Shown: positions 1-64,000, counted from the stretch's first letter. The stretch is DNA of 64,000 bases from an uncultured Aliarcobacter sp. (GCA_963664305.2 CAXXLV010000002.1:448001-512000); one strand, 5' to 3'. Program-made: numbers and translations. Notes: generated from the sequence alone by a model not told the origin.

Positions 1-453
1 ATTTTTAGCAACAATCATAGCAATTGGAATTAAAAGTACAGTTCTTCCTAAACTTGAGGGCATAACAAAACTAAATAATAAAGAAAAAATATTAATAAAA
101 ATCAAAATATTTAGATAAGAGGGATTTTTTATCAAAGAAAAAAGTGTAGAAAATCTTTCACTTAAATTTACATTTTTTATTGCACTTGCTATTAACATAC
201 CTGCGAATACAAGCCAAAAAGCAGAAGATGAAAATCCTGAAAAAATAATATCTTTGCTGCTTAAAGAGAATATCAAACAAGTAAATAAAAAGATAAGAGA
301 TGTTTGGTAATTTGGTATTATAGAAGTTGCCCAAAAAATAATTGTAGTTGTAAGTAATGAGATTAAAATCAGATTTTTAGTATCAACTATAAAATTTGAA
401 GCAATAAAATAAATAAAAATAGGAATAATAAAAAATAAAATATTTTTAATCAA
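1..453 (-). CDS. SLC13/DASS-family anion permease, N-terminal part (runs off the window start; not in ORF track)
   Basis: Manual minus-strand translation from TTG at 453 (AAGG upstream): MIKNILFFIIPIFIYFIAS...IIFWATSIIPNYQTSL...IIFSGFSSSAFWLVFAGMLIASAIKNVNLSERF...FVMPSSLGRTVLLIPIA; hydrophobic, with DASS-type motifs. Confidence 0.8.
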   Translation of the reverse strand, partial: MIKNILFFIIPIFIYFIASNFIVDTKNLILISLLTTTIIFWATSIIPNYQTSLIFLFTCLIFSLSSKDIIFSGFSSSAFWLVFAGMLIASAIKNVNLSERFSTLFSLIKNPSYLNILIFINIFSLLFSFVMPSSLGRTVLLIPIAMIVAKN

Positions 454-572
454 AATTAACCTTTATGAAGCTGTGATTTTTAATTTAATATCAACATATG
501 TAAATGATTAAAAAAGTTTATTCTACTATGATTAGATTAATTATTTATTTAATTTACATATAAAGGATTATT

Positions 573-1454
573 TTGACTGAAACTTTAAAAGCCCATTTTT
601 CAGTATTATTAGCTACCTTTTTAGTTGCAGGTTCGTTTATAGCAAGTGCAAAACTTTCAGGTGTTATTGATTCTATTTCTTTGACTTTATATAGATTTGT
701 TTTAGCAGCTATTATTTTAGCTCCACTTATTTTGATAAAAAAAGAGTATAGAAAAAAAATTATTCCAACTTTTCCAAGAGCTATGATTATAGGATTATTT
801 TATGCTTTATATTTTATTGGAATGTTCAAAGCTTTAGAAACAACAACAGCTTTAAATACAGGAACTTTATATACTTTAGTTCCTTTGATGACAGCGATTT
901 TATGTATATTCTTTTTTAAAGAAAAAATGAATTTAAAACAACTTTTTATATATTTTATAGGAATCCTTGGTACTTGTATAGTTGTATTCAAAGCAGATTT
1001 TGAATTGTTTTTAGGTTTTTCTTTAAATGAAGGGGATATCATATTTTTACTTGCTTCAACTTCAATGGCTTTGTATTCGATATTTTTAAAACTTCTACAT
1101 AAAAAAGGAGATATTCTTTTCGTGTTAGTTTTTACAACACTAATTGGTGGATGTTTTTGGATGTTTCTTTCTATGCAGGTTTTAAATATACCATTTGGAT
1201 GGGAAAAAATAAAAGGTGATTTGTTTTATTGGATGGCTTATTTAGTTATTGGAACAACAATTGTAACTCTATATTTATATCAAAAAAGTTCTATTATTTT
1301 AGGTCCAAAAAAATTGATGGCTTATGTATATCTAAGTCCTGCAATGGTTGCATTTTTATCTTTTATAATAGAAAAACAGACTATAAATTTTAATGTTTTT
1401 ATAGGGATTATCATATCAACATTTGCTACAATGATTCTATTAAAACAGAAGTGA
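573..1454 (+). CDS. DMT/EamA family transporter
   Basis: 293 aa, about 10 hydrophobic segments in two EamA-like halves; AAGGA RBS, TTG start. Confidence 0.85.
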   Translation: MTETLKAHFSVLLATFLVAGSFIASAKLSGVIDSISLTLYRFVLAAIILAPLILIKKEYRKKIIPTFPRAMIIGLFYALYFIGMFKALETTTALNTGTLYTLVPLMTAILCIFFFKEKMNLKQLFIYFIGILGTCIVVFKADFELFLGFSLNEGDIIFLLASTSMALYSIFLKLLHKKGDILFVLVFTTLIGGCFWMFLSMQVLNIPFGWEKIKGDLFYWMAYLVIGTTIVTLYLYQKSSIILGPKKLMAYVYLSPAMVAFLSFIIEKQTINFNVFIGIIISTFATMILLKQK

Positions 1455-1463
1455 GAATATATT

Positions 1464-2288
1464 ATGAAAATACCAAATATGATTTATGGAACAGCTTGGA
1501 AAAAAGAAAATACAACTGCTTTAGTTTTTGAAGCTTTAAAACAAGGATTTAGAGCTGTTGATACAGCATGTCAACCAAGACATTATCGAGAAGATTTAGT
1601 TGGCTTTGGTTTACAAAAAGCTTATGATAATGGAGTTGTAAAAAGAGAAGATTTATTTATTCAAACAAAATTTACTCCAATTGATGGGCAAGATAAAAAT
1701 AATATGCCATATTTAGAAAGTGATGAAATAGAAATTCAAGTGGAAAAATCTTTTGAAACTTCTAAAAAAAATCTAAAGACAAATTTTATAGATGCTTATA
1801 TTTTACATTCACCAGTTTATCCTGGAAGTAAACTTCAAAAAGTCTGGCAAAAAATGGAAGAGTTTTTTGATGCTGGTGAAGTAGGGCAATTAGGAATTAG
1901 TAATTGTTATGATTTAGATGTTTTAGTTTACATTTATAACAATGCAAGAATAAAACCATCAATCGTACAAAATCGATTTTATGCTCAAAGTGGATATGAT
2001 AAAGAAATAAGAGCTTTTTGTAATCAAAATGGTATAAAATACGAGAGTTTTTGGTCTTTAACTGCAAATCCAGATATTTTGACAAGTGCGATTTTACAAA
2101 CTTTATCACAAAAATATCAACGAGGTGTTGCTGAGATTTTTTATAGATTTTTAAATCATATAAATATAACGCCTTTAAATGGTACAACGTCTACAGAACA
2201 TATGATAAATGATTTAAAAATTAGTGAGTTTGAATTAGAAAGAAATGAGATAGAAGAGATAAATAATTTATTAAACAGTAGGTTATAA
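1464..2288 (+). CDS. Aldo/keto reductase
   Basis: YGTAW, AVDTA..Y, LFIQTKF, YILHSP, LGISN, QNRF motifs of the AKR family. Confidence 0.88.
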   Translation: MKIPNMIYGTAWKKENTTALVFEALKQGFRAVDTACQPRHYREDLVGFGLQKAYDNGVVKREDLFIQTKFTPIDGQDKNNMPYLESDEIEIQVEKSFETSKKNLKTNFIDAYILHSPVYPGSKLQKVWQKMEEFFDAGEVGQLGISNCYDLDVLVYIYNNARIKPSIVQNRFYAQSGYDKEIRAFCNQNGIKYESFWSLTANPDILTSAILQTLSQKYQRGVAEIFYRFLNHINITPLNGTTSTEHMINDLKISEFELERNEIEEINNLLNSRL

Positions 2289-2373
2289 AGTAAACAATTT
2301 TTGATTTTTTTCTTTATAGGTTCAGATATAATAATTTTATGTAAATCTTTATAAGTTTGTAATAAGGCTAAAT

Positions 2374-5040
2374 ATGGAGAAAATTTTAGGTTTAATAAAA
2401 AATAAATTTATATTAATAATTTTATTATTTACTTTTGTTTATTCTCAAGAAAAAGTAACTCTTCAACTTAAATGGCTTCACCAATTTCAATTTGCAGGAT
2501 ATTATGTTGCAAAAGAGAAAGGTTTTTATAGTGAAGTTGGTTTAGAAGTTGAAATAAAAGAGAGAAATTTACAAGTTAATAATGTAGAACAAGTAATAAA
2601 TAATGAAGCTGAATATGGTATAGCTGATACTGCTTTATTGCTTTATAAAATGAAAGAAAAACCTGTTGTAATAGTAGCTCCAATTTTTCAACACTCTCCA
2701 AATGTTTTAATCTCTTTAAAAAGTAGTGATATTCTATCTCCCTATGATTTAGATGATAAAAATATTTCTGTTTTTGCAAACGATACTGATAGTTTGACTA
2801 TTTTAGCAATGTTAAAAAAGTTAGAAATTCAACCAAATTTTTTAGCACAAAGAGAAAATAACGATTATCAAAAATTAATAGATAAAGAGATAGATGTTAT
2901 TTCTTCATATTTAAGTAATGAACCTTTTTATTTTAAAGAAATAAATATGGATATAAATATAATTAATCCTAGAAATTATGGATTTGATTTATATGGTGAT
3001 ATTTTATTTACCAATAAAAATGAGGCTTTAAATCATCCTGAACGAGTTGAAAAATTTAAAAAAGCAACTTTAAAAGGTTGGGAATATGCATTAAATCATA
3101 AAGAAGAAGTAATAGAGCTAATTCATAAAAAATATAATAATAAAAAATCAATCGAACACCTAAAATATGAAGCAAATATAATTGCTGAGATGATTGATAA
3201 AGAAAATATTCCTCTTGGAACAATAAATGAGGGTAGATTAAAGTATATTACTGATTTATATCAAGATTTTGGGTTATTAAAAAATAGTTTAAATATAAAA
3301 GAAATTATTTTTCAAAGATTTAGAAATGATTTAGATTTAACAGCAGAAGAATTAAATTATTTAGAAAATAAAAAAGAGTTAACATATTGTATTGATCCAA
3401 ATTGGTTACCTTATGAAAAGAATTTGGAACAAAAACATGTGGGAATAACAGCTGATTATTTTAAAATTTTTCAAAAAGAGTTAGGGGTTTCTTTTCACTT
3501 TATACCTACATCTAGTTGGAGTGAAACATTATCTTTTGTAAGAGATAAAAAATGTGATATTTTATCTCTTGCCGCAGTTAATGAAGAAAGAAAAAAATTT
3601 GTAAACTTTACAAAATCTTATATACAATCTCCTTTAGTAGTTGCTACAAAAACTGATGAGATTTTTATCTCTGATATTTCAGATATAAAAGATAAAAAAG
3701 TAGGAATTGTAAAAGGATATTCTTTTATAAAATCATTAAAAGAAAAATATCCAGATATTAATATTGTAGAAGTAAAAGATATTGATGATGGACTAGAAAA
3801 AGTTAAAAACAAAGAGTTATATGGATTTATTGATACTTTAACAACTATTGCATATTCAATACAACATGAATATGCAACCCAATTAAAAATTAGTGGAAAG
3901 TTTGATGAAACATTAGATTTATCACTTGGAACAAGAATTGATGAACCAATATTAAATAGTATTTTTAATAAAGTCATAGATGGAATAACATTTGATGATA
4001 AACAAATGATTTTTAATAAATGGACATCAGTTAAAGTTGAAGAAAAAACTGATTATAAAGAAGTATTATTGTGGGTTTTGGGAACAATTTTTGTATTTGG
4101 AATAGTTTTATTTATTGTAATTGATGCAAATATGAAATTAAGTGAAGAGATAAAAAAAAGAGAAGAGGTTGAAAAAAGATTAAAAAGTTTTAATAAATTG
4201 ATTGATGAACATATCATATCTTCTTCAACTGATTTAAAAGGAAACATTACAGAAGTTTCAAGTGCTTTTTGTGAAATAAGTAAATATTCTAGAGAAGAAT
4301 TAATTGGTCAAAATCAAAATATAGTAAGACATCCTGATATGCCAAAAGAGGTTTATGAAGATTTATGGAGAACAGTTAGAGAAAATAGAGTTTGGACTGG
4401 TGAGATTAAAAATATTGCAAAAGATAAAACAGTTTATTGGGTAAATACAACAATTAGTCCTAAATTCAATGAATTTAATGAAAAAATAGGTTATGTTTCT
4501 ATTCGACATGATATTACTGATAAAAAGATCATAGAAGAGATTTCAATAATGGATGGTTTGACAAATATTTATAATAGAAGATTTTTTAATGATTTCTCAC
4601 CAAAATTTGTAAATGGTTCAAAAAGAGAAAATGATTACATATCTTTTTTAGTTATAGATGTGGATTATTTTAAACAATACAATGATACTTATGGTCATAT
4701 AATGGGTGATGAAGTTTTAAAAAAAGTAGCAGGTGTATTAAAAAATCATACTTCAAGATTGGATGATTATTGTTTTAGATTAGGTGGAGAAGAGTTTGGA
4801 ATATTATTTAAATCTAAAGATAAAAATAAAGCTTTTGAATTTTCAAAATTTATTTTAAAAGATATAGAAGAGTTAAAAATAGAACATAAAAATAGTAAAG
4901 TTAGTAGTTATATTACTGTATCTATGGGACTTTTTAGTGATTTTGCAAACAATATAAATAATATTGATGAAATGTATAAAAAAGCTGATGAGATGCTTTA
5001 TTTAGCAAAAGAATCTGGTAGAAATAGAGTGATTTGTTAA
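2374..5040 (+). CDS. Membrane diguanylate cyclase (NMT1/THI5-like binding domain, SBP_bac_3-like domain, TM, PAS, GGDEF)
   Basis: LQLKWLHQFQFAGYY N-terminus; CIDPNWLPY module; PAS (NIVRHPDMP); DVDYFKQYNDTYGH...RLGGEEF. Confidence 0.9.
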   Translation: MEKILGLIKNKFILIILLFTFVYSQEKVTLQLKWLHQFQFAGYYVAKEKGFYSEVGLEVEIKERNLQVNNVEQVINNEAEYGIADTALLLYKMKEKPVVIVAPIFQHSPNVLISLKSSDILSPYDLDDKNISVFANDTDSLTILAMLKKLEIQPNFLAQRENNDYQKLIDKEIDVISSYLSNEPFYFKEINMDINIINPRNYGFDLYGDILFTNKNEALNHPERVEKFKKATLKGWEYALNHKEEVIELIHKKYNNKKSIEHLKYEANIIAEMIDKENIPLGTINEGRLKYITDLYQDFGLLKNSLNIKEIIFQRFRNDLDLTAEELNYLENKKELTYCIDPNWLPYEKNLEQKHVGITADYFKIFQKELGVSFHFIPTSSWSETLSFVRDKKCDILSLAAVNEERKKFVNFTKSYIQSPLVVATKTDEIFISDISDIKDKKVGIVKGYSFIKSLKEKYPDINIVEVKDIDDGLEKVKNKELYGFIDTLTTIAYSIQHEYATQLKISGKFDETLDLSLGTRIDEPILNSIFNKVIDGITFDDKQMIFNKWTSVKVEEKTDYKEVLLWVLGTIFVFGIVLFIVIDANMKLSEEIKKREEVEKRLKSFNKLIDEHIISSSTDLKGNITEVSSAFCEISKYSREELIGQNQNIVRHPDMPKEVYEDLWRTVRENRVWTGEIKNIAKDKTVYWVNTTISPKFNEFNEKIGYVSIRHDITDKKIIEEISIMDGLTNIYNRRFFNDFSPKFVNGSKRENDYISFLVIDVDYFKQYNDTYGHIMGDEVLKKVAGVLKNHTSRLDDYCFRLGGEEFGILFKSKDKNKAFEFSKFILKDIEELKIEHKNSKVSSYITVSMGLFSDFANNINNIDEMYKKADEMLYLAKESGRNRVIC

Positions 5041-5104
5041 AATAAAATAACAAAAATTAAAGTTTTTTAGATAGTATAAATTTTTTTAAATTAAAGGAGA
5101 AATC

Positions 5105-5629
5105 TTGAAAAAAATAGCATTATCTATATTTTTTAGTGCAACTATGATTTTTGCACAAAACTTTACATTAAGTAGTTCAGATTTACAAGGACAATTAACA
5201 TCAAAACAAGTATTTAATGGTTTTGGATGTACTGGAGAAAATATATCTCCTGAACTTTCATGGAAAGATGCTCCAAAAGGAACTAAATCTTTTGCAGTTA
5301 CAGTTTATGATCCAGATGCACCAACTGGTTCTGGATGGTGGCATTGGGTTACTTTTGATATTTCAAAAGATAAATTTACACTTCCAACTGGTTTTGGAAA
5401 TAGTGAATCAAAAGATGTTATTCAAAGTGTAACAGATTATGGTAAAACTGGTTTTGGTGGTGCTTGTCCTCCTGTTGGAGATAAAGCTCATAGATATGTA
5501 TTTACTGTTTATGCTTTAGATATAGAAACTTTAGGATTAGATAAAAATGCAAATCCTGCACTTGTAGGATTTTATTTAAATGCTCACTCTTTGGCAAAAG
5601 CTTCTTTAATTTCATATTACGGAAGATAA
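5105..5629 (+). CDS. YbhB/YbcL family PEBP (Raf kinase inhibitor-like) protein, exported
   Basis: Signal peptide; DPDAPTGSGWWHW and GACPPVGDKAHRY motifs. Confidence 0.92.
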   Translation: MKKIALSIFFSATMIFAQNFTLSSSDLQGQLTSKQVFNGFGCTGENISPELSWKDAPKGTKSFAVTVYDPDAPTGSGWWHWVTFDISKDKFTLPTGFGNSESKDVIQSVTDYGKTGFGGACPPVGDKAHRYVFTVYALDIETLGLDKNANPALVGFYLNAHSLAKASLISYYGR

Positions 5630-5631
5630 AA

Positions 5632-6501
5632 CTATTTAAATCTATTTTTTAGAAACTCTATCAGGGTTTCAAAAAGTAGATTTTTTGTTTTTTCTTTATG
5701 ATAAACCAAATAAAATTCTCTTTTTAATTTCAAATTTTTTAGTTTTATTTGAAATAGTTTTTTCTTTTTTAACTCTTCTTCTACAATAATTTTTGATATA
5801 GCTGTAACCGTGTCTGGATTATTTAAAACAATTTTTTTAATCTCTTCAAAATCTTGTAATTGCATAAAAATATCTAACTCTTTTGATATTTCTCCTATTT
5901 GATTTATAAATATTTCCCTTGTTCCTGAACCAATTTCTCTTAAAATCCATCTTTTTTTTATGGTATCAATAAAAGCCTCTTTTAAATAGTTCTTATCACT
6001 TGTAACTACAATCAATTCATCATCACTAAGTTTTTCTTTTATTAAACTTGAGTTTTGTGTATCAACTTCAATTAAACCAATATCAAGTTCAGATTTTAAT
6101 ATTTTTTCTATAATTTTACTTGAATTAATGGTGGAAATATCAAGTTTTACATCTTTGTATTTTGTCAAAAAATCATAATAAATATTTGGCATTATGTAGT
6201 TTGAAATAGTTCTACTTGAAGCTATTTTTATATTTCCTGCCAGTTTATTTTCTTGGAAAATAGTTTGTGCATCCATAAGTGCTAAATAGTGAGAAAGAGT
6301 CTTTTCTTTAAAATATTTTCCCTTTTCATTTAAAATTAGTTTTTTACCAATTCTGTTAAATAGTTGTTCATTTAGTGAATTTTCTAGAGATTTTATTGCT
6401 AGAGAAATAGCTGATTGACTAATATTTAATTCACTTGCTACTTGAGTAACTTGAGGATTTTCACTTAGTTTATAAAAAAAGTGTAGTTCTTTAAGGGTCA
6501 T
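5632..6501 (-). CDS. LysR family transcriptional regulator (YeiE/CysL-like)
   Basis: N-terminal HTH (SQSAISLAIKSLE...LFNRIGKK); WILREIGSGTRE; divergent from yeiH. Confidence 0.88.
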   Translation of the reverse strand: MTLKELHFFYKLSENPQVTQVASELNISQSAISLAIKSLENSLNEQLFNRIGKKLILNEKGKYFKEKTLSHYLALMDAQTIFQENKLAGNIKIASSRTISNYIMPNIYYDFLTKYKDVKLDISTINSSKIIEKILKSELDIGLIEVDTQNSSLIKEKLSDDELIVVTSDKNYLKEAFIDTIKKRWILREIGSGTREIFINQIGEISKELDIFMQLQDFEEIKKIVLNNPDTVTAISKIIVEEELKKKKLFQIKLKNLKLKREFYLVYHKEKTKNLLFETLIEFLKNRFK

Positions 6502-6600
6502 AATTTTCCTTATTAAAAATATTAATCATTATATTAAAATTAATATATTTTACAAATTAATAAATAGGAGTTATACTTACAAAATCAAAGGAGTTGTATT

Positions 6601-7623
6601 ATGAAAATTAATAATTTAGATATGAAAAATACTTTTTATGGAGTTTTATTTGTTGGATTTTTTTCTTTAATAGCAACGATTTTAGCAGGAGTAGATTTTT
6701 TTAGAAATTTAGGAATTAGCTCACTTATAATAGGAATAGTTTTAGGAATTTTTTATGCAAACACATTTAAAAAAAGATTTTTAAATTTTGGAAAAAATGG
6801 AATAATATTTTCAACAAAATATATTTTAAGATTTGGAATTATTTTATATGGATTTAGATTGACTTTTCAAAATTTGCAAGAAGTAGGATTTAACGGAATT
6901 TTTATTGCTTTTTTTATAGTTTTTTTTACTTTTATTTTTGGATACTTTATTGGGGTAAAAGTTTTAAAAATTGACCGTGAGATTGCTATTTTATGTAGTG
7001 CTGGAAGTTCTATTTGTGGAGCAGCAGCTGTTATGGCAACACAAAGTGTTCTAAAAAATGAAGCTTATAAAAGTGCCATTGCAGTATCTTTTGTAGTGAT
7101 TTTTGGAACAATAGCTATGTTTTTGTATCCATTTTTGTATAAATTAGGAATATTTGATTTAAGTGCTTCTCAAATGGGAGTTTATATAGGTGCAACTTTA
7201 CATGAAGTAGCTCATGTTGTGGGTTCTTCAAATAGTTTGGGAGAAGTAGTATCTAAAGATGCAATTATTGTAAAAATGATAAGAGTAATATTTATAGTTC
7301 CTTTTTTAATTTTATTATCAATTTGGTTGATTAAAACAGGTTTTCATAATAAAAAAGAGAAATCAAAAGTTATTATTCCTTGGTTCGCTTTGATATTTAT
7401 AGTTGTTGTGGGATTCAATTCTTTTGGCTTTTTGAGTATAAAAACAATAGAAAATATAAATTATTTAGATAATTTTGCTTTAACAATGGCAATGACAGCC
7501 TTAGGAATGGAAACAAGTTTTGATAAGTTTAAAAATATTGGTATGAAACCTTTTTATTTATCTTTGATTTTATTTGTTTGGTTGATTATTATTGGATATT
7601 TGTTAGTAAAATTCTTTTTTTAA
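6601..7623 (+). CDS. yeiH: YeiH family putative sulfate/sulfite exporter
   Basis: LRFGIILYGFRL, AGSSICGAAAV, GATLHEVAHVV, IVKMIRV, TMAMTALG motifs. Confidence 0.9.
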   Translation: MKINNLDMKNTFYGVLFVGFFSLIATILAGVDFFRNLGISSLIIGIVLGIFYANTFKKRFLNFGKNGIIFSTKYILRFGIILYGFRLTFQNLQEVGFNGIFIAFFIVFFTFIFGYFIGVKVLKIDREIAILCSAGSSICGAAAVMATQSVLKNEAYKSAIAVSFVVIFGTIAMFLYPFLYKLGIFDLSASQMGVYIGATLHEVAHVVGSSNSLGEVVSKDAIIVKMIRVIFIVPFLILLSIWLIKTGFHNKKEKSKVIIPWFALIFIVVVGFNSFGFLSIKTIENINYLDNFALTMAMTALGMETSFDKFKNIGMKPFYLSLILFVWLIIIGYLLVKFFF

Positions 7624-7651
7624 ATAAGTATCTTTAAAAAGATACTTATTT
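7622..7651. terminator. Bidirectional intrinsic terminator between yeiH and the convergent operon
   Basis: Perfect inverted repeat AAATAAGTATCTTT-AA-AAAGATACTTATTT. Confidence 0.7.
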
Positions 7652-7652
7652 T

Positions 7653-8483
7653 TTACCAATTATTTTTCATTAAATCTTGTTCAAACATAGCTTGTGTTAA
7701 AACATCATAACCTTTTAATTCTTCAGCAGTTGTAACAACCCATTTATTTAAACCTTCCATTTGCATCATTTTTTTGATGATTGGTTCATTTGGGTCTTGT
7801 GAAAGCATCATATCAACAAAAGTTTTTTTCACTTTTTCATCTAAACTATTGAGAGCTGTAAAGTTACAATGACAATATCCCTCACTTACATAAAAAGATT
7901 CGATTTCACCTGCAGGAAATAATCCCTCCTCAATAATTCTAATCCAAGTGCTAATACCAATTGCTCCTGCATCAATTTTATCTTCTTTTATAGCTTCAAT
8001 AATATCAAATTCACTTCTTCCTGTATCTCCATGTTTTCCTAAATTAGAATTAAATCTAATAATTTCAACATCATTGATTTTTTCTTTTAGTTCATTTTGT
8101 AGATATTTTAAAGGTAAAATTGCAGCTTGAGCTGAATCAGCACTTCCAAGACCAAATTTTTTGCCTTTTAAATCATGAATAGATTTAATACCACTTTTTG
8201 CTTTTGTGATAAACACAGATTTAAAATCAATATCCGTATCTCTCATAAGTAAAGCTTGAGCTTTGTGATTACTTAATTCATAAGTTCTTACCCAAGCAAC
8301 ATTTGTATTCCAAGCAATATCTATTTTCCCAGATAATAAATATTCAATTTGTGCTTCATAATTTGAAAATAGAATATAATCAAGTCTTACACCATTATCA
8401 TTGAAATAATCTCTAATAATATCCCAAATCGGTACAACTTTTGGGTCATAAGCAACTGAACCCACAACTATTGGTTTTTGCAT
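7653..8483 (-). CDS. PhnD/phosphonate-binding-fold (PBP2) protein without signal peptide
   Basis: YEAQIEYLLSGKIDIAW, DLKGKKFGLGSADS typical of PhnD-like proteins; N-terminus is not a signal peptide; GYCHCNFT motif. Confidence 0.8.
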   Translation of the reverse strand: MQKPIVVGSVAYDPKVVPIWDIIRDYFNDNGVRLDYILFSNYEAQIEYLLSGKIDIAWNTNVAWVRTYELSNHKAQALLMRDTDIDFKSVFITKAKSGIKSIHDLKGKKFGLGSADSAQAAILPLKYLQNELKEKINDVEIIRFNSNLGKHGDTGRSEFDIIEAIKEDKIDAGAIGISTWIRIIEEGLFPAGEIESFYVSEGYCHCNFTALNSLDEKVKKTFVDMMLSQDPNEPIIKKMMQMEGLNKWVVTTAEELKGYDVLTQAMFEQDLMKNNW

Positions 8484-8492
8484 TTTTTATCC

Positions 8493-9620
8493 TTATAAAA
8501 TTGATTGATTTGTTAAAGCTTTTCCAAGCCAAGTTGTAAGAACATCAGTACTTGGAGCCATAACTTGTGCTGCAAGTGAATCTCTTAATAGTCTTTCTAT
8601 ATTTATTCTTTTAGCGTATGCTGTACCTCCACCAATCTTCATAGCTAAAGTACAAACTTTTACAGCCATTTCAGAAGCATGAATTCTTGCAGCTAATACA
8701 TTTGCTTGAGCCATTGGGTCAGCTTCAATTACACTTTTTGCAGCACTTAATGTAAAATATTTCGCACTTGCTGCATTTGTATAGATTTCAGAGATATGAT
8801 TTTGAACAGTTGGGATATTACATAAAGCTGTTTCATCACTATATTTTCTATTTATTGAATACTCATTGATTGAATTACAAGCATTTAAAGCAACTCCACT
8901 ATAAACAGCTGCTAATCCCATGATAAAAAATGGACCAACACAATTAAATATTTGATCTAGTCCCGTTCCACTCTCCCCAATTTTTGATTTTTCATCAATT
9001 TTTACATCTTTTAAAATCATTGGACAAGAAGCATTTCCTCTCATACCAAGACCATTCCAAGCACTCTCTTCAAAAGTAATTCCAGCTAAATCTTTTGAAA
9101 TAATCCAGTTATCTAAACCTTCAGTTTCAACAGAGTTTGCATCAATTAAATAATAATCAGCATAAGTAGCAGATGTAACAAAACTTTTTCTACCATTCAT
9201 AAATAAAGTTTCATTTTCTTTTGTAACTTTAATTTCTGGATTATAAAAGTGTGTTCCTGTTCCACTTTCACTATATGCAAGTGCTAACATAATTTCACCA
9301 TTTGCAATTCTTGGTAAAAACTCTTTTTTTAGTTCATCACTTCCATAAGTTGCAATACAATTTGTTGCAACATTGTGCATCATATAACATAAAGCTGTTG
9401 TGGCGCAATAATTTGCAAAAGCTAAAATAGTTTGTGTATGGTCTTGAAAATTTAATCCCATTCCTCCAAACTCTTTTGGAACTAAAAGACCTGTTAATTT
9501 TTTTTCTTTAATTGCTTTAAAACTTTCAACTGGAAATTTTCCCTCAATATCCACATTGTCTGTATATGGTGCAATATTTTCTTTTGCAAACTCTAACATT
9601 TCATTATATAAATTTGACAT
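8493..9620 (-). CDS. Acyl-CoA dehydrogenase-fold flavoprotein (non-canonical)
   Basis: LLVPKEFGGMG, ALAYSESGTG, NGRKSFVTSA, WNGLGMRG, IGGGTAY...IERLLRDS. Confidence 0.88.
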   Translation of the reverse strand: MSNLYNEMLEFAKENIAPYTDNVDIEGKFPVESFKAIKEKKLTGLLVPKEFGGMGLNFQDHTQTILAFANYCATTALCYMMHNVATNCIATYGSDELKKEFLPRIANGEIMLALAYSESGTGTHFYNPEIKVTKENETLFMNGRKSFVTSATYADYYLIDANSVETEGLDNWIISKDLAGITFEESAWNGLGMRGNASCPMILKDVKIDEKSKIGESGTGLDQIFNCVGPFFIMGLAAVYSGVALNACNSINEYSINRKYSDETALCNIPTVQNHISEIYTNAASAKYFTLSAAKSVIEADPMAQANVLAARIHASEMAVKVCTLAMKIGGGTAYAKRINIERLLRDSLAAQVMAPSTDVLTTWLGKALTNQSIL

Positions 9621-9631
9621 TTTTTTTCCTA

Positions 9632-10882
9632 CTACATAAAATTTGGTGTATGAACTTTAGAAATATCATTTGCTAAATCTTCATCCATACCTATATCTAC
9701 TAATCTTTTTATTCTATTTGTATTCATTTTTTGTTTTAGTTCTTCAACTAAATCAAATCCTCTTTTATAATCCTCTGGCTCATCACTTCCACCTGCAAGA
9801 ATTGCTAATGATTCAAGTAAAATAGAAGATTCACTATTTATTTCATCCATAAACTCTTTTCTTTTATAAGCAGTATTTTTTAAAGCATTTATTCTATTTG
9901 GATTTTGTTCTATTGCTGATTTTACATGTTCAACACCATAAGCAACATGTCGCATTTCATCTCTTTTTGCAAGGCGAATGATTTTTTTTGTTGCATCATC
10001 AGGCATATGTTTTTCCAAAAATGAGAGTAAATCTACAAAAGTACCTTCACCCATAACATGAAGTAAAAATGAGCTTTTTATATAATCATCTTCTTTAAAT
10101 AAAGAAAAAAGTGAACGTTGAGTAACTTCACTTGAGTATTGAAATCCTCCTCCATTCGCATTTGCTCTTTTTGTAAAAACTTCAATATGTCTTGCTTCAT
10201 CATTCATTAGTGATGATAAAAAAAGAGGAACTTCCATATAGTATGGATTTATTTTACTTATAAATTTTCCAGGAATATATAAAGCTGAAAATTCATTTTC
10301 AACTAAATAAGTCATGATTTGGCATACAGCTTTTTCTATAACAGGATTTAGATTTGGTATTTCATTCCAAGGAATATCAGTTGTTGCATTCCATTGAAGA
10401 TTTTTTCCTTCTTCATATAAAACTGAAACAGGATTTGACCAAACTTGTTCTTTAAAAGATAATTCAAAATCATAAATTGGACTATTTTCTTGAGTTATGA
10501 TTCCTCTTGTTAAAAGCCCATTATCAATTGGAGCTTTTGCTAAAATTTCTTCACTTAACTCTAAATCTTTTAGTTTTGGATTTGAAGTATCAATACCTTT
10601 CATTTTTTTGCCCCAAGAAGCTTTTGAAGTAAAAGAATTTTTACTTATTTTTTGGATTTTATAAGAGTATTGATTTTTTAATGCAACTCTACCTAAGTAG
10701 AAATGACCTTTAAGTTTTGCCCATCCTTGAAGTTCAATTTCAATATTTGCTTTAAGTGAAACAATTTCAATTATTTCATAAATATTTGCTAATAAAAAAG
10801 CATTCTCAAGTTTTAGAAATAAGGCTTTAGAAGGAGGTAAATCACCAGTAAATATAGATATACAATGATTTTGATTATTCAA
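9632..10882 (-). CDS. Ferritin-like di-iron protein with N-terminal TusA/SirA-like domain
   Basis: Ligand pattern ENE...DEARH...GEGTF...DEMRH; QWNATTDIPW; N-terminal ~80 aa resembles TusA (ELQGWAKLKGH...YSYKIQK); GGAG RBS, TTG start. Confidence 0.8.
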   Translation of the reverse strand: MNNQNHCISIFTGDLPPSKALFLKLENAFLLANIYEIIEIVSLKANIEIELQGWAKLKGHFYLGRVALKNQYSYKIQKISKNSFTSKASWGKKMKGIDTSNPKLKDLELSEEILAKAPIDNGLLTRGIITQENSPIYDFELSFKEQVWSNPVSVLYEEGKNLQWNATTDIPWNEIPNLNPVIEKAVCQIMTYLVENEFSALYIPGKFISKINPYYMEVPLFLSSLMNDEARHIEVFTKRANANGGGFQYSSEVTQRSLFSLFKEDDYIKSSFLLHVMGEGTFVDLLSFLEKHMPDDATKKIIRLAKRDEMRHVAYGVEHVKSAIEQNPNRINALKNTAYKRKEFMDEINSESSILLESLAILAGGSDEPEDYKRGFDLVEELKQKMNTNRIKRLVDIGMDEDLANDISKVHTPNFM

Positions 10883-10980
10883 AATGAATCTCCAAAATTA
10901 GATTTTAATTTTGGCCATGCAGTAAATTGTTTAAATTAACGATGGAATCTCTACCTGAGATCTCGAATCGTTATTCTAAC
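10883..10980 (-). promoter_or_regulatory. Structured 5' leader (two hairpins, one overlapping the SD) of the ferritin-like/ACAD/PhnD operon
   Basis: Stem CCAAAATTA-N5-TAATTTTGG (10892-10914) includes the GG of GGAG; upstream stem TAACGAT...ATCTC-AGGTA-GAGAT...ATCGTTA (10937-10973). Confidence 0.45.
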
Positions 10981-11013
10981 AAAAAGATTTAAAAAGTAAA
11001 TAAAATTTTACCA

Positions 11014-11046
11014 AAATAGTAAAATCAAAAAATGATTTTACTATTT
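11014..11046 (-). terminator. Intrinsic terminator of the dsbC-like gene
   Basis: 14-bp perfect inverted repeat AAATAGTAAAATCA-N5-TGATTTTACTATTT overlapping the stop codon. Confidence 0.6.
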
Positions 11047-11775
11047 AACTTCAATTCCAAATTTTTCAAGTAGATTTACCCAAACAATGTTATTTCCATT
11101 TTTATCAAATATTGTTGGTGTTCCTTGAACGTTTAAAGACATTCCAATTTGAACTTGTTCTTCTAATTGTTTTTCAAGTTTCGCTAGTTGAGCTTGTGTA
11201 TATTTTGCATTTTTTACTTTATCTAAATTTTCACTTGCATCAAACATTGCATCTATTTTTGCATTTAATGTTTTTTGACTCATAATATATAATGATAAAT
11301 CTTTTGCATTTTCATGTGATTCTAAAGGAAAATAAAAAACTCTTATTTTTACTTTATCTTTTATTTGTGGAAGATATGATTCTAGTTTTTTACAATAAGG
11401 ACATTCAGGGTCTGTAAATAAATAATATTCTTCCTTTCCTGTTCCATAAACAAATGCTTCTTTACCTTTTGCATTTGTTAAATCAACAGGAGCTGATATT
11501 TTCATTCCATTATTTACATCAATAACATCACCAGAAAGAATAAGTTTTTTATCTTTTGTTAAATAAATTTCATCACTATTTCCTTGAACATTGATAGTTA
11601 AAATATATAAACTTCCAACATCAAAAGCTTTTACTATTTTTATTTGTGCTCTTTTAAATAATTCTAATTGTTCCATTTGAACAATTTCGTTTTTTGATAC
11701 TTCTTTTGTAGCAGCATTTAAACTACAAGTTAGGATAAGAAAAACAATTAATATTTTTTTAATTAACTCAAACAT
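11041..11775 (-). CDS. dsbC: DsbC/DsbG-type periplasmic thiol:disulfide isomerase
   Basis: Signal peptide; FTDPECPYCKK active site; cis-Pro loop VQGTPT. Confidence 0.85.
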   Translation of the reverse strand: MFELIKKILIVFLILTCSLNAATKEVSKNEIVQMEQLELFKRAQIKIVKAFDVGSLYILTINVQGNSDEIYLTKDKKLILSGDVIDVNNGMKISAPVDLTNAKGKEAFVYGTGKEEYYLFTDPECPYCKKLESYLPQIKDKVKIRVFYFPLESHENAKDLSLYIMSQKTLNAKIDAMFDASENLDKVKNAKYTQAQLAKLEKQLEEQVQIGMSLNVQGTPTIFDKNGNNIVWVNLLEKFGIEVK

Positions 11776-11985
11776 AAAGTTTCCTAATATAAATTTTTTG
11801 CGTATTGTATCTATTTTCCCTTGATTATAAGTCTAAAAAGGGATTTGTACTTTAAAATAAGATTTAATAATTTTAAGAAATGCTATTTTAATGCTACTAT
11901 AATGAAAAAATAATATTTTTTTTTAAGCTTTGTTTTTAACTTTTTTGATGTAGAATATGAAGAAATTTTAATATAAGGCAAAATT

Positions 11986-13275
11986 ATGGAAAATGCAAAA
12001 AAATTTTTAGTTGCAGGATATATTGTAACAATAGTTTCATTAGGTTTTTTGTCTTATTTATCCAGTGTAAAAAGTGATTATATTTTAGTATCAAGTTTAC
12101 TTTTCTTTTGTGTTATTTCATTCTTATTTTTTTATGGAATAAATTTGTTAAAAAATCAAAAAGAATTGGTTTTAATTGATGAAAAAAAAGAGGAAGATTT
12201 TTTAGAAAAAGAGTTTATAAATGATTTAACTAATTGTAGTTTATCATTTTCAAAAAATATCTTCAACACAAAAATTAATGCAAAAACAAAAAATGATGAA
12301 TTTCAATCAATTGCAAATAATATGAATCAAACAGTAAGTAATTTAACAAATTGTTTTGATGAAATGTTAGATTTTTTTGAGAAGTTCCAAAAAAATGATT
12401 TTACAGTTGAAATTAAGAATAAACAATCAGAGCAATTACAAAAAATTGTTGAAGCTGTTAATAAATTAAATGTAAAAATCTCAAGAATGCTTTTAAGTAG
12501 TTTAAAAAGTGGAAATATGTTCAAAAAAAATGCAGATGCATTAAAAAAGAATATGGAATTAGTAAGTGCAAATATAGTTACTCAATCTGCAATTCTAGAA
12601 GAGACATCAGCATCAATGGAAGAGATAACAAGTAGTGTTAGAAATAATAATTTAGATGTTGATAAAATGTTAACTTATTCTAATGAACTTTTAATATCTG
12701 TTCAAAGTGGTTATAAAAGTGCAAAAAACAGTGCAGAGTTGATGGATAAAATAAATGATAAAACAAAGTCAATTGAAGAAGCAATAAGTATTATTGACCA
12801 AATTGCATTTCAAACAAATATTTTATCTCTTAATGCTGCTGTTGAAGCAGCAACTGCTGGTGAAGCTGGAAGAGGATTTGCTGTTGTTGCAGCAGAGGTT
12901 AGAAATCTAGCTTCAAGAAGTGCTGAAGCAGCTAGAGAAATAAAATCACTTGTTGAAACAGCTACAAAAGAGGCAAACAATGGGAAAAATGCTTCTACAG
13001 ATATGATAAAAGAGTATGATGTTTTAAACGAAAATATTCAAAAAACAAAACATATTATAGAAAATATTTCTAATTCTTTAAAAGAACAAGAAAGAGGAAT
13101 AGAGCAAGTAAATGCAGCTGTTGCTGATTTAGATAAAGCAACACAAGAAAATGCATTAAGAGCTCAAGAAACAAGAGAAATTGCAAATCAAAATGATGAA
13201 ATGGCTACAACAATGGTTGTAGAAACTAATAAAACAAATTTCTTTGGAAGAGATGATTTCAATAGAAAAAGCTAA
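11986..13275 (+). CDS. Methyl-accepting chemotaxis protein
   Basis: [37 protein letters not shown] signalling hairpin; two N-terminal TM helices. Confidence 0.95.
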
Positions 13276-13281
13276 AAAATA

Positions 13282-13309
13282 GAGATTTAAAGTTTAAGCT
13301 TTAAATCTC
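13282..13309. terminator. Bidirectional intrinsic terminator
   Basis: GAGATTTAAAG-N6-CTTTAAATCTC flanked by A and T runs, between convergent genes. Confidence 0.7.
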
Positions 13310-13314
13310 ATTTT

Positions 13315-14211
13315 TTAAAGAAGATTAAATAAAATTCCTGTCGTTAAAAACGAAATAATTATCCCATATCCTACAATCGCTGAACTAAGTCTTGGGGCAA
13401 GTCCTGCCATCGAAGCTATTGCACCTGCTGTTATCATAGGAGCCATTCCTGCTTCCATAATTGATACAATTGAAGCTTGATTATCCCAAGCAAATATTTT
13501 ACAAATAACAAATGCAATAGTTGGAGCAAGAATAAGTTTTACAATTAAAGCTACACTAAAAGGTTTTATCTCTTCACGTGGTAATTTTAATTGAAGTTGA
13601 AGACCAACAGCAACTAAAGCAATTGGTACAATGGTACTTGCAAATGAACTTAAAACTTTTGAAATTATTGGATTAAATTCTACACCTATTAAAAATAGAG
13701 CAACAACTAAAGATAAAAAAGGTGGAAATGTTAAAACTTTTAGTGTAATGATTTTAAAAGTGATTTTTGAATTATTTGAATAATAAGAAGCTATAAATGT
13801 TCCATAAGTAGCAAGAGCAATAAAAGTTCCTAATTGGTCATAAACTAAAACATATGGCATTGCACTTTCGCCCATATAAGCATTTATTATTGGAATTCCT
13901 AAAAAAGAACTATTTGTTAGGATTGAAACTAGCATTAATGAACCCGTTATCTCTTTTGAAAAAGAGAAAAATTTTGATAAAAGAAGAATTAATATTGCAC
14001 TTATAGCCATAACAAGCCAAGCTACAATAATAGGTATAATCATATCAATTGAAAAACTAAGTTTTGGAATTTGAAGTAAAATCATTGCAGGAAGTGAGAT
14101 ATAAATTGCAAATTGATTTAAAATAGTTGGTGCATCTTTTGAAAAAATATTTAATCTATTTATTACATAGCCAATAACAATGGCCAATAAGATTAATACA
14201 AAATTTTCCAT
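13315..14211 (-). CDS. AEC (auxin efflux carrier) family transporter
   Basis: YISLPAMIL, NSSFLGIPII, PPFLSL, KLILAP motifs; about 10 TMs. Confidence 0.88.
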   Translation of the reverse strand: MENFVLILLAIVIGYVINRLNIFSKDAPTILNQFAIYISLPAMILLQIPKLSFSIDMIIPIIVAWLVMAISAILILLLSKFFSFSKEITGSLMLVSILTNSSFLGIPIINAYMGESAMPYVLVYDQLGTFIALATYGTFIASYYSNNSKITFKIITLKVLTFPPFLSLVVALFLIGVEFNPIISKVLSSFASTIVPIALVAVGLQLQLKLPREEIKPFSVALIVKLILAPTIAFVICKIFAWDNQASIVSIMEAGMAPMITAGAIASMAGLAPRLSSAIVGYGIIISFLTTGILFNLL

Positions 14212-14215
14212 TTAT

Positions 14216-14587
14216 TTAGTCACAAAAATTATTTTGACAAGGGTTATCAGATGTGATTTTTCCAAACTCTTTTACATAATCTATTCCCCATTTATGCATC
14301 TCTTCAAGTACGGCTCTTAGATTTTCTCCTGCTTTTGTTAAACTATATACAACCTTTGGTGGAACACTAGCAAAACATTCTCTATTAATGATATTTTTTT
14401 CTTCTAATTCTTTTAATTTTATAGTTAAAGTTTTTTGTGTTATTTCACTTATTATTTCATGTAATTCTTTAAATCTTTTTTCACCATCAAGTAAGTGCCA
14501 AATAATTGCTAATTTCCATCTATCATTAAAAATATCAAGTGTTACGGCAACACTACATCTATATTCTTTATCATTTATATAATACAT
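14216..14587 (-). CDS. HxlR (MarR/DUF24) family transcriptional regulator
   Basis: CSVAVTLDIFNDRWKLAII...RFKEL...ITQKTLTIKLKELE...VPPKVVYSLT. Confidence 0.92.
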   Translation of the reverse strand: MYYINDKEYRCSVAVTLDIFNDRWKLAIIWHLLDGEKRFKELHEIISEITQKTLTIKLKELEEKNIINRECFASVPPKVVYSLTKAGENLRAVLEEMHKWGIDYVKEFGKITSDNPCQNNFCD

Positions 14588-14642
14588 ATTAAATTCCTTA
14601 TTTTTACAATTTCAATTATAACATAATAAAAATTAATTCCTA

Positions 14643-14664
14643 TTACTTACCTAAAGTAAAGTAA
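14643..14664. promoter_or_regulatory. Candidate HxlR-family operator
   Basis: TTACTTAC-N5-GTAAAGTAA imperfect inverted repeat between the divergent hxlR-like and mdaB genes. Confidence 0.4.
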
Positions 14665-14717
14665 GAGTAAATTAAGTTTATTGTTAATATAATTTTCAAA
14701 ATTAAAAAGGAGCAAAA

Positions 14718-15299
14718 ATGAAGAAAGTTTTAATTTTAAATGGACATCAATATTATGATGTTGTGGCTAAAGGTGAATTGACTCAACATTTTATTGATAA
14801 AGCAAATGATTTTTTTATAAAAAATGGATTTGAAGTAAAACAAACTCACATTGAAAAAGGTTACAATGTAGAAGAAGAGTGTGAAAAATTTGAATGGGCT
14901 GATTATGTTTTATTTCAATATCCAGTTTATTGGATGGGTGTTCCTTGGATTGCAAAAAAATATTTTGATGAAACATTTACTCAAGGAAGACATTATGCAA
15001 GTGATGGAAGAAGTAGAAGTGATGCAAGTAAAACTTATGGAACAGGAGGATTATTAAAAGGTAAAAAGTATATGTTAAGTTTAACGTATAATTGTCCAAC
15101 AAGTGAATTTAGTAATGAAAATGGTTTCTTTGATGGTTTATCTTTAGATGAAGCTCATGTGGCAGTTCATAAAACTTTCCAATTTTGTGGATTAGAGCCA
15201 TTAAAAACTTATTCTGTTCATGATATTTTCAAAGGAGATTTAGATTTAGCTAATGAGTTAGAAAAATTTGAATCAGTTTTAAAAGAGAATTTTTTATAG
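14718..15299 (+). CDS. mdaB: MdaB-type NADPH:quinone oxidoreductase (flavodoxin-like fold)
   Basis: FQYPVYWMGVPWIAKKYFDE, DGRSRSD..K.YGTGGLL, YMLSLTYN. Confidence 0.88.
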   Translation: MKKVLILNGHQYYDVVAKGELTQHFIDKANDFFIKNGFEVKQTHIEKGYNVEEECEKFEWADYVLFQYPVYWMGVPWIAKKYFDETFTQGRHYASDGRSRSDASKTYGTGGLLKGKKYMLSLTYNCPTSEFSNENGFFDGLSLDEAHVAVHKTFQFCGLEPLKTYSVHDIFKGDLDLANELEKFESVLKENFL

Positions 15300-15308
15300 G
15301 AAAAAAAT

Positions 15309-15605
15309 ATGAAAAATATTGTAATAGTTGCAACTATAAAAGTGAAAAAAGGTTTTAAAGATGAAGTTTATAATGAACTTATAAAATTGCATAAAGCAAC
15401 TCATGAATTTGATGAAGGTTGTATTCAATATGATTTACATAAAGATTTAAGTGATGAGGATAGTTTTACTTTTGTTGAAACTTGGGAAAATCAAGAACTT
15501 TTATCTTTACATGAAACAAAAGAGCATTTTAAAAACTTTGTATCTAAAATCGAAAATAAAATAGATGGTTTAACAATCAATAAATTAGAAAAATTAGAAA
15601 TCTAA
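15309..15605 (+). CDS. Putative quinol monooxygenase (ABM domain, YgiN-like)
   Basis: DEGCIQYDLHKD...FTFVETWE...H..TKEHF; directly after mdaB. Confidence 0.85.
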   Translation: MKNIVIVATIKVKKGFKDEVYNELIKLHKATHEFDEGCIQYDLHKDLSDEDSFTFVETWENQELLSLHETKEHFKNFVSKIENKIDGLTINKLEKLEI

Positions 15606-15617
15606 AAAGGATTTTTT

Positions 15618-16649
15618 ATGAGCTTATTACTAAAAAGTGGAAATATTGGAGCATTAGAGTTAAAAAATAGAGTTGTAATGCCACCTATGTGTATGTATAA
15701 AAGTGATAATAGTGGAGAAATAAAAGATTTTCATAAATATCACTATGTATCAAGAGCCTTAGGTGGAGTAGGGTTTATTATAGTTGAAGCAACTGCAATA
15801 GAGCCAAAAGGAAGAATTTCATCAAACGATTTAGGCCTTTGGGATGATTCTTTGATAGAAAAGCATAAACAATTAAATAAAGATATACACTCTTTTGGTG
15901 CTAAAACAGCAATTCAAATTGCCCATGCTGGAAGAAAGTCAACTGTTATTGATTCAACTCCTATTGCTCCAAGTTCAATTGCTTTTTCAAAAGAAGCTCC
16001 ATTTAAAATTCCTAAAGAAGTTTCAATAGCAGAGATTGAAAATATTAAAAAATTATTTATAAATGCAGCTTTTAGAGCAAAAGAGGCAGACTATGATGCT
16101 ATTGAACTTCATGCAGCTCATGGCTATTTATTATGTGAGTTTTTATCACCAATTTCAAATAATAGAACAGATATTTATGGTGGAACTTTAGAGAATAGAT
16201 GTAGATTAGTTTTAGAAATAGCCCATGAGATAAAACAAAAATTAGATTTGCCTTTGATTGTTAGAATTAGTGCTGATGAGTGGATGAATGAAGGTTGGAA
16301 TATAGAAGATTCTATTTATTTATCAAAAGAGTTGGAAAAAATCGGAGTTGATGTTATACATGTATCAAGTGGTGGAAATTTAGAAAAACCTGATAATGCT
16401 CCAGCAATTCAAGCTTTATATCAAGCTAATTGGGCAAAAAAAATAAAAGAAAATGTAAATATTCCTGTTATTGCAGTTGGATTAATTACAACAGCAACAG
16501 AAGGAGAGTATCTACTTGAAAACAATTTTTGTGATTTTGTGGCTTATGGTCGAGAGTTACTTAGAAATCCAAATTTAGTTTTTTATGTAGCAAATGAATT
16601 TAGAGAAAAAGAGAGCATAAATAGTTCTTATCAAAGAGCATTTATATAA
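15618..16649 (+). CDS. NADH:flavin oxidoreductase / Old Yellow Enzyme (NamA/YqjM-like)
   Basis: KNRVVMPPMCMY, QIAHAGRK, ELHAAHGYLLCEFLSP..NNRTD.YGG. Confidence 0.92.
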   Translation: MSLLLKSGNIGALELKNRVVMPPMCMYKSDNSGEIKDFHKYHYVSRALGGVGFIIVEATAIEPKGRISSNDLGLWDDSLIEKHKQLNKDIHSFGAKTAIQIAHAGRKSTVIDSTPIAPSSIAFSKEAPFKIPKEVSIAEIENIKKLFINAAFRAKEADYDAIELHAAHGYLLCEFLSPISNNRTDIYGGTLENRCRLVLEIAHEIKQKLDLPLIVRISADEWMNEGWNIEDSIYLSKELEKIGVDVIHVSSGGNLEKPDNAPAIQALYQANWAKKIKENVNIPVIAVGLITTATEGEYLLENNFCDFVAYGRELLRNPNLVFYVANEFREKESINSSYQRAFI

Positions 16650-16664
16650 TAGAAAGTAGATAAA

Positions 16665-17576
16665 ATGATTCAAAAAAGTAATACCAAATATTTTATTGGT
16701 ATGTTTATAGCTATGATAATTTGGGGAATAGCATGGACTTCAGGAAAAGCAGCAACAGAACATTCGAATCCAGAAGTTGCTGCATTTTGGAGATATGCAA
16801 TCTCTTTTTTAACGATAATTCCTGTTATTTTATATATGAAAACGGTTTTAAAAACAGATAAAATAGGATTATTTTATATGATAGGTGCTGGAATTTTAAG
16901 TGCTATATTTAATTATCTGTTTTTTAAGGGATTATCTCATGGAGCAGCTGGTTATGGAGGAACAATGGTAACCTCAATTGCTCCAATAATTACATATATA
17001 TTATCAATTATAATTTTTAAAACCCAAGTGTCAGCAAAACAAATTTTTGCACTTGGAATTGGAATTTTTGGTGCATTAGTTTTACTTCGAGTTCCTTCAG
17101 AAGGATTTGCTTTTTTAAATGTAAATAGTTCATATTTTTTAGCTTGTGCTGTAGTATGGGCTATGGTTACAATATTTTCACAAAAAGCATCAAAAAGAGC
17201 AGACCCGATGTTTTATACTTTAGTTGTTTTTGGAATTACTGGATTTATAAATATGATTTTTGCCTTACCTTATCATCCTTTTGCTTTTGCATCGTATGAT
17301 TATGTATTTTGGTTAAATATTATTTATATTGGAGTTTTTTCAGGGACTTTTGCAATGACACTTTTTTTTGTATCAGCTGCAAAAATTGGAGCCCATAACA
17401 CAGGAGTATTTATGTTTATAGTTCCTATAGGAGCGATAGTTTCAAGCTATTTTGCATATAATGAGAATATTGCTTTATCGACAATTATGGGATGTATTTT
17501 ATCATTTGTTGCTGTTGTATTATTTAATACAAAAAGTAAATTAGAGCGATTAAAAGCCAAAGAAAATTTAATTTAA
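16665..17576 (+). CDS. DMT/EamA family transporter
   Basis: 303 aa, about 10 TMs, IWG and R-Y EamA signature positions. Confidence 0.85.
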   Translation: MIQKSNTKYFIGMFIAMIIWGIAWTSGKAATEHSNPEVAAFWRYAISFLTIIPVILYMKTVLKTDKIGLFYMIGAGILSAIFNYLFFKGLSHGAAGYGGTMVTSIAPIITYILSIIIFKTQVSAKQIFALGIGIFGALVLLRVPSEGFAFLNVNSSYFLACAVVWAMVTIFSQKASKRADPMFYTLVVFGITGFINMIFALPYHPFAFASYDYVFWLNIIYIGVFSGTFAMTLFFVSAAKIGAHNTGVFMFIVPIGAIVSSYFAYNENIALSTIMGCILSFVAVVLFNTKSKLERLKAKENLI

Positions 17577-17586
17577 AAGGATAATT

Positions 17587-18222
17587 ATGGAAAAAACATT
17601 TATGGAAGCAATGGAATTTAGACATGCTTGTAAGATTTTTGATGAAACTAAAAAAATTAGTGATGAAGATATGAAATTTATTTTAGAAGTTGGAAGAAAA
17701 AGTCCTAGTTCTTTTGGTCAAGAAGGTTGGAAATTTTTAGTTATTACAAATGAAGAATTAAAAGCAAAATTAAGACCTTTTTGCTGGGATCAACCACAAG
17801 TTACAACTTGTTCTCATTTAGTAATTATATTAGCTGCAATTGATGCTGTTAAACCAGAATCAGGAATTCCAGCAACAAGATTTGCAAGACGTGAAATGCC
17901 TCAAGAGAAAAAAGATTTTTATAACAAATTATATAAAGACCATTTAACAGTTACAAAAGTTTTAGATAGCGATGATAATGTTTATTCTTGGACAGCTAGA
18001 CAATCTTATATAGCAGCAGGAAATATGATGACAGCAGCAGCAACAAAAGGAATTGATTCTTGTCCAATCGAAGGATTTGATAAAGCAAAAGTTGAAGAAG
18101 TTTTAGGACTGGATACTAAAAAATTCCAATTAGCAATGGTTTTACCTTTTGGTTACAGAATAAATCCTCAATCAACTCAAATGAGATTACCTTTTGAAGA
18201 AGTAGTTGAATATATAAAATAA
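17587..18222 (+). CDS. NAD(P)H-dependent nitroreductase (NfsB/FrxA-like)
   Basis: RHACKIFD, SPSSFGQEGW, GIDSCPIEGF, FGYR. Confidence 0.92.
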   Translation: MEKTFMEAMEFRHACKIFDETKKISDEDMKFILEVGRKSPSSFGQEGWKFLVITNEELKAKLRPFCWDQPQVTTCSHLVIILAAIDAVKPESGIPATRFARREMPQEKKDFYNKLYKDHLTVTKVLDSDDNVYSWTARQSYIAAGNMMTAAATKGIDSCPIEGFDKAKVEEVLGLDTKKFQLAMVLPFGYRINPQSTQMRLPFEEVVEYIK

Positions 18223-18227
18223 TCTAT

Positions 18228-18254
18228 TTAATAGCCTTTTATAAAGGCTATTAA
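18228..18254 (+). terminator. Intrinsic terminator after nitroreductase
   Basis: TTAATAGCCTTT-TAT-AAAGGCTATTAA. Confidence 0.65.
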
Positions 18255-18279
18255 TCTAAAAATATCAAAAAATAATAAA

Positions 18280-18313
18280 ATGATACTTTTGTAATACCTT
18301 TCTTATATAAAAT
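18280..18313 (+). promoter_or_regulatory. Direct-repeat (OmpR/PhoB-type) box plus -10 element
   Basis: ATGATAC-TTTT-GTAATAC-N10-TAAAAT; near-identical repeat at 42314-42331. Confidence 0.5.
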
Positions 18314-18344
18314 TCCTTTAGCAAAATAATTAAAAAGGATTTTT

Positions 18345-19034
18345 ATGAATACAGTTTTTATTGATACTCAAGATAAAAAGAAAAAGTCTGTATTAGTTAT
18401 AAGTGAAGATTTAATTTATTTAGATAAATTAAAAAAAGAAGTTAGTTTAACTTTCAATTTTACATTTTTTGAGAATAATAAATTCTATTTATTAAGTAGT
18501 ACGATTAATAATTTTGATGTAATCATATTTGATAATAGCAATAATAATCTAAAAAAATTTCTTGATGTTTTTAAACTTACGAAATCTTATAATTTTAATA
18601 TACCTATAATTTTATTGGAAGAGAATATGGAACAAGATTTGTCTTTATATAAAATTATTAATGTTTATTCAGTTTTTCAAAAGCCAATTGCTGTAGATTT
18701 TTTACTAAATACAGTTGAATTATGTGCAAATTTTTTAGATACAAATAAAAAAGTTCAGTTTGAAAATGGTTATTACTTTGATATAACAAGAGAAGAGTTA
18801 TTTCATGGTAAAAAAATTATTAAATTAACAAGAACAGAAAAAAAATTAATAAATTTGTTAGCTAAAAACCCAAATAGTTTAGTAACATATGAAGATATTT
18901 CAGATGTAGTTTGGAAAGGTAAAGTCTTTTCTAAATATTCATTAAGAAATGTTATTAATCATATTAGAGAAAAAACTGATGATACTTTCATAAGAAATTA
19001 CTCAAATAGAGGGTATATTTTAAACAGCATTTAG
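18345..19034 (+). CDS. OmpR-family response regulator with atypical receiver domain
   Basis: C-terminal winged helix (KLTRTEKKLINLL...LRNVINHIREK...RGY); receiver motifs degenerate. Confidence 0.8.
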   Translation: MNTVFIDTQDKKKKSVLVISEDLIYLDKLKKEVSLTFNFTFFENNKFYLLSSTINNFDVIIFDNSNNNLKKFLDVFKLTKSYNFNIPIILLEENMEQDLSLYKIINVYSVFQKPIAVDFLLNTVELCANFLDTNKKVQFENGYYFDITREELFHGKKIIKLTRTEKKLINLLAKNPNSLVTYEDISDVVWKGKVFSKYSLRNVINHIREKTDDTFIRNYSNRGYILNSI

Positions 19035-19072
19035 TTTTTTACTTTTTTTAAAAATTACAATATAATAATTTT

Positions 19073-19972
19073 ATGATAAAAAAATTAACATTAATATTTT
19101 TTATATTGTTTTTTTTTAACTCTTGTGAGAATACTTCAACAAAGTATTCTCCAAAATATCAAAAAGATAAAGTTATTGTAAGTAAACAAGTTTATATTTT
19201 TGGTATTCATCCTTTATACAATCCCAAACAACTTTTTGCAGTGTATCAGCCTTTGATTGATTATTTAAATAAAAATTTAACAGATGTGCAATTTGAATTA
19301 GAAGCTTCAATTAATTATGATTCTTTTAATGAAAAGTTATCTTCAAGACATTTTGATTTTGCATTACCAAATCCCTATCAAACTTTAGAATCATTAAAAT
19401 CTGGCTACCAAGTTTTTGCAAAAATGGCAGAAGATGAAAAATTTAAAGGAATTATTTTAGTTAGAAAAGATAGTGATATTAAAGAATTTGAAGATGTTAA
19501 AGGTAAAAAAATAAGTTATCCAGCTTCAACTGCTCTTGCAGCGACACTTTTACCTCAATATTTTTTATATGAAAATGGTATTGATGTAAATAAAGATATT
19601 GAAAATATTTATGTTGGTTCTCAAGAATCATCTATTATGAATATCTATTTAAAAACAGCTGATTTATCTGCTACTTGGACTCAACCTTGGGAAAAATTTA
19701 AAAAAGAGAGACCAGAAATTGCAAAAGAGATAAAAGTATTATGGGAAACAAAAAATTTACCTAATAATACTTTAGTTGTAAGAGATGATGTGCCAAAGGA
19801 TTTAGTAGAAAAAGTTGCTAAATTATTACTTGAGTTAAATTCAAATGCAGAAGGTGAGTTGATACTTTATAAAATTGATTTAAGTCATTTTGAAAGAGCA
19901 GATGAAAATACATATATTGTTGTAAAAGATTTTATAGATAGTTTTGAAAAGAATATAAGGAAAATAAAATGA
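19073..19972 (+). CDS. PhnD-like substrate-binding lipoprotein
   Basis: Lipobox-like FFNSC; FGIHPL, FALPNPYQ, GIILVRKDS, ALAATLLP, YVGSQESS. Confidence 0.85.
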   Translation: MIKKLTLIFFILFFFNSCENTSTKYSPKYQKDKVIVSKQVYIFGIHPLYNPKQLFAVYQPLIDYLNKNLTDVQFELEASINYDSFNEKLSSRHFDFALPNPYQTLESLKSGYQVFAKMAEDEKFKGIILVRKDSDIKEFEDVKGKKISYPASTALAATLLPQYFLYENGIDVNKDIENIYVGSQESSIMNIYLKTADLSATWTQPWEKFKKERPEIAKEIKVLWETKNLPNNTLVVRDDVPKDLVEKVAKLLLELNSNAEGELILYKIDLSHFERADENTYIVVKDFIDSFEKNIRKIK

Positions 19973-21615
19973 TAGAAAAAATCAAAGCATTTTATTTAAA
20001 CTCTATAAAGCGAAGATTGATTATAACTATAACTGTTAGTTATATTATTTTAATGAGTATTTTTGTTTATGATTTATTAAGTGAACAAAGAAAATTTTTA
20101 GAAACACAAAATATCAAACAAGTTAAAAGTTTAACAAAAAGTGTTGCTCAAAACTCTGTTTTATGGATGTTATCAAATGATTATATAGGATTAGAAGAGT
20201 TAATCTCTTCAATATCTAAATATCCAAATTTAGAGTATGCAATGATTTTAAATAAAGAAGGAAAAATTATTGCTCATAGTGATAAAGAATATGTAAATTT
20301 ATATATATCAGATGATTTAAGTTTAGCTTTTTTATTATCAAAAAAAATTGAACCATATATGCTAGTACAAAACAATGAAATTATTGATTATATAATGCCT
20401 ATTTTAAGAGATAATCAACATATTGGTTGGGTAAGAATTGCATTAAATCAAAATGAAATTTCAAAAAATCTACAACAAATTTTTTATGAAGCAATTTTAT
20501 TTATATTAATTGCAATAGTTATTGGATATCTATTTTCTTATTTTTTAGCAACAAATATTACAAAAGATTTATATACTTTAATAAAAGTAGCAACTCAAAC
20601 CGCAACAGGAAATAGAAATCAAAGAGCAAATATTCAAAGAAAAGATGAGTTAGGAATTTTATCTAATGAGATAAATAAGATGCTTGATAAAATTGAAGAA
20701 AATGAAAAACAGTTAGAAATATCAAACAGAGAGTTGGAAAAAGATATTGTAAAACTTGAATTGATGGATAGTAAATTAACTCAATTAAATAGAGATTTAG
20801 AGAAAAAAGTTGAAGAAAAAACTTACGAATTAAAAAAATTAAATGATAATCTTAAAAAAGAGATAAAAGAAGAAGTTGAACAAAATAGAAGAAAAGACAA
20901 TATGCTTTTCCAACAGTCAAAAATGGCTTCTATGGGAGAAATGATTGAAAATATTGCTCATCAATGGAGACAACCTTTAAGTCTTATTTCTACAAGTGCA
21001 AGTGGGATTAGATTGAACAAAGAGTATAACACATTAACTGATGAACTTTTAAATGAAGCGGTTGAAAATATAATGAACAGTACAAATTTTTTATCAAATA
21101 CAATTGATGATTTTAGAGATTTTTATAAAGTTGATAAGATTAAAGAAAAATTCAATATAAAAGATGTTTTAGATAAAACATTAAAATTAACAAGTTCAAG
21201 ATTTACAAATAGAGCAATAAAAGTGATTAAAGAGTGTGAAGATGTTGAAATTTTAGGTTTTGAAAATGAATTAGTACAAGTGTTTATAAATCTTTTAAAT
21301 AATGCAAGAGACGTTTTAGAAGAGTTACCATATGAAGAGAGATATATTTTTGTAACAATTAAAAAAATTGAAAATGAGGCTTATATCTCATTAAAAGATA
21401 ATGCAAATGGTATTGAAGAATCAATTCTTGAAAAAATATTTGACCCATATTTTACAACTAAAGGTTCAGATAAAGGAACTGGTATTGGATTGTTCATGTC
21501 AAAAGAGATTATCGAAAAACATTTTCATGGAAAAATAATCGCTCAAAATGAAACATTTACTTACAATAAAAAAGAGTATAAAGGAGCAAATTTTATAATT
21601 ACGATACCTTTTTAG
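19969..21615 (+). CDS. Membrane sensor histidine kinase (HAMP)
   Basis: Two TMs; HAMP (RKDELGILSNEIN); H-box IAHQWRQPL; N, G1, F and G2 boxes; ATGA overlap with upstream gene. Confidence 0.93.
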   Translation: MIEKIKAFYLNSIKRRLIITITVSYIILMSIFVYDLLSEQRKFLETQNIKQVKSLTKSVAQNSVLWMLSNDYIGLEELISSISKYPNLEYAMILNKEGKIIAHSDKEYVNLYISDDLSLAFLLSKKIEPYMLVQNNEIIDYIMPILRDNQHIGWVRIALNQNEISKNLQQIFYEAILFILIAIVIGYLFSYFLATNITKDLYTLIKVATQTATGNRNQRANIQRKDELGILSNEINKMLDKIEENEKQLEISNRELEKDIVKLELMDSKLTQLNRDLEKKVEEKTYELKKLNDNLKKEIKEEVEQNRRKDNMLFQQSKMASMGEMIENIAHQWRQPLSLISTSASGIRLNKEYNTLTDELLNEAVENIMNSTNFLSNTIDDFRDFYKVDKIKEKFNIKDVLDKTLKLTSSRFTNRAIKVIKECEDVEILGFENELVQVFINLLNNARDVLEELPYEERYIFVTIKKIENEAYISLKDNANGIEESILEKIFDPYFTTKGSDKGTGIGLFMSKEIIEKHFHGKIIAQNETFTYNKKEYKGANFIITIPF

Positions 21616-21617
21616 AA

Positions 21618-22670
21618 TTAATTTTTATTAATTGTAATTGTAAATATTGTTCCATGTTCATTGCTTGATACTTCAATATCTCCTAAACTATCTTTTTCTA
21701 AAATATTTTTACAAATATATAAACCTAATCCCGAACCATTCTTTTTAGTTTTAGTAGAAAAATAAGGATTAAAGATTTTAGAAATGATATTTTCACTAAT
21801 TCCACCTGCATTATCTCTAATCAAAATTTTTTGTAAGTTTTTTTCTTCATCAAAAGAGATTTTAATAAGAGCATTTTCAATGTTTTTTTCTATAAATGCA
21901 TCTTTTGCATTATTCAAAATATTTAAAACTACTTGGATTAGTTCATTTTTGGGAAGATTTATTTTTGTTAAATTTCTATTTTCAATTTCAATTTTTATAT
22001 TTTGAGATAAAAATGTTTTTTCTAACATTTTAAAAGCACTTAAAACTACTTCATTTAAATCAATAAGCTCTCTTGTAGAATTTATAGTAAAGAAGTTTCT
22101 AAAGTCATCTATTGTTGTAGACATATATTGGATATATTTATTCATATCACTTAACATTTCATCTAAAAAATCTTTATCAAGTTTATTCATATCACTTTTT
22201 AGTTTTACTCTTGTAATTATGCTAGAAATCGTTGATAATGGCTGTCTCCATTGATGTGCAATCATTGAAATCATCTCCCCCATTGCTGAAAGTTTTGATT
22301 GATGGATAACCATTTTTTCTTTTTCTTTTAATTCGCTCAAATCTAAAATAAAAACCATTTTATAATCTCTATCTTGATAAGCTAAATTTTTAATTTTTAT
22401 AATTACTGGAATAATTTTTCCATCTTTTGTGATTAAAGATATTTCTTGAAATAGTTTTTCATTATATTTTATAAATTTTTCTTTTGAAGTAGGAATTAGA
22501 ATACCTGTAGCTAATTTATCTATTAACTCATCTTCTTTTTCATATCCTAAAATCTCTAATAATGAATGATTTATATTTTTTATAAACCCTTCTTCGATTA
22601 TTAAAACACCTTCTATTGTATTATTAATTATTTCATTTAAATCTATAAAAATGTTGTTCTTATCTTCCAT
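21618..22670 (-). CDS. Cytoplasmic PAS-domain histidine kinase
   Basis: N-terminal PAS-like segment, no TM; IAHQWRQPL, DNAGGI, PYFSTK, GSGLGL. Confidence 0.9.
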   Translation of the reverse strand: MEDKNNIFIDLNEIINNTIEGVLIIEEGFIKNINHSLLEILGYEKEDELIDKLATGILIPTSKEKFIKYNEKLFQEISLITKDGKIIPVIIKIKNLAYQDRDYKMVFILDLSELKEKEKMVIHQSKLSAMGEMISMIAHQWRQPLSTISSIITRVKLKSDMNKLDKDFLDEMLSDMNKYIQYMSTTIDDFRNFFTINSTRELIDLNEVVLSAFKMLEKTFLSQNIKIEIENRNLTKINLPKNELIQVVLNILNNAKDAFIEKNIENALIKISFDEEKNLQKILIRDNAGGISENIISKIFNPYFSTKTKKNGSGLGLYICKNILEKDSLGDIEVSSNEHGTIFTITINKN

Positions 22671-22810
22671 TATTATCCATAATTTTGTAGTTTTTAAATT
22701 TTATCAAAATAAAAAAAATTTGACCATTAAAGTTGCAATTTTAAATAAATTTCTATATTATAATTCTTATTATAACTATTTTAGAATAAGAGAGCAAAAC
22801 ATGAGTTCAA

Positions 22811-22927
22811 ATGATAAATGGGTATAACGATTTAAATGTAAATATTAACGAAATTGCGTCAGAAACATCAGTTTTAGCTAATAATATTGTAAGTGCTGTT
22901 AAAACAAAAAAATTTAAAGAAAAATAG
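22811..22927 (+). pseudogene. Remnant of an MCP C-terminus (38-aa ORF, not in ORF track)
   Basis: MINGYNDLNVNIN-EIASETSVLANNIVSAVKTKKFKEK aligns by eye to two separate C-terminal segments of the MCP at 11986. Confidence 0.55.
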
Positions 22928-23017
22928 AAAAATATAATTTTTTTATTTTTCTCATGAAAAGATTATTTTTTATTTAAAATAAATAGTATAATAGTAAATA
23001 AGGTAAAAGGAATTAAA

Positions 23018-23185
23018 ATGAAAAACTTATTTATTATAATTGCTATTGGAGTTTTTTTTCTTGGATGTAGTAATAATCAAGAGGTTACTCAAGAAGATTG
23101 CAAAAAAGAAGGTAAAATCTTTAAAGTAGAAAAAGTACTAAATTATCGAACAGGAACATATGAAGATAGAGCTTCTTGTATTTAA
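23018..23185 (+). CDS. Small lipoprotein, 55 aa (not in ORF track)
   Basis: AAGGA RBS and upstream TATAAT; MKNLFIIIAIGVFFLG-CSNNQEVTQEDCKKEGKIFKVEKVLNYRTGTYEDRASCI with FLGC lipobox. Confidence 0.8.
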   Translation: MKNLFIIIAIGVFFLGCSNNQEVTQEDCKKEGKIFKVEKVLNYRTGTYEDRASCI

Positions 23186-23209
23186 TAAATTTATAATAAA
23201 GAGAAAAGA

Positions 23210-24247
23210 ATGAAAAATGCAAATGTAAGTGTAGAATTAGAAAAATTAGAAAAACTTTTAAATAAAGTTGGTGATTTAGTAATTACAAACTCTATGATGG
23301 CTCAGACAATTGATAATCTACCATCAGGGGAAGCAAAAAAAAATCTTCTTGAAAAAATCAATCTTTTACAAAGACATATTGTTGAACTTCAAGATTATGC
23401 AACAGATATAAGAATGGTTAAATTTGAAAGTATGTTTGAAATATATGATGATTTTCTAAAAGAGATAACTCCTGAAAATAAAAAAATAAAATTTGTTTTA
23501 GTTGGTGGAGAGACTAAAGTTGATAAATCTCTTATTGAATTATTGGATACATTGATAAAAAAAGTAATTTCAAATGCTGTTACTTATGGAATAGAAACAG
23601 TAGAAGAGAGAGTTTCAAAAGATAAAAATGAAGTAGCAACTTTAAAGTTAAGTGTTTATCAATTAAATGGACAAATGACATTTTGTATTGAAGATGATGG
23701 TGTTGGTATTAGTAAAGAAGATGTTGAAGAAATGGCAGGAATAAATGAATATACTAATAAATTTAATGCAGATTTAGAAGTAGAAAATGAAGCTGATAAA
23801 GGAACAAAAGTATCAATAATTGTACCATTAACTCACTCTATTTTAGATGGATTAAATATCAAAATTGGAAATAATATATTTATTCTTCCAACTTCATCTA
23901 TTGTTGAATCAATTCAACCAACAAAAGAGATGATAAAACTGGTTGGAGATGGAAGTAGTCAATTATTGATGCTAAGAAATGAGTTTATTCCAATAATTAG
24001 ATTATATGAATACTTTAATATTGTTCCAAAATCAACAAAATTAGAAGATGGAATTTTAATTATTGTTAAATCACAAGAGCAAAAAGCAGCTTTTTTAATA
24101 GATGAATTCTTACAGCAACAACAAGTAGTTTTAAAAGCAATAGAAACAAATTTCAGAAAAGTTGAAAGTGTTGCAGGTGCTACAGTAAGAGGTGATGGAA
24201 GTATTGGTATAATAATAGATGTAAAAACTATTTTAGAAGCTAATTAA
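23210..24247 (+). CDS. Truncated CheA-like protein (dimerisation, degenerate HATPase and CheW domains; no HPt)
   Basis: KLEKLLNKVGDLVI, IEDDGVGI, PLTHSILDG, QQQVVLKAIE..F.KV..VAGATVRGDG. Confidence 0.85.
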   Translation: MKNANVSVELEKLEKLLNKVGDLVITNSMMAQTIDNLPSGEAKKNLLEKINLLQRHIVELQDYATDIRMVKFESMFEIYDDFLKEITPENKKIKFVLVGGETKVDKSLIELLDTLIKKVISNAVTYGIETVEERVSKDKNEVATLKLSVYQLNGQMTFCIEDDGVGISKEDVEEMAGINEYTNKFNADLEVENEADKGTKVSIIVPLTHSILDGLNIKIGNNIFILPTSSIVESIQPTKEMIKLVGDGSSQLLMLRNEFIPIIRLYEYFNIVPKSTKLEDGILIIVKSQEQKAAFLIDEFLQQQQVVLKAIETNFRKVESVAGATVRGDGSIGIIIDVKTILEAN

Positions 24248-24257
24248 AGGATTTGAA

Positions 24258-25010
24258 TTGATTGATTATATCTCTTTAGAAGAATATGGTAAAAAAATAT
24301 CTGTTTTATTTGTAGAAGATGATGAAAATATAGTAAAAGAGATGGGCTTTTTGCTCGGAGATATTTTTGATAAAGTTGATATAGCAATTGATGGAAAAGA
24401 TGGATTAGCAAAATATAATGAATATTATAAAACGAATGAAGAGTTTTATGATTTAATAATAACAGATATTCAAATGCCAAATATGAATGGTATAGATTTG
24501 ATTAAAAATATTTATAAAATAAATCCATTACAAAAAGTTATTGTTTTATCAGCTTATAATGAAACAGACTATTTAATGGAACTTGTAAATATAGGCATTT
24601 CACAATTCATTTTAAAACCAATTGATTATAATACTTTCTTAGATGTAATTTTTAAAATCTCAAAAAATATATATGAATCAAAATATAAAAAAGATTCAAA
24701 AGTTTCTAAATTTATAAAAATTGATGAAGATTTAGTTTGGAATAAAGAGCTAAAACAGCTGATATATAAAGAAGAGATTTTTAAATTGACAAAAAAAGAG
24801 CTTTATTTAGTTGAACTTCTTTTAAAATATCCAGAAAAAACTTATTCAAATGAAGAGATAATCTCTTATTTATGGAGAGATGATTTGGAAAGTCAAGGGG
24901 ATATTTCAAATCTGAAAAATATAATTTCAAGACTTAGAAAAAAAATCCCTCTTTTAAATGTTGAAAATATTTATAGTTTTGGTTATAGATTAACTATAAA
25001 AAACTGTTAA
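24258..25010 (+). CDS. OmpR-family response regulator
   Basis: LFVEDD, IITDIQMP, VLSAY, ILKP; winged-helix C-terminus (ISRLRKK...FGYRL). Confidence 0.93.
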   Translation: MIDYISLEEYGKKISVLFVEDDENIVKEMGFLLGDIFDKVDIAIDGKDGLAKYNEYYKTNEEFYDLIITDIQMPNMNGIDLIKNIYKINPLQKVIVLSAYNETDYLMELVNIGISQFILKPIDYNTFLDVIFKISKNIYESKYKKDSKVSKFIKIDEDLVWNKELKQLIYKEEIFKLTKKELYLVELLLKYPEKTYSNEEIISYLWRDDLESQGDISNLKNIISRLRKKIPLLNVENIYSFGYRLTIKNC

Positions 25011-25013
25011 TTC

Positions 25014-25925
25014 TTATAAGTTTAGATTTCCTAAAAATTCTGAACTTAAAAGAGAGGCTTCTAGATTATTATGACTAAAATAATCACCACAAACACCCAA
25101 TTTTAATTCTTTATCAAAAAAATATGGCATATCTAAAGAGTTTTTAGCAAATGCATATTTCCAAAGATGTGGAATTTGTTTGAAATTTTCTAATCCTTTT
25201 AAAGTTTCTTTTTCAAAAGTTTTTAAAAATATTTGATGAATTTCTTCTTTAGTTAGTTCATTTAGGTTATTCGCAAACTCTTTTGTTGAATGTATAACAT
25301 AAGAACTAAAATCTTTATAGGCATATTTTTTTGAATTATTTATAATATCTTTTACATTTTTATTTTCATAAATTTTGTTTTCATCTAATTTTATATTTTC
25401 ATCTGAATATAAAATCAAAGAAAAAGTTGAATCATATTTTATATCTAATAACTTATTTTTAAAATCATCTGGAAGTTGAATATCCATTTGTAAAATTTGT
25501 GGAGCGGGAATTGTAACAAATAGTAAATCAAAATCATCAAAAATCTTATGATTTGAGTCTTCTAAAAGCCATTTTTCATTTTTTTTAATAATTTTTTCTA
25601 TTCGAGTATTTGTTATTAAACTATTTTCATCTATTAAGAATTTACAAATATTATTTATTCCATTTTTAGGTATGAATTCATCATATTTACTTTTTACAAC
25701 TCCATTTTTTGCTAAATCTAAACAAAAAAACTTTAAGTCATTAGTTATTGGAATTATTGATGAAGTTCCATAATCAATAAATTTATCATCAATATATTTT
25801 GTGCTTATTCTTCCTCCAACACCTCTTGATTTTTCAAAAATAGTTATATCTTGATATTTTTCTTTTAAATTATTATATAAATTACAGCCAGAAAATCCTG
25901 CACCAATGATTGCTATTTTCATCAA
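25014..25925 (-). CDS. FAD/NAD(P)-dependent oxidoreductase (renalase-like)
   Basis: IAIIGAGFSG, FEKSRGVGGRISTK, IPAPQ, HLWKYA, CGDYF. Confidence 0.85.
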   Translation of the reverse strand: MMKIAIIGAGFSGCNLYNNLKEKYQDITIFEKSRGVGGRISTKYIDDKFIDYGTSSIIPITNDLKFFCLDLAKNGVVKSKYDEFIPKNGINNICKFLIDENSLITNTRIEKIIKKNEKWLLEDSNHKIFDDFDLLFVTIPAPQILQMDIQLPDDFKNKLLDIKYDSTFSLILYSDENIKLDENKIYENKNVKDIINNSKKYAYKDFSSYVIHSTKEFANNLNELTKEEIHQIFLKTFEKETLKGLENFKQIPHLWKYAFAKNSLDMPYFFDKELKLGVCGDYFSHNNLEASLLSSEFLGNLNL

Positions 25926-26037
25926 AAAATCCTTTTTATATTTTTATGGGCAATGATAAAATAATTAGTTTTATAAAATACTTTAATATCACGATATACA
26001 TTATTAATAGACAAGAGGGTATAATGAATAAAAATTA

Positions 26038-29000
26038 TTGAATAATAAAAGGTATATTTTGAGATTAAAAAGTGTATTGTTTTTTTTATTAACATTTATT
26101 TTTTCATTAAATTCATACGCGATAAATCAAGAACAAAAAATCAAACTTCAACTTCAATGGAAACATCAATTTGAATTTGCTGGATTTTATATGGCAAAGG
26201 AAAAAGGATTTTATAAAGATTTAGGTATTGATGTTGAATTTATTGAATTTGATGGAAAATCAAATATTATGGATGAAGTTTTAAATGAAAACGTACAAAT
26301 AGGGGTTTGGGGTTCTGATATTATAAATGAGTGGTTAAATGGTAAAGATATTGTATTTTTAGCCAACTATTTTAAACGTTCACCTTTAGCACTAATTACA
26401 AGACCAGAGATTAGAACACCTGAAGATTTAATTGGAAAAAGAGTAATGATTCCTTTTTCTGATGCTTCAAGTGCAAGTTTTCAGCAAATGTTTAAGGTAT
26501 TTAATATTTCTAAAGATGATTTGATTTTAGTTGAACCAAATTTTGATATACCAAATTTTGATAAAGATAAAATCGATGCTTCATCAACGTTTCTACCAAA
26601 TGAGCCTTATCATTTTATAAAAAATGGTTTACCTTATAATATTTTAGACCCCAATAATTATGGAGTAGAATTTTATGAAGTAAATCTTTTTACATCTAAA
26701 AAGTTTGCAATAGAAAATCCAATTTTAGTTAAAAAATTTGTTGAGGCAACAAATAAAGGTTGGGATTATGCTTTAAATAATATAAATGAAAGTGTTAATC
26801 TAATTTTAGAAAAATATAATACTCAAAATAAAACAAAAGATGCATTATTATTTGAAGCAAATGAGAGTAAAAAGTTTATTTTACAAAAAAATTACTCTTT
26901 AGGAAGTATAGATATTGAAAAAGTTAGAAAAATTGCTGAGTTATATATTGAATTAGGTTTTGCACCTAAAAAAGATAATTTAGAAGATTTATTATTTATA
27001 AGAAATCCTACAACAATTTCTTTAACAAAAGAAGAAGAAAACTTTTTAAAAGAACATCCTACAATTAAAGTTGCAAGTGATAAGTTTTATCCACCTTTAG
27101 ATTATATAAAAAACAACAAACCATCAGGTTATAGTATAGAGTTAATTGATATTTTATTAAAGTCTTTGGGATTTAATGTTGAATTTGAAATAGATGGTAA
27201 TTGGAATAATCAAATTGAAAGTTTTAAAAAAGGTGAAATAGATATATTAACATCTATTTTCGAATCAGATTTTTATAAAGATAATTCAATATTAACTAAC
27301 TCATATTTAAAAGCACAAGATGTTATTGTTGTTAGAAATGGAGATGATTCTATACAAAATGCTTTTGATTTAAAAGACAAAGTTGTTGCTCTTCCAAAAG
27401 GTTATACATACTTAGAATTATTAAAAAATAAAGGCATTAATTTTACTCATTTAGAAGTTGAAAATATGCAAGAAGCTTTAGAAGCTGTTTCTGATTGTAA
27501 AGCAGATGCAACAATAGAATCAGATGCAGTTATGGAATATCTTATGGATAAAGATTCATATGTAAATTTAAAAAAGGTTTATAAGATATTTGATAATAGA
27601 GTAGGGGTATATCATGATTTCTTTTTTGCAGTTAATAAAGAGTACCCAGTTTTAGCACAAATGATTAATAAAGCTTTAGAAAACTTATCTGTTATTCAAA
27701 AAAGAGATTTAAAAGCAAAATGGTTTGATAAAAAAGAGTCACAAAATATAAAGACGATTTTATTAAATGAAGAAGAAAAAAGATTTATAAAAGAAAATCC
27801 AATAATAAAAGTTAGCAGTGAGACAAATTTTCCTCCTTTTGATTTTACAATTGGAAATCAACCTTATGGATTTAGTATTGATATTTTAAATATTTTATCA
27901 AAAAAAATAGGTGTTAAATTTGAATATCAAACAAGTGATAGTTGGTCACAACTTTATAATGATTTCAAAGATAAAAAAATAGATTTATTACATACTTTGA
28001 CAAAAACTCCACAAAGAGAAAATGATGGTATTTTCTCTGACCCATATATCTGGTATGAAACTCATTTTATAACAAGAAAAGATAACCCTGAAATAAATAA
28101 TATTGAAGAGTTAAATGGAAAAATATTAGTTGTTGGAAAATCTTGGTCAAGTGAAGAGTTTATTTCAAAAAATTATCCAAAAATAAAACTTTTAGTTGTA
28201 GATAATTTTGAAGAGATGCTAGAAGCAGTTTCAAAAGGTGAAGCTTATGCAATGATTGGCGAAAATCTAATGACTAGATATTTTATAAAGAAAAAAGGTT
28301 TTACAAATATAAAAATTTCTTCTGCTTTTACTGATTTTAATTCTACAGAAAGAACTTCATATAGATTTTTAACTTCAAAAGATAAACCTATTTTAAATCA
28401 ACTTTTAAATAAAGGATTAAATAGTTTAACTTTAAAAGAGTTAGATGAATTAGAAGAAAAATGGTTTGGAAAATTTGATATTGCCGATAAAATTGATGAG
28501 TTAAATATCAAACTTGATGATGATGAGTTATCATATTTATCAAAAAAGAAATTGATTAGAATGTGTGTTGACCCAAATTGGATGCCTCTTGAACGAGTAA
28601 ATGAAAATGGTTTCCATGAGGGAATGTCAGCTGATTTGATTAAAAAAATGGCACAAAAATTAAATATAAATATTGAATTGGTAAAAACATCTTCATGGGA
28701 ACAAAGTTTAGAGTTTGCTAAAAATAGAGAGTGTGATATTTTATCTTTAGCTATGAAAACAGAAGAAAGAGCTAAATATCTTGATTTTACAACACCTTAT
28801 TTATCTTTTCCATTTGTAATTGCAACATTAGACAATGCGTTATTTATTGAAAATATTGACCAAATTTTAGATAAACAAATTGCTTTAGTAAAAGGTTATG
28901 CTTTTAGTGAAATATTAAAGAAAAGATATCCAAACAAAGAGTTTATTGAAGTATCAAATGTTAAAGAAGGTTTGGATTTATTATCTCATAAAAAGATTTT

Positions 29001-29877
29001 TGCATTTGTTGATACCTTAGTTTCAATTGGGTATGAAATACAAGAGAATAATTTTTATAATATAAAAATTGCAGGAAAACTTGATGAAAAATGGGATTTA
29101 TCAATTGCAACTAGAAATGATGAAGCAATCTTAAATAGAATTTTCCAAAAAGGTGTAAATTCAATTTTAGAAAATGATAAACAAAATGCCTATAATAAAT
29201 GGTTCTCAATTAAGTTTGAACAATCAGTTGATTATATGATTTTATGGAAAATAGCAATTCCTATTTTAATTTTAATTTTTATAACAGTTTATTGGAATAG
29301 AAAACTTTATAATGAAAAAGAAAAAACAAAAAAAGCTTTAAACTCTTTAAAAAATCTCCAAGATATTTTAGAAATAAAAAATCTTCAATTGGAAAAAATG
29401 TCTAATACGGATAAATTAACGAATCTTTATAATAGACATAAATTAGACGATTCTTTAAAATATGAGTTATCAAGATTTCATCGAACAAATATTGGTTTTG
29501 GATTGATTATTTTAGATATAGATTTTTTTAAAAATGTAAATGATACTTTTGGACATAATATTGGAGATAAAGTTTTAATAGAGATTTGTTCAGTTCTTAA
29601 TAAAAATGTTAGAAGTAGTGATATTTTAGGAAGATGGGGTGGTGAAGAGTTTTTAATCATTGTTCCAAATATTTCAAAAGAAGAACTTCAATCATTTGCA
29701 GAAAAATTAAGAAAAGAGGTTGAAGAACATAAATTTTCTACAATAGGAAAGAAAACTTGTAGTTTTGGTTTAACTATAAGTAAAGAGTTAGATAATGAAA
29801 ATTCTATTGTAAGTAGAGCTGATAAAGCTTTATATATAGCAAAAAATCAAGGAAGAAATAGAGTAGAATTTTTATAA
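26038..29877 (+). CDS. Membrane diguanylate cyclase (NMT1-like domain, three SBP_bac_3-like domains, TM, GGDEF)
   Basis: LQLQWKHQFEFAGFY; modules starting YPPLDY, FPPFDF and WMPLE; DIDFFKNVNDTFGH, RSSD I-site, RWGGEEF. Confidence 0.92.
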   Translation: MNNKRYILRLKSVLFFLLTFIFSLNSYAINQEQKIKLQLQWKHQFEFAGFYMAKEKGFYKDLGIDVEFIEFDGKSNIMDEVLNENVQIGVWGSDIINEWLNGKDIVFLANYFKRSPLALITRPEIRTPEDLIGKRVMIPFSDASSASFQQMFKVFNISKDDLILVEPNFDIPNFDKDKIDASSTFLPNEPYHFIKNGLPYNILDPNNYGVEFYEVNLFTSKKFAIENPILVKKFVEATNKGWDYALNNINESVNLILEKYNTQNKTKDALLFEANESKKFILQKNYSLGSIDIEKVRKIAELYIELGFAPKKDNLEDLLFIRNPTTISLTKEEENFLKEHPTIKVASDKFYPPLDYIKNNKPSGYSIELIDILLKSLGFNVEFEIDGNWNNQIESFKKGEIDILTSIFESDFYKDNSILTNSYLKAQDVIVVRNGDDSIQNAFDLKDKVVALPKGYTYLELLKNKGINFTHLEVENMQEALEAVSDCKADATIESDAVMEYLMDKDSYVNLKKVYKIFDNRVGVYHDFFFAVNKEYPVLAQMINKALENLSVIQKRDLKAKWFDKKESQNIKTILLNEEEKRFIKENPIIKVSSETNFPPFDFTIGNQPYGFSIDILNILSKKIGVKFEYQTSDSWSQLYNDFKDKKIDLLHTLTKTPQRENDGIFSDPYIWYETHFITRKDNPEINNIEELNGKILVVGKSWSSEEFISKNYPKIKLLVVDNFEEMLEAVSKGEAYAMIGENLMTRYFIKKKGFTNIKISSAFTDFNSTERTSYRFLTSKDKPILNQLLNKGLNSLTLKELDELEEKWFGKFDIADKIDELNIKLDDDELSYLSKKKLIRMCVDPNWMPLERVNENGFHEGMSADLIKKMAQKLNINIELVKTSSWEQSLEFAKNRECDILSLAMKTEERAKYLDFTTPYLSFPFVIATLDNALFIENIDQILDKQIALVKGYAFSEILKKRYPNKEFIEVSNVKEGLDLLSHKKIFAFVDTLVSIGYEIQENNFYNIKIAGKLDEKWDLSIATRNDEAILNRIFQKGVNSILENDKQNAYNKWFSIKFEQSVDYMILWKIAIPILILIFITVYWNRKLYNEKEKTKKALNSLKNLQDILEIKNLQLEKMSNTDKLTNLYNRHKLDDSLKYELSRFHRTNIGFGLIILDIDFFKNVNDTFGHNIGDKVLIEICSVLNKNVRSSDILGRWGGEEFLIIVPNISKEELQSFAEKLRKEVEEHKFSTIGKKTCSFGLTISKELDNENSIVSRADKALYIAKNQGRNRVEFL

Positions 29878-29888
29878 ATTCTACTCTA
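29859..29888. terminator. Intrinsic terminator overlapping the DGC stop codon
   Basis: TAGAGTAGAATTT-TTAT-AAATTCTACTCTA. Confidence 0.65.
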
Positions 29889-29899
29889 AAAATATTAAA

Positions 29900-30898
29900 T
29901 CATTTTTTTGTAAAGTTATTTTCTCTTTGAGAATATCTAGGTCCAATATTCGGATATTTTTTTAATAATCTATCAATTATTTCAAAATCTTCTTTTTCAA
30001 GAATTACATCTATAGCACCAATATTTTCTTCAAGATATTTTCTTCTTTTTGTTCCTGGAATTGGAATTATATTATCACTTTGACATATAACCCAAGCGAT
30101 GGCTAATTGAGCTGGTGTACAGTTCTTTTCTTTTGCAAAAGTTGCAAATTCATTAGATAGATTTTTATTATTTTCAAAATATTCACCATTATATCTTGGA
30201 AGATTTTTTCTAAAATCATTTGAATTTAATTTATCCAAATCCAAAGTATTTGACATCAATCCTCTACTTAATGGGGCAAAAGGAACTAAAGTTATATTTA
30301 ACTCTTTAGTTAAAGGTAATAAATCATTTTTTAAATCTTGTGTTAAAAGAGAAAATTCACTTTGTAGTGCAGAAATAGGGTGAATTGAATGAGCTTTTTT
30401 TAATTCATCTGCAGTACATTCACTAAGTCCAAGATATTTTATTTTACCTTCTTTTACTAAATCACTCATTGCTCCAATAGTCTCTTCAAGAGCTACACTT
30501 TTATCAATTCTATGAGCATAATATAAATCAATTACATCAGTATTTAATCTTTTTAAACTTTTTTCTACAGCTTCTTTTATATATTTACTAGAACCGTCAA
30601 TATAAACTTCACCACTAAAAGAATCTTTTGTTTCATCTTTCATCCTAAAACCAAATTTAGTGGCAATAAAAACTTTTTCTCTATTGTTTTTTAGAACTTT
30701 TGATATTAATTCTTCATTTTTTCCATTTGCATAAATATCAGCTGTATCCCAAAAATTTATTCCAAGTTCCAATGAACGTTCAAGTGTTGCAAGGCTTTCT
30801 TTATCATCTCTTTCACCATAAGCTGCACTCATTCCCATACATCCTAAACCAATAGTAGAAAGTTCAATATTTGTATTTGCAAATTTTCTGTATTTCAT
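29900..30898 (-). CDS. Aldo/keto reductase (AKR13/YakC-like)
   Basis: IGLGCMGMS, WDTADIY, IATKFG, DLYYAHR, GLSE, IPIPGTKR. Confidence 0.92.
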   Translation of the reverse strand: MKYRKFANTNIELSTIGLGCMGMSAAYGERDDKESLATLERSLELGINFWDTADIYANGKNEELISKVLKNNREKVFIATKFGFRMKDETKDSFSGEVYIDGSSKYIKEAVEKSLKRLNTDVIDLYYAHRIDKSVALEETIGAMSDLVKEGKIKYLGLSECTADELKKAHSIHPISALQSEFSLLTQDLKNDLLPLTKELNITLVPFAPLSRGLMSNTLDLDKLNSNDFRKNLPRYNGEYFENNKNLSNEFATFAKEKNCTPAQLAIAWVICQSDNIIPIPGTKRRKYLEENIGAIDVILEKEDFEIIDRLLKKYPNIGPRYSQRENNFTKK

Positions 30899-30910
30899 TT
30901 TTTACCTTTT

Positions 30911-31489
30911 TTATTTCAAGAAAGAGTTAACTTCTTCAATTGTATCTATGTCTATTGCTAAATCTTTATCAAGTTTTATATTAATACATTTTTCTTTTTT
31001 TAAGATTTCTCTAGCACCCAAATCAGCATTTAAACTTATCAATTTATCATAATGTTTTTTAGGAAAAATTGCTGGAACTTTTGAATTATTTGTTTCACCA
31101 TATATTGAAGCAATAATAGTTTCTTCTTGAATATTTTTTATTAAAGTTTTATAATGAGAAATAGGTATAAAAGGTTGATCACATAACATAACTAGCGTAT
31201 TATCAAATATTTTTGTCTGATTTATACCGCAAGAAAGAGATGTTCCCATTCCTTCTTTATAATTTTTGTTATATATGATTGTTATATCAAAATCTTTTAT
31301 TTCATTTTCACATTTTTCTTTTTCATGTCCTAAAACTACAAAAATATTTGAAGAGATTTCTAAAGCTTTTTTTACTGTAATTTTTAAAAGAGATTCATTT
31401 TTATATTTTAATAACTGTTTTGGCTCACCCAATCTACTTGATGTCCCAGCAGCTAATATAAGAATTGCAAGATTATTTAGCTTGTTCAT
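30911..31489 (-). CDS. mocA: Molybdenum cofactor cytidylyltransferase (MocA-like)
   Basis: ILAAGTSSRLGEPKQLL, GMGTSL, LCDQP, DLGAR, DIDT; start placed at MNKLNN just after the xdhC stop. Confidence 0.82.
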   Translation of the reverse strand: MNKLNNLAILILAAGTSSRLGEPKQLLKYKNESLLKITVKKALEISSNIFVVLGHEKEKCENEIKDFDITIIYNKNYKEGMGTSLSCGINQTKIFDNTLVMLCDQPFIPISHYKTLIKNIQEETIIASIYGETNNSKVPAIFPKKHYDKLISLNADLGAREILKKEKCINIKLDKDLAIDIDTIEEVNSFLK

Positions 31490-31490
31490 C

Positions 31491-32273
31491 TTAGATTTTT
31501 CCATTTTTTCTAGCTTCAATTTGTGCACAAATTGATAATGCAATAGCTTGATGAGTATTTCCACCAATATCTAAACCAATTGGAGCAAAAAATCTATTAT
31601 CATTTTCTAAATGAAACTCTTTTTTAATTCTTTGCATATTTTTTTTATTTCCCATCATTCCAATATAATTCATATTTGAATTGACTAAAGCTTTCAAATA
31701 AATATCATCAGTTTTTGGACTATGACTTAAAATTACACTTGCATTAAAAGAGTTTAAATCCATAGATAAAATATCTTCAAGATTTTTTAACACTATTAAA
31801 TTATCAGCATCTTTTACAAACTCTTCTTTAATTTTTATATCAATTACTGTTGTTTCCCAACCCATCAAAGTAGCCATTTGAATTAAAGAAGTTACATGAG
31901 CTCCTGAGCCAAAAATTAAAAGTGAAAAAGGTTTTTTTATTAATTTTTCTAAATCTTTATAATTTCCTTCATAAAAAAAAGGTTCTATTTTATATTTTGA
32001 AGTTCCATGACCTGTTGATTCATCTTTAGCAATTGATTCAAAAAAGTTTATCTCTTTTTTTTCTAATGCTATTTTTGATAATTCTAGAATTTTATTTTGT
32101 AAAAAAGGACTTCCTAAAACACCAATAAATTCATTTTGTGAATTTACAAGCATCATATTTCCAACTTTACTATAGGTAGAACCTAGTGTTTCAATAACAC
32201 TAGTTACTACAATATCAAGATTTTTATTTTTACTATTTTTTATAAAATCTAAAATCTTTTTATCTAAAAACAT
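31491..32273 (-). CDS. xdhC: XdhC/CoxI family molybdoenzyme maturation factor
   Basis: GSTYSKVG, LLIFGSG, YIGMMG, FAPIGLDIGG...IALSICAQI. Confidence 0.85.
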   Translation of the reverse strand: MFLDKKILDFIKNSKNKNLDIVVTSVIETLGSTYSKVGNMMLVNSQNEFIGVLGSPFLQNKILELSKIALEKKEINFFESIAKDESTGHGTSKYKIEPFFYEGNYKDLEKLIKKPFSLLIFGSGAHVTSLIQMATLMGWETTVIDIKIKEEFVKDADNLIVLKNLEDILSMDLNSFNASVILSHSPKTDDIYLKALVNSNMNYIGMMGNKKNMQRIKKEFHLENDNRFFAPIGLDIGGNTHQAIALSICAQIEARKNGKI

Positions 32274-32276
32274 TTT

Positions 32277-34421
32277 TTATCCTAGTTTTATAGGAAAACT
32301 TGTATATCTTTTTCCTGTTGCATCATAAAGTGCATTTATAATAGCAGCAAACATAGGAGGAACTCCAACTTCTCCAATACCACCTATTTTTTCACCTGAA
32401 TTTATAATTTCAACGTTGATGTTATTTGGAGCATCTTTGATTCTATTTACTTCATAGTCATAGAAATTATTTTGGTCAACTGCACCATTTGTAAGTGTAA
32501 TTTGAGCATATTTTATATATCCAATTGTAAAGTTTATTGCTCCTTCAATTTGATTTTCAATTCCAAGTGGATTTACTGCCATTCCACAATCAACAGTAGC
32601 CCAAACATTTTCCACTTTATAGTCATTATTTTCAACTTTTACTTTTACAACGTAAGCTACGATACTGCCAAAACTTTCAGCAATTGCAACTCCATAACCA
32701 CTATTTTTTTCTCTATTTTTCCAGTTTGATTGCTTTGAAACATTTTCAAGAAGTTTTATAAATCTTGGCTCTTTTAGATTTTTAATTCTAAAATCCATTG
32801 GGTCAATATTGCTTGCTATTGCAGCTTGGTCTATAATATTTTCAACAATTGGAGCTGAAACTGTGTGTCCAACAGAACGTAACCATAAAACAGAAACTGG
32901 TGAACTTGGACAAAATGCTTTTAAATCATGTGATGTTATTTTATATGGATGGTCATCAAGACCTTCTCTTTGAGTTTTATCAATTCCATCTTTGAACATC
33001 ATTGATTCAAACATTGTACCTTTTGTTAAAGATTGATTTACAATTTTTCCCTCAAATGCTGTAATATTTCCTTTTTCATCAACGGCCATTTTTACGCTAC
33101 TTTTTGTCATAGGTCTATAATAACCCATTTTTATATCATCTTCCCTTGTCCATAATGTTTGAATTGGCCACTCTTCATTTTGTGCAACATATACTGCATC
33201 TACAACAAAATCACTTGCAAGATTTGCTCTTCTTCCAAAACTACTTCCTAAATAGTTGTTATAATATTCTACATTTTCAGGCTCAATCCCTAAGATTTTT
33301 GCAGCTGTCCCTCTATATAAAGTTTGAAATTGTCCACCAACACTCATATAAGCTTTATTGCCTTTATGATGAACAGTACAATTTAGTGGTTCCATTGGAG
33401 CATGGGCTAAAAATGGGAAAGAATACTCAGCCTCTACAACTTTAAAAGCTTTATCAAATGCAGTTTTACTATCACCATCTTTTCTCATAATTGGTAAATC
33501 ATCTTTTTTTAAATATCCATCATACTCTTTTTCTAAATCACTAGTGCTTATTTTTTCAAATTCTCCATTTTCCCACTCAACAACTATAGCTTCACTAGCT
33601 TTTTTTGCTTGATACCAATGATTTGCAATTACAGCTATTTTTTGGTTTGGAAGTTGTTTTATTTTTAAAACTCCATCCATAGTTTTGGCTTTTGAGTCAT
33701 CAAAATTTTTTATTTTTGCTCCAAAAACTCTTGGTTGAACAAGTGCAGCGTATTTCATATCAGGAAGTCTTACATCAATACCAAATTTAGCATTTCCAGT
33801 TATTTTTTCTTCAACTTCAATAGGATGTCTTTTAACTCTTTTTCCTATTAAGTTGTATTCACTTTTATCTTTTAATTTCACATCACTTGGAATTGGCATA
33901 GTTTTTATTTCATCAATCAAACTACCATAAGTTACTTTTTCTTTTGTTCTTTTATTTATAACATATGAGTCTTTTGTTTCAACGTCATAAACTCTAACTT
34001 TCCATTTTTTAGCAGCTGCAGTTTTTAGCATATGTCGTAAGTTTGCTCCAACTTGTCGCACACGTTGCTGTTGAGTTTTTATACTCATAGAACCACCAGT
34101 TAACATCATAGGCATTCCAGGAATATTATAAACATCTTTAACTGGTGCTGGTTCAAAAATAATCTCATCCCAATAAGCATCTAACTCATCTGCAATACAC
34201 ATTGCAATTCCTGTATATGCTCCTTGCCCCATTTCAACTTGACCAAGAATAAATGTGATTTTATTATCTTTGTCTATTTTTATAAAAGCATTTGGTTCAA
34301 TAACTTCTTTTTTCTTTTCAAGTTCTTTAGCCATTCCTTTGATTGGAAGATTAAATCCAATAATAAAAGCTGAACTAACTAGTGTACTATTTTTTATAAA
34401 TTCTCTTCTATTTAAACTCAT
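32277..34421 (-). CDS. iorB: Xanthine-oxidase-family molybdopterin subunit (isoquinoline 1-oxidoreductase beta-like), Tat-exported
   Basis: Tat signal LNRREFIK; EMGQG, TGGSMS, HAPMEPLN, SFGRR, WLRSVG, GGIGEVGVPP. Confidence 0.9.
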   Translation of the reverse strand: MSLNRREFIKNSTLVSSAFIIGFNLPIKGMAKELEKKKEVIEPNAFIKIDKDNKITFILGQVEMGQGAYTGIAMCIADELDAYWDEIIFEPAPVKDVYNIPGMPMMLTGGSMSIKTQQQRVRQVGANLRHMLKTAAAKKWKVRVYDVETKDSYVINKRTKEKVTYGSLIDEIKTMPIPSDVKLKDKSEYNLIGKRVKRHPIEVEEKITGNAKFGIDVRLPDMKYAALVQPRVFGAKIKNFDDSKAKTMDGVLKIKQLPNQKIAVIANHWYQAKKASEAIVVEWENGEFEKISTSDLEKEYDGYLKKDDLPIMRKDGDSKTAFDKAFKVVEAEYSFPFLAHAPMEPLNCTVHHKGNKAYMSVGGQFQTLYRGTAAKILGIEPENVEYYNNYLGSSFGRRANLASDFVVDAVYVAQNEEWPIQTLWTREDDIKMGYYRPMTKSSVKMAVDEKGNITAFEGKIVNQSLTKGTMFESMMFKDGIDKTQREGLDDHPYKITSHDLKAFCPSSPVSVLWLRSVGHTVSAPIVENIIDQAAIASNIDPMDFRIKNLKEPRFIKLLENVSKQSNWKNREKNSGYGVAIAESFGSIVAYVVKVKVENNDYKVENVWATVDCGMAVNPLGIENQIEGAINFTIGYIKYAQITLTNGAVDQNNFYDYEVNRIKDAPNNINVEIINSGEKIGGIGEVGVPPMFAAIINALYDATGKRYTSFPIKLG

Positions 34422-34424
34422 TTT

Positions 34425-34877
34425 TTATCCTTTAGCTACAGTGCTAACTGCTTTTAAAATTTTATTATATGTTCCACATCTACAAATATTTCCATTCATA
34501 GCCTCTTTAATTTGCTCTTCTGTTGGATTAGCATTTGATTTTAAAAGTCCTGCTGCATTTACTAATTGTCCACTTTGACAATATCCACATTGGGCAACAT
34601 CATGTTCTTTCCAAACAACTCTTAATGCTTTTAACTCTTTATCTTCTTGATTTTCAATTGTTGTAATATTTTTTCCTAAAGCATCTTTTAGTGGAGTTTG
34701 ACAACCTCTAACAGCAATATTATCAACTAAAATTGTACATGCACCACACATTCCTACACCACATCCAAACTTTGTTCCAGTCATATTTAAATAATCTCTT
34801 AAAACCCATAATATTGGTGTATCTTCTGGAATATCATTTAATGTATAATTTTTATTATTTATAGTAATGTCATTCAT
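34425..34877 (-). CDS. iorA: (2Fe-2S) subunit (isoquinoline 1-oxidoreductase alpha-like)
   Basis: GTKFGCGVGMCGACT, QCGYCQSGQ, NICRCGTY; start placed at ATG 34877 after the AGGAG RBS. Confidence 0.92.
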   Translation of the reverse strand: MNDITINNKNYTLNDIPEDTPILWVLRDYLNMTGTKFGCGVGMCGACTILVDNIAVRGCQTPLKDALGKNITTIENQEDKELKALRVVWKEHDVAQCGYCQSGQLVNAAGLLKSNANPTEEQIKEAMNGNICRCGTYNKILKAVSTVAKG

Positions 34878-35010
34878 AATTTCTCCTAAGTTATAAAAAT
34901 CTAATATATTTTTATTATATTGAAAAGAATAAATAAATGATAGAATGATTTTCCACATCTATTGCCTATTTCTCCAAATTATGTGATAATTTTAAAATTA
35001 GGAGTAATTT

Positions 35011-35904
35011 ATGAATTATAGAGAAGAATTGATTTTTTTAATAGAAAATAAAAAATTTAGTGATGGAGTGATAAATACTAATATCCCAGCTTTGAGATTT
35101 TATACAACAAAACAAACTTCAGAATTTGTTAGTGTGATTTATGAACCCTCATTATGTATAGCAATTCAAGGTTCAAAAGCAGTTGGTTTTGGTGAAGATA
35201 TGTATAGTTATTCTTCTGAAAAATATTTAATCGTGTCAACTCATATTCCAGCAAATGTAAGAATAGAAAAAGCATCTATTGAAAAACCATATTATTCAGT
35301 TATTATAAATTTTACATTAGAACAAATCTATGAAGTAATAAAAGAGTTAGATGAAAATTCAAAAAAGAATGAAGATAAAATTTTTCATAAAAGTCTTTGT
35401 TTTGATAAATTAGAAGATGATTTATTAGAACCAATTTTTAGATTTGTTAAATTATCTTTTAAAGAAGAAAATGTGGATTTTTTATCAAATCTTGTATTAA
35501 AAGAAATTATTTATATTTTACTAAAAAGAAATGGTGATTTTTTTAAACAATATGTTTTAGAAGGTTCTATTACAAATCAAATAGTCAAAGCTATAAGTGA
35601 GATAAAGAATAACTTTAATAAAACAATAAATATGAAAGAATTATCAAAACTTGTTGGAGTTAGTGAGTCATCTTTATATTTAAATTTTAAAAAAGTGACT
35701 TCAATGAGTCCATTACAATTTCAAAAGAAAATAAGACTAGAAGAAGCTAAAAATATTTTATTGAGTCAAAATATTGAAGCATCTGATGTTGCTTTTAGTG
35801 TAGGTTATGAATCTCCTTCTCAATTTAGTAGAGAATACACAAGAATGTTTGGAATGTCACCAAAAGCTCATTCGATTTTTATAAAAAATAATGAAATGAG
35901 TTGA
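35011..35904 (+). CDS. AraC family regulator (YqhC-like N-terminal domain)
   Basis: IYEPSLCIAIQGSK; MSPLQFQKKIRL; VGYESPSQFSREYTRMFG; divergent from iorAB. Confidence 0.92.
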   Translation: MNYREELIFLIENKKFSDGVINTNIPALRFYTTKQTSEFVSVIYEPSLCIAIQGSKAVGFGEDMYSYSSEKYLIVSTHIPANVRIEKASIEKPYYSVIINFTLEQIYEVIKELDENSKKNEDKIFHKSLCFDKLEDDLLEPIFRFVKLSFKEENVDFLSNLVLKEIIYILLKRNGDFFKQYVLEGSITNQIVKAISEIKNNFNKTINMKELSKLVGVSESSLYLNFKKVTSMSPLQFQKKIRLEEAKNILLSQNIEASDVAFSVGYESPSQFSREYTRMFGMSPKAHSIFIKNNEMS

Positions 35905-36067
35905 TATTTAAAATTTATTTTTATTATTAAAAATTATTTTATCTTTTAATGGATAAATATTTGAAAAAGGTGTTTATTTTGTATATATTTATTATAGTAT
36001 GATATAAGAAATAAAATGATAGAATTTAATGAAAAAATTTAAAAATAATATTTAAAAAAGGTAGGAT

Positions 36068-37564
36068 ATGCTTAATCTTGGAGAAATCGAAAATTGGCTA
36101 AAAGAACATTCTATTAATAATTACATGATTTCAGAAGATTTATATGTATCAGTACAAGGAAATGTAAATTTAAACGAGAGATTAAATGGTAAAAAAATAC
36201 CTATTAAATTCGATAGAATAGAAGGATATTTTGATATAAGCAATAACAATTTAACTACATTAGAAGGTTGTCCTAAAGTTGTAGTAAAAGATTTTAATTG
36301 TTCAAAAAATAAATTAGTTTCACTATTCGATGCTCCTACAGAAGTAGGGGATTTTGATTGCTCTTATAATCAATTAAAATCATTATCATATGCTCCAAAA
36401 GAGGTTAAAGGAAGTTTTAATTGCTCATTTAATGAACTAACATCAATAAAAGCAAGTCCAAGAACTATTAAAGGACACTTTAAATGTAACGATAATAAAT
36501 TAGTATCTTTAGAAGGTGGACCTAAAAATATTGATACTTATTTTGATTGTTCTCACAATTTTATAGAAAGATTAGTTGGTGGTCCAATTACAGTTAAACA
36601 TGATTATATTTGTAATGGAAATAATTTAAGTGATTTAGAAGGTATTGCTGATGAAATTGGTGGAGATTTAGTTACTGATATAAAATTAAATAATTTAACA
36701 TCAAGATTTAATGAAGAAGACAAATATTGGAAATATAAAGGTAGTGATGTAATAGCACATATTTATAAACCAATGGTTGCATTAAATAATAATGAAGATA
36801 TTTTAAATTGGTTAAATAAATATGATATTAAAAGTTTTACTATTTTACCTGATGGTTCAGTTGATGTTCAAGGGGATGTTAAATTATCAAATAGATTAAC
36901 AAATTTATTTAAATTACCAATTAATTTCAATTCTGTTGATGGGGATTTTGATATTAGTGAAAATGAATTAGTGTCATTAGAGGGAAGTCCAAAAAAAGTT
37001 GGTGGAAGTTTCCTTGCTCATAAAAATGAATTAAACTCTTTAAGAGGTGGACCAAAAGAGGTAAAAGGTAGTTTTATCATCTTACATAATAATATTACAT
37101 CATTATTAAATTCACCTACAATGGTAAAAGGTGATTACATCTGTTCACATAATCCATTAAGAACTTTAGAAGGTATAAATACCGTTTTAGGATATGTTTT
37201 TACAGGTGTTTATGTTCCAAGATTAAAATGTCAAAAATATAACTATAAAGGCGTAACAACTTATAAATATCCAGGTGATTCAGTAATGAAATATTTGGAT
37301 GAAGAGTATATCTCATTAACAGATGAAGAAAAAGCATTTGAAGCAACTAAAAAGAATTTAGAAAAAGTAATCAAAAAGATGCTAAATGCCGGAACTTTAA
37401 CTAAAGAGATGATTAACGATACTTTAATTAAAAACTTAACTAAGTATCAATTAGACCAATTAAAAACTAAAGTTTTATGGATTAAAAATCCACCAAATGA
37501 AGATAATAGTGATATCGTAAGTGAAGAAGATATCATGAAATTAGCTTTTGAAAAAGAGCTATAA
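36068..37564 (+). CDS. Cytoplasmic leucine-rich-repeat protein with two duplicated modules
   Basis: About 11 repeats of 20-21 aa, consensus VxGxFxCSxNxLxSLEGxPKx; duplicated cap I.NWL....I....I..D..V.VQG.V.L. Confidence 0.8.
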   Translation: MLNLGEIENWLKEHSINNYMISEDLYVSVQGNVNLNERLNGKKIPIKFDRIEGYFDISNNNLTTLEGCPKVVVKDFNCSKNKLVSLFDAPTEVGDFDCSYNQLKSLSYAPKEVKGSFNCSFNELTSIKASPRTIKGHFKCNDNKLVSLEGGPKNIDTYFDCSHNFIERLVGGPITVKHDYICNGNNLSDLEGIADEIGGDLVTDIKLNNLTSRFNEEDKYWKYKGSDVIAHIYKPMVALNNNEDILNWLNKYDIKSFTILPDGSVDVQGDVKLSNRLTNLFKLPINFNSVDGDFDISENELVSLEGSPKKVGGSFLAHKNELNSLRGGPKEVKGSFIILHNNITSLLNSPTMVKGDYICSHNPLRTLEGINTVLGYVFTGVYVPRLKCQKYNYKGVTTYKYPGDSVMKYLDEEYISLTDEEKAFEATKKNLEKVIKKMLNAGTLTKEMINDTLIKNLTKYQLDQLKTKVLWIKNPPNEDNSDIVSEEDIMKLAFEKEL

Positions 37565-37654
37565 AAAATAGATTAAGTCCTAAATATATTTTTTTGGATA
37601 TAATCGTAAAATCAATACAATTAAGTAAATAAAATAAATGGAGAGAATTATAAT

Positions 37655-39250
37655 ATGGTTCAAACTGTCAATCTAAAAAAAGCTTTTGGTCCAAGAGTTT
37701 TATTTCAAGATATAAATTTAAAATTAGATACAGGGAAAAGATATGGGCTTATTGGTGCAAATGGTGCTGGTAAGACAACTTTCTTAAAAATATTATCTGG
37801 TCAAGAAGAAGCAACTGAGGGTGAAGTACAAGTTCAAAATGGTAAAAAAGTTGGAGTATTATCACAAAACCAATTTGCATATGAAAATAACACAATTTTT
37901 GATGCAGTTCTTTTAGGAAATAAAAGATTACATGATGCTGTAAAAGAGAAAGAAGAACTTTATATGAGTCCTGAATTTACTGATGAAGTAAATAATAGAC
38001 TTGCTGAACTTGAAATCATTTGTTGTGAAGAAGACCCAACTTATGAATACGATATTAAAATTACAAAAATATTAGAAGATTTAGGTTTCCCAGCTTCTAT
38101 GCACCAAGATTTAATGAGTACATTAACAGGTGGAGATAAATTTAAAGTTTTATTAGCTCAAGTTTTATATCCAAAACCAGATGTTCTATTTTTAGATGAG
38201 CCTACAAATAACCTTGATATTGAAACAATTGGTTGGTTAGAAAACCAACTTCAACATCATGAAGGAACAATGGTTGTTATTTCTCATGATAGACACTTTT
38301 TAAATGCAGTTTGTACACATATTTTAGATGTTGACTTTAAACAAATTAGAGAGTTTGCTGGAAACTATGATGATTGGTATATCGCATCAACTTTAATTGC
38401 AAAACAAAATGAAAAAGATGTTAATAAAAAATTAAAAGAAAAAGAAGAACTTGAGAAGTTTATCGCTAGATTTAGTGCAAATGCTTCTAAAGCAAAACAA
38501 GCAACATCTAGACAAAAACAACTTGAAAAACTTGATGTTGGTGCAATTCAAGTATCAAGTAGAAGAGATCCATCAATTATTTTTAGACAAAAAAGAGAAG
38601 TAGGAAAAGAGTTATTAACTGTTAAAAATATCTCTAAATCTTATGATGACCATGTTGTATTAAATGATGTTTCATTTACAGTTGAAAAAGGTGATAAAAT
38701 AGCTCTTATTGGTACAAATGGTATTGGAAAAACTACTTTATGTGAAATTTTAGAAGGTAATTTAAAACCAGATTCTGGAGAAGTTTTATGGGGAGCAACT
38801 ATTCAAAACTCATATTTCCCACAAAATGCGACTGATATTATCAAAGGTGATATGACTTTATATGATTGGTTAAGAAGTTTTGATAGAGATGCTGATATTT
38901 CTGAAATTAGAAATTGTTTAGGAAGAATGTTATTTAACGGTCAAGAGCAAGAGAAAAAAGTTGATTCTTGTTCAGGGGGAGAAAAACATAGAATGATGCT
39001 TTCTAAAATCATGTTAGAGCAAGGGAATTTCTTAGTTTTAGATGAACCAACAAACCACTTAGACTTAGAGGCTATTATTGCTTTAGGTGAGGGATTAAAT
39101 GATTATGCAGGTTCTGTAATTTGTGTATCTCACGATAGGGAATTATTAGATGCTTATGCAAATAGAATTATTGAAATTCAACCAGGTGGAACAATAATTG
39201 ATTTTAAAGGTACTTATGAAGAGTACATTGAATCTAAAGAACAAGCGTAA
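37655..39250 (+). CDS. ABC-F family ATPase (YbiT-like)
   Basis: Two ABC domains (GANGAGKTT, GTNGIGKTT; LDEPTN twice), no TM, FIARFSANASKAKQATSR linker. Confidence 0.93.
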   Translation: MVQTVNLKKAFGPRVLFQDINLKLDTGKRYGLIGANGAGKTTFLKILSGQEEATEGEVQVQNGKKVGVLSQNQFAYENNTIFDAVLLGNKRLHDAVKEKEELYMSPEFTDEVNNRLAELEIICCEEDPTYEYDIKITKILEDLGFPASMHQDLMSTLTGGDKFKVLLAQVLYPKPDVLFLDEPTNNLDIETIGWLENQLQHHEGTMVVISHDRHFLNAVCTHILDVDFKQIREFAGNYDDWYIASTLIAKQNEKDVNKKLKEKEELEKFIARFSANASKAKQATSRQKQLEKLDVGAIQVSSRRDPSIIFRQKREVGKELLTVKNISKSYDDHVVLNDVSFTVEKGDKIALIGTNGIGKTTLCEILEGNLKPDSGEVLWGATIQNSYFPQNATDIIKGDMTLYDWLRSFDRDADISEIRNCLGRMLFNGQEQEKKVDSCSGGEKHRMMLSKIMLEQGNFLVLDEPTNHLDLEAIIALGEGLNDYAGSVICVSHDRELLDAYANRIIEIQPGGTIIDFKGTYEEYIESKEQA

Positions 39251-39269
39251 GTTTGTTTTTTAGCTAAAT

Positions 39270-39305
39270 AAAAAAGGGGAAGATTTGATATCTTCCCCTT
39301 TTTTT
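39270..39305. terminator. Bidirectional intrinsic terminator
   Basis: AAAAAAGGGGAAGAT-TTGAT-ATCTTCCCCTTTTTT. Confidence 0.85.
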
Positions 39306-39321
39306 ATGGAAATAAAAGAGA

Positions 39322-39798
39322 TTATTTCGCGTGTCTTGAAGCCATTCTGATTTCTCTTCTTTGAATAGCATCATTGTATCTTCTTTTATCATCTTCTGTT
39401 ACAAGTTCTAATTTTGGAACAGGAGCTGGTTTACCATGTTCATCAACTGCAATCATAGTAAAATAACAAACATTAGTGTTTTTTATCGTATGGTCTTTGA
39501 TATCTTCTGAAATTACTTTAATTCCGATTTCCATAGATGTTCTTCCAGTATAATTAACTGAAGCATGGAAAGTAACAAGAGAACCTATTTTAATTGGGTC
39601 TTTAAATAAAACCATATCTACTGACAATGTTACTGCGTACATTCCTGTATATCTTGCTGCACATGCATATGCAACATGATCTAACATTTTTAGGATTTCT
39701 CCACCGTGAACATTCTTTCCAGAAAAGTTTGCTTTATCTGGAGTCATTAACATAGTCATTGTAAGAGACTTTTCTCTTTTTACTTCTTCACTACTCAT
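39322..39798 (-). CDS. Acyl-CoA thioesterase (hotdog fold, YciA-like)
   Basis: ANFSGKNVHGGEILKMLD, VTLSVD, VNYTGRTSMEIG. Confidence 0.92.
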   Translation of the reverse strand: MSSEEVKREKSLTMTMLMTPDKANFSGKNVHGGEILKMLDHVAYACAARYTGMYAVTLSVDMVLFKDPIKIGSLVTFHASVNYTGRTSMEIGIKVISEDIKDHTIKNTNVCYFTMIAVDEHGKPAPVPKLELVTEDDKRRYNDAIQRREIRMASRHAK

Positions 39799-39932
39799 TT
39801 TTTAACCTTATGTTATAATTATTGATATATTTGGTATTATAAAATAAAAACGTGCCATAACCGTAGCAATTTGATAAAATAGTTGTATAGATTATGAAAA
39901 TATATAAAAAAGTAACATTTTAATTTTAGTTC

Positions 39933-42122
39933 TTAATCTTTATATCTATTTCTAATTTCAATAAATAAATTCTTATTTTCTAAAAATAAATCAACAAGAT
40001 ATGGGTCAAACTGTTTAGCTTTTTCATTTTCAAGCAGTTCAAAGATTTTTTTATCTTCCCATGCTTTTTTATAACATCTATCACTTCCTAAAGCATCAAA
40101 AACGTCTGCAATTGCAGTAATTCTTCCATAAATATGAATTTCTTCACCTTTTAATCCAAAAGGATAACCAGAACCATCATATTTTTCATGATGTTCTTTT
40201 GCAACAATCGCTGCTGTTTTTAAAATATCTCTATTTGAATCTTTTAAAATGTTATAACCTATCATTGAGTGTTCTTTCATAAACTCAAATTCATCTTCTG
40301 TCAACTTTCCAGGTTTTTTCAAAATAGAGTCAGGAATACCAACTTTTCCAATATCATGCATAGGTGAAGCTATTAATAAATTATTTGCCTCATTTTCATC
40401 TACTCCATAAAGTAGGGCTAGAAGTTTTGAGTATTCAGCAACTCTTTTTACGTGATTTCCTGTCTCTTTACTTCTTGTTTCACCAATTTCACCCATTTTA
40501 TAGATAATCTCTTTTTGAGTTGATTGAATTTCTTCATTTAGATTAAATAGTTCTGTTAAATCATTTATAATCCACATATATTCTATTGTGAAGTTATTAT
40601 CATCTTTTATTGGAACAATAGTGATATTTATCCAATAATTATCTCCATTTTTTGATTTATTATTTAAAATTTTGTTGAATATTCTTTTGTCATCAATTAA
40701 TAGTTCTAGGTCTTCAAATAAAGGGTCTTTTATATCTTTATGTTTAAATATTTTATAATCAGCACCAATTAACTCTTCTTTTGAATATTTAGTAAGTTCA
40801 ATAAATTTGTCATTTACATAAATAATCTCTCCAAAATTATTTGTTCTTAACAAAATACTACTTATATCTATAGCTTTTTCATACTCTCTTGCAAGTTTTA
40901 TTGAATGATTAAGATTTTCTTCTGAACCTTTTAATTTAAGTTTAAAGTACTCTTTAGCTTCTTCTTGTTCAGTTATGTCATTTCTTAGAGCTATAAACTC
41001 TTCAATATTTCCATTTTTATCAATGATTGGTTTTATAAAGGCTTCAACCCAATAATATGAACCATCTTTTTTCTTGTTCTTTATTTTCCCTTTCCAAATA
41101 GTTTTTTTATTTTTTATGGTGTCCCAAATTTCTTCAAAAACTTCTTTAGGTGTATCAGGATGTCTAACTATATTATGACTTTTTCCGATTAGTTCTTCTT
41201 TTTTATAACCAGATAATAAACAAAACTGTTTATTTACATAAGTTATGATTCCTTTATCATTTGTTTTTGAAACAATAGAACTTTCATCTACAGCATCTTT
41301 ATACTCTTGTAACAACAATGATGAGTGATTTGATTCTTTTTGTTTTTTTCTATTGTAAATCCACAAATCAATTTTTAAGTATAGTTCTTCAATTATAAAA
41401 GGTTTTTTTATAACATCAACTGCACCTAGTCTATAAGCTTCTCTAATAATTGAGATATCTCTTGTTTTACTGATGATTAGAGGAATTTGTAATTCTTTAA
41501 TCAAATTACTATTTTTTTCCATAAAATCTATAACATCAAATCTTTTTGAATTTGCATTTACAATTATTAAATCAATATTGTTCAAATCAAGAGTAGTAAA
41601 AGCCTCATTTGGATTAGAAGATAAAATTGTATTAAAATTTCTTTTTTCAAGTAGTTTTTTTAATTTTTGTTGAGAACTTAAAATATCATCAACTAAAAGA
41701 ATTGTTTCTTCTTTGTTGTTCTCAAGTTTTTCAATATTTTCTATTATAGATTTTGTTTTTTTATCTAAAAATGTATCTTTAACAATAAAATCTATTACCC
41801 CATTTTTCAAATAAAACTCTTTTTCTTCTTTATTTGAATTTATAGATAAAATAAAAATCTTTATAGAACTATCTTTTAATTCATCAAATAACTCTTTTGC
41901 ATCATTATCTGGAAGATTTATATCTAGTATTAAATAGTTAATGTCTTCTTTTTTTATTATTTGTTTTGCACCATTTAAAGTATTTGCATTAAATGTAATA
42001 TAACCATTTTTATTAAATTCTTTAGTCAATAATTCATTTATATTTTTTGAATTATCTACTATTAAAATGTTACATTTAAATTTACTAAAAATTAAACTTT
42101 TCTCTATTTTCATTATTTTCAC
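39933..42122 (-). CDS. REC-REC-PAS-PAS-HD-GYP c-di-GMP phosphodiesterase
   Basis: Two receiver-like domains; two PAS; ETGNHVKRV, MHDIGK, HHEKYDGSGYP, ADVFDAL. Confidence 0.92.
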   Translation of the reverse strand: MKIMKIEKSLIFSKFKCNILIVDNSKNINELLTKEFNKNGYITFNANTLNGAKQIIKKEDINYLILDINLPDNDAKELFDELKDSSIKIFILSINSNKEEKEFYLKNGVIDFIVKDTFLDKKTKSIIENIEKLENNKEETILLVDDILSSQQKLKKLLEKRNFNTILSSNPNEAFTTLDLNNIDLIIVNANSKRFDVIDFMEKNSNLIKELQIPLIISKTRDISIIREAYRLGAVDVIKKPFIIEELYLKIDLWIYNRKKQKESNHSSLLLQEYKDAVDESSIVSKTNDKGIITYVNKQFCLLSGYKKEELIGKSHNIVRHPDTPKEVFEEIWDTIKNKKTIWKGKIKNKKKDGSYYWVEAFIKPIIDKNGNIEEFIALRNDITEQEEAKEYFKLKLKGSEENLNHSIKLAREYEKAIDISSILLRTNNFGEIIYVNDKFIELTKYSKEELIGADYKIFKHKDIKDPLFEDLELLIDDKRIFNKILNNKSKNGDNYWINITIVPIKDDNNFTIEYMWIINDLTELFNLNEEIQSTQKEIIYKMGEIGETRSKETGNHVKRVAEYSKLLALLYGVDENEANNLLIASPMHDIGKVGIPDSILKKPGKLTEDEFEFMKEHSMIGYNILKDSNRDILKTAAIVAKEHHEKYDGSGYPFGLKGEEIHIYGRITAIADVFDALGSDRCYKKAWEDKKIFELLENEKAKQFDPYLVDLFLENKNLFIEIRNRYKD

Positions 42123-42313
42123 TTATTAAATAATATAAAAATTATTTTTTATAAATTAAAGATTAATAATATAAAAAATAATTTATTTATATGCTATATT
42201 ATCGCATTTTCTAAGTCTAACATAAAATTATAATTTTATTATGTAAGAAATTGGTTGAAATATTTACAATTTTCGTTCCTTTTAATAGAAATTTATTATA
42301 TAAAATTAATAAA

Positions 42314-42342
42314 ATGATATTTTTGTAATACTTTTTTATAAT
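42314..42342 (+). promoter_or_regulatory. Direct-repeat box (copy of the 18280 motif) plus TATAAT
   Basis: ATGATAT-TTTT-GTAATAC followed by TATAAT, upstream of the REC-HK gene. Confidence 0.45.
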
Positions 42343-42396
42343 ATAATAAACTTATATTCAAAGATAATAAGTTCTAAATTAGAAAATGGGAATAAG

Positions 42397-43506
42397 ATGG
42401 AAAAATTTAATATTTTAATTGTTGATGACATAGAAGAAAACATTTATTCTTTAAAACTAATAATTGAAGAAAGTTTTGATGTAAATATTTTTACTGCATT
42501 AAGTGCTAAAGAAGCTATTAAAGTACTAGTAGAAAATAAAATAGATTTAATTTTAACAGATATTCAAATGCCAGATATTGATGGATTTGAATTTGCACAG
42601 TATATTAAAGGCGTAGATTCAATTAAACATATACCAATAATCTTTATTACAGGAATTTACGATAAAGATGAGTATAAAAATAAAGGATATGAAGTTGGTG
42701 GTGTTGAATATATTACTAAACCAATAGATAAACATCTTTTAACATCAAAATTAAAAATATATATTGATATTTATAATAAAATAAAAATAACAACTGAAAA
42801 ATTAAATGAAACACAAGATTTATTAATCCAAAATAGTAGAATGGCTTCAGTGGGTGAAATGATAGGTCTTATTTCACATCAATTAAAACAACCATTAAAT
42901 GTTTTATCTTTATATTGTGATGAAATGAATATGAATTATGATTTTAATGAACTCAATGAAGAATATATGAAACGTTTTTCTGATAATACAAAAAATCAAA
43001 TTAACTATATGGATAGAACAATAAATAGTTTTTTAAATTTCTTTAAACCAAATAAAATGAAAGATAATTTTTTACTTAAAGATTGTATTGTAAAAACTGA
43101 AGAGATGTTAAAAAATAAAATAAAACTATATAGTGCAAATATAAATGTAAATATTAATGAAAAGTTAGAAATTTTCGGCGTTGAAACAGAACTATTACAA
43201 GTAATAATTAATATTGTAAATAACTCTTTAGATGTAATTAAAGAAAGAGACATTAAAAAGCCAGAAATATTTATAAATTCATATGAAGAAGATAATAAAA
43301 TAGTTTTAGTTTTAGAAGATAATGCAGGTGGAGTAGATAAAGAAAATTTAGACAGAATATTAGAACCTTATTTTACAACAAAAGAGAATGGAACAGGAAT
43401 AGGTTTATATTTAGTTAAAGTAATAATTGAAGATAGTTTTCAAGGAAAATTAGAAGTAGTAAACGGAGAAAAAGGATTGAAATTTACAATAACCCTTGAA
43501 AATTAA
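42397..43506 (+). CDS. Hybrid receiver-histidine kinase (cytoplasmic)
   Basis: ILIVDD...LTDIQMP...ITKP; ISHQLKQPL; DNAGG; PYFTTK; GTGIGL. Confidence 0.92.
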   Translation: MEKFNILIVDDIEENIYSLKLIIEESFDVNIFTALSAKEAIKVLVENKIDLILTDIQMPDIDGFEFAQYIKGVDSIKHIPIIFITGIYDKDEYKNKGYEVGGVEYITKPIDKHLLTSKLKIYIDIYNKIKITTEKLNETQDLLIQNSRMASVGEMIGLISHQLKQPLNVLSLYCDEMNMNYDFNELNEEYMKRFSDNTKNQINYMDRTINSFLNFFKPNKMKDNFLLKDCIVKTEEMLKNKIKLYSANINVNINEKLEIFGVETELLQVIINIVNNSLDVIKERDIKKPEIFINSYEEDNKIVLVLEDNAGGVDKENLDRILEPYFTTKENGTGIGLYLVKVIIEDSFQGKLEVVNGEKGLKFTITLEN

Positions 43507-43507
43507 A

Positions 43508-43540
43508 AAATAAATGATAGGGTTTTTCTATCATTTATTT
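43508..43540. terminator. Bidirectional intrinsic terminator
   Basis: AAATAAATGATAG-N7-CTATCATTTATTT between convergent genes. Confidence 0.7.
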
Positions 43541-46052
43541 ATAAACTATTCATATCTTCATTTGAAATTGGGAGTTTAAAATATTTCTCAATTTTATCTT
43601 TATTTATTGAATCTAATTCATCATTTGAATACAAAATTATTAGATTGTTATTTAGTTTTTCATTTATTTGATTTTTTTCTACATCAGTTAATTTTGAAAT
43701 ATCAATTATGATTTTTGAATCTTCATTTTTATTTTTTAAATCAATTAATTTTTCTATAGAATTTGCCTGTTTTACAATATACTTTTTATTTAACACAGTA
43801 ATTAAATTTAAAAATGTAATTGGGTCATTATTTAAAATCAAAATACTATCTTTAGATTCTTTTTCAATTTTTGCATCTATATCTTCATATGAATCTATTG
43901 TTATTTTAGTTTTATTTTCTATGATGTTTTCAGTTGAATTTTCTATATCAACTTTTAGGTTTTTAGGGATTAGTAATTCAAAAGTTGTACCTTTGTTTAG
44001 TTCACTTTTTACATCAATTTTTATATCTAAAAGATTAGATAGTTCTTTAGAAATAGCTAAACCAAGTCCTGTTCCACCATATTTTCTAGTTGTACTACTA
44101 TCAATTTGTTTAAATCTTTCAAAAATTTCATTAAGATTTTCTTGGGCAATTCCAATACCATCATCTTCTATATTTATTCTAATAAAGTCATTTTCATTTT
44201 GAGCTTTTAATCTAATTTGACCTTTATTTGTAAATTTAATTGCATTACTTATAAGATTATTGATAATTTGTTTTAGTTTTTCTAAATCTGTATAAATATG
44301 TTCAATATTTTCATTTATTTCTACAATAAATTCTAAATTTTTATTTTTTGCTTGTTCATAAAATTTATCATAGATTGTTTGAATAGATTTTTTTATATCA
44401 ATTTTTTCTATAGTTAATTTTGTTTTTTTAGCATCTAATTTTGATAAATCTAAAATATCTGTTATTAAATAAATTAAATCTTTACCACATTTATTTATAA
44501 TTTTGATGTTTTTTAATTGATTTTCATCTAAAGAATTAGATTTATTTTTAACCATAATTTCACTGATAACATTTATTGAGTTTAATGGTGTTTTTAGTTC
44601 ATGACTCATATTTGCTAAGAAATCATCTTTTGCTCTATTTGCTTCTTCTGCAAAAACTTTTGCATCATATAGTTTTTTATTTTTAATATTTAACTCATTA
44701 ATCATTTCTGAAAAATTTTGGCTCAATTGAGAAATCTCTAAAATATTTGTATCAAGAACTTGTACATCAATATTTTTTTCTTTTATTTGTGAAGTTTGTT
44801 TTGATAAATCAATTATAGGTTGCGTAATTGAAAAAGAGAATTTGTTGATTTTTTTTAGTAATAAATAGAAAAATATGATATAAAAAACTAATAACAATGC
44901 AATAGCGATATAACCGATTTTATCTGATAAATTTTTTAAATCTTCTATTGATGCGAAGATATTTTTTTTATCAATTAAAACCATTAATTTCCAGTTTGTT
45001 TCATTGATATTTTGTTGTAGTGTTAGATATTCATTATTGTCGATTTTTAGTGTTGAAAGAGTTTTATTATTTTTTATTAAATCTTTAAAATGTTCTGCAA
45101 ATGGACTTTTATTTTTTAATAAATTAAACTCTTCAGGTTTTGAAATAGTTTTTAAAATGGCATCTGTGTATAAATGTTCTTTTAACTCTTTTAATCCTAG
45201 CAATTCTTCGATTTTTTCAGGCATTGCTAAAATCATACCATCTTTATCAACCATGAACAAATTAGCATTATATGGAAGTTTTCTATTTAAAATATTTTTA
45301 ACAAAACTATCAATAGTGATATCTAATCCAGTAACTCCTTCTAAGAATTCATTGTTATATATTGGAACTATACATGATAACATCCAACCATTTCCAGCAG
45401 GGTCAAGATATGCACTTGTCCAAACAGGTTCTTTTTTAGGATTATGTTTTTTATTGGCTAAATAGTAAAAATTATAATCTTCCATATTTATATGTTCACC
45501 ATATTGTTCATAAACTTTAGGAATAAAAGGATATAAACGATTCATATTATCCCAAGAGTTAAAATATGCTGCAACAATATCCGGATTTATATCTACAATA
45601 CTTTTTAAAGATATATCCATAGCTTCTGTAAATGTTGCTTTATCTAGTTCTTTTTGTGTTATTGCTGTTTTAGAAGAATAATATAAACTTGCACCTATTT
45701 CATTTGTTTTATAAAAGACACCATTTTGCGCAATTGCAAATTGTGGTTTATTATTTGGTAAACCAAATCTATTAGGATTTTCAAAAATTGCTTGATGCTC
45801 ATTTTGTAAAAATACAGCAGTTTTAGAAATATCATTTAATTTTTCACTAATAAAATTAGCTTCATTTTCAAGTATTGCTTGAGAATGAGATTGAGCTTCA
45901 TCAAGCAATAGATTGATATTTTTAGAGGAAATATATGCATTTATTGAAAAGTACATTACTAATAATGCAACTTCAACAACTAAAATTGGAATTAAAGAAT
46001 ATCTAACAAAATGTTTAGATAAAAATTTTTCAAGTCGTTGTTTCTTTACCAT
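43539..46052 (-). CDS. Cache-domain sensor histidine kinase with degenerate C-terminal receiver-like domain
   Basis: Two TMs; VWTSAYLDPAGNGWM Cache motif; FLANMSHELKTPL; NAIKFT; DDGIGI; YGGTGLGL. Confidence 0.9.
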   Translation of the reverse strand: MVKKQRLEKFLSKHFVRYSLIPILVVEVALLVMYFSINAYISSKNINLLLDEAQSHSQAILENEANFISEKLNDISKTAVFLQNEHQAIFENPNRFGLPNNKPQFAIAQNGVFYKTNEIGASLYYSSKTAITQKELDKATFTEAMDISLKSIVDINPDIVAAYFNSWDNMNRLYPFIPKVYEQYGEHINMEDYNFYYLANKKHNPKKEPVWTSAYLDPAGNGWMLSCIVPIYNNEFLEGVTGLDITIDSFVKNILNRKLPYNANLFMVDKDGMILAMPEKIEELLGLKELKEHLYTDAILKTISKPEEFNLLKNKSPFAEHFKDLIKNNKTLSTLKIDNNEYLTLQQNINETNWKLMVLIDKKNIFASIEDLKNLSDKIGYIAIALLLVFYIIFFYLLLKKINKFSFSITQPIIDLSKQTSQIKEKNIDVQVLDTNILEISQLSQNFSEMINELNIKNKKLYDAKVFAEEANRAKDDFLANMSHELKTPLNSINVISEIMVKNKSNSLDENQLKNIKIINKCGKDLIYLITDILDLSKLDAKKTKLTIEKIDIKKSIQTIYDKFYEQAKNKNLEFIVEINENIEHIYTDLEKLKQIINNLISNAIKFTNKGQIRLKAQNENDFIRINIEDDGIGIAQENLNEIFERFKQIDSSTTRKYGGTGLGLAISKELSNLLDIKIDVKSELNKGTTFELLIPKNLKVDIENSTENIIENKTKITIDSYEDIDAKIEKESKDSILILNNDPITFLNLITVLNKKYIVKQANSIEKLIDLKNKNEDSKIIIDISKLTDVEKNQINEKLNNNLIILYSNDELDSINKDKIEKYFKLPISNEDMNSL

Positions 46053-46064
46053 TTATATTTCCTT

Positions 46065-48020
<1,956 letters not shown>

Positions 48021-48118
48021 TCATTAATAATTTTTATTTGAATTATACTTAATAGATTTAGTATAAAAGATAAATAAGTTATAATTTATATCTTAAAATA
48101 AAGCTATAAAGAGAGTGA

Positions 48119-48466
48119 ATGAGTTATTTAGATATTTGTATAATTGGTTGGAATTTAAATGCTTTGATGTTTGTGATAAATTTTTTAATAGCAATAAAAG
48201 TTATTTCAAATGGAGATAGAACAAAATTACAAGAAGAGAGTCAGATTTTAAAAGAGTTAAAAGATGAATTAGATAAATATTATCCATATAGAACTGCTGC
48301 CACAGTTTTTGCTTATATGGTACCATTTACTGCATTTTTTAGAATTTCTTTTCGATTAGTTGAAATGTATCTATTCTTTCAAAAAAATGAAAATGCAAAG
48401 ATGTTTGATTATATGGTATATAAATATTCTTATGATATTGAAAAGGCTAAGTATAATGAGAAATAA
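48119..48466 (+). CDS. Small membrane hypothetical protein
   Basis: 115-aa ORF with two hydrophobic segments, GAGAG RBS and a downstream terminator. Confidence 0.7.
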   Translation: MSYLDICIIGWNLNALMFVINFLIAIKVISNGDRTKLQEESQILKELKDELDKYYPYRTAATVFAYMVPFTAFFRISFRLVEMYLFFQKNENAKMFDYMVYKYSYDIEKAKYNEK

Positions 48467-48485
48467 ATAGGAAAAGTCCTATTTA
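48464..48485. terminator. Intrinsic terminator between convergent genes
   Basis: TAAATAGGA-AAAG-TCCTATTTA. Confidence 0.55.
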
Positions 48486-49771
48486 ATTTCTTGAGTTATT
48501 TTTTTTACAATTTTATAAACATTTTCAACAGATTTTATTGAAACTTGTTCTTTTTTAGAGTGGGGGAAGTTTATCGTTGGTCCTATTGAAGCTACTTTTA
48601 TATGTGGATATTTATCTTTAAATATTGCACATTCAAGTCCTGCATGAATTGCTTCAAGTGAAGCCTCTGAATTAAACTCTTTATATATTTCTAAAACTTT
48701 AGAAGTAAATTCGTTAATATCTGGTTTCCAAGCTGGATATTTTCCATTTGTTTCAACACTAAAATTATAATTTTCTAACATTTTTATTGTTTCATCTTTT
48801 AGATTTTTTAATTCAGTATTATCCATAGACCTAGCACTTAGTTCTATTTTAATTTCATCTATTCCAGTTTTTATGATTGCAAGATTTATAGAGTTTTGAA
48901 CAACTCTTAATTCATCATTCATTGCTCTTACACCATTTTGAAAATCATATATAAAATCAATAATTTTGTCATCATAAACATTTAAATGTTCAGATTTTGT
49001 ATCAATTTTTTCTATTTTCATATTTTCATGACTTGCTATTGGAGTAGATTTTGAAGCAATTATTGCTTTTACATTAACAGGAATTGAGTTGATTCTCTCA
49101 CCTCCATTTATATCTAGAAGTTTCCCATCACACTCTTTGATTGTTTTTGCAATTAGTTTTATTCCATTTGGAATATTTTTATCTATATCAACTCCACTGT
49201 GTCCACCTTGAAGTTTTCCTATCGTTATTTCATATAAATCAAGCTTATCAATATTTGGAATAATTTGTTTATTTGAATTTGTTCCAAAAATATCAACTCC
49301 ACCTGCACAACCTATACAAATTTCTCCTTCTTCTTCACTATCAAGATTTAGCATATAAGAGGCATTTAATGGTAGACTTAAATTGTTTGCTCCAATAAGT
49401 CCGATTTCTTCATCACTTGTAAATAAAAATTCTCCATCATAATTTTCACACATTAAAGCAATCATATATGAACATCCAATTCCATTATCACTTCCAAGAG
49501 TTGAATCAGTAGCTTTTAATAAATCTTCCTCTTGTAAAATTTGAGGAACACAATTATCACTTAAACAAACTATGTCATAGTGTGATTGAAAAACTAATTT
49601 TGCATTTGAGTTTTCTTTTTTACATAAAATATTATTGTATTCATCAACTAAACATAAATATCCTAACTCTTCTGATAAATCTTTCATATAATTTATAAAT
49701 GGTTCATGAGTCCCTGAACATCTAGGAATTGTTGTTATTTCTTTAAAAATATCAATTATATTATTGTCCAT
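48479..49771 (-). CDS. pepD: M20 family metallopeptidase (aminoacyl-histidine dipeptidase, PepD-like)
   Basis: IPRCSG, QSHYD, TLGSDNGIG, DEEIGL, NLDSEE, GGHSG, IHAGLEC, HSKKE. Confidence 0.88.
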   Translation of the reverse strand: MDNNIIDIFKEITTIPRCSGTHEPFINYMKDLSEELGYLCLVDEYNNILCKKENSNAKLVFQSHYDIVCLSDNCVPQILQEEDLLKATDSTLGSDNGIGCSYMIALMCENYDGEFLFTSDEEIGLIGANNLSLPLNASYMLNLDSEEEGEICIGCAGGVDIFGTNSNKQIIPNIDKLDLYEITIGKLQGGHSGVDIDKNIPNGIKLIAKTIKECDGKLLDINGGERINSIPVNVKAIIASKSTPIASHENMKIEKIDTKSEHLNVYDDKIIDFIYDFQNGVRAMNDELRVVQNSINLAIIKTGIDEIKIELSARSMDNTELKNLKDETIKMLENYNFSVETNGKYPAWKPDINEFTSKVLEIYKEFNSEASLEAIHAGLECAIFKDKYPHIKVASIGPTINFPHSKKEQVSIKSVENVYKIVKKITQEIK

Positions 49772-49810
49772 TTTTCTAAAAATCCTTTGAAATTTTTTTG
49801 TATTATATCA

Positions 49811-52618
49811 TTATAAACTAAGAGGTAATTTGATAGTAAAAAGCGCTCCATTTTCACTATTTCTAACACTTAGATTTCCTTTGCAGTGTTCGTCAATTAT
49901 GATTTTACTCATATAAAGCCCGATACCAGTTCCTTCTTTTTCTTTTTTTGTTGAAAAATATGGGTCAAATACTTTATCGATAATTCCAAGTGAAATTCCA
50001 CCTGCGTTATCATTTATTTCAATAACTGCAAAGTTGTCAATTTTTGAAGTTTTTATAAAAATCTTTTTATTTTTTATTTCTCTTTCATCAAAAGCATCTT
50101 CTGCATTTTTTAGAATAATTAAAATAACTTGTTGAACTTCATTTATATATGTTGTGATTTTTTCATTATATTGATTATCTATTTCTAGTTCTATATTTCT
50201 TGAAATAAGTGATGTTTTTATAATATTTATAGATTTTTCTATTATCTCTTTTAATGAACTATCAGATTTTATTTTATCACTTCTAAAAAAGTTTCTAAAA
50301 TCATCAATTGTTAATGAAAGATGTTGTGAATAATCATTTATCAATTTTAATTCTACTTCCAAATCTTTATTTTCAATTTTTTCAGCTAAGATGATTTTTA
50401 ATAATAAATTATTTGTTGTTGCACTAATTGCAGCAAGTGGTTGTCTCCACTGATGAGCTATCATACTAATCATTTCACCCATTTGTGCAAGTCTTGATTG
50501 TTGTATTAGTTGATTTGTTTTCTCTTTATTTTTTTTAATTTCTTCAGCAATTCTTTCTTCTAGTTTATAAGTTAGACTTTCTAACTCTTTTTCCATTTTT
50601 TTTCTTTTATTTATATCTCTAATCACTGTATGAATTAAAGGAACATTATCTATTTCAATATATGTTAAAACGATTTCTATCCACAAATTATCTAAATCTT
50701 TATTTTGGAAAATCCATTCAAAACTAGAAATTCCTTTTGTTATTGTTTCATTGATTTTTTCTTGAGCTTTTAGATTTGAATTTTCTCCATTTTCTTGATA
50801 AATAGGCGAAATATCAGGTAAAAATCTGTTTAAAAGTTCATCTTTTTCATATTGAAGAATTTTTAAACTAGCTTCGTTACAATCAATGATTTTATTATCT
50901 TTTATAAGTAAAACACCATCTGCTGATTTACTATATAATTTTTCAAAAAGTTCTTTTTGTTTTGCAATTTGTTTTGTTTTTTCAGCGATTTCATTATTTG
51001 CTAATTTTAAAGCTTTGTTGTGTTTATTTAAAATTATTTGTCTATATGTTAATACGCATAAAATAATAAAAATAAAAGATAAAACTTTCCATAAAAGAGA
51101 GTAATCATATGACTCTTTTAAAAAAGAGTTTGCCCATCTGTTTGAAATATTTGTATGTTCATACTCTTTTAGTTGTTCAATAGTTTTATTTAAAATCTTA
51201 TATAAAAGGTAATCCTCTTTTGAAACAGCAATTTTTGTATTTAATGTCAAATCTGTATATCTTGAGATAAAAATATCATTAAATGCATACTTTGATACAT
51301 AATAAGCAATAACAGGAAGAGGCTCAACTGCATAGTAAACTTTGTTATTATTTACAGCTTCTAGGGTTTCATAATCATCTTCTGTTTCAAAAATATCAAT
51401 ATTTGGATATTTTGATTTAAAATAGTCAATATTTTCAGAAGTTGATTTTTTTGCCATTGTTTTATCCAAAATATCATCAATACTTTCAACAACAGGTTTA
51501 TTTTTTTGTGTAATAATTGCAAGTTTATAACTCAAAATTGGATTTGTAAAAAGTGCAACTTCTTCTAGTTTGTTATCTTCTATAGTTGTTGGTAAGATGT
51601 CACAAAAGCCATCTTTTAAATATTGTGTTGCCATTTCATAACTATAAACTTTAATATTTTCAAATTTTATTTCAAGTTTTGTTGCAATTAAATTTAATAA
51701 ATCAATATTTATACCTTGATATTGATTGTTCTCATAAAACTCAATAGGTCTTAAATCAATAATATGACACATTTTTATCACTGATTTATTCTTTAAATAA
51801 GTTTTCTCTTCATTATTTAAAAAACTTTTTTCATTGTTAATATCAGTTGTACCAAACCATTTTCTTTTTAAATTTAGTAACTCTTCATCACTAACGCTAT
51901 TTTGAGCTTTAATAAATATTGAATTTAAAAGTGGTTTGTTTTTTGAAGTTGCAATACTTATATGACTAACTAATTTATTATCGTCAATATAATTTGTTGG
52001 TACAACTTCAGAGATATTTTTAGTTGAAATTATGTAGTCAATTACATTTTTTTTATCAATTGTTGCATCAGCTTTTCCTAAAGAGAGTAATTTCAAGGCT
52101 TCTACAGAATCTGTTACTAAAATTTGTTCTATATTTGGATAGTTTTTTTCTATATATTGTTGAGCAAAAAAACCTTTAGGCATTACTATTGTTTTACCTT
52201 CAAGTTTTTCTAAAGTATCTAGGTTTTCATTTCCTTTTTTTACATAAATGGCATTTGATGCAGAGTGATAAACGTTTGAAAAATTGAAATCTTTTTCTCT
52301 TTGGGGACTACTTGACATATTAATAATTGCATCAATTTCATCTTTTTTTAACATATGAACAAATTCATCCCAAGATGGACCAGAAATATATTTTACTTGA
52401 ACATGAAGTTTTTTTGCTAAAAGATTCATATAATCTATTACGAAACCTTTTGCTACACCATTTTCATTGAAATTATATGGTGGCCAGTATTGTTCATTAT
52501 GTAGTTTTAATGGTTGATTCTTTGAAAGAAATTCTAATTCTTCTTTTGTTAAGTCTATATTAGTTGTTGCATTTAAAAAAGTGCTAAAAAAGATAAGAAT
52601 TAGAAGTAAATATTTCAT
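49811..52618 (-). CDS. BvgS-like sensor histidine kinase (two SBP_bac_3-like domains, TM, PAS, HK)
   Basis: Signal peptide; WPPYNF module; PAS (DISPIYQENG); IAHQWRQPL; DNAGG; GTGIGL. Confidence 0.9.
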   Translation of the reverse strand: MKYLLLILIFFSTFLNATTNIDLTKEELEFLSKNQPLKLHNEQYWPPYNFNENGVAKGFVIDYMNLLAKKLHVQVKYISGPSWDEFVHMLKKDEIDAIINMSSSPQREKDFNFSNVYHSASNAIYVKKGNENLDTLEKLEGKTIVMPKGFFAQQYIEKNYPNIEQILVTDSVEALKLLSLGKADATIDKKNVIDYIISTKNISEVVPTNYIDDNKLVSHISIATSKNKPLLNSIFIKAQNSVSDEELLNLKRKWFGTTDINNEKSFLNNEEKTYLKNKSVIKMCHIIDLRPIEFYENNQYQGINIDLLNLIATKLEIKFENIKVYSYEMATQYLKDGFCDILPTTIEDNKLEEVALFTNPILSYKLAIITQKNKPVVESIDDILDKTMAKKSTSENIDYFKSKYPNIDIFETEDDYETLEAVNNNKVYYAVEPLPVIAYYVSKYAFNDIFISRYTDLTLNTKIAVSKEDYLLYKILNKTIEQLKEYEHTNISNRWANSFLKESYDYSLLWKVLSFIFIILCVLTYRQIILNKHNKALKLANNEIAEKTKQIAKQKELFEKLYSKSADGVLLIKDNKIIDCNEASLKILQYEKDELLNRFLPDISPIYQENGENSNLKAQEKINETITKGISSFEWIFQNKDLDNLWIEIVLTYIEIDNVPLIHTVIRDINKRKKMEKELESLTYKLEERIAEEIKKNKEKTNQLIQQSRLAQMGEMISMIAHQWRQPLAAISATTNNLLLKIILAEKIENKDLEVELKLINDYSQHLSLTIDDFRNFFRSDKIKSDSSLKEIIEKSINIIKTSLISRNIELEIDNQYNEKITTYINEVQQVILIILKNAEDAFDEREIKNKKIFIKTSKIDNFAVIEINDNAGGISLGIIDKVFDPYFSTKKEKEGTGIGLYMSKIIIDEHCKGNLSVRNSENGALFTIKLPLSL

Positions 52619-53334
52619 TATTCATCTTCATATTTAAGTGTATATCCAAAAGAATAAACTGCTTCAAATAAGTCACAATTTAGTTTTACTTTTAACCTAG
52701 TCATTAAATTTCTTAGTCTTTTTGTATTATCTTCACAATTGTTAAATAGATTATATTCTATCTCTTCATAAGTTTTTGATACAGCTTTTGTTGTAATAAA
52801 TAATTCAAAAAGCATTCTTTCATATTTTGATAATTTTATGATTTCATTTTCTTTTAATAATTGATTTGAAGTTTTATCCCAAACGAAACTATGTTTTAAT
52901 TTAATTTTATTATCGTATTTCTTTTTTATATCATATTTATCAAGTAATTTTTCAAGAGTTTCTGCAATTTGCTCTAAAGTGTAGGGTTTTAGTATATATC
53001 CATCAATTCCTTCGTTGATAGTTTTCATAAAATATTCTTTATCATCATGTGCTGAAAGTACAATTATAGGAATTTTTTTATTTTTTATTCTTACAGTTTC
53101 AATTAATGATATTCCATCAACTAAAGGCATTTTTATATCTGTTATGATTAAATCAAAACACTCTTTATTAAATAAATCAAGAGCGATTTTTCCATTGTCT
53201 GCTAATTCAATTTTATTAAAAAATGAAGATAACATTTTATTTGTTTGAAATTGTACATCAAGATTATCTTCTATATACAAAACATTAAAATTTTTTGTAT
53301 AAGTTATAATATTCTTTAATTTATCACTATGCAT
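52618..53334 (-). CDS. OmpR-family response regulator
   Basis: LYIEDN, IITDIKMP, VLSAH, ILKP; stop overlaps the kinase start. Confidence 0.92.
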   Translation of the reverse strand: MHSDKLKNIITYTKNFNVLYIEDNLDVQFQTNKMLSSFFNKIELADNGKIALDLFNKECFDLIITDIKMPLVDGISLIETVRIKNKKIPIIVLSAHDDKEYFMKTINEGIDGYILKPYTLEQIAETLEKLLDKYDIKKKYDNKIKLKHSFVWDKTSNQLLKENEIIKLSKYERMLFELFITTKAVSKTYEEIEYNLFNNCEDNTKRLRNLMTRLKVKLNCDLFEAVYSFGYTLKYEDE

Positions 53335-53424
53335 TCTTTCCCTAAGAATTGATTTAAAAAAAGGATTATATGAAAAAAATGATGTTAAAAAGTTAAATTT
53401 GTGATTTTATATGAGAAAATAATT

Positions 53425-53457
53425 TATTAAGGAGTTTAATAATGTAACTCCTTAATA
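53425..53457 (-). terminator. Intrinsic terminator of ccsBA
   Basis: TATTAAGGAGTT-N9-AACTCCTTAATA just after the ccsBA stop. Confidence 0.65.
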
Positions 53458-53463
53458 GTTTTT

Positions 53464-56205
53464 TTAGATAGTTTCTTTTAAATCTTTGTTTCTTATTGCA
53501 AGTAAAATAGTAATAATAACTAAAGATACAGTTACGTAAGCCCAAACTGGAATTGGAACTGGATCACCTGTTGCATAAGAGTGCATTCCTGATAAATAGA
53601 AGTTAACTCCTAAATAAGTCATTAAAATAGAACTAAATGCTAATACAGATGCTGTTGCAAATACAAATGGAGTATTTAGAGATTTTACAAATCTTAAATG
53701 AATTACAAATGCATAAACAACGATTGATACATAAGCCCAAGTCTCTTTTGGATCCCAGCCCCAATATCTTCCCCAAGATTCATTTGCCCAAACTCCACCA
53801 AGGAAGTTACCAACAGTAATAGCTGCAAGTCCAATAATTAAAGCAATTTCATTAATAGCTGTAACGTGTTTGATTATATCATCAAGGTGTGGTCTATTTT
53901 TTCTAAAAATAAACATGATTAATGTTAAGAAACCTAAAATTGCTCCAAGTCCAAAGAATCCATAAGAAGCTGTTAAAATTGAAACGTGGATAGTTAACCA
54001 GTATGATTTTAAAACTGGAACTAAGTTTGTAATTTGTGGGTCAACATCTGTTAGGTGAGCTGTAAACATAAAAATTCCAGCAATAATAACAGCTGCACTT
54101 AATGCTAAAAGAGATTTTCTAAAGAAAATAACTCCTGCAAATACTGCAGACCAAGAGATATAAACTAATGTTTCATAAATATTTGACCAAGGTGCATGTC
54201 CTGATAGAACCCATCTATAACCCATACCAAATGTTTGTAAAGCAAATAAAATTGCCAAAATTACAAAGAATGATGTAGTGATTTTTTTAGGTTTAAACTC
54301 AGGTTTGAAAATCACAATAAATGCTACAACTAACATTACAAAACCAAGAAGTACATATGCTAAAGTTAATTTGAAGAAGATATCAATTTTATTAAATAAT
54401 ATTTCAGCGTCAATTTTTGATTTTGAAAGCATTACATCTGCTCCAACTTTTTCTTGATATAATGAAATCATATTAATAAAGTTGTCTGCATCTTCCCATT
54501 TTCCTTCAACAATAGCGTTTACAAAACCTCTTGTTATAGTTTCAACTGCTGCTTGATTTTGTCCTGTAAAAGTTTGCATAGCTTCTAATGGAGAATACCA
54601 TTTTGAATTATCATCTTGAGCTGTTGTATCTTTAACTTTTGGGAAGATATTTAATAATGAACCATTAAATACTGAATACATAATATTTAATTTTTCATCT
54701 AATTTGATAATATCTTTTTCGTAAGTTCCTCTTTCAATTGGTTTTGTTTGAAGAGCTTTTTCTGCTTCAGCTGCTAATAAATATTCACCATTTCTAAATA
54801 CTTCAGAAAAGGCAATATATTTTTCATTTACATCAACACCTAAAAATTTTTTTAATTTTGGTGTTTGGATTTTTATCATCTTAACATCTTTCCAAACATC
54901 AGGTTTAGATAACATTCCTAAAATTAATTGGTCAGCAGTCATTCCTAAAAAAGATGCTTTTCCACTTAATTTTTGAATAATTTCTCTATCTAAAGTTGCT
55001 AATGGTTTCATTCTTCCACCATTACTTTGTACAACTAAATGACCAAATTTATCAGCTGTTTGTAAAGATTCATCTTTTAATTTATTTAAATAATCTACAG
55101 TTTGTGTTGTAGCATCTACTTCTGGCTGATTTTCAGCAGCATTAAGTGATACTGTACTAAAAGCACATGCAATAACAATTGCAATCGATGCAAGATTTTT
55201 ACCACTAACAAATTTTGTTAATTTCCAAAATCTTGATTTTTTGTCAAAGAAATTCATTAATAATCCAAGTGTTAATAAGAAATATCCTAAATAAGTTGGC
55301 CATTTTCCTGGGTCATTATTTACAGATAAAATTGTTCCTGTTTCATCAGGAAAATAAGAACTTTGGAAAAATAAGAAGTTTCCTTCATTTAAAGTTCTAT
55401 TCATAAATATTCTATAATCATAAGATTTTCCATCTTCTTTAATAACTGTAACTTCAGATGCATAAGAAGAAGGAGACATACTTCCTGGATATCTATCTAA
55501 TTGGAAGTCATTTAACTTGATAGAAAACGGTAAATCAATTATTTTTGAACCATAACCTAAAGTTACTTTTATATCTCCAAATTGTAAATCTCTAGGAATT
55601 GGAGCTTGTCCTCTCATTCCTGGTAATCTAATTTCTTGTTTTTCTCCATTTAAATTAACTTCAACAGTTGTTAATCCCATTTTTCCACCATTTTTCTTAA
55701 CAAACATATAATCTTTATAATTTACTTCTAAAGATTTATCTCCAAAATGAATAACATGTGAAAAATTGTTTAAAGATGAAAGTAATGAAGTGAACTCTTT
55801 TTGATATTCTTGGTAATAAACTTGATTTCCATCAGTTATAGTAACTTGTAAATAAGGTTCAAGTGAAAGCATTTTATTTTCTGTTTGACCTTCTGGTATT
55901 TGCATAATACCTTCATATCCAACATATCTTGTTATTCCTGCACCAATAAGAATAATTACAAAAGATGAGTGGAAGATAAATCGTGCTTTGCTTTTCCACA
56001 TTTTATATTTAAAAATTATTCCGATTAGATTAATAGTAGTTAATACAAGAACAGTTTCATACCATAGGTTATTGTAAACCAAAACTCTTGCTGAAGATGT
56101 ACCAAAATCATTTTCTATAAAGGTAGCAACTCCCGCCCCAATTGCTAGTAAAGCAAGTAAAATCAATGTAGTCTTAAATGAGAATAAGACATTTATAAGC
56201 TTCAA
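53464..56205 (-). CDS. ccsA: Fused system II cytochrome c synthase CcsBA
   Basis: ResB-like N-terminus (FHSSF, YPGSMSPSSYASEV); GHAPWSN; WWD domain GGVWANESWGRYWGWDPKETW; GMHSYA. Confidence 0.95.
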   Translation of the reverse strand: MKLINVLFSFKTTLILLALLAIGAGVATFIENDFGTSSARVLVYNNLWYETVLVLTTINLIGIIFKYKMWKSKARFIFHSSFVIILIGAGITRYVGYEGIMQIPEGQTENKMLSLEPYLQVTITDGNQVYYQEYQKEFTSLLSSLNNFSHVIHFGDKSLEVNYKDYMFVKKNGGKMGLTTVEVNLNGEKQEIRLPGMRGQAPIPRDLQFGDIKVTLGYGSKIIDLPFSIKLNDFQLDRYPGSMSPSSYASEVTVIKEDGKSYDYRIFMNRTLNEGNFLFFQSSYFPDETGTILSVNNDPGKWPTYLGYFLLTLGLLMNFFDKKSRFWKLTKFVSGKNLASIAIVIACAFSTVSLNAAENQPEVDATTQTVDYLNKLKDESLQTADKFGHLVVQSNGGRMKPLATLDREIIQKLSGKASFLGMTADQLILGMLSKPDVWKDVKMIKIQTPKLKKFLGVDVNEKYIAFSEVFRNGEYLLAAEAEKALQTKPIERGTYEKDIIKLDEKLNIMYSVFNGSLLNIFPKVKDTTAQDDNSKWYSPLEAMQTFTGQNQAAVETITRGFVNAIVEGKWEDADNFINMISLYQEKVGADVMLSKSKIDAEILFNKIDIFFKLTLAYVLLGFVMLVVAFIVIFKPEFKPKKITTSFFVILAILFALQTFGMGYRWVLSGHAPWSNIYETLVYISWSAVFAGVIFFRKSLLALSAAVIIAGIFMFTAHLTDVDPQITNLVPVLKSYWLTIHVSILTASYGFFGLGAILGFLTLIMFIFRKNRPHLDDIIKHVTAINEIALIIGLAAITVGNFLGGVWANESWGRYWGWDPKETWAYVSIVVYAFVIHLRFVKSLNTPFVFATASVLAFSSILMTYLGVNFYLSGMHSYATGDPVPIPVWAYVTVSLVIITILLAIRNKDLKETI

Positions 56206-56235
56206 AAAATATCCTTTAAAATTTTTATTTTGATG

Positions 56236-56291
56236 ATTATATTAATAAGAAGTTAACTCAGCGTTAATGAAATGTCAATTTTATGTCATCC
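56236..56291 (-). promoter_or_regulatory. ccsBA promoter with four 11-bp-phased repeats upstream of TATAAT
   Basis: Minus strand GGATGAC-N4-AATTGAC-N4-CATTAAC-N4-AGTTAAC-N10-TATAAT. Confidence 0.45.
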
Positions 56292-56338
56292 TTATTAATT
56301 TAAGATGGAATTTTATCTTAAAAATTTATAATTACGTC

Positions 56339-57253
56339 ATGAATTTAGAAATATTACAAAATAAAAAACAAGAATGTCGTACTTGGAAAAATGTTGAGCC
56401 TTGGTATTTACAACTTCAAGAAGCTTGTAAAATAGAAAAAGCTGATTTAAAAATAGATTATGGGGATTGGTTTAGTGTTGGAGAAAAAGAGGATTTAACA
56501 CAAGAAGAATATGAAGTTGTTTTAGAAACAGCTAAAAAATTAATTCCTTGGAGAAAAGGTCCTTTTAAAGTTTTTGGTTTAGAAATAGATAGCGAATGGC
56601 AAAGTAACATTAAATATAATTTGATACGTCCATATTTTAATCTTAAAGATAAGGTTGTTGCAGATATTGGTTGTAACAATGGTTATTATATGTTTAGAAT
56701 GCTTGAAGATAAACCTAAAAGATTAATTGGATTTGACCCAAGTCCGTTGACTTTACATCAATTTGAGTTCATTAATCATTTTGTAAAATCTGATATTATT
56801 TATGAAATGTTAGGTGTTGAGCATTTAGAATTCTATAATCATAAATTTGATTTTATTTTTATGTTAGGTGTTTTATATCATAGACCAGACCCAGTTGGAA
56901 CTTTAAAATCATTGGCTAGAGGATTAAATAGCAAAGGTGAAATCTTAATTGATACTTTTATGATAGATGGAGAAGAAGAAATTTGTTTAACACCAAATAA
57001 AAGATATTCAAAAATCCCAAATATCTATTTTATTCCAACAATTCCAGCACTTAAAAATTGGTTAGAAAGAGCAGGGTTTGAGAATATTGAAGTATTAGCA
57101 ACAACTGTAACAACGAGTGAAGAACAAAGAAAAACAGAATGGTCATTTGACCAAAGTTTAGAAGATTTTTTAGACCCAAATGATAATACAAAAACAGTTG
57201 AGGGATATCCTGCACCTAAAAGAGTTTATATAAAAGCTAGAAAAGTTTTATAA
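56339..57253 (+). CDS. cmoB: tRNA U34 carboxymethyltransferase CmoB
   Basis: LIPWRKGPF, IDSEWQS, ADIGCNNGYY, GFDPS, LGVLYHR, TVEGYPAPKR; start placed at ATG 56339. Confidence 0.95.
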   Translation: MNLEILQNKKQECRTWKNVEPWYLQLQEACKIEKADLKIDYGDWFSVGEKEDLTQEEYEVVLETAKKLIPWRKGPFKVFGLEIDSEWQSNIKYNLIRPYFNLKDKVVADIGCNNGYYMFRMLEDKPKRLIGFDPSPLTLHQFEFINHFVKSDIIYEMLGVEHLEFYNHKFDFIFMLGVLYHRPDPVGTLKSLARGLNSKGEILIDTFMIDGEEEICLTPNKRYSKIPNIYFIPTIPALKNWLERAGFENIEVLATTVTTSEEQRKTEWSFDQSLEDFLDPNDNTKTVEGYPAPKRVYIKARKVL

Positions 57254-57261
57254 AAGATAAA

Positions 57262-57291
57262 ATACTATAGATTAAAATAAATCTATAGTAT
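57262..57291. terminator. Intrinsic terminator between cmoB and the GGDEF gene
   Basis: ATACTATAGATT-N6-AATCTATAGTAT. Confidence 0.6.
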
Positions 57292-58246
57292 CTTCTGCAC
57301 TTAAATCACTAAATTTGAATAATTGACTTCTACCTTTATTTTTCGCTTCATAAAGAGCAATGTCAGCATTTTTTATACATTCTGTAATTGAAGAATCAGA
57401 ATCAATTTTATAAATTTCAAATCCTATGCAGATAGTTTTTTTCAAAATTTGTTTTGTTTCTTCATTTACAACTATGTCAACTAAAGCAAAATCAGAGATG
57501 ATTTTCTTAGCTAATTCAGTTGCATGATATTCATTGGCATTATTTAAAATAGATACTAAAAATTCATCTCCATTTAATCTTCCAACCATATCAAATTCAT
57601 TTATATTTGAGTGAATTACTTTTGCTAGTTCAATTAAAACTTTATCTGCAACATCATAATCAAACTCATCAATAACAGCTTTAAAATGGTCAATACCAAT
57701 CATTAAAAAATATATTTCAGTTTGTTTATTATTTGAAATTCTAAGATGTTTAGTTAGATTATCAATAAGATAATTTCTATTATAAACATTTGTTACTGAG
57801 TCTAAAGAAGAAGAATCTATAAAATTCTTTTTCAATATAGCACTTTGAACCATAGGAGAAACTTGAAAAAATGCTGCTTCAATAACAGAATATCTCTCTT
57901 CTAAAATCTTATGGTGAACTTTTGATGTTGCACAAAATGAAACAGTTGCATTTAAACTTGTATGAGTATTTATTATAAAAAAATGCGATAAATCATCATC
58001 TAAAAAGAAATCTTGTCCTTTTACTAAAATTTCTTCTTTTGTATTTTTATTTATGTCAAATAATGAAAATACCATATTATCTATATTAAATTCTTTATTT
58101 AACCAGTTAAAAATATCTTCTGCTAATTGTTTTATATTTGTGGCATATTGAAGCTGTTCATGAAGATTAAAAATGCTAACTAAAGATTTATAAGCATCTT
58201 CATTTGTAGCAGATAATTTAATTAATTCAAGAATTTTATTTTTCAT
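57272..58246 (-). CDS. Degenerate GGDEF-domain protein (NGDEF)
   Basis: DSVTNVYNR, GIDHFKAVIDEFDY, GRLNGDEF, ADIALYEAKNKGR. Confidence 0.85.
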   Translation of the reverse strand: MKNKILELIKLSATNEDAYKSLVSIFNLHEQLQYATNIKQLAEDIFNWLNKEFNIDNMVFSLFDINKNTKEEILVKGQDFFLDDDLSHFFIINTHTSLNATVSFCATSKVHHKILEERYSVIEAAFFQVSPMVQSAILKKNFIDSSSLDSVTNVYNRNYLIDNLTKHLRISNNKQTEIYFLMIGIDHFKAVIDEFDYDVADKVLIELAKVIHSNINEFDMVGRLNGDEFLVSILNNANEYHATELAKKIISDFALVDIVVNEETKQILKKTICIGFEIYKIDSDSSITECIKNADIALYEAKNKGRSQLFKFSDLSAEDTIDLF

Positions 58247-58254
58247 ATTTTTAC

Positions 58255-59157
58255 CTAAAAGAAATCTATTTTATTTGTATCTTCTTCATTGAATAAAAAA
58301 ACTTGTCCTCTTCCTCTATTTTTAGCTTCATATAGAGCAATGTCAGATTTTTTTATGATTTCTTCAATTGTTGTTGCATTATCTGGATAAATAGATATTC
58401 CACCACAAATTGTTTTCATTAATACTTGTTTTGTCTCTTCATTAATAACAACTTTTTCTTTACTGAAGTTATTAATAAGTTTTTCAGTAATGAGTATAGC
58501 ATTGTTTTCATTAATTATATTTAATAAAATAACCAAAAATTCGTCATTTGAGATTTTGATAACTATATCTGATTCTCTTACACTATTTTTTAAAGTTTGG
58601 GCTAACGCTTTTAAAACTTTATCTCCAATTTCATAATCAAATTCATCAATTACTGCTTTAAATTGGTCAATTGCTATTTTAACAAATGCTATTTTCTTTT
58701 GTTCTCTGTTTGATAAACTCAAAAGATTTCCAACATAATTATTTAAATAACATCTATTATATGAGCCTGTAACATGGTCAACTAGTGACATTTCACTTAA
58801 AGTTTTTTCCATATATTTATTATATAAAGATTGCGAAAAAATTTGTAAAGATAGTTTAATAAAATTTAGATTTTCTTTTATTGAATTAAATTCTTCTTCC
58901 GTTTTTGATAAAAAACTAAAGATTATTTCAGTGTCACAACTTTGTTTAAATTCTAGGGTATTTATAAAATAATTTATTTGTGGGTTAGAACATGAAAATA
59001 AATTCTCAATTTTATCATTTTTCTTAATATCAATTTTAAGAGTTTCTATTTTGTGATGTAAGTTTAAATAATCAAAAATATTTAAACAACTTTTTTCTAA
59101 ATCAGAAAGTTTTAATTTTTCATTCTCATTTATAATCGTTTCGCAAGATAAATTCAT
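58255..59157 (-). CDS. Degenerate GGDEF-domain protein (SNDEF, RxxD I-site retained)
   Basis: DHVTGSYNR, AIDQFKAVIDEFDY, RESD-IVIKI-SNDEF, SDIALYEAKNRGR. Confidence 0.85.
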   Translation of the reverse strand: MNLSCETIINENEKLKLSDLEKSCLNIFDYLNLHHKIETLKIDIKKNDKIENLFSCSNPQINYFINTLEFKQSCDTEIIFSFLSKTEEEFNSIKENLNFIKLSLQIFSQSLYNKYMEKTLSEMSLVDHVTGSYNRCYLNNYVGNLLSLSNREQKKIAFVKIAIDQFKAVIDEFDYEIGDKVLKALAQTLKNSVRESDIVIKISNDEFLVILLNIINENNAILITEKLINNFSKEKVVINEETKQVLMKTICGGISIYPDNATTIEEIIKKSDIALYEAKNRGRGQVFLFNEEDTNKIDFF

Positions 59158-59170
59158 AAATCAAGCCTTT

Positions 59171-59764
59171 TTATATATGTTTTTCCCATTGTCTAAGAGA
59201 AGGAATTTCATTTCTTAATGTCGTTTTATCCCCATGCCCTGGATAAATATGAAAATCTTCTTCCCATTTTAAAATTTTATTTAAACTTCGTTTCATTAAC
59301 GTAGCATTTGAATTAGGGAAGTCAAATCTTCCAATAGTTCCTTTAAAAATAAAGTCTCCACTAAATAAATGTTTGTCAATTTGAATAGCACTACAACCAG
59401 GAGTATGACCTGGAAAATGATGAAATTTTATTTTTATTCCTTCTATTTCTAACTCTTCATCTGGATTAACAAGAACATCAGCGAAAGATGCAGGCATTCC
59501 TAATCCATATGGATCTAATGTTAACATAAATTCATCATCTTTTGGAGTGTAAAGTTTAATTCCAAAATTTTCTTTTACAGCTTGATTTGACCATACATGG
59601 TCAAAATGTCCATGTGTATTTAAAACTGCTATTGGATTTTTTGCGTACATTTTTAGCCAAGAAAGTGCATTAACCCCTGGATCTATGATTATATCTTTTT
59701 CATTAATTGTTACGATATAACAATTAGTTTGATAGTCACCCATTGGTTGTACTTTTATATCCAT
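59171..59764 (-). CDS. MBL-fold metallohydrolase (glyoxalase II/YcbL-like)
   Basis: TNCY, IIDPG, NTHGHFDH, PGHTPG, FSGD, YPGHG. Confidence 0.92.
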   Translation of the reverse strand: MDIKVQPMGDYQTNCYIVTINEKDIIIDPGVNALSWLKMYAKNPIAVLNTHGHFDHVWSNQAVKENFGIKLYTPKDDEFMLTLDPYGLGMPASFADVLVNPDEELEIEGIKIKFHHFPGHTPGCSAIQIDKHLFSGDFIFKGTIGRFDFPNSNATLMKRSLNKILKWEEDFHIYPGHGDKTTLRNEIPSLRQWEKHI

Positions 59765-59818
59765 TTTAAACCTTACTTTGATAAAATTAAATTCATTATA
59801 TCAAAAAAGAGGTTATTT

Positions 59819-60637
59819 ATGGATTATTTTAAAACACTTGAAGAAATTTTATTTACAAGTGAGCCTAAAAATAAAATTGAAAAATTTAGAAATTTTTATG
59901 ATAATTTTTTAAATGGTAATTTTTATTTTAACGATTCTTATGAACCTTATAAATTTGATAAACCATCTTATTCGACTTTTTTAGAAATTGTAAAACCAAC
60001 AGCTTTACCTCCAATAAAAAATTTTAAAACTATTGAAGGGAAAAAATATTTAGTACATACAATTTTACATATTGAGTATTCAGCGATTGATTTAGCATTA
60101 GATGCAGCTTTAAGATATAAAGATTTACCAATAGAATATTATAAAGATTGGTTAGAAGTAGCTGATGATGAAATAAGACATTTTTTAATGCTTGAAGAAT
60201 TACTAACTGAACTTGGAGGAGTTTATGGAGAGTTTCCAGTTCATAAAAATCTTTTTGAAGCGATGGAACAAACTCCTGAATTTTTAAGAAGAATGGCAGC
60301 AGTTCCTAGATATCTTGAAGCAAATGGACTTGACCAAAATCCAAAAATTATGGAAAAATTAAATTCAAATAGAGATGAATTTAATATAAAGTTTATAGAA
60401 GCATTAAGAGTTATTTTAGAAGAAGAAGTAAGTCATGTTAAAAAAGGTGATATTTGGTTTAAATATGAGTGTGAAAGATTAAATCTAGAACCAGAAAAAA
60501 CATATCTACAGATAATTGAAGAGGTTTTCCCAGGCTCAACTACTAGAAAAATGGATTTAAATTTTGATGCAAGAAAAGAGGCTGGATTTTCTTGTTCAGA
60601 ATTAAAATATTTATCTAAAAAAGAGGATTGTAACTGA
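59819..60637 (+). CDS. Ferritin-like DUF455 family protein
   Basis: HTILHIEYSAIDLALDA, DEIRHF, VPRYLEANGLD, EEVSHVKKG..WF, ARKEAGF; start at MDYF after GAGG. Confidence 0.88.
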   Translation: MDYFKTLEEILFTSEPKNKIEKFRNFYDNFLNGNFYFNDSYEPYKFDKPSYSTFLEIVKPTALPPIKNFKTIEGKKYLVHTILHIEYSAIDLALDAALRYKDLPIEYYKDWLEVADDEIRHFLMLEELLTELGGVYGEFPVHKNLFEAMEQTPEFLRRMAAVPRYLEANGLDQNPKIMEKLNSNRDEFNIKFIEALRVILEEEVSHVKKGDIWFKYECERLNLEPEKTYLQIIEEVFPGSTTRKMDLNFDARKEAGFSCSELKYLSKKEDCN

Positions 60638-61296
60638 TGATAAATTCAAATTATGATATTTTGCTTTCAACTATCCAAAAATCAGATGCAGCAATAAAAC
60701 AAGAAGTTGATAGGTTTTTAAATAAATTAGTTGATGTTAGAAATGAAGATAAAACTTCTAGAACAAATGCTTTAACATATGAGAATATAAAAGGTATAAG
60801 TTTAGAAGAGATAGAAACTTTATTTGTTAGTGAAGATGATAAAAATATGGCAAAAAATCTAAGACTTGCAACTCTATTTTCAAGTGATGAAAATTTGTCA
60901 AAAGCTTTATTTAACACAGTTTTAGGAAAACCTTTTAATTTGGGATACTCTTATTTGACTGATAGATACAATGACAAAAATATATTTTTAAATTCAAATA
61001 GTAGTAGTTTATTTGATATGTTAGATTCTTCAATTAGAAGTAAAATAAATAATTCTCAAACAAATTCAACTGATGTAATATCTCAAGATAAATTAGATGA
61101 GATATTAACAAAAGTAAACTCTTTTAATTTTTTGAGTGCTTTATCAAATAATTCAAAAAGAGGTTATGATAAGTATAAAGATGAAAAAAGTGATTATTCA
61201 TTTTTATACAATGATTATTATTTACAATACCAAGAACTTATTTCTAAATATCAAGATTTAGAAAATTTCAATAAAAATTTAATAAAACAGTTTTAA
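60637..61296 (+). CDS. Hypothetical protein
   Basis: 219-aa ORF whose start overlaps the DUF455 stop (TGATG); no recognisable motif. Confidence 0.7.
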   Translation: MINSNYDILLSTIQKSDAAIKQEVDRFLNKLVDVRNEDKTSRTNALTYENIKGISLEEIETLFVSEDDKNMAKNLRLATLFSSDENLSKALFNTVLGKPFNLGYSYLTDRYNDKNIFLNSNSSSLFDMLDSSIRSKINNSQTNSTDVISQDKLDEILTKVNSFNFLSALSNNSKRGYDKYKDEKSDYSFLYNDYYLQYQELISKYQDLENFNKNLIKQF

Positions 61297-61886
61297 AAAA
61301 TATTTATAAATAGATGTAATTTTAAATTGTCATTTTCATTAGTTAATTTTAATTTTGAACTAATTCTATGTCTTGATAATTCACCTTCTATTGTTTGTAG
61401 AATATGCCAAAATTTTTCGTTGAAAGGCATTTCAAGTTTTTTTATTTTGTGTTTTATTATCAATTCAACAATAGTTTGAATACAATGAAAATAGAAGATT
61501 TTATTTTTTGCTCTTTGAATTTTATAGTTTTTCATTAATTTTAGATTTGAAATATATGCATGTTTTTCAATATCTAATAGAGTAGTTCTATCTGCTATTT
61601 CTTTTTCTTCATTATCTAAGTGTATTAAATAAGAAGAAATTTCTCTATTCATAGTATTTTCTAAATTAGGATGAAATTTTAAAAGAATATCTAAAACTTC
61701 ATTTGATGATAAATTTTTATGATTTATTTGATTTGAATAAACTTTTTTCTCTTCGTAAGGGTGATTTATCGAATTTAAGATATCAATAGCAAAAGTTAAA
61801 TATACAAATTTATCCTCTTTACCATCTTTAAAAAAAATACCTTTTTCGTCTATAATTGGTTTTGGTCCTGCATATTCAACTTTCAT
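61293..61886 (-). CDS. Hypothetical protein
   Basis: 197-aa ORF with AAGGA RBS, 14 nt downstream of trpB. Confidence 0.75.
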   Translation of the reverse strand: MKVEYAGPKPIIDEKGIFFKDGKEDKFVYLTFAIDILNSINHPYEEKKVYSNQINHKNLSSNEVLDILLKFHPNLENTMNREISSYLIHLDNEEKEIADRTTLLDIEKHAYISNLKLMKNYKIQRAKNKIFYFHCIQTIVELIIKHKIKKLEMPFNEKFWHILQTIEGELSRHRISSKLKLTNENDNLKLHLFINIF

Positions 61887-61900
61887 TATTTTTCCTTAAT

Positions 61901-63118
61901 TTAAAATTTTGAATTTGGAATAGGGTAGTTATTGATAACAAAGTCAATGTCTTTATCACCTCTACCACTAAGACTTACTAAAATAGTTTTGTCTTTATCT
62001 AAAGTTTTTGCTAATTTCATAGCGAAACCAACAGCATGAGCTGACTCAAGAGCTGGAATAATTCCCTCTAGTTGAGATAATTTATAAAATGCATCAACAG
62101 CTTCATTATCATCGCAAAGACCAACTTTACTTCTTCCAGATTCTTTTAAATAAGCATGTTCAGGACCAACAGATGGATAATCAATTCCACTTCCAATAGA
62201 GTAAACAGGAGCTGGATTTCCATCTTTATCTTTTAGCATAATAGAATTAAACCCATGCATAATTCCTTCTTCACCATAAGTTAAACTTGCACTATGTTCA
62301 CCAATTTTATCACCTTTTCCCATTGGTTCAACACCATAAAGTTCTACTTCTTTATCATCAATAAAACCAGAGAATAATCCCATAGCATTACTTCCACCAC
62401 CAACACAAGCAGCAACTGCATCAGGAAGTTTTCCTTCATGTTCTAAAAATTGCTCACGTGCTTCAAATCCAATTACACTTTGGAAATCTCTTACCATCAT
62501 AGGAAATGGATGTGGACCAACAACAGAACCAATACAATAAATAGAATTTTCTGTATCTGCTAAATATGCTTCAAAAGCTGAATCAACAGCTTCTTTTAAA
62601 GTTTTTAATCCGTGAGTTGCTGGAACAACTTTTGCTCCTAGAATTTTCATCCTAACTACATTTGGATGTTCTTTTGCAATATCAACTTCACCCATATGAA
62701 TTTCACACTCTAATCCAAAGTAAGCAGCAGCAGTTGCTAATGCAACTCCATGTTGACCAGCACCTGTTTCAGCAATTACTTTTTTCTTCCCTAAATGTTT
62801 AGCTAAGATAACTTCTGCCATACAGTGATTTAATTTATGAGCACCAGTGTGATTTAAATCTTCTCTTTTTAGATAAATTTTTGCTCCACCACAAAAGTTT
62901 GTAAGATTTTTTGCAAAAGATACAGGAGTAGGTCTTCCTTGGTAGTGTTTTCTTACATATTTTAATTCTTCTATAAATTTAGGAGAATTTTTTAATTCTG
63001 CATAAGCTTTTGTAATTTCTGCAAATGGTTTTTCAAGACTTGGAGGAATAAATGAACCCCCAAATTTACCAAAAAATCCATTACTATCTGGCATACTTTC
63101 TAAATATGATTTATTCAT
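61901..63118 (-). CDS. trpB: Tryptophan synthase beta subunit
   Basis: [15 protein letters not shown] (PLP Lys), [47 protein letters not shown]. Confidence 0.97.
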
Positions 63119-63150
63119 TTATTTCCCTTTTAATATATCAATTTATTTTT

Positions 63151-64000
63151 TTATGAAAACCATTTTTTTACTTTATCAAACATTGATTCAAATGTTGATT
63201 CGTGGGGTTTACTCTCTATTCCAAAACTATCTTGTAATTTTTCTAAAAGTTCTTTTTGTTCATTGTTTAAACTTTTTGGATATTCGATTTTTATTTGAAT
63301 AATTAAATCACCTTTTCCATAACCTTGAACAGATTTTACACCTTCACCTTTAAATGTAAATTGTTGTTTATCTTTTGCACCTTTTGGAATTTCAAGTTCT
63401 AGTTCACCTCTTAAACTTGGAACTTTGATTTTCCCTCCAAGAGCAACTTGTGTGAAGAAAATAGGGGCTTCAAAGTAAATATCATCATCATGTCTTACAA
63501 AATGAGAATCTTCTTTTACTTTTACTTGTAAATATAAATCTCCTCTTGAGCCGTCAGGTGCGATATTTCCTTTATTTGAAACTCTAATTCTCATTCCATC
63601 ATTTACACCTTCAGGAATATCCACTTTAAAGTTATCTTTTATCTCTTCATAACCAGTTCCACCGCATGATTTACAAGAATCTGATGCTGCTTGACCAGTT
63701 CCTCCACATCTAGGACAAGTTTGTGCAAACGTCATAAAACCTTGTCTTGAATGAACTTGACCATGTCCATTACAAGTAGAACAAGTAGCCATTTTTCCAT
63801 CTTTTGCCCCTGTTCCAGAACAAGGTTTACAAGCTGTTTTGTATTTATAATTTATCTCTTTTTTACATCCAAAAACAGCTTCATTGAATTCTAATTTAAC
63901 TTCAATAGTAACATCTAAGTTATAGTTATATGATTTTTTTTGTCTTCTTCCTCTTGAACTTGAACCAAATCCAAACATCTCTTCAAAAACTGAACTTAAA
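63151..64000 (-). CDS. dnaJ: Chaperone DnaJ, C-terminal part (runs off the window end)
   Basis: Four CxxCxGxG zinc-finger repeats, IPEGVNDG, GDLY, GKGDL; J-domain lies beyond the window. Confidence 0.95.
   Translation of the reverse strand, partial: LSSVFEEMFGFGSSSRGRRQKKSYNYNLDVTIEVKLEFNEAVFGCKKEINYKYKTACKPCSGTGAKDGKMATCSTCNGHGQVHSRQGFMTFAQTCPRCGGTGQAASDSCKSCGGTGYEEIKDNFKVDIPEGVNDGMRIRVSNKGNIAPDGSRGDLYLQVKVKEDSHFVRHDDDIYFEAPIFFTQVALGGKIKVPSLRGELELEIPKGAKDKQQFTFKGEGVKSVQGYGKGDLIIQIKIEYPKSLNNEQKELLEKLQDSFGIESKPHESTFESMFDKVKKWFS

Follow-up and report, generated by a model that had tools for sequence, protein, structure and literature searches.

A conserved three-gene cassette in an uncultured Aliarcobacter sp. 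with an ACAD-fold/PhnD-fold core and an exchangeable third gene

The locus and its three proteins

The window analyzed here is a 64,000-nucleotide stretch of DNA from an uncultured Aliarcobacter sp., and its minus strand carries three ORFs, designated g1, g2, and g3, with intergenic gaps of only 11 nt (g1/g2) and 9 nt (g2/g3) (Table 1). The g1 ORF starts with a TTG codon located 7 nt 3' of a GGAG sequence, and its conserved leader contains a TAGAAT -10-like box, the palindrome ATCTCAGGTAGAGAT, and a 9-bp hairpin (fold z -2.4) that overlaps part of the GGAG ribosome-binding site; an Rfam scan of the leader found no family and no thiamine riboswitch. A hairpin lies at each end of the cassette. 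The one ahead of g1 probably terminates the preceding DsbC/G-like gene and sets the upstream border; the other, situated where g3 and the yeiH-like gene converge and flanked on both sides by T or A runs, is likely a two-way terminator and sets the downstream border. A consensus terminator scan, which requires three G-C pairs, listed neither of them because both are A+T-rich. The adjoining yeiH-like gene in the window encodes a putative sulfate exporter of the YeiH family. Searches turned up neither a riboswitch nor a regulator that responds to sulfur. The three close-packed genes between hairpins reported in the initial annotation were thus confirmed.

Table 1. Features of the cassette (positions counted from the first nucleotide of the window)
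Feature	Position	Strand	Basis or properties
g1 ORF (416 aa)	9632..10882	-	
TusA-like adaptor domain, g1 residues 1-77	10652..10882	-	DSSP of model, profile matches to solved structures
Linker, g1 residues 78-143	10454..10651	-	Extended; pLDDT 81-91
Ferritin-like, R2lox-like di-metal carboxylate domain, g1 residues 144-410	9653..10453	-	Motifs, model, fold matches
C-terminal tail H-T-P-N-F-M-COOH, g1 residues 411-416	9635..9652	-	Last-block pLDDT 68
g2 (375 aa), predicted FAD flavoprotein, acyl-CoA dehydrogenase (ACAD) fold	8493..9620	-	Pfam, NCBIfam, alignments
g3 (276 aa), predicted cytoplasmic PhnD-fold ligand-binding protein	7653..8483	-	Pfam, NCBIfam, model
g1 5' leader and promoter region, conserved	10883..11005	-	Aligned with 4 Arcobacter-group loci
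A+T-rich hairpin (upstream)	11014..11046	-	14-bp stem, -13.6 kcal/mol, z -6.9, 0/200 shuffles as good; then UAUUUU
A+T-rich hairpin (downstream)	7622..7651	.	13-bp stem, -12.3 kcal/mol, z -6.0, 0/200 shuffles as good

The AlphaFold model of g1 (pLDDT 92.3) consists of an N-domain (residues 6-77) and a helical core. According to DSSP, the elements of the N-domain (E6-13, H19-31, E37-42, H45-57, E61-67, and E72-77) follow the beta-alpha-beta-alpha-beta-beta order of the TusA/SirA fold, and the g1 family profile matched the solved structures of TusA, YhhP, YedF, and Ta1170 at E 0.002-0.015. Pfam TusA (PF01206, cut-off 28.6 bits) gave no match for the N-domain of the window's own g1, and was the top match for 5/6 g1 N-domains tested (26.5-35.6 bits, two above the cut-off). 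TusA sulfur carriers have a persulfide-carrying Cys in a CPxP motif at the start of helix 1. No conserved Cys was present in the first 20 aligned columns of the g1 family; the window's g1 reads L-P-P-S at the CPxP place, and the single early Cys of this protein, C7, is replaced by Ser in relatives. The domain therefore looks like an adaptor rather than a sulfur carrier, the two roles that the initial annotation had named for TusA folds.

Behind the linker, in which G122, R126, and E131 (GLxxRG motif) are near-invariant, the ferritin-like domain has the motifs ENE (195-197), DEARH (228-232), GEG (278-280), and DEMRH (308-312), from which E197, E229/H232, E279, and E309/H312 are predicted to be the metal ligands. 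The complete di-iron ligand set described earlier was borne out, with E197, E229, H232, E279, D308, E309, and H312 all invariant in 16 cassette-type relatives. In a wider alignment of 38 sequences, the only invariant acidic or His residues were E217, H232, D308, and H312, and the Glu of both ExxH motifs varied in this wider ferritin-like family. The four-helix core with E, ExxH, E, and ExxH places g1 with ferritin-like proteins of the R2/R2lox type; its top fold matches were R2-like ligand-binding oxidases (Foldseek E 7e-6), followed by ribonucleotide reductase R2 and VlmB. R2lox and Mn/Fe R2c, the best fold and sequence matches, share with g1 the four-helix bundle, the E/ExxH/E/ExxH ligands, and Glu as the first ligand, at 13-18% identity. 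In contrast to both, g1 has an additional TusA-like domain and linker, a conserved aromatic-Met C-terminus (S..HT.N[FL]M in 48/49 cassette loci), and fixed ACAD and SBP-like partners. It fell below the cut-off of every curated family in Pfam and NCBIfam, including R2lox (NF006200, 32.6 bits vs 194; NF006202, 21.8 vs 315), DUF455 (PF04305, 25.0 vs 34.3), and AurF (PF11583, 16.9 vs 29.6). Some g1 relatives have a precomputed PF04305 match. A class Ia ribonucleotide reductase R2 was rejected as an identity for g1: the radical tyrosine of class Ia R2, which we take to lie four residues after the first His ligand, corresponds to F236, invariant in the 16 cassette-type relatives, and R2lox and R2c presumably also have Phe at this position.

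The ACAD fold assigned to g2 in the initial annotation was supported by the Pfam N-terminal, middle, and C-terminal ACAD domains (80.3, 60.9, and 50.5 bits), all over their cut-offs. Below the best NCBIfam match (NF049984, discussed in the next section) came acryloyl-CoA reductase (171 bits), and further matches included 3-sulfinopropanoyl-CoA desulfinase (128 bits), SfnB (93 bits), and DszC (54 bits), the last three far under their cut-offs. When g2 was aligned to three solved ACADs, the catalytic-Glu motif I-Y-E-G-T was replaced by V-M-A-P-S, in which M354, A355, and P356 were invariant in 25 g2 relatives, so the catalytic glutamate is missing here; the alternative position, that of isovaleryl-CoA dehydrogenase, was judged by eye. 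A search of this genome (99.96% complete) for electron-transfer flavoprotein (ETF; PF01012) gave no match, whereas its control was positive in 10/14 genomes, and only two ACAD N-domain matches occur in the genome, one of them g2. An ordinary acyl-CoA dehydrogenase was rejected because g2 lacks the catalytic Glu and the genome an ETF acceptor.

The g3 model (pLDDT 94.3) was closest to PhnD1 (Z 24.4), and the nearest solved folds, PhnD1, ArrX, PtxB, AioX, and HtxB, spanned Z 20.8-24.4 (Foldseek E 2.5e-23); Pfam Phosphonate-bd matched g3 at 3e-26. No signal peptide was seen on reading the sequence: the protein opens with strand 1, and its relatives begin at the same place. No ABC permease or ATPase was found among the scanned window neighbors. 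Both results agree with the initial annotation of a PhnD-like fold that has neither a signal peptide nor accompanying transporter genes. A PhnD transporter binding protein was rejected as an identity for g3, with a sub-cut-off match (TIGR03431, 69.8 bits vs 261), no N-terminal extension, and no adjoining ABC genes. Invariant residues are Y12, Y42, W58, N59, R81, D84, D116, S117, H151, D153, E158, H205, C206, E243, and W248, and the cleft-loop positions are occupied by invariant Tyr, Trp, Arg, Asp, His, and Cys. In an alignment to PhnD (7s6g), the loop G-S-x-S-S-T-S-G corresponded to G-S-A-D-S-A-Q-A, in which the Asp is the invariant Asp116; we take this loop to be oxyanion-binding in PhnD, and an Asp there to speak against an anion. 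The HMP-phosphate synthase THI5/NMT1 is a cytoplasmic enzyme that has the same binding-protein fold, and Pfam NMT1 matched g3 at 38.6 bits (cut-off 20.5); its fold match was nevertheless much weaker than that of PhnD (Thi5 ranked 46 in the fold list), and the g1 leader has no thiamine riboswitch. All three proteins thus depart from their textbook roles, as had been proposed: g1 is under all cut-offs, g2 is without its Glu, and g3 is without a signal peptide or transporter.

Conservation of the trio and exchange of its third gene

The trio is one conserved unit. Of the best 80 genome loci, 49, from about nine phyla, have g1, g2, and g3 next to one another on one strand, which is more than chance, with the gene order g1-g2-g3 in 25 and g2-g3-g1 in 24; synteny therefore extends well beyond close relatives, where the initial annotation had seen the point at which its proposal could fail. 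No other flanking gene cluster, ABC genes included, recurred beside these 49 trio loci, and the yeiH neighbor showed no conservation alongside the trio. Among the exceptions were three long g1 loci that have neither g2 nor g3 (one lies at the end of a contig) and four that showed g3 without g2 at E 1e-5. Presence of the N-domain went with the trio: a full trio accompanied 44/51 of the g1 relatives with this domain, and g2 and g3 were both absent from 24/29 of those matched only from residue 65 on (best 80 loci). Among 201 sampled Campylobacterota genomes, g1 was found in 22, and the same 22 had a strong g3 at neighboring coordinates.

Among the closest known systems is the actinomycete cassette Rv1679 (FadE16)-Rv1680-Rv1681 (MoeX), which has the same pair of ACAD-like and SBP-like genes in the same order and a third gene that likewise has a TusA-like N-domain. 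Its products correspond to the NCBIfam models NF049984 (Rv1679), NF049985 (Rv1680), and NF049973 (Rv1681), which are named, uncharacterized families. The best NCBIfam matches of g2 and g3 were NF049984 (271 bits vs cut-off 600) and NF049985 (321 vs 400), and, beyond what the initial annotation had recognized, the two proteins are relatives of the Rv1679 and Rv1680 families. A passage of one published study calls Rv1680 a putative phosphonate transporter component on the basis of structural likeness (PMC8562490). Literature searches yielded neither a functional study of the g1-type or the radical SAM-type cassette nor a characterized pathway with this gene set; together with the Pfam and NCBIfam searches, which mapped none, they agree with the earlier statement that no such pathway is known.

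The third gene encodes a ferritin-like di-metal protein in the window and a radical SAM protein in the Rv1681 cassette, and this place in the cassette is exchangeable, with g2-g3 as the constant core. Other lineages have, where g1 would be, either a radical SAM protein of the Rv1681 type or a pair of MetE-like and OsmC-like proteins. Among the best 80 metagenomic g3 loci, g2 lay beside g3 in 70; 20 loci had g1, 40 had an Rv1681-type radical SAM gene, none had both, two with room for a partner had neither, and 18 were too short for the partner to be told. Similarly, g3 occurred in 19/301 Actinomycetes genomes, with 14 of the radical SAM type (including the unpublished G235), five of the g1 type, and none with both. 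One radical SAM locus scored over the cut-offs of all three families (NF049984, 655 bits; NF049985, 494; NF049973, 513). The core itself differed little: 31 g2 positions invariant in g1-type cassettes had the same residue in 6/6 radical SAM-type loci, and the corresponding 30 positions of g3 were kept in 6/6, apart from two single-sequence changes (one Gly-to-Ala and one Asn-to-Met, at positions 8 and 207). The H205-C206 pair of g3 was invariant in all three cassette types. The third arrangement, ACAD-SBP-MetE-like-OsmC-like, was found in two Campylobacterota genomes.

The Rv1681-type radical SAM protein and g1 appear to have the same Cys-less TusA-like N-domain. The g1 N-domain profile and the N-terminal part of the radical SAM family aligned over 57 columns (hhalign probability 72.6%, E 3.2e-5), and Pfam TusA was the top match for 6/6 radical SAM N-termini (11.8-17.8 bits, under the cut-off), both lines of support lying under the usual thresholds. 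Outside its own family, the nearest curated relatives of the Rv1681-type enzyme (all 45-76 bits) were mostly the peptide- or protein-modifying maturases ScmE, StsB, MftC, WgkB, and AlbA; the others were MoaA, HpnH, and heme-pathway enzymes. The protein has few extra cysteines (C94, C146, and C331), no matched SPASM region, and a conserved C-terminal tail, ..F-P-C-A-COOH. In a g3 tree of 128 sequences, a single branch (support 94) set the radical SAM-type g3 proteins apart from the others. A single ancient split is thus enough to account for the distribution, and the two types of cassette may have diverged in function and need not be interchangeable. Furthermore, the radical SAM type occurs in aerobic actinomycetes, so a simple oxic-versus-anoxic division is not evident.

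Candidate function of the cassette

The interpretation in the initial annotation, one cytoplasmic oxidative pathway acting on a small S-, Se-, or P-containing or acyl substrate, is partly supported. We consider the chances about even that the trio is one self-contained cytoplasmic redox enzyme system, in which the g2-g3 core works with an exchangeable oxidizing or radical-generating subunit. The core would be formed by the ACAD-fold g2 without a catalytic glutamate and the signal-less PhnD-fold g3. The third subunit would be g1, with its Cys-less TusA-like domain, linker, and R2lox-like di-metal (Fe/Fe or Mn/Fe) domain; other lineages have a radical SAM domain, preceded by the same TusA-like domain, at this position of the cassette. 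The TusA-like domain may dock the third subunit onto the core. O2 at the g1 metal site may drive a hydrogen-abstracting or oxidizing step, an oxidant role suggested by the complete set of E/ExxH/E/ExxH ligands and by the R2lox/R2 fold, and the radical SAM version may perform this step with S-adenosylmethionine. The target would be a small molecule in the g3 cleft or g3 itself, and the FAD of g2, given a genome without ETF, would pass electrons to or from the third subunit. The MetE-like/OsmC-like arrangement is at odds with a hydrogen-abstraction role of the third subunit. Also against the proposal are the single split in the g3 tree, the loci without a partner or without g2 and g3, and the varying Glu of both ExxH motifs in the wider ferritin-like family.

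O2-dependent and radical SAM enzymes form known pairs for one step, namely AcsF/BchE, formylglycine-generating enzyme/anSME, and class I R2/class III activase. As in these pairs, a di-metal O2-activating protein and a radical SAM protein stand in for each other while the remaining genes of the set are identical. Unlike them, both alternatives have the same N-terminal adaptor and serve the same core, and the g3 tree needs one switch only; that the two carry out an equal reaction here is a proposal.

Organosulfur desulfurization of the Dsz (4S) kind, in which a thioether, sulfone, or sulfinate would be oxidized and sulfite released, with g2 acting as DszC, SfnB, or 3-sulfinopropionyl-CoA desulfinase, g3 as DszB, and g1 replacing DszA, seems to us unlikely. 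Dsz does resemble g2 plus g3 in combining a non-dehydrogenase ACAD-fold enzyme (DszC) with a cytoplasmic binding-protein-fold Cys enzyme (DszB), and the g2 matches to sulfur families, the invariant C206, H205, H151, and R81 of g3, and a 49-bit match of SsuA-family models to g3 are consistent with such a role. Parts with a link to sulfur recur around the core, among them the TusA fold and the pair of MetE-like and OsmC-like genes, rhodanese genes adjoin a lone g3 (L188), and the YeiH-family exporter gene adjoins the cassette. However, the likeness to Dsz is generic at the fold level. g3 shares the DszB fold at Z 12.8 (rmsd 4.1 over 244 residues, 10% identity, rank 48 of representative chains) and is much nearer to PhnD, PtxB, and ArrX (Z 21-24); the sulfur-family matches of both proteins are all far under cut-offs (54 bits vs 850 for the DszC model), and the cassette has no DszA-type monooxygenase. 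In addition, the cysteine of DszB, which we assume to lie near the N-terminus, would not coincide with C206, the TusA-like domain has lost its Cys, the yeiH neighbor is not conserved, and neither a sulfur-responsive riboswitch nor a regulator was found at the cassette.

A protein maturation role, in which g1 or the radical SAM enzyme modifies a core residue such as Cys206 of g3 into a protein-derived cofactor, has a parallel in the conversion of a sulfatase cysteine to formylglycine, which is carried out by both O2-dependent and radical SAM enzymes. The maturases among the curated relatives of the Rv1681-type enzyme, the invariance of H205-C206 across cassette types, and an adaptor domain that mostly accompanies the core argue for it; we nevertheless hold it to be rather unlikely, as extra cysteines are few in the radical SAM protein and no SPASM region was matched, and as it would be unusual for every lineage to encode a maturase in 1:1 stoichiometry within the same tight operon. 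Metabolism of reduced phosphorus, phosphonate, or an arsenic oxyanion, bound by g3 and cleaved or oxidized by g1 or the radical SAM enzyme, would suit the nearest folds of g3 and its Phosphonate-bd match, and C-P cleavage is known both via a di-iron oxygenase (PhnZ) and via a radical enzyme (PhnJ). The invariant Asp116 within the PhnD-type loop, the sub-cut-off PhnD score, and the failure of phn, ptx, or ars genes to recur beside the trio make this quite improbable. Finally, each fold alone has an ordinary textbook role, and the three genes might be unrelated neighbors, with g2 an ordinary dehydrogenase of beta-oxidation, g3 a binding protein left over from a transporter, and g1 a stress protein of the ferritin-like kind. 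This reading is contradicted by the synteny counts, with adjacency in two gene orders across about nine phyla, and by the joint presence or absence of g1 and strong g3 in the sampled Campylobacterota genomes; the missing Glu of g2, the genome in which ETF was not found, and a g3 with neither a signal peptide nor adjoining transporter genes also speak against it, and we regard it as scarcely credible.

Within the redox enzyme system preferred here, a more specific and rather speculative idea is that the trio is a new radical-dependent flavoenzyme, whose g2-g3 core could not start alone and would need a partner docked through the Cys-less TusA-like domain, either an R2-like Mn/Fe protein that uses O2 or a radical SAM protein. 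The partner would switch the core on or supply an oxidizing equivalent, and the strictly conserved, sulfur-bearing tails (N-F-M-COOH of g1 and F-P-C-A-COOH of the radical SAM form) may reach into the core. If this is true, the cassette would follow the logic of class I versus class III ribonucleotide reductase in an unrelated enzyme.

Cassette layout and surroundings

The genes g1 (a TusA-like N-terminal domain, a linker, and an R2lox-like di-metal domain), g2 (an ACAD-fold flavoprotein), and g3 (a PhnD-fold protein) were recovered as ORFs separated by 11 nt (g1/g2) and 9 nt (g2/g3), which bears out the close packing on the minus strand described in the initial annotation. The two bounding hairpins reported with them are also real by folding against 200 shuffled sequences each. 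A scan for consensus terminators found no sites at the cassette because both hairpins are A+T-rich and without G-C pairs.

Features of the cassette, its neighbors in the window, and loci with a different arrangement (coordinates are those of the window except in the L-numbered rows, where they are those of the locus)
Feature	Coordinates	Strand	Remarks
g1	9632-10882	minus	ORF, 416 aa; TTG start 7 nt after GGAG
g2	8493-9620	minus	ORF, 375 aa
g3	7653-8483	minus	ORF, 276 aa
g1 C-terminal tail	9635-9652		
Hairpin	11014-11046		14-bp stem, -13.6 kcal/mol, z -6.9; 0/200 shuffles fold as well
Hairpin	7622-7651		13-bp stem, -12.3 kcal/mol, z -6.0; 0/200 shuffles fold as well
g1 leader	10883-11005	minus	Conserved across four Arcobacter-group loci
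YeiE-like LysR regulator and YeiH-family putative sulfate exporter	5632-7623		Divergent pair, convergent with g3
DsbC/DsbG-like periplasmic thiol:disulfide isomerase gene	11041-11775		Immediately upstream of the cassette
HxlR-type regulator, flavodoxin-like-fold protein, Old Yellow Enzyme-type flavin oxidoreductase, EamA transporter, nitroreductase	14216-18222		Resembles a set for electrophile or quinone stress
Response regulator, periplasmic-type PhnD-family binding protein, sCache/HAMP histidine kinase	18345-21615		Consecutive; layout reminiscent of the AioX and ArrX oxyanion sensors
PhnD-family binding protein of the preceding row	19073-19972		Pfam 1.4e-57; second PhnD-like gene of the window, not related to the cassette
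Third cassette form, L118 (G077)	4355-8057		Without g1 or radical SAM gene
Third cassette form, L119 (G184)	4864-8386		Without g1 or radical SAM gene
g1 relative without N-domain, L061	7767-12170		Dehalococcoidia
g1 relative without N-domain, L065	7986-10760		Dehalococcoidia

The g1 leader contains a TAGAAT box and a palindrome, ATCTCAGGT(A/T)GAGAT, together with a stem, CCATC..GATGG, whose pairing is retained at locus L012 through changes on both sides (CTACAC..GTGTAG). A 9-bp hairpin, CCAAAATTA/TAATTTTGG, overlaps the first part of the ribosome-binding site GGAG; possible roles for the leader are those of an operator or of a small regulatory RNA. The leader had no Rfam match close to a gathering score (best, 26 bits vs. 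50), and eight loci carrying all three genes (the trio) in Bacillota, Chloroflexota, and Actinomycetota gave no Rfam matches. With one mismatch allowed, the palindrome ATCTCAnnnTGAGAT occurred 12 times in the genome vs. 10 times for a control pattern; therefore, it does not define a regulon. In three wastewater metatranscriptome runs, contigs 90–99% alike cover parts of g1, g2, and g3 and span both junctions, which is a weak hint of expression, as these contigs do not establish a single transcript and may stem from residual DNA.

Among the neighbors, the YeiE/YeiH-like pair is not conserved beside the trio in other genera, as judged by clustering of flanking ORFs. A Dsb-type gene presumably lies upstream in the Rv1679 region of Mycobacterium tuberculosis as well.

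The three cassette proteins

Among named proteins, g1 is most similar to those of Aliarcobacter (88–90% identity), which places the source of the window in the Arcobacter group of the Campylobacterota. The score of g1 lies below every curated family cut-off (DUF455, 25 bits vs. 34.3; AurF, 16.9 vs. 29.6; R2lox model, 32.6 vs. 194). When the AlphaFold model (pLDDT 92.3) was searched with Foldseek, R2-like ligand-binding oxidases ranked best (E 7e-6), with RNR R2 proteins and the azoxy synthase VlmB next; among solved proteins, the family profile matched R2lox (E 2.6e-7) and a VlmB homologue (1.1e-6). R2lox is the closest solved relative, but it lacks the adaptor, the partners, and the C-terminal motif of g1. 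An ESM Atlas search returned solely the query protein's own unnamed clusters. The complete E/ExxH/E/ExxH ligand set proposed for g1 is present (E197, E229/H232, E279, and E309/H312) and invariant in 16 cassette-type relatives; in a wider alignment of 38 sequences, Glu varies in both ExxH motifs and H232, D308, and H312 are invariant. An invariant Phe lies four residues past H232, a position that we take to be the place of the radical tyrosine in class Ia R2.

Residues 6–77 of g1 form a beta-alpha-beta-alpha-beta-beta fold in the AlphaFold model, and the g1 family profile matches solved TusA, YhhP, YedF, and Ta1170 at E 0.002–0.015. Pfam TusA scores g1 relatives at 26.5–35.6 bits and gives no match to the N-domain from the window itself. 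Across the g1 relatives aligned, there is no conserved Cys at the TusA persulfide position, and the domain is therefore a sulfur-carrier fold minus its working residue; the role of sulfur carrier once suggested for it does not hold, even though the fold is there.

In g2, all three ACAD domains are present, and the best family is Rv1679/FadE16 (271 bits vs. a cut-off of 600). Compared with three solved ACADs, g2 has V-M-A-P-S in place of the catalytic I-Y-E-G-T, in agreement with its description as a non-canonical ACAD flavoprotein, and M354-A355-P356 is invariant in 25 relatives. The ETF family had no match in the window's genome (99.96% complete), in a search whose control was positive in 10 of 14 known genomes, and only two ACAD N-domain matches were found in that genome, g2 and one within a 791-aa ORF. 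An ACAD-fold flavoprotein without the catalytic base and without ETF needs another electron partner.

The PhnD fold of g3 is supported by Pfam (3e-26) and by a model (pLDDT 94.3) that matches PhnD1 at Z 24.4 and ArrX, PtxB, AioX, and HtxB at Z 20.8–23.6; among curated families, Rv1680 SBP-like scored best (321 bits vs. a cut-off of 400). The N-terminus opens straight at strand 1, and no transporter genes were present near g3 among the scanned neighbors in the window, so that g3 is, as had been noted, a PhnD-like fold without an ABC transporter partner. Where the solved PhnD has the loop G-S-x-S-S-T-S-G, g3 has G-S-A-D-S-A-Q-A. The invariant residues (Y12, Y42, W58, N59, R81, D84, D116, S117, H151, D153, E158, H205, C206, E243, and W248) are placed by the model on post-strand loops, probably the ligand-holding place of the fold.

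Conservation of the trio and exchange of the third gene

When one genome was scanned for each species, 584 stretches encoding g1 relatives were found, of which the best 80 were analyzed. The trio was adjacent on one strand in 49 of these 80 loci, in the order g1-g2-g3 in 25 and g2-g3-g1 in 24. The host names include Aliarcobacter, Arcobacter, Halarcobacter, Helicobacter, Campylobacter, Sulfurimonas, and Sulfuricurvum, and further Brachyspira, Bacillus, Paenibacillus, Effusibacillus, Cohnella, Dehalococcoidia, Actinomycetota including Streptomyces, Sericytochromatia, Solibacteraceae, Pyrinomonadaceae, Blastocatellia, Acidobacteriaceae, Gemmataceae, Polyangiales, and Myxococcales, which we take to represent about nine phyla. 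Synteny outside close relatives, set beforehand as the test of the trio, was thus found in many phyla and in two gene orders. Among 201 sampled Campylobacterota genomes, g1 occurred in 22, and a strong g3 match (E 2.7e-50 or better) occurred in exactly the same 22 at neighboring coordinates. Clustering of all flanking ORFs revealed no further gene family recurring beside the trio. Apparent g2-g3 fusions (the singletons P0279 and P0283) and a 684-aa g3-g1 form (3 of 15 listed members of one cluster, in which five members have 419 aa) were set aside as evidence, as they may be frameshift or gene-calling artefacts.

When the best 80 metagenomic g3 loci were considered, g2 lay beside g3 in 70, whereas the partner varied: an Rv1681-type radical SAM gene stood right behind g3 in 40 and g1 was present in 20, with both in none; 18 loci were too short to judge, and two with room carried neither. 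Similarly, g3 (E 1e-30 or better) was found in 19 of 301 Actinomycetes genomes, with the radical SAM gene in 14 (13 of 18 without the unpublished genome G235) and g1 in five. In six radical SAM loci with wider flanks, g1 was absent within 6 kb from all six, and one of them matched NF049984 (Rv1679; 655 bits), NF049985 (Rv1680; 494), and NF049973 (Rv1681 radical SAM; 513), all above the cut-offs. The positions invariant in g1-type cassettes (30 in g3 and 31 in g2) were kept in all six radical SAM-type cassettes apart from a Gly-to-Ala and an Asn-to-Met replacement, each in a single sequence, and the g2-g3 core seems made for one and the same task in both cassette types. In a FastTree phylogeny of 128 g3 sequences, from which partner-less or ambiguous rows, one duplicate, and the unpublished locus were left out, the radical SAM type formed one side of a single branch (support, 94), and two label changes sufficed for three labels. 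One old split would explain this pattern of partners, with a possible divergence of substrate between the two types. A DoxD/DoxX-like membrane protein is encoded upstream at two radical SAM-type loci (L112 and L113).

The Rv1681-type protein has approximately 60 residues before its CxxxCxxC motif, an invariant W-C among them. The g1 N-domain profile aligns to this stretch over 57 columns (hhalign probability 72.6%, E 3.2e-5), and Pfam TusA is the top match for six of six radical SAM N-termini, at 11.8–17.8 bits, below the cut-off. Among the best 80 g1 loci, the 51 relatives matched from the N-domain included 44 with the full trio, four with g3 only, and three with neither g2 nor g3, one of these at a contig end; of the 29 whose match began only at residue 65 or beyond, 24 had neither g2 nor g3 and five had the trio. 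Therefore, the TusA-like domain goes with the g2-g3 core regardless of the catalytic domain behind it, and it would act as the docking domain of the third subunit.

The C-terminus was also patterned. Irrespective of g2 and g3, the complete g1-family proteins examined (loci L012–L091) end in aromatic-Met-COOH, except at L085 (Ala-Met-COOH) and L078. The end is S..HT.N[FL]M in 48 of 49 trio loci and LHG..V.NFM or LHGGGG.AYM in relatives without the N-domain; the Rv1681-type protein terminates in F-[PT]-C-[AS]-COOH. Neither an ACAD nor an SBP domain was present in the longer g1 relatives (P0151 and others). P0151 (658 aa) joins a ferritin-like domain of the g1 family to a C-terminal region that matches the lycopene-cyclase family (flavoproteins), a further ferritin-like/flavoprotein link within the wider g1 family.

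A third cassette form occurs in two Campylobacterota genomes and consists of overlapping genes for ACAD, SBP-like, MetE-like (Meth_synt_2), and OsmC-like proteins, in this order. At two Dehalococcoidia loci from MAGs, OsmC-like and MetE-like genes likewise follow a g1 relative without the N-domain; in MAGs of Latescibacterota and related lineages, a small cupin gene is found downstream of such relatives instead. Their flanks encode cupin, fatty-acid desaturase, OsmC-like, amidase, and MetE-like proteins, with no shared theme past the OsmC/MetE link. The window's genome encodes no close counterpart of either protein of the third form: the MetE-like protein matched only full-length MetE (E 1e-7), and the OsmC-like protein had no match.

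Candidate function and relation to known systems

The trio is a real, conserved, and uncharacterized three-component system. The closest named counterpart is the Rv1679-Rv1680-Rv1681 gene set of M. tuberculosis, for which NCBI family models exist; the window cassette is a sister form that differs in its third enzyme. On grounds of structural similarity, Rv1680 has been called a putative component of a phosphonate transporter (PMC8562490). No functional paper on this set or on either cassette type was found in the literature searched, and the proposal of one cytoplasmic oxidative unit without a known pathway stands.

Our general model is one cytoplasmic redox system composed of the g2-g3 core and an exchangeable third subunit, and we consider its chances about even. 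The di-metal site of the g1 type and the Fe-S cluster of radical SAM proteins both consume electrons. Because g2 has no catalytic base, the genome has no ETF, and the metal sites of both partners consume electrons, g2 and the third subunit would exchange electrons. Each of the more specific readings carries less weight than this model. Organosulfur desulfurization has a precedent in the Dsz pathway, in which an ACAD-fold non-dehydrogenase works with a binding-protein-fold cysteine enzyme; however, the likeness is generic (DszB vs. g3, Z 12.8; DszC model on g2, 54 bits vs. a cut-off of 850). The MetE-like and OsmC-like links point toward thiol chemistry and do not fit simple hydrogen abstraction. 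Protein maturation, in which the third subunit would modify a residue of the core such as the invariant Cys206 of g3, is likewise given less weight than the general model. Oxyanion or phosphonate metabolism would suit the fold of g3; this reading too weighs less than a redox system with an exchangeable third subunit. What is new here is the constant g2-g3 core, the exchangeable third subunit, the common cysteine-less adaptor, and the absence of ETF from this genome.

Annotations should be read with caution: some records call g1 a “ribonucleotide reductase beta subunit,” which is likely wrong, as are “acyl-CoA dehydrogenase” and “phosphonate-binding protein” for the g2 and g3 genes. Since a single adaptor and a single identical core are common to two radical or oxidant generators of different chemistry, adaptor-core binding is testable and both cassette versions are comparable, which provides a concrete mechanistic handle. 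The cassette ranges from gut-associated Helicobacter, Campylobacter, Arcobacter, and Brachyspira to soil Bacillota, Actinomycetota, Acidobacteriota, Planctomycetota, and Myxococcota, and its radical SAM form belongs to the family named for three M. tuberculosis genes. Because it is so widespread and no version has a function in print, the cassette marks a sizeable blank in bacterial metabolism.
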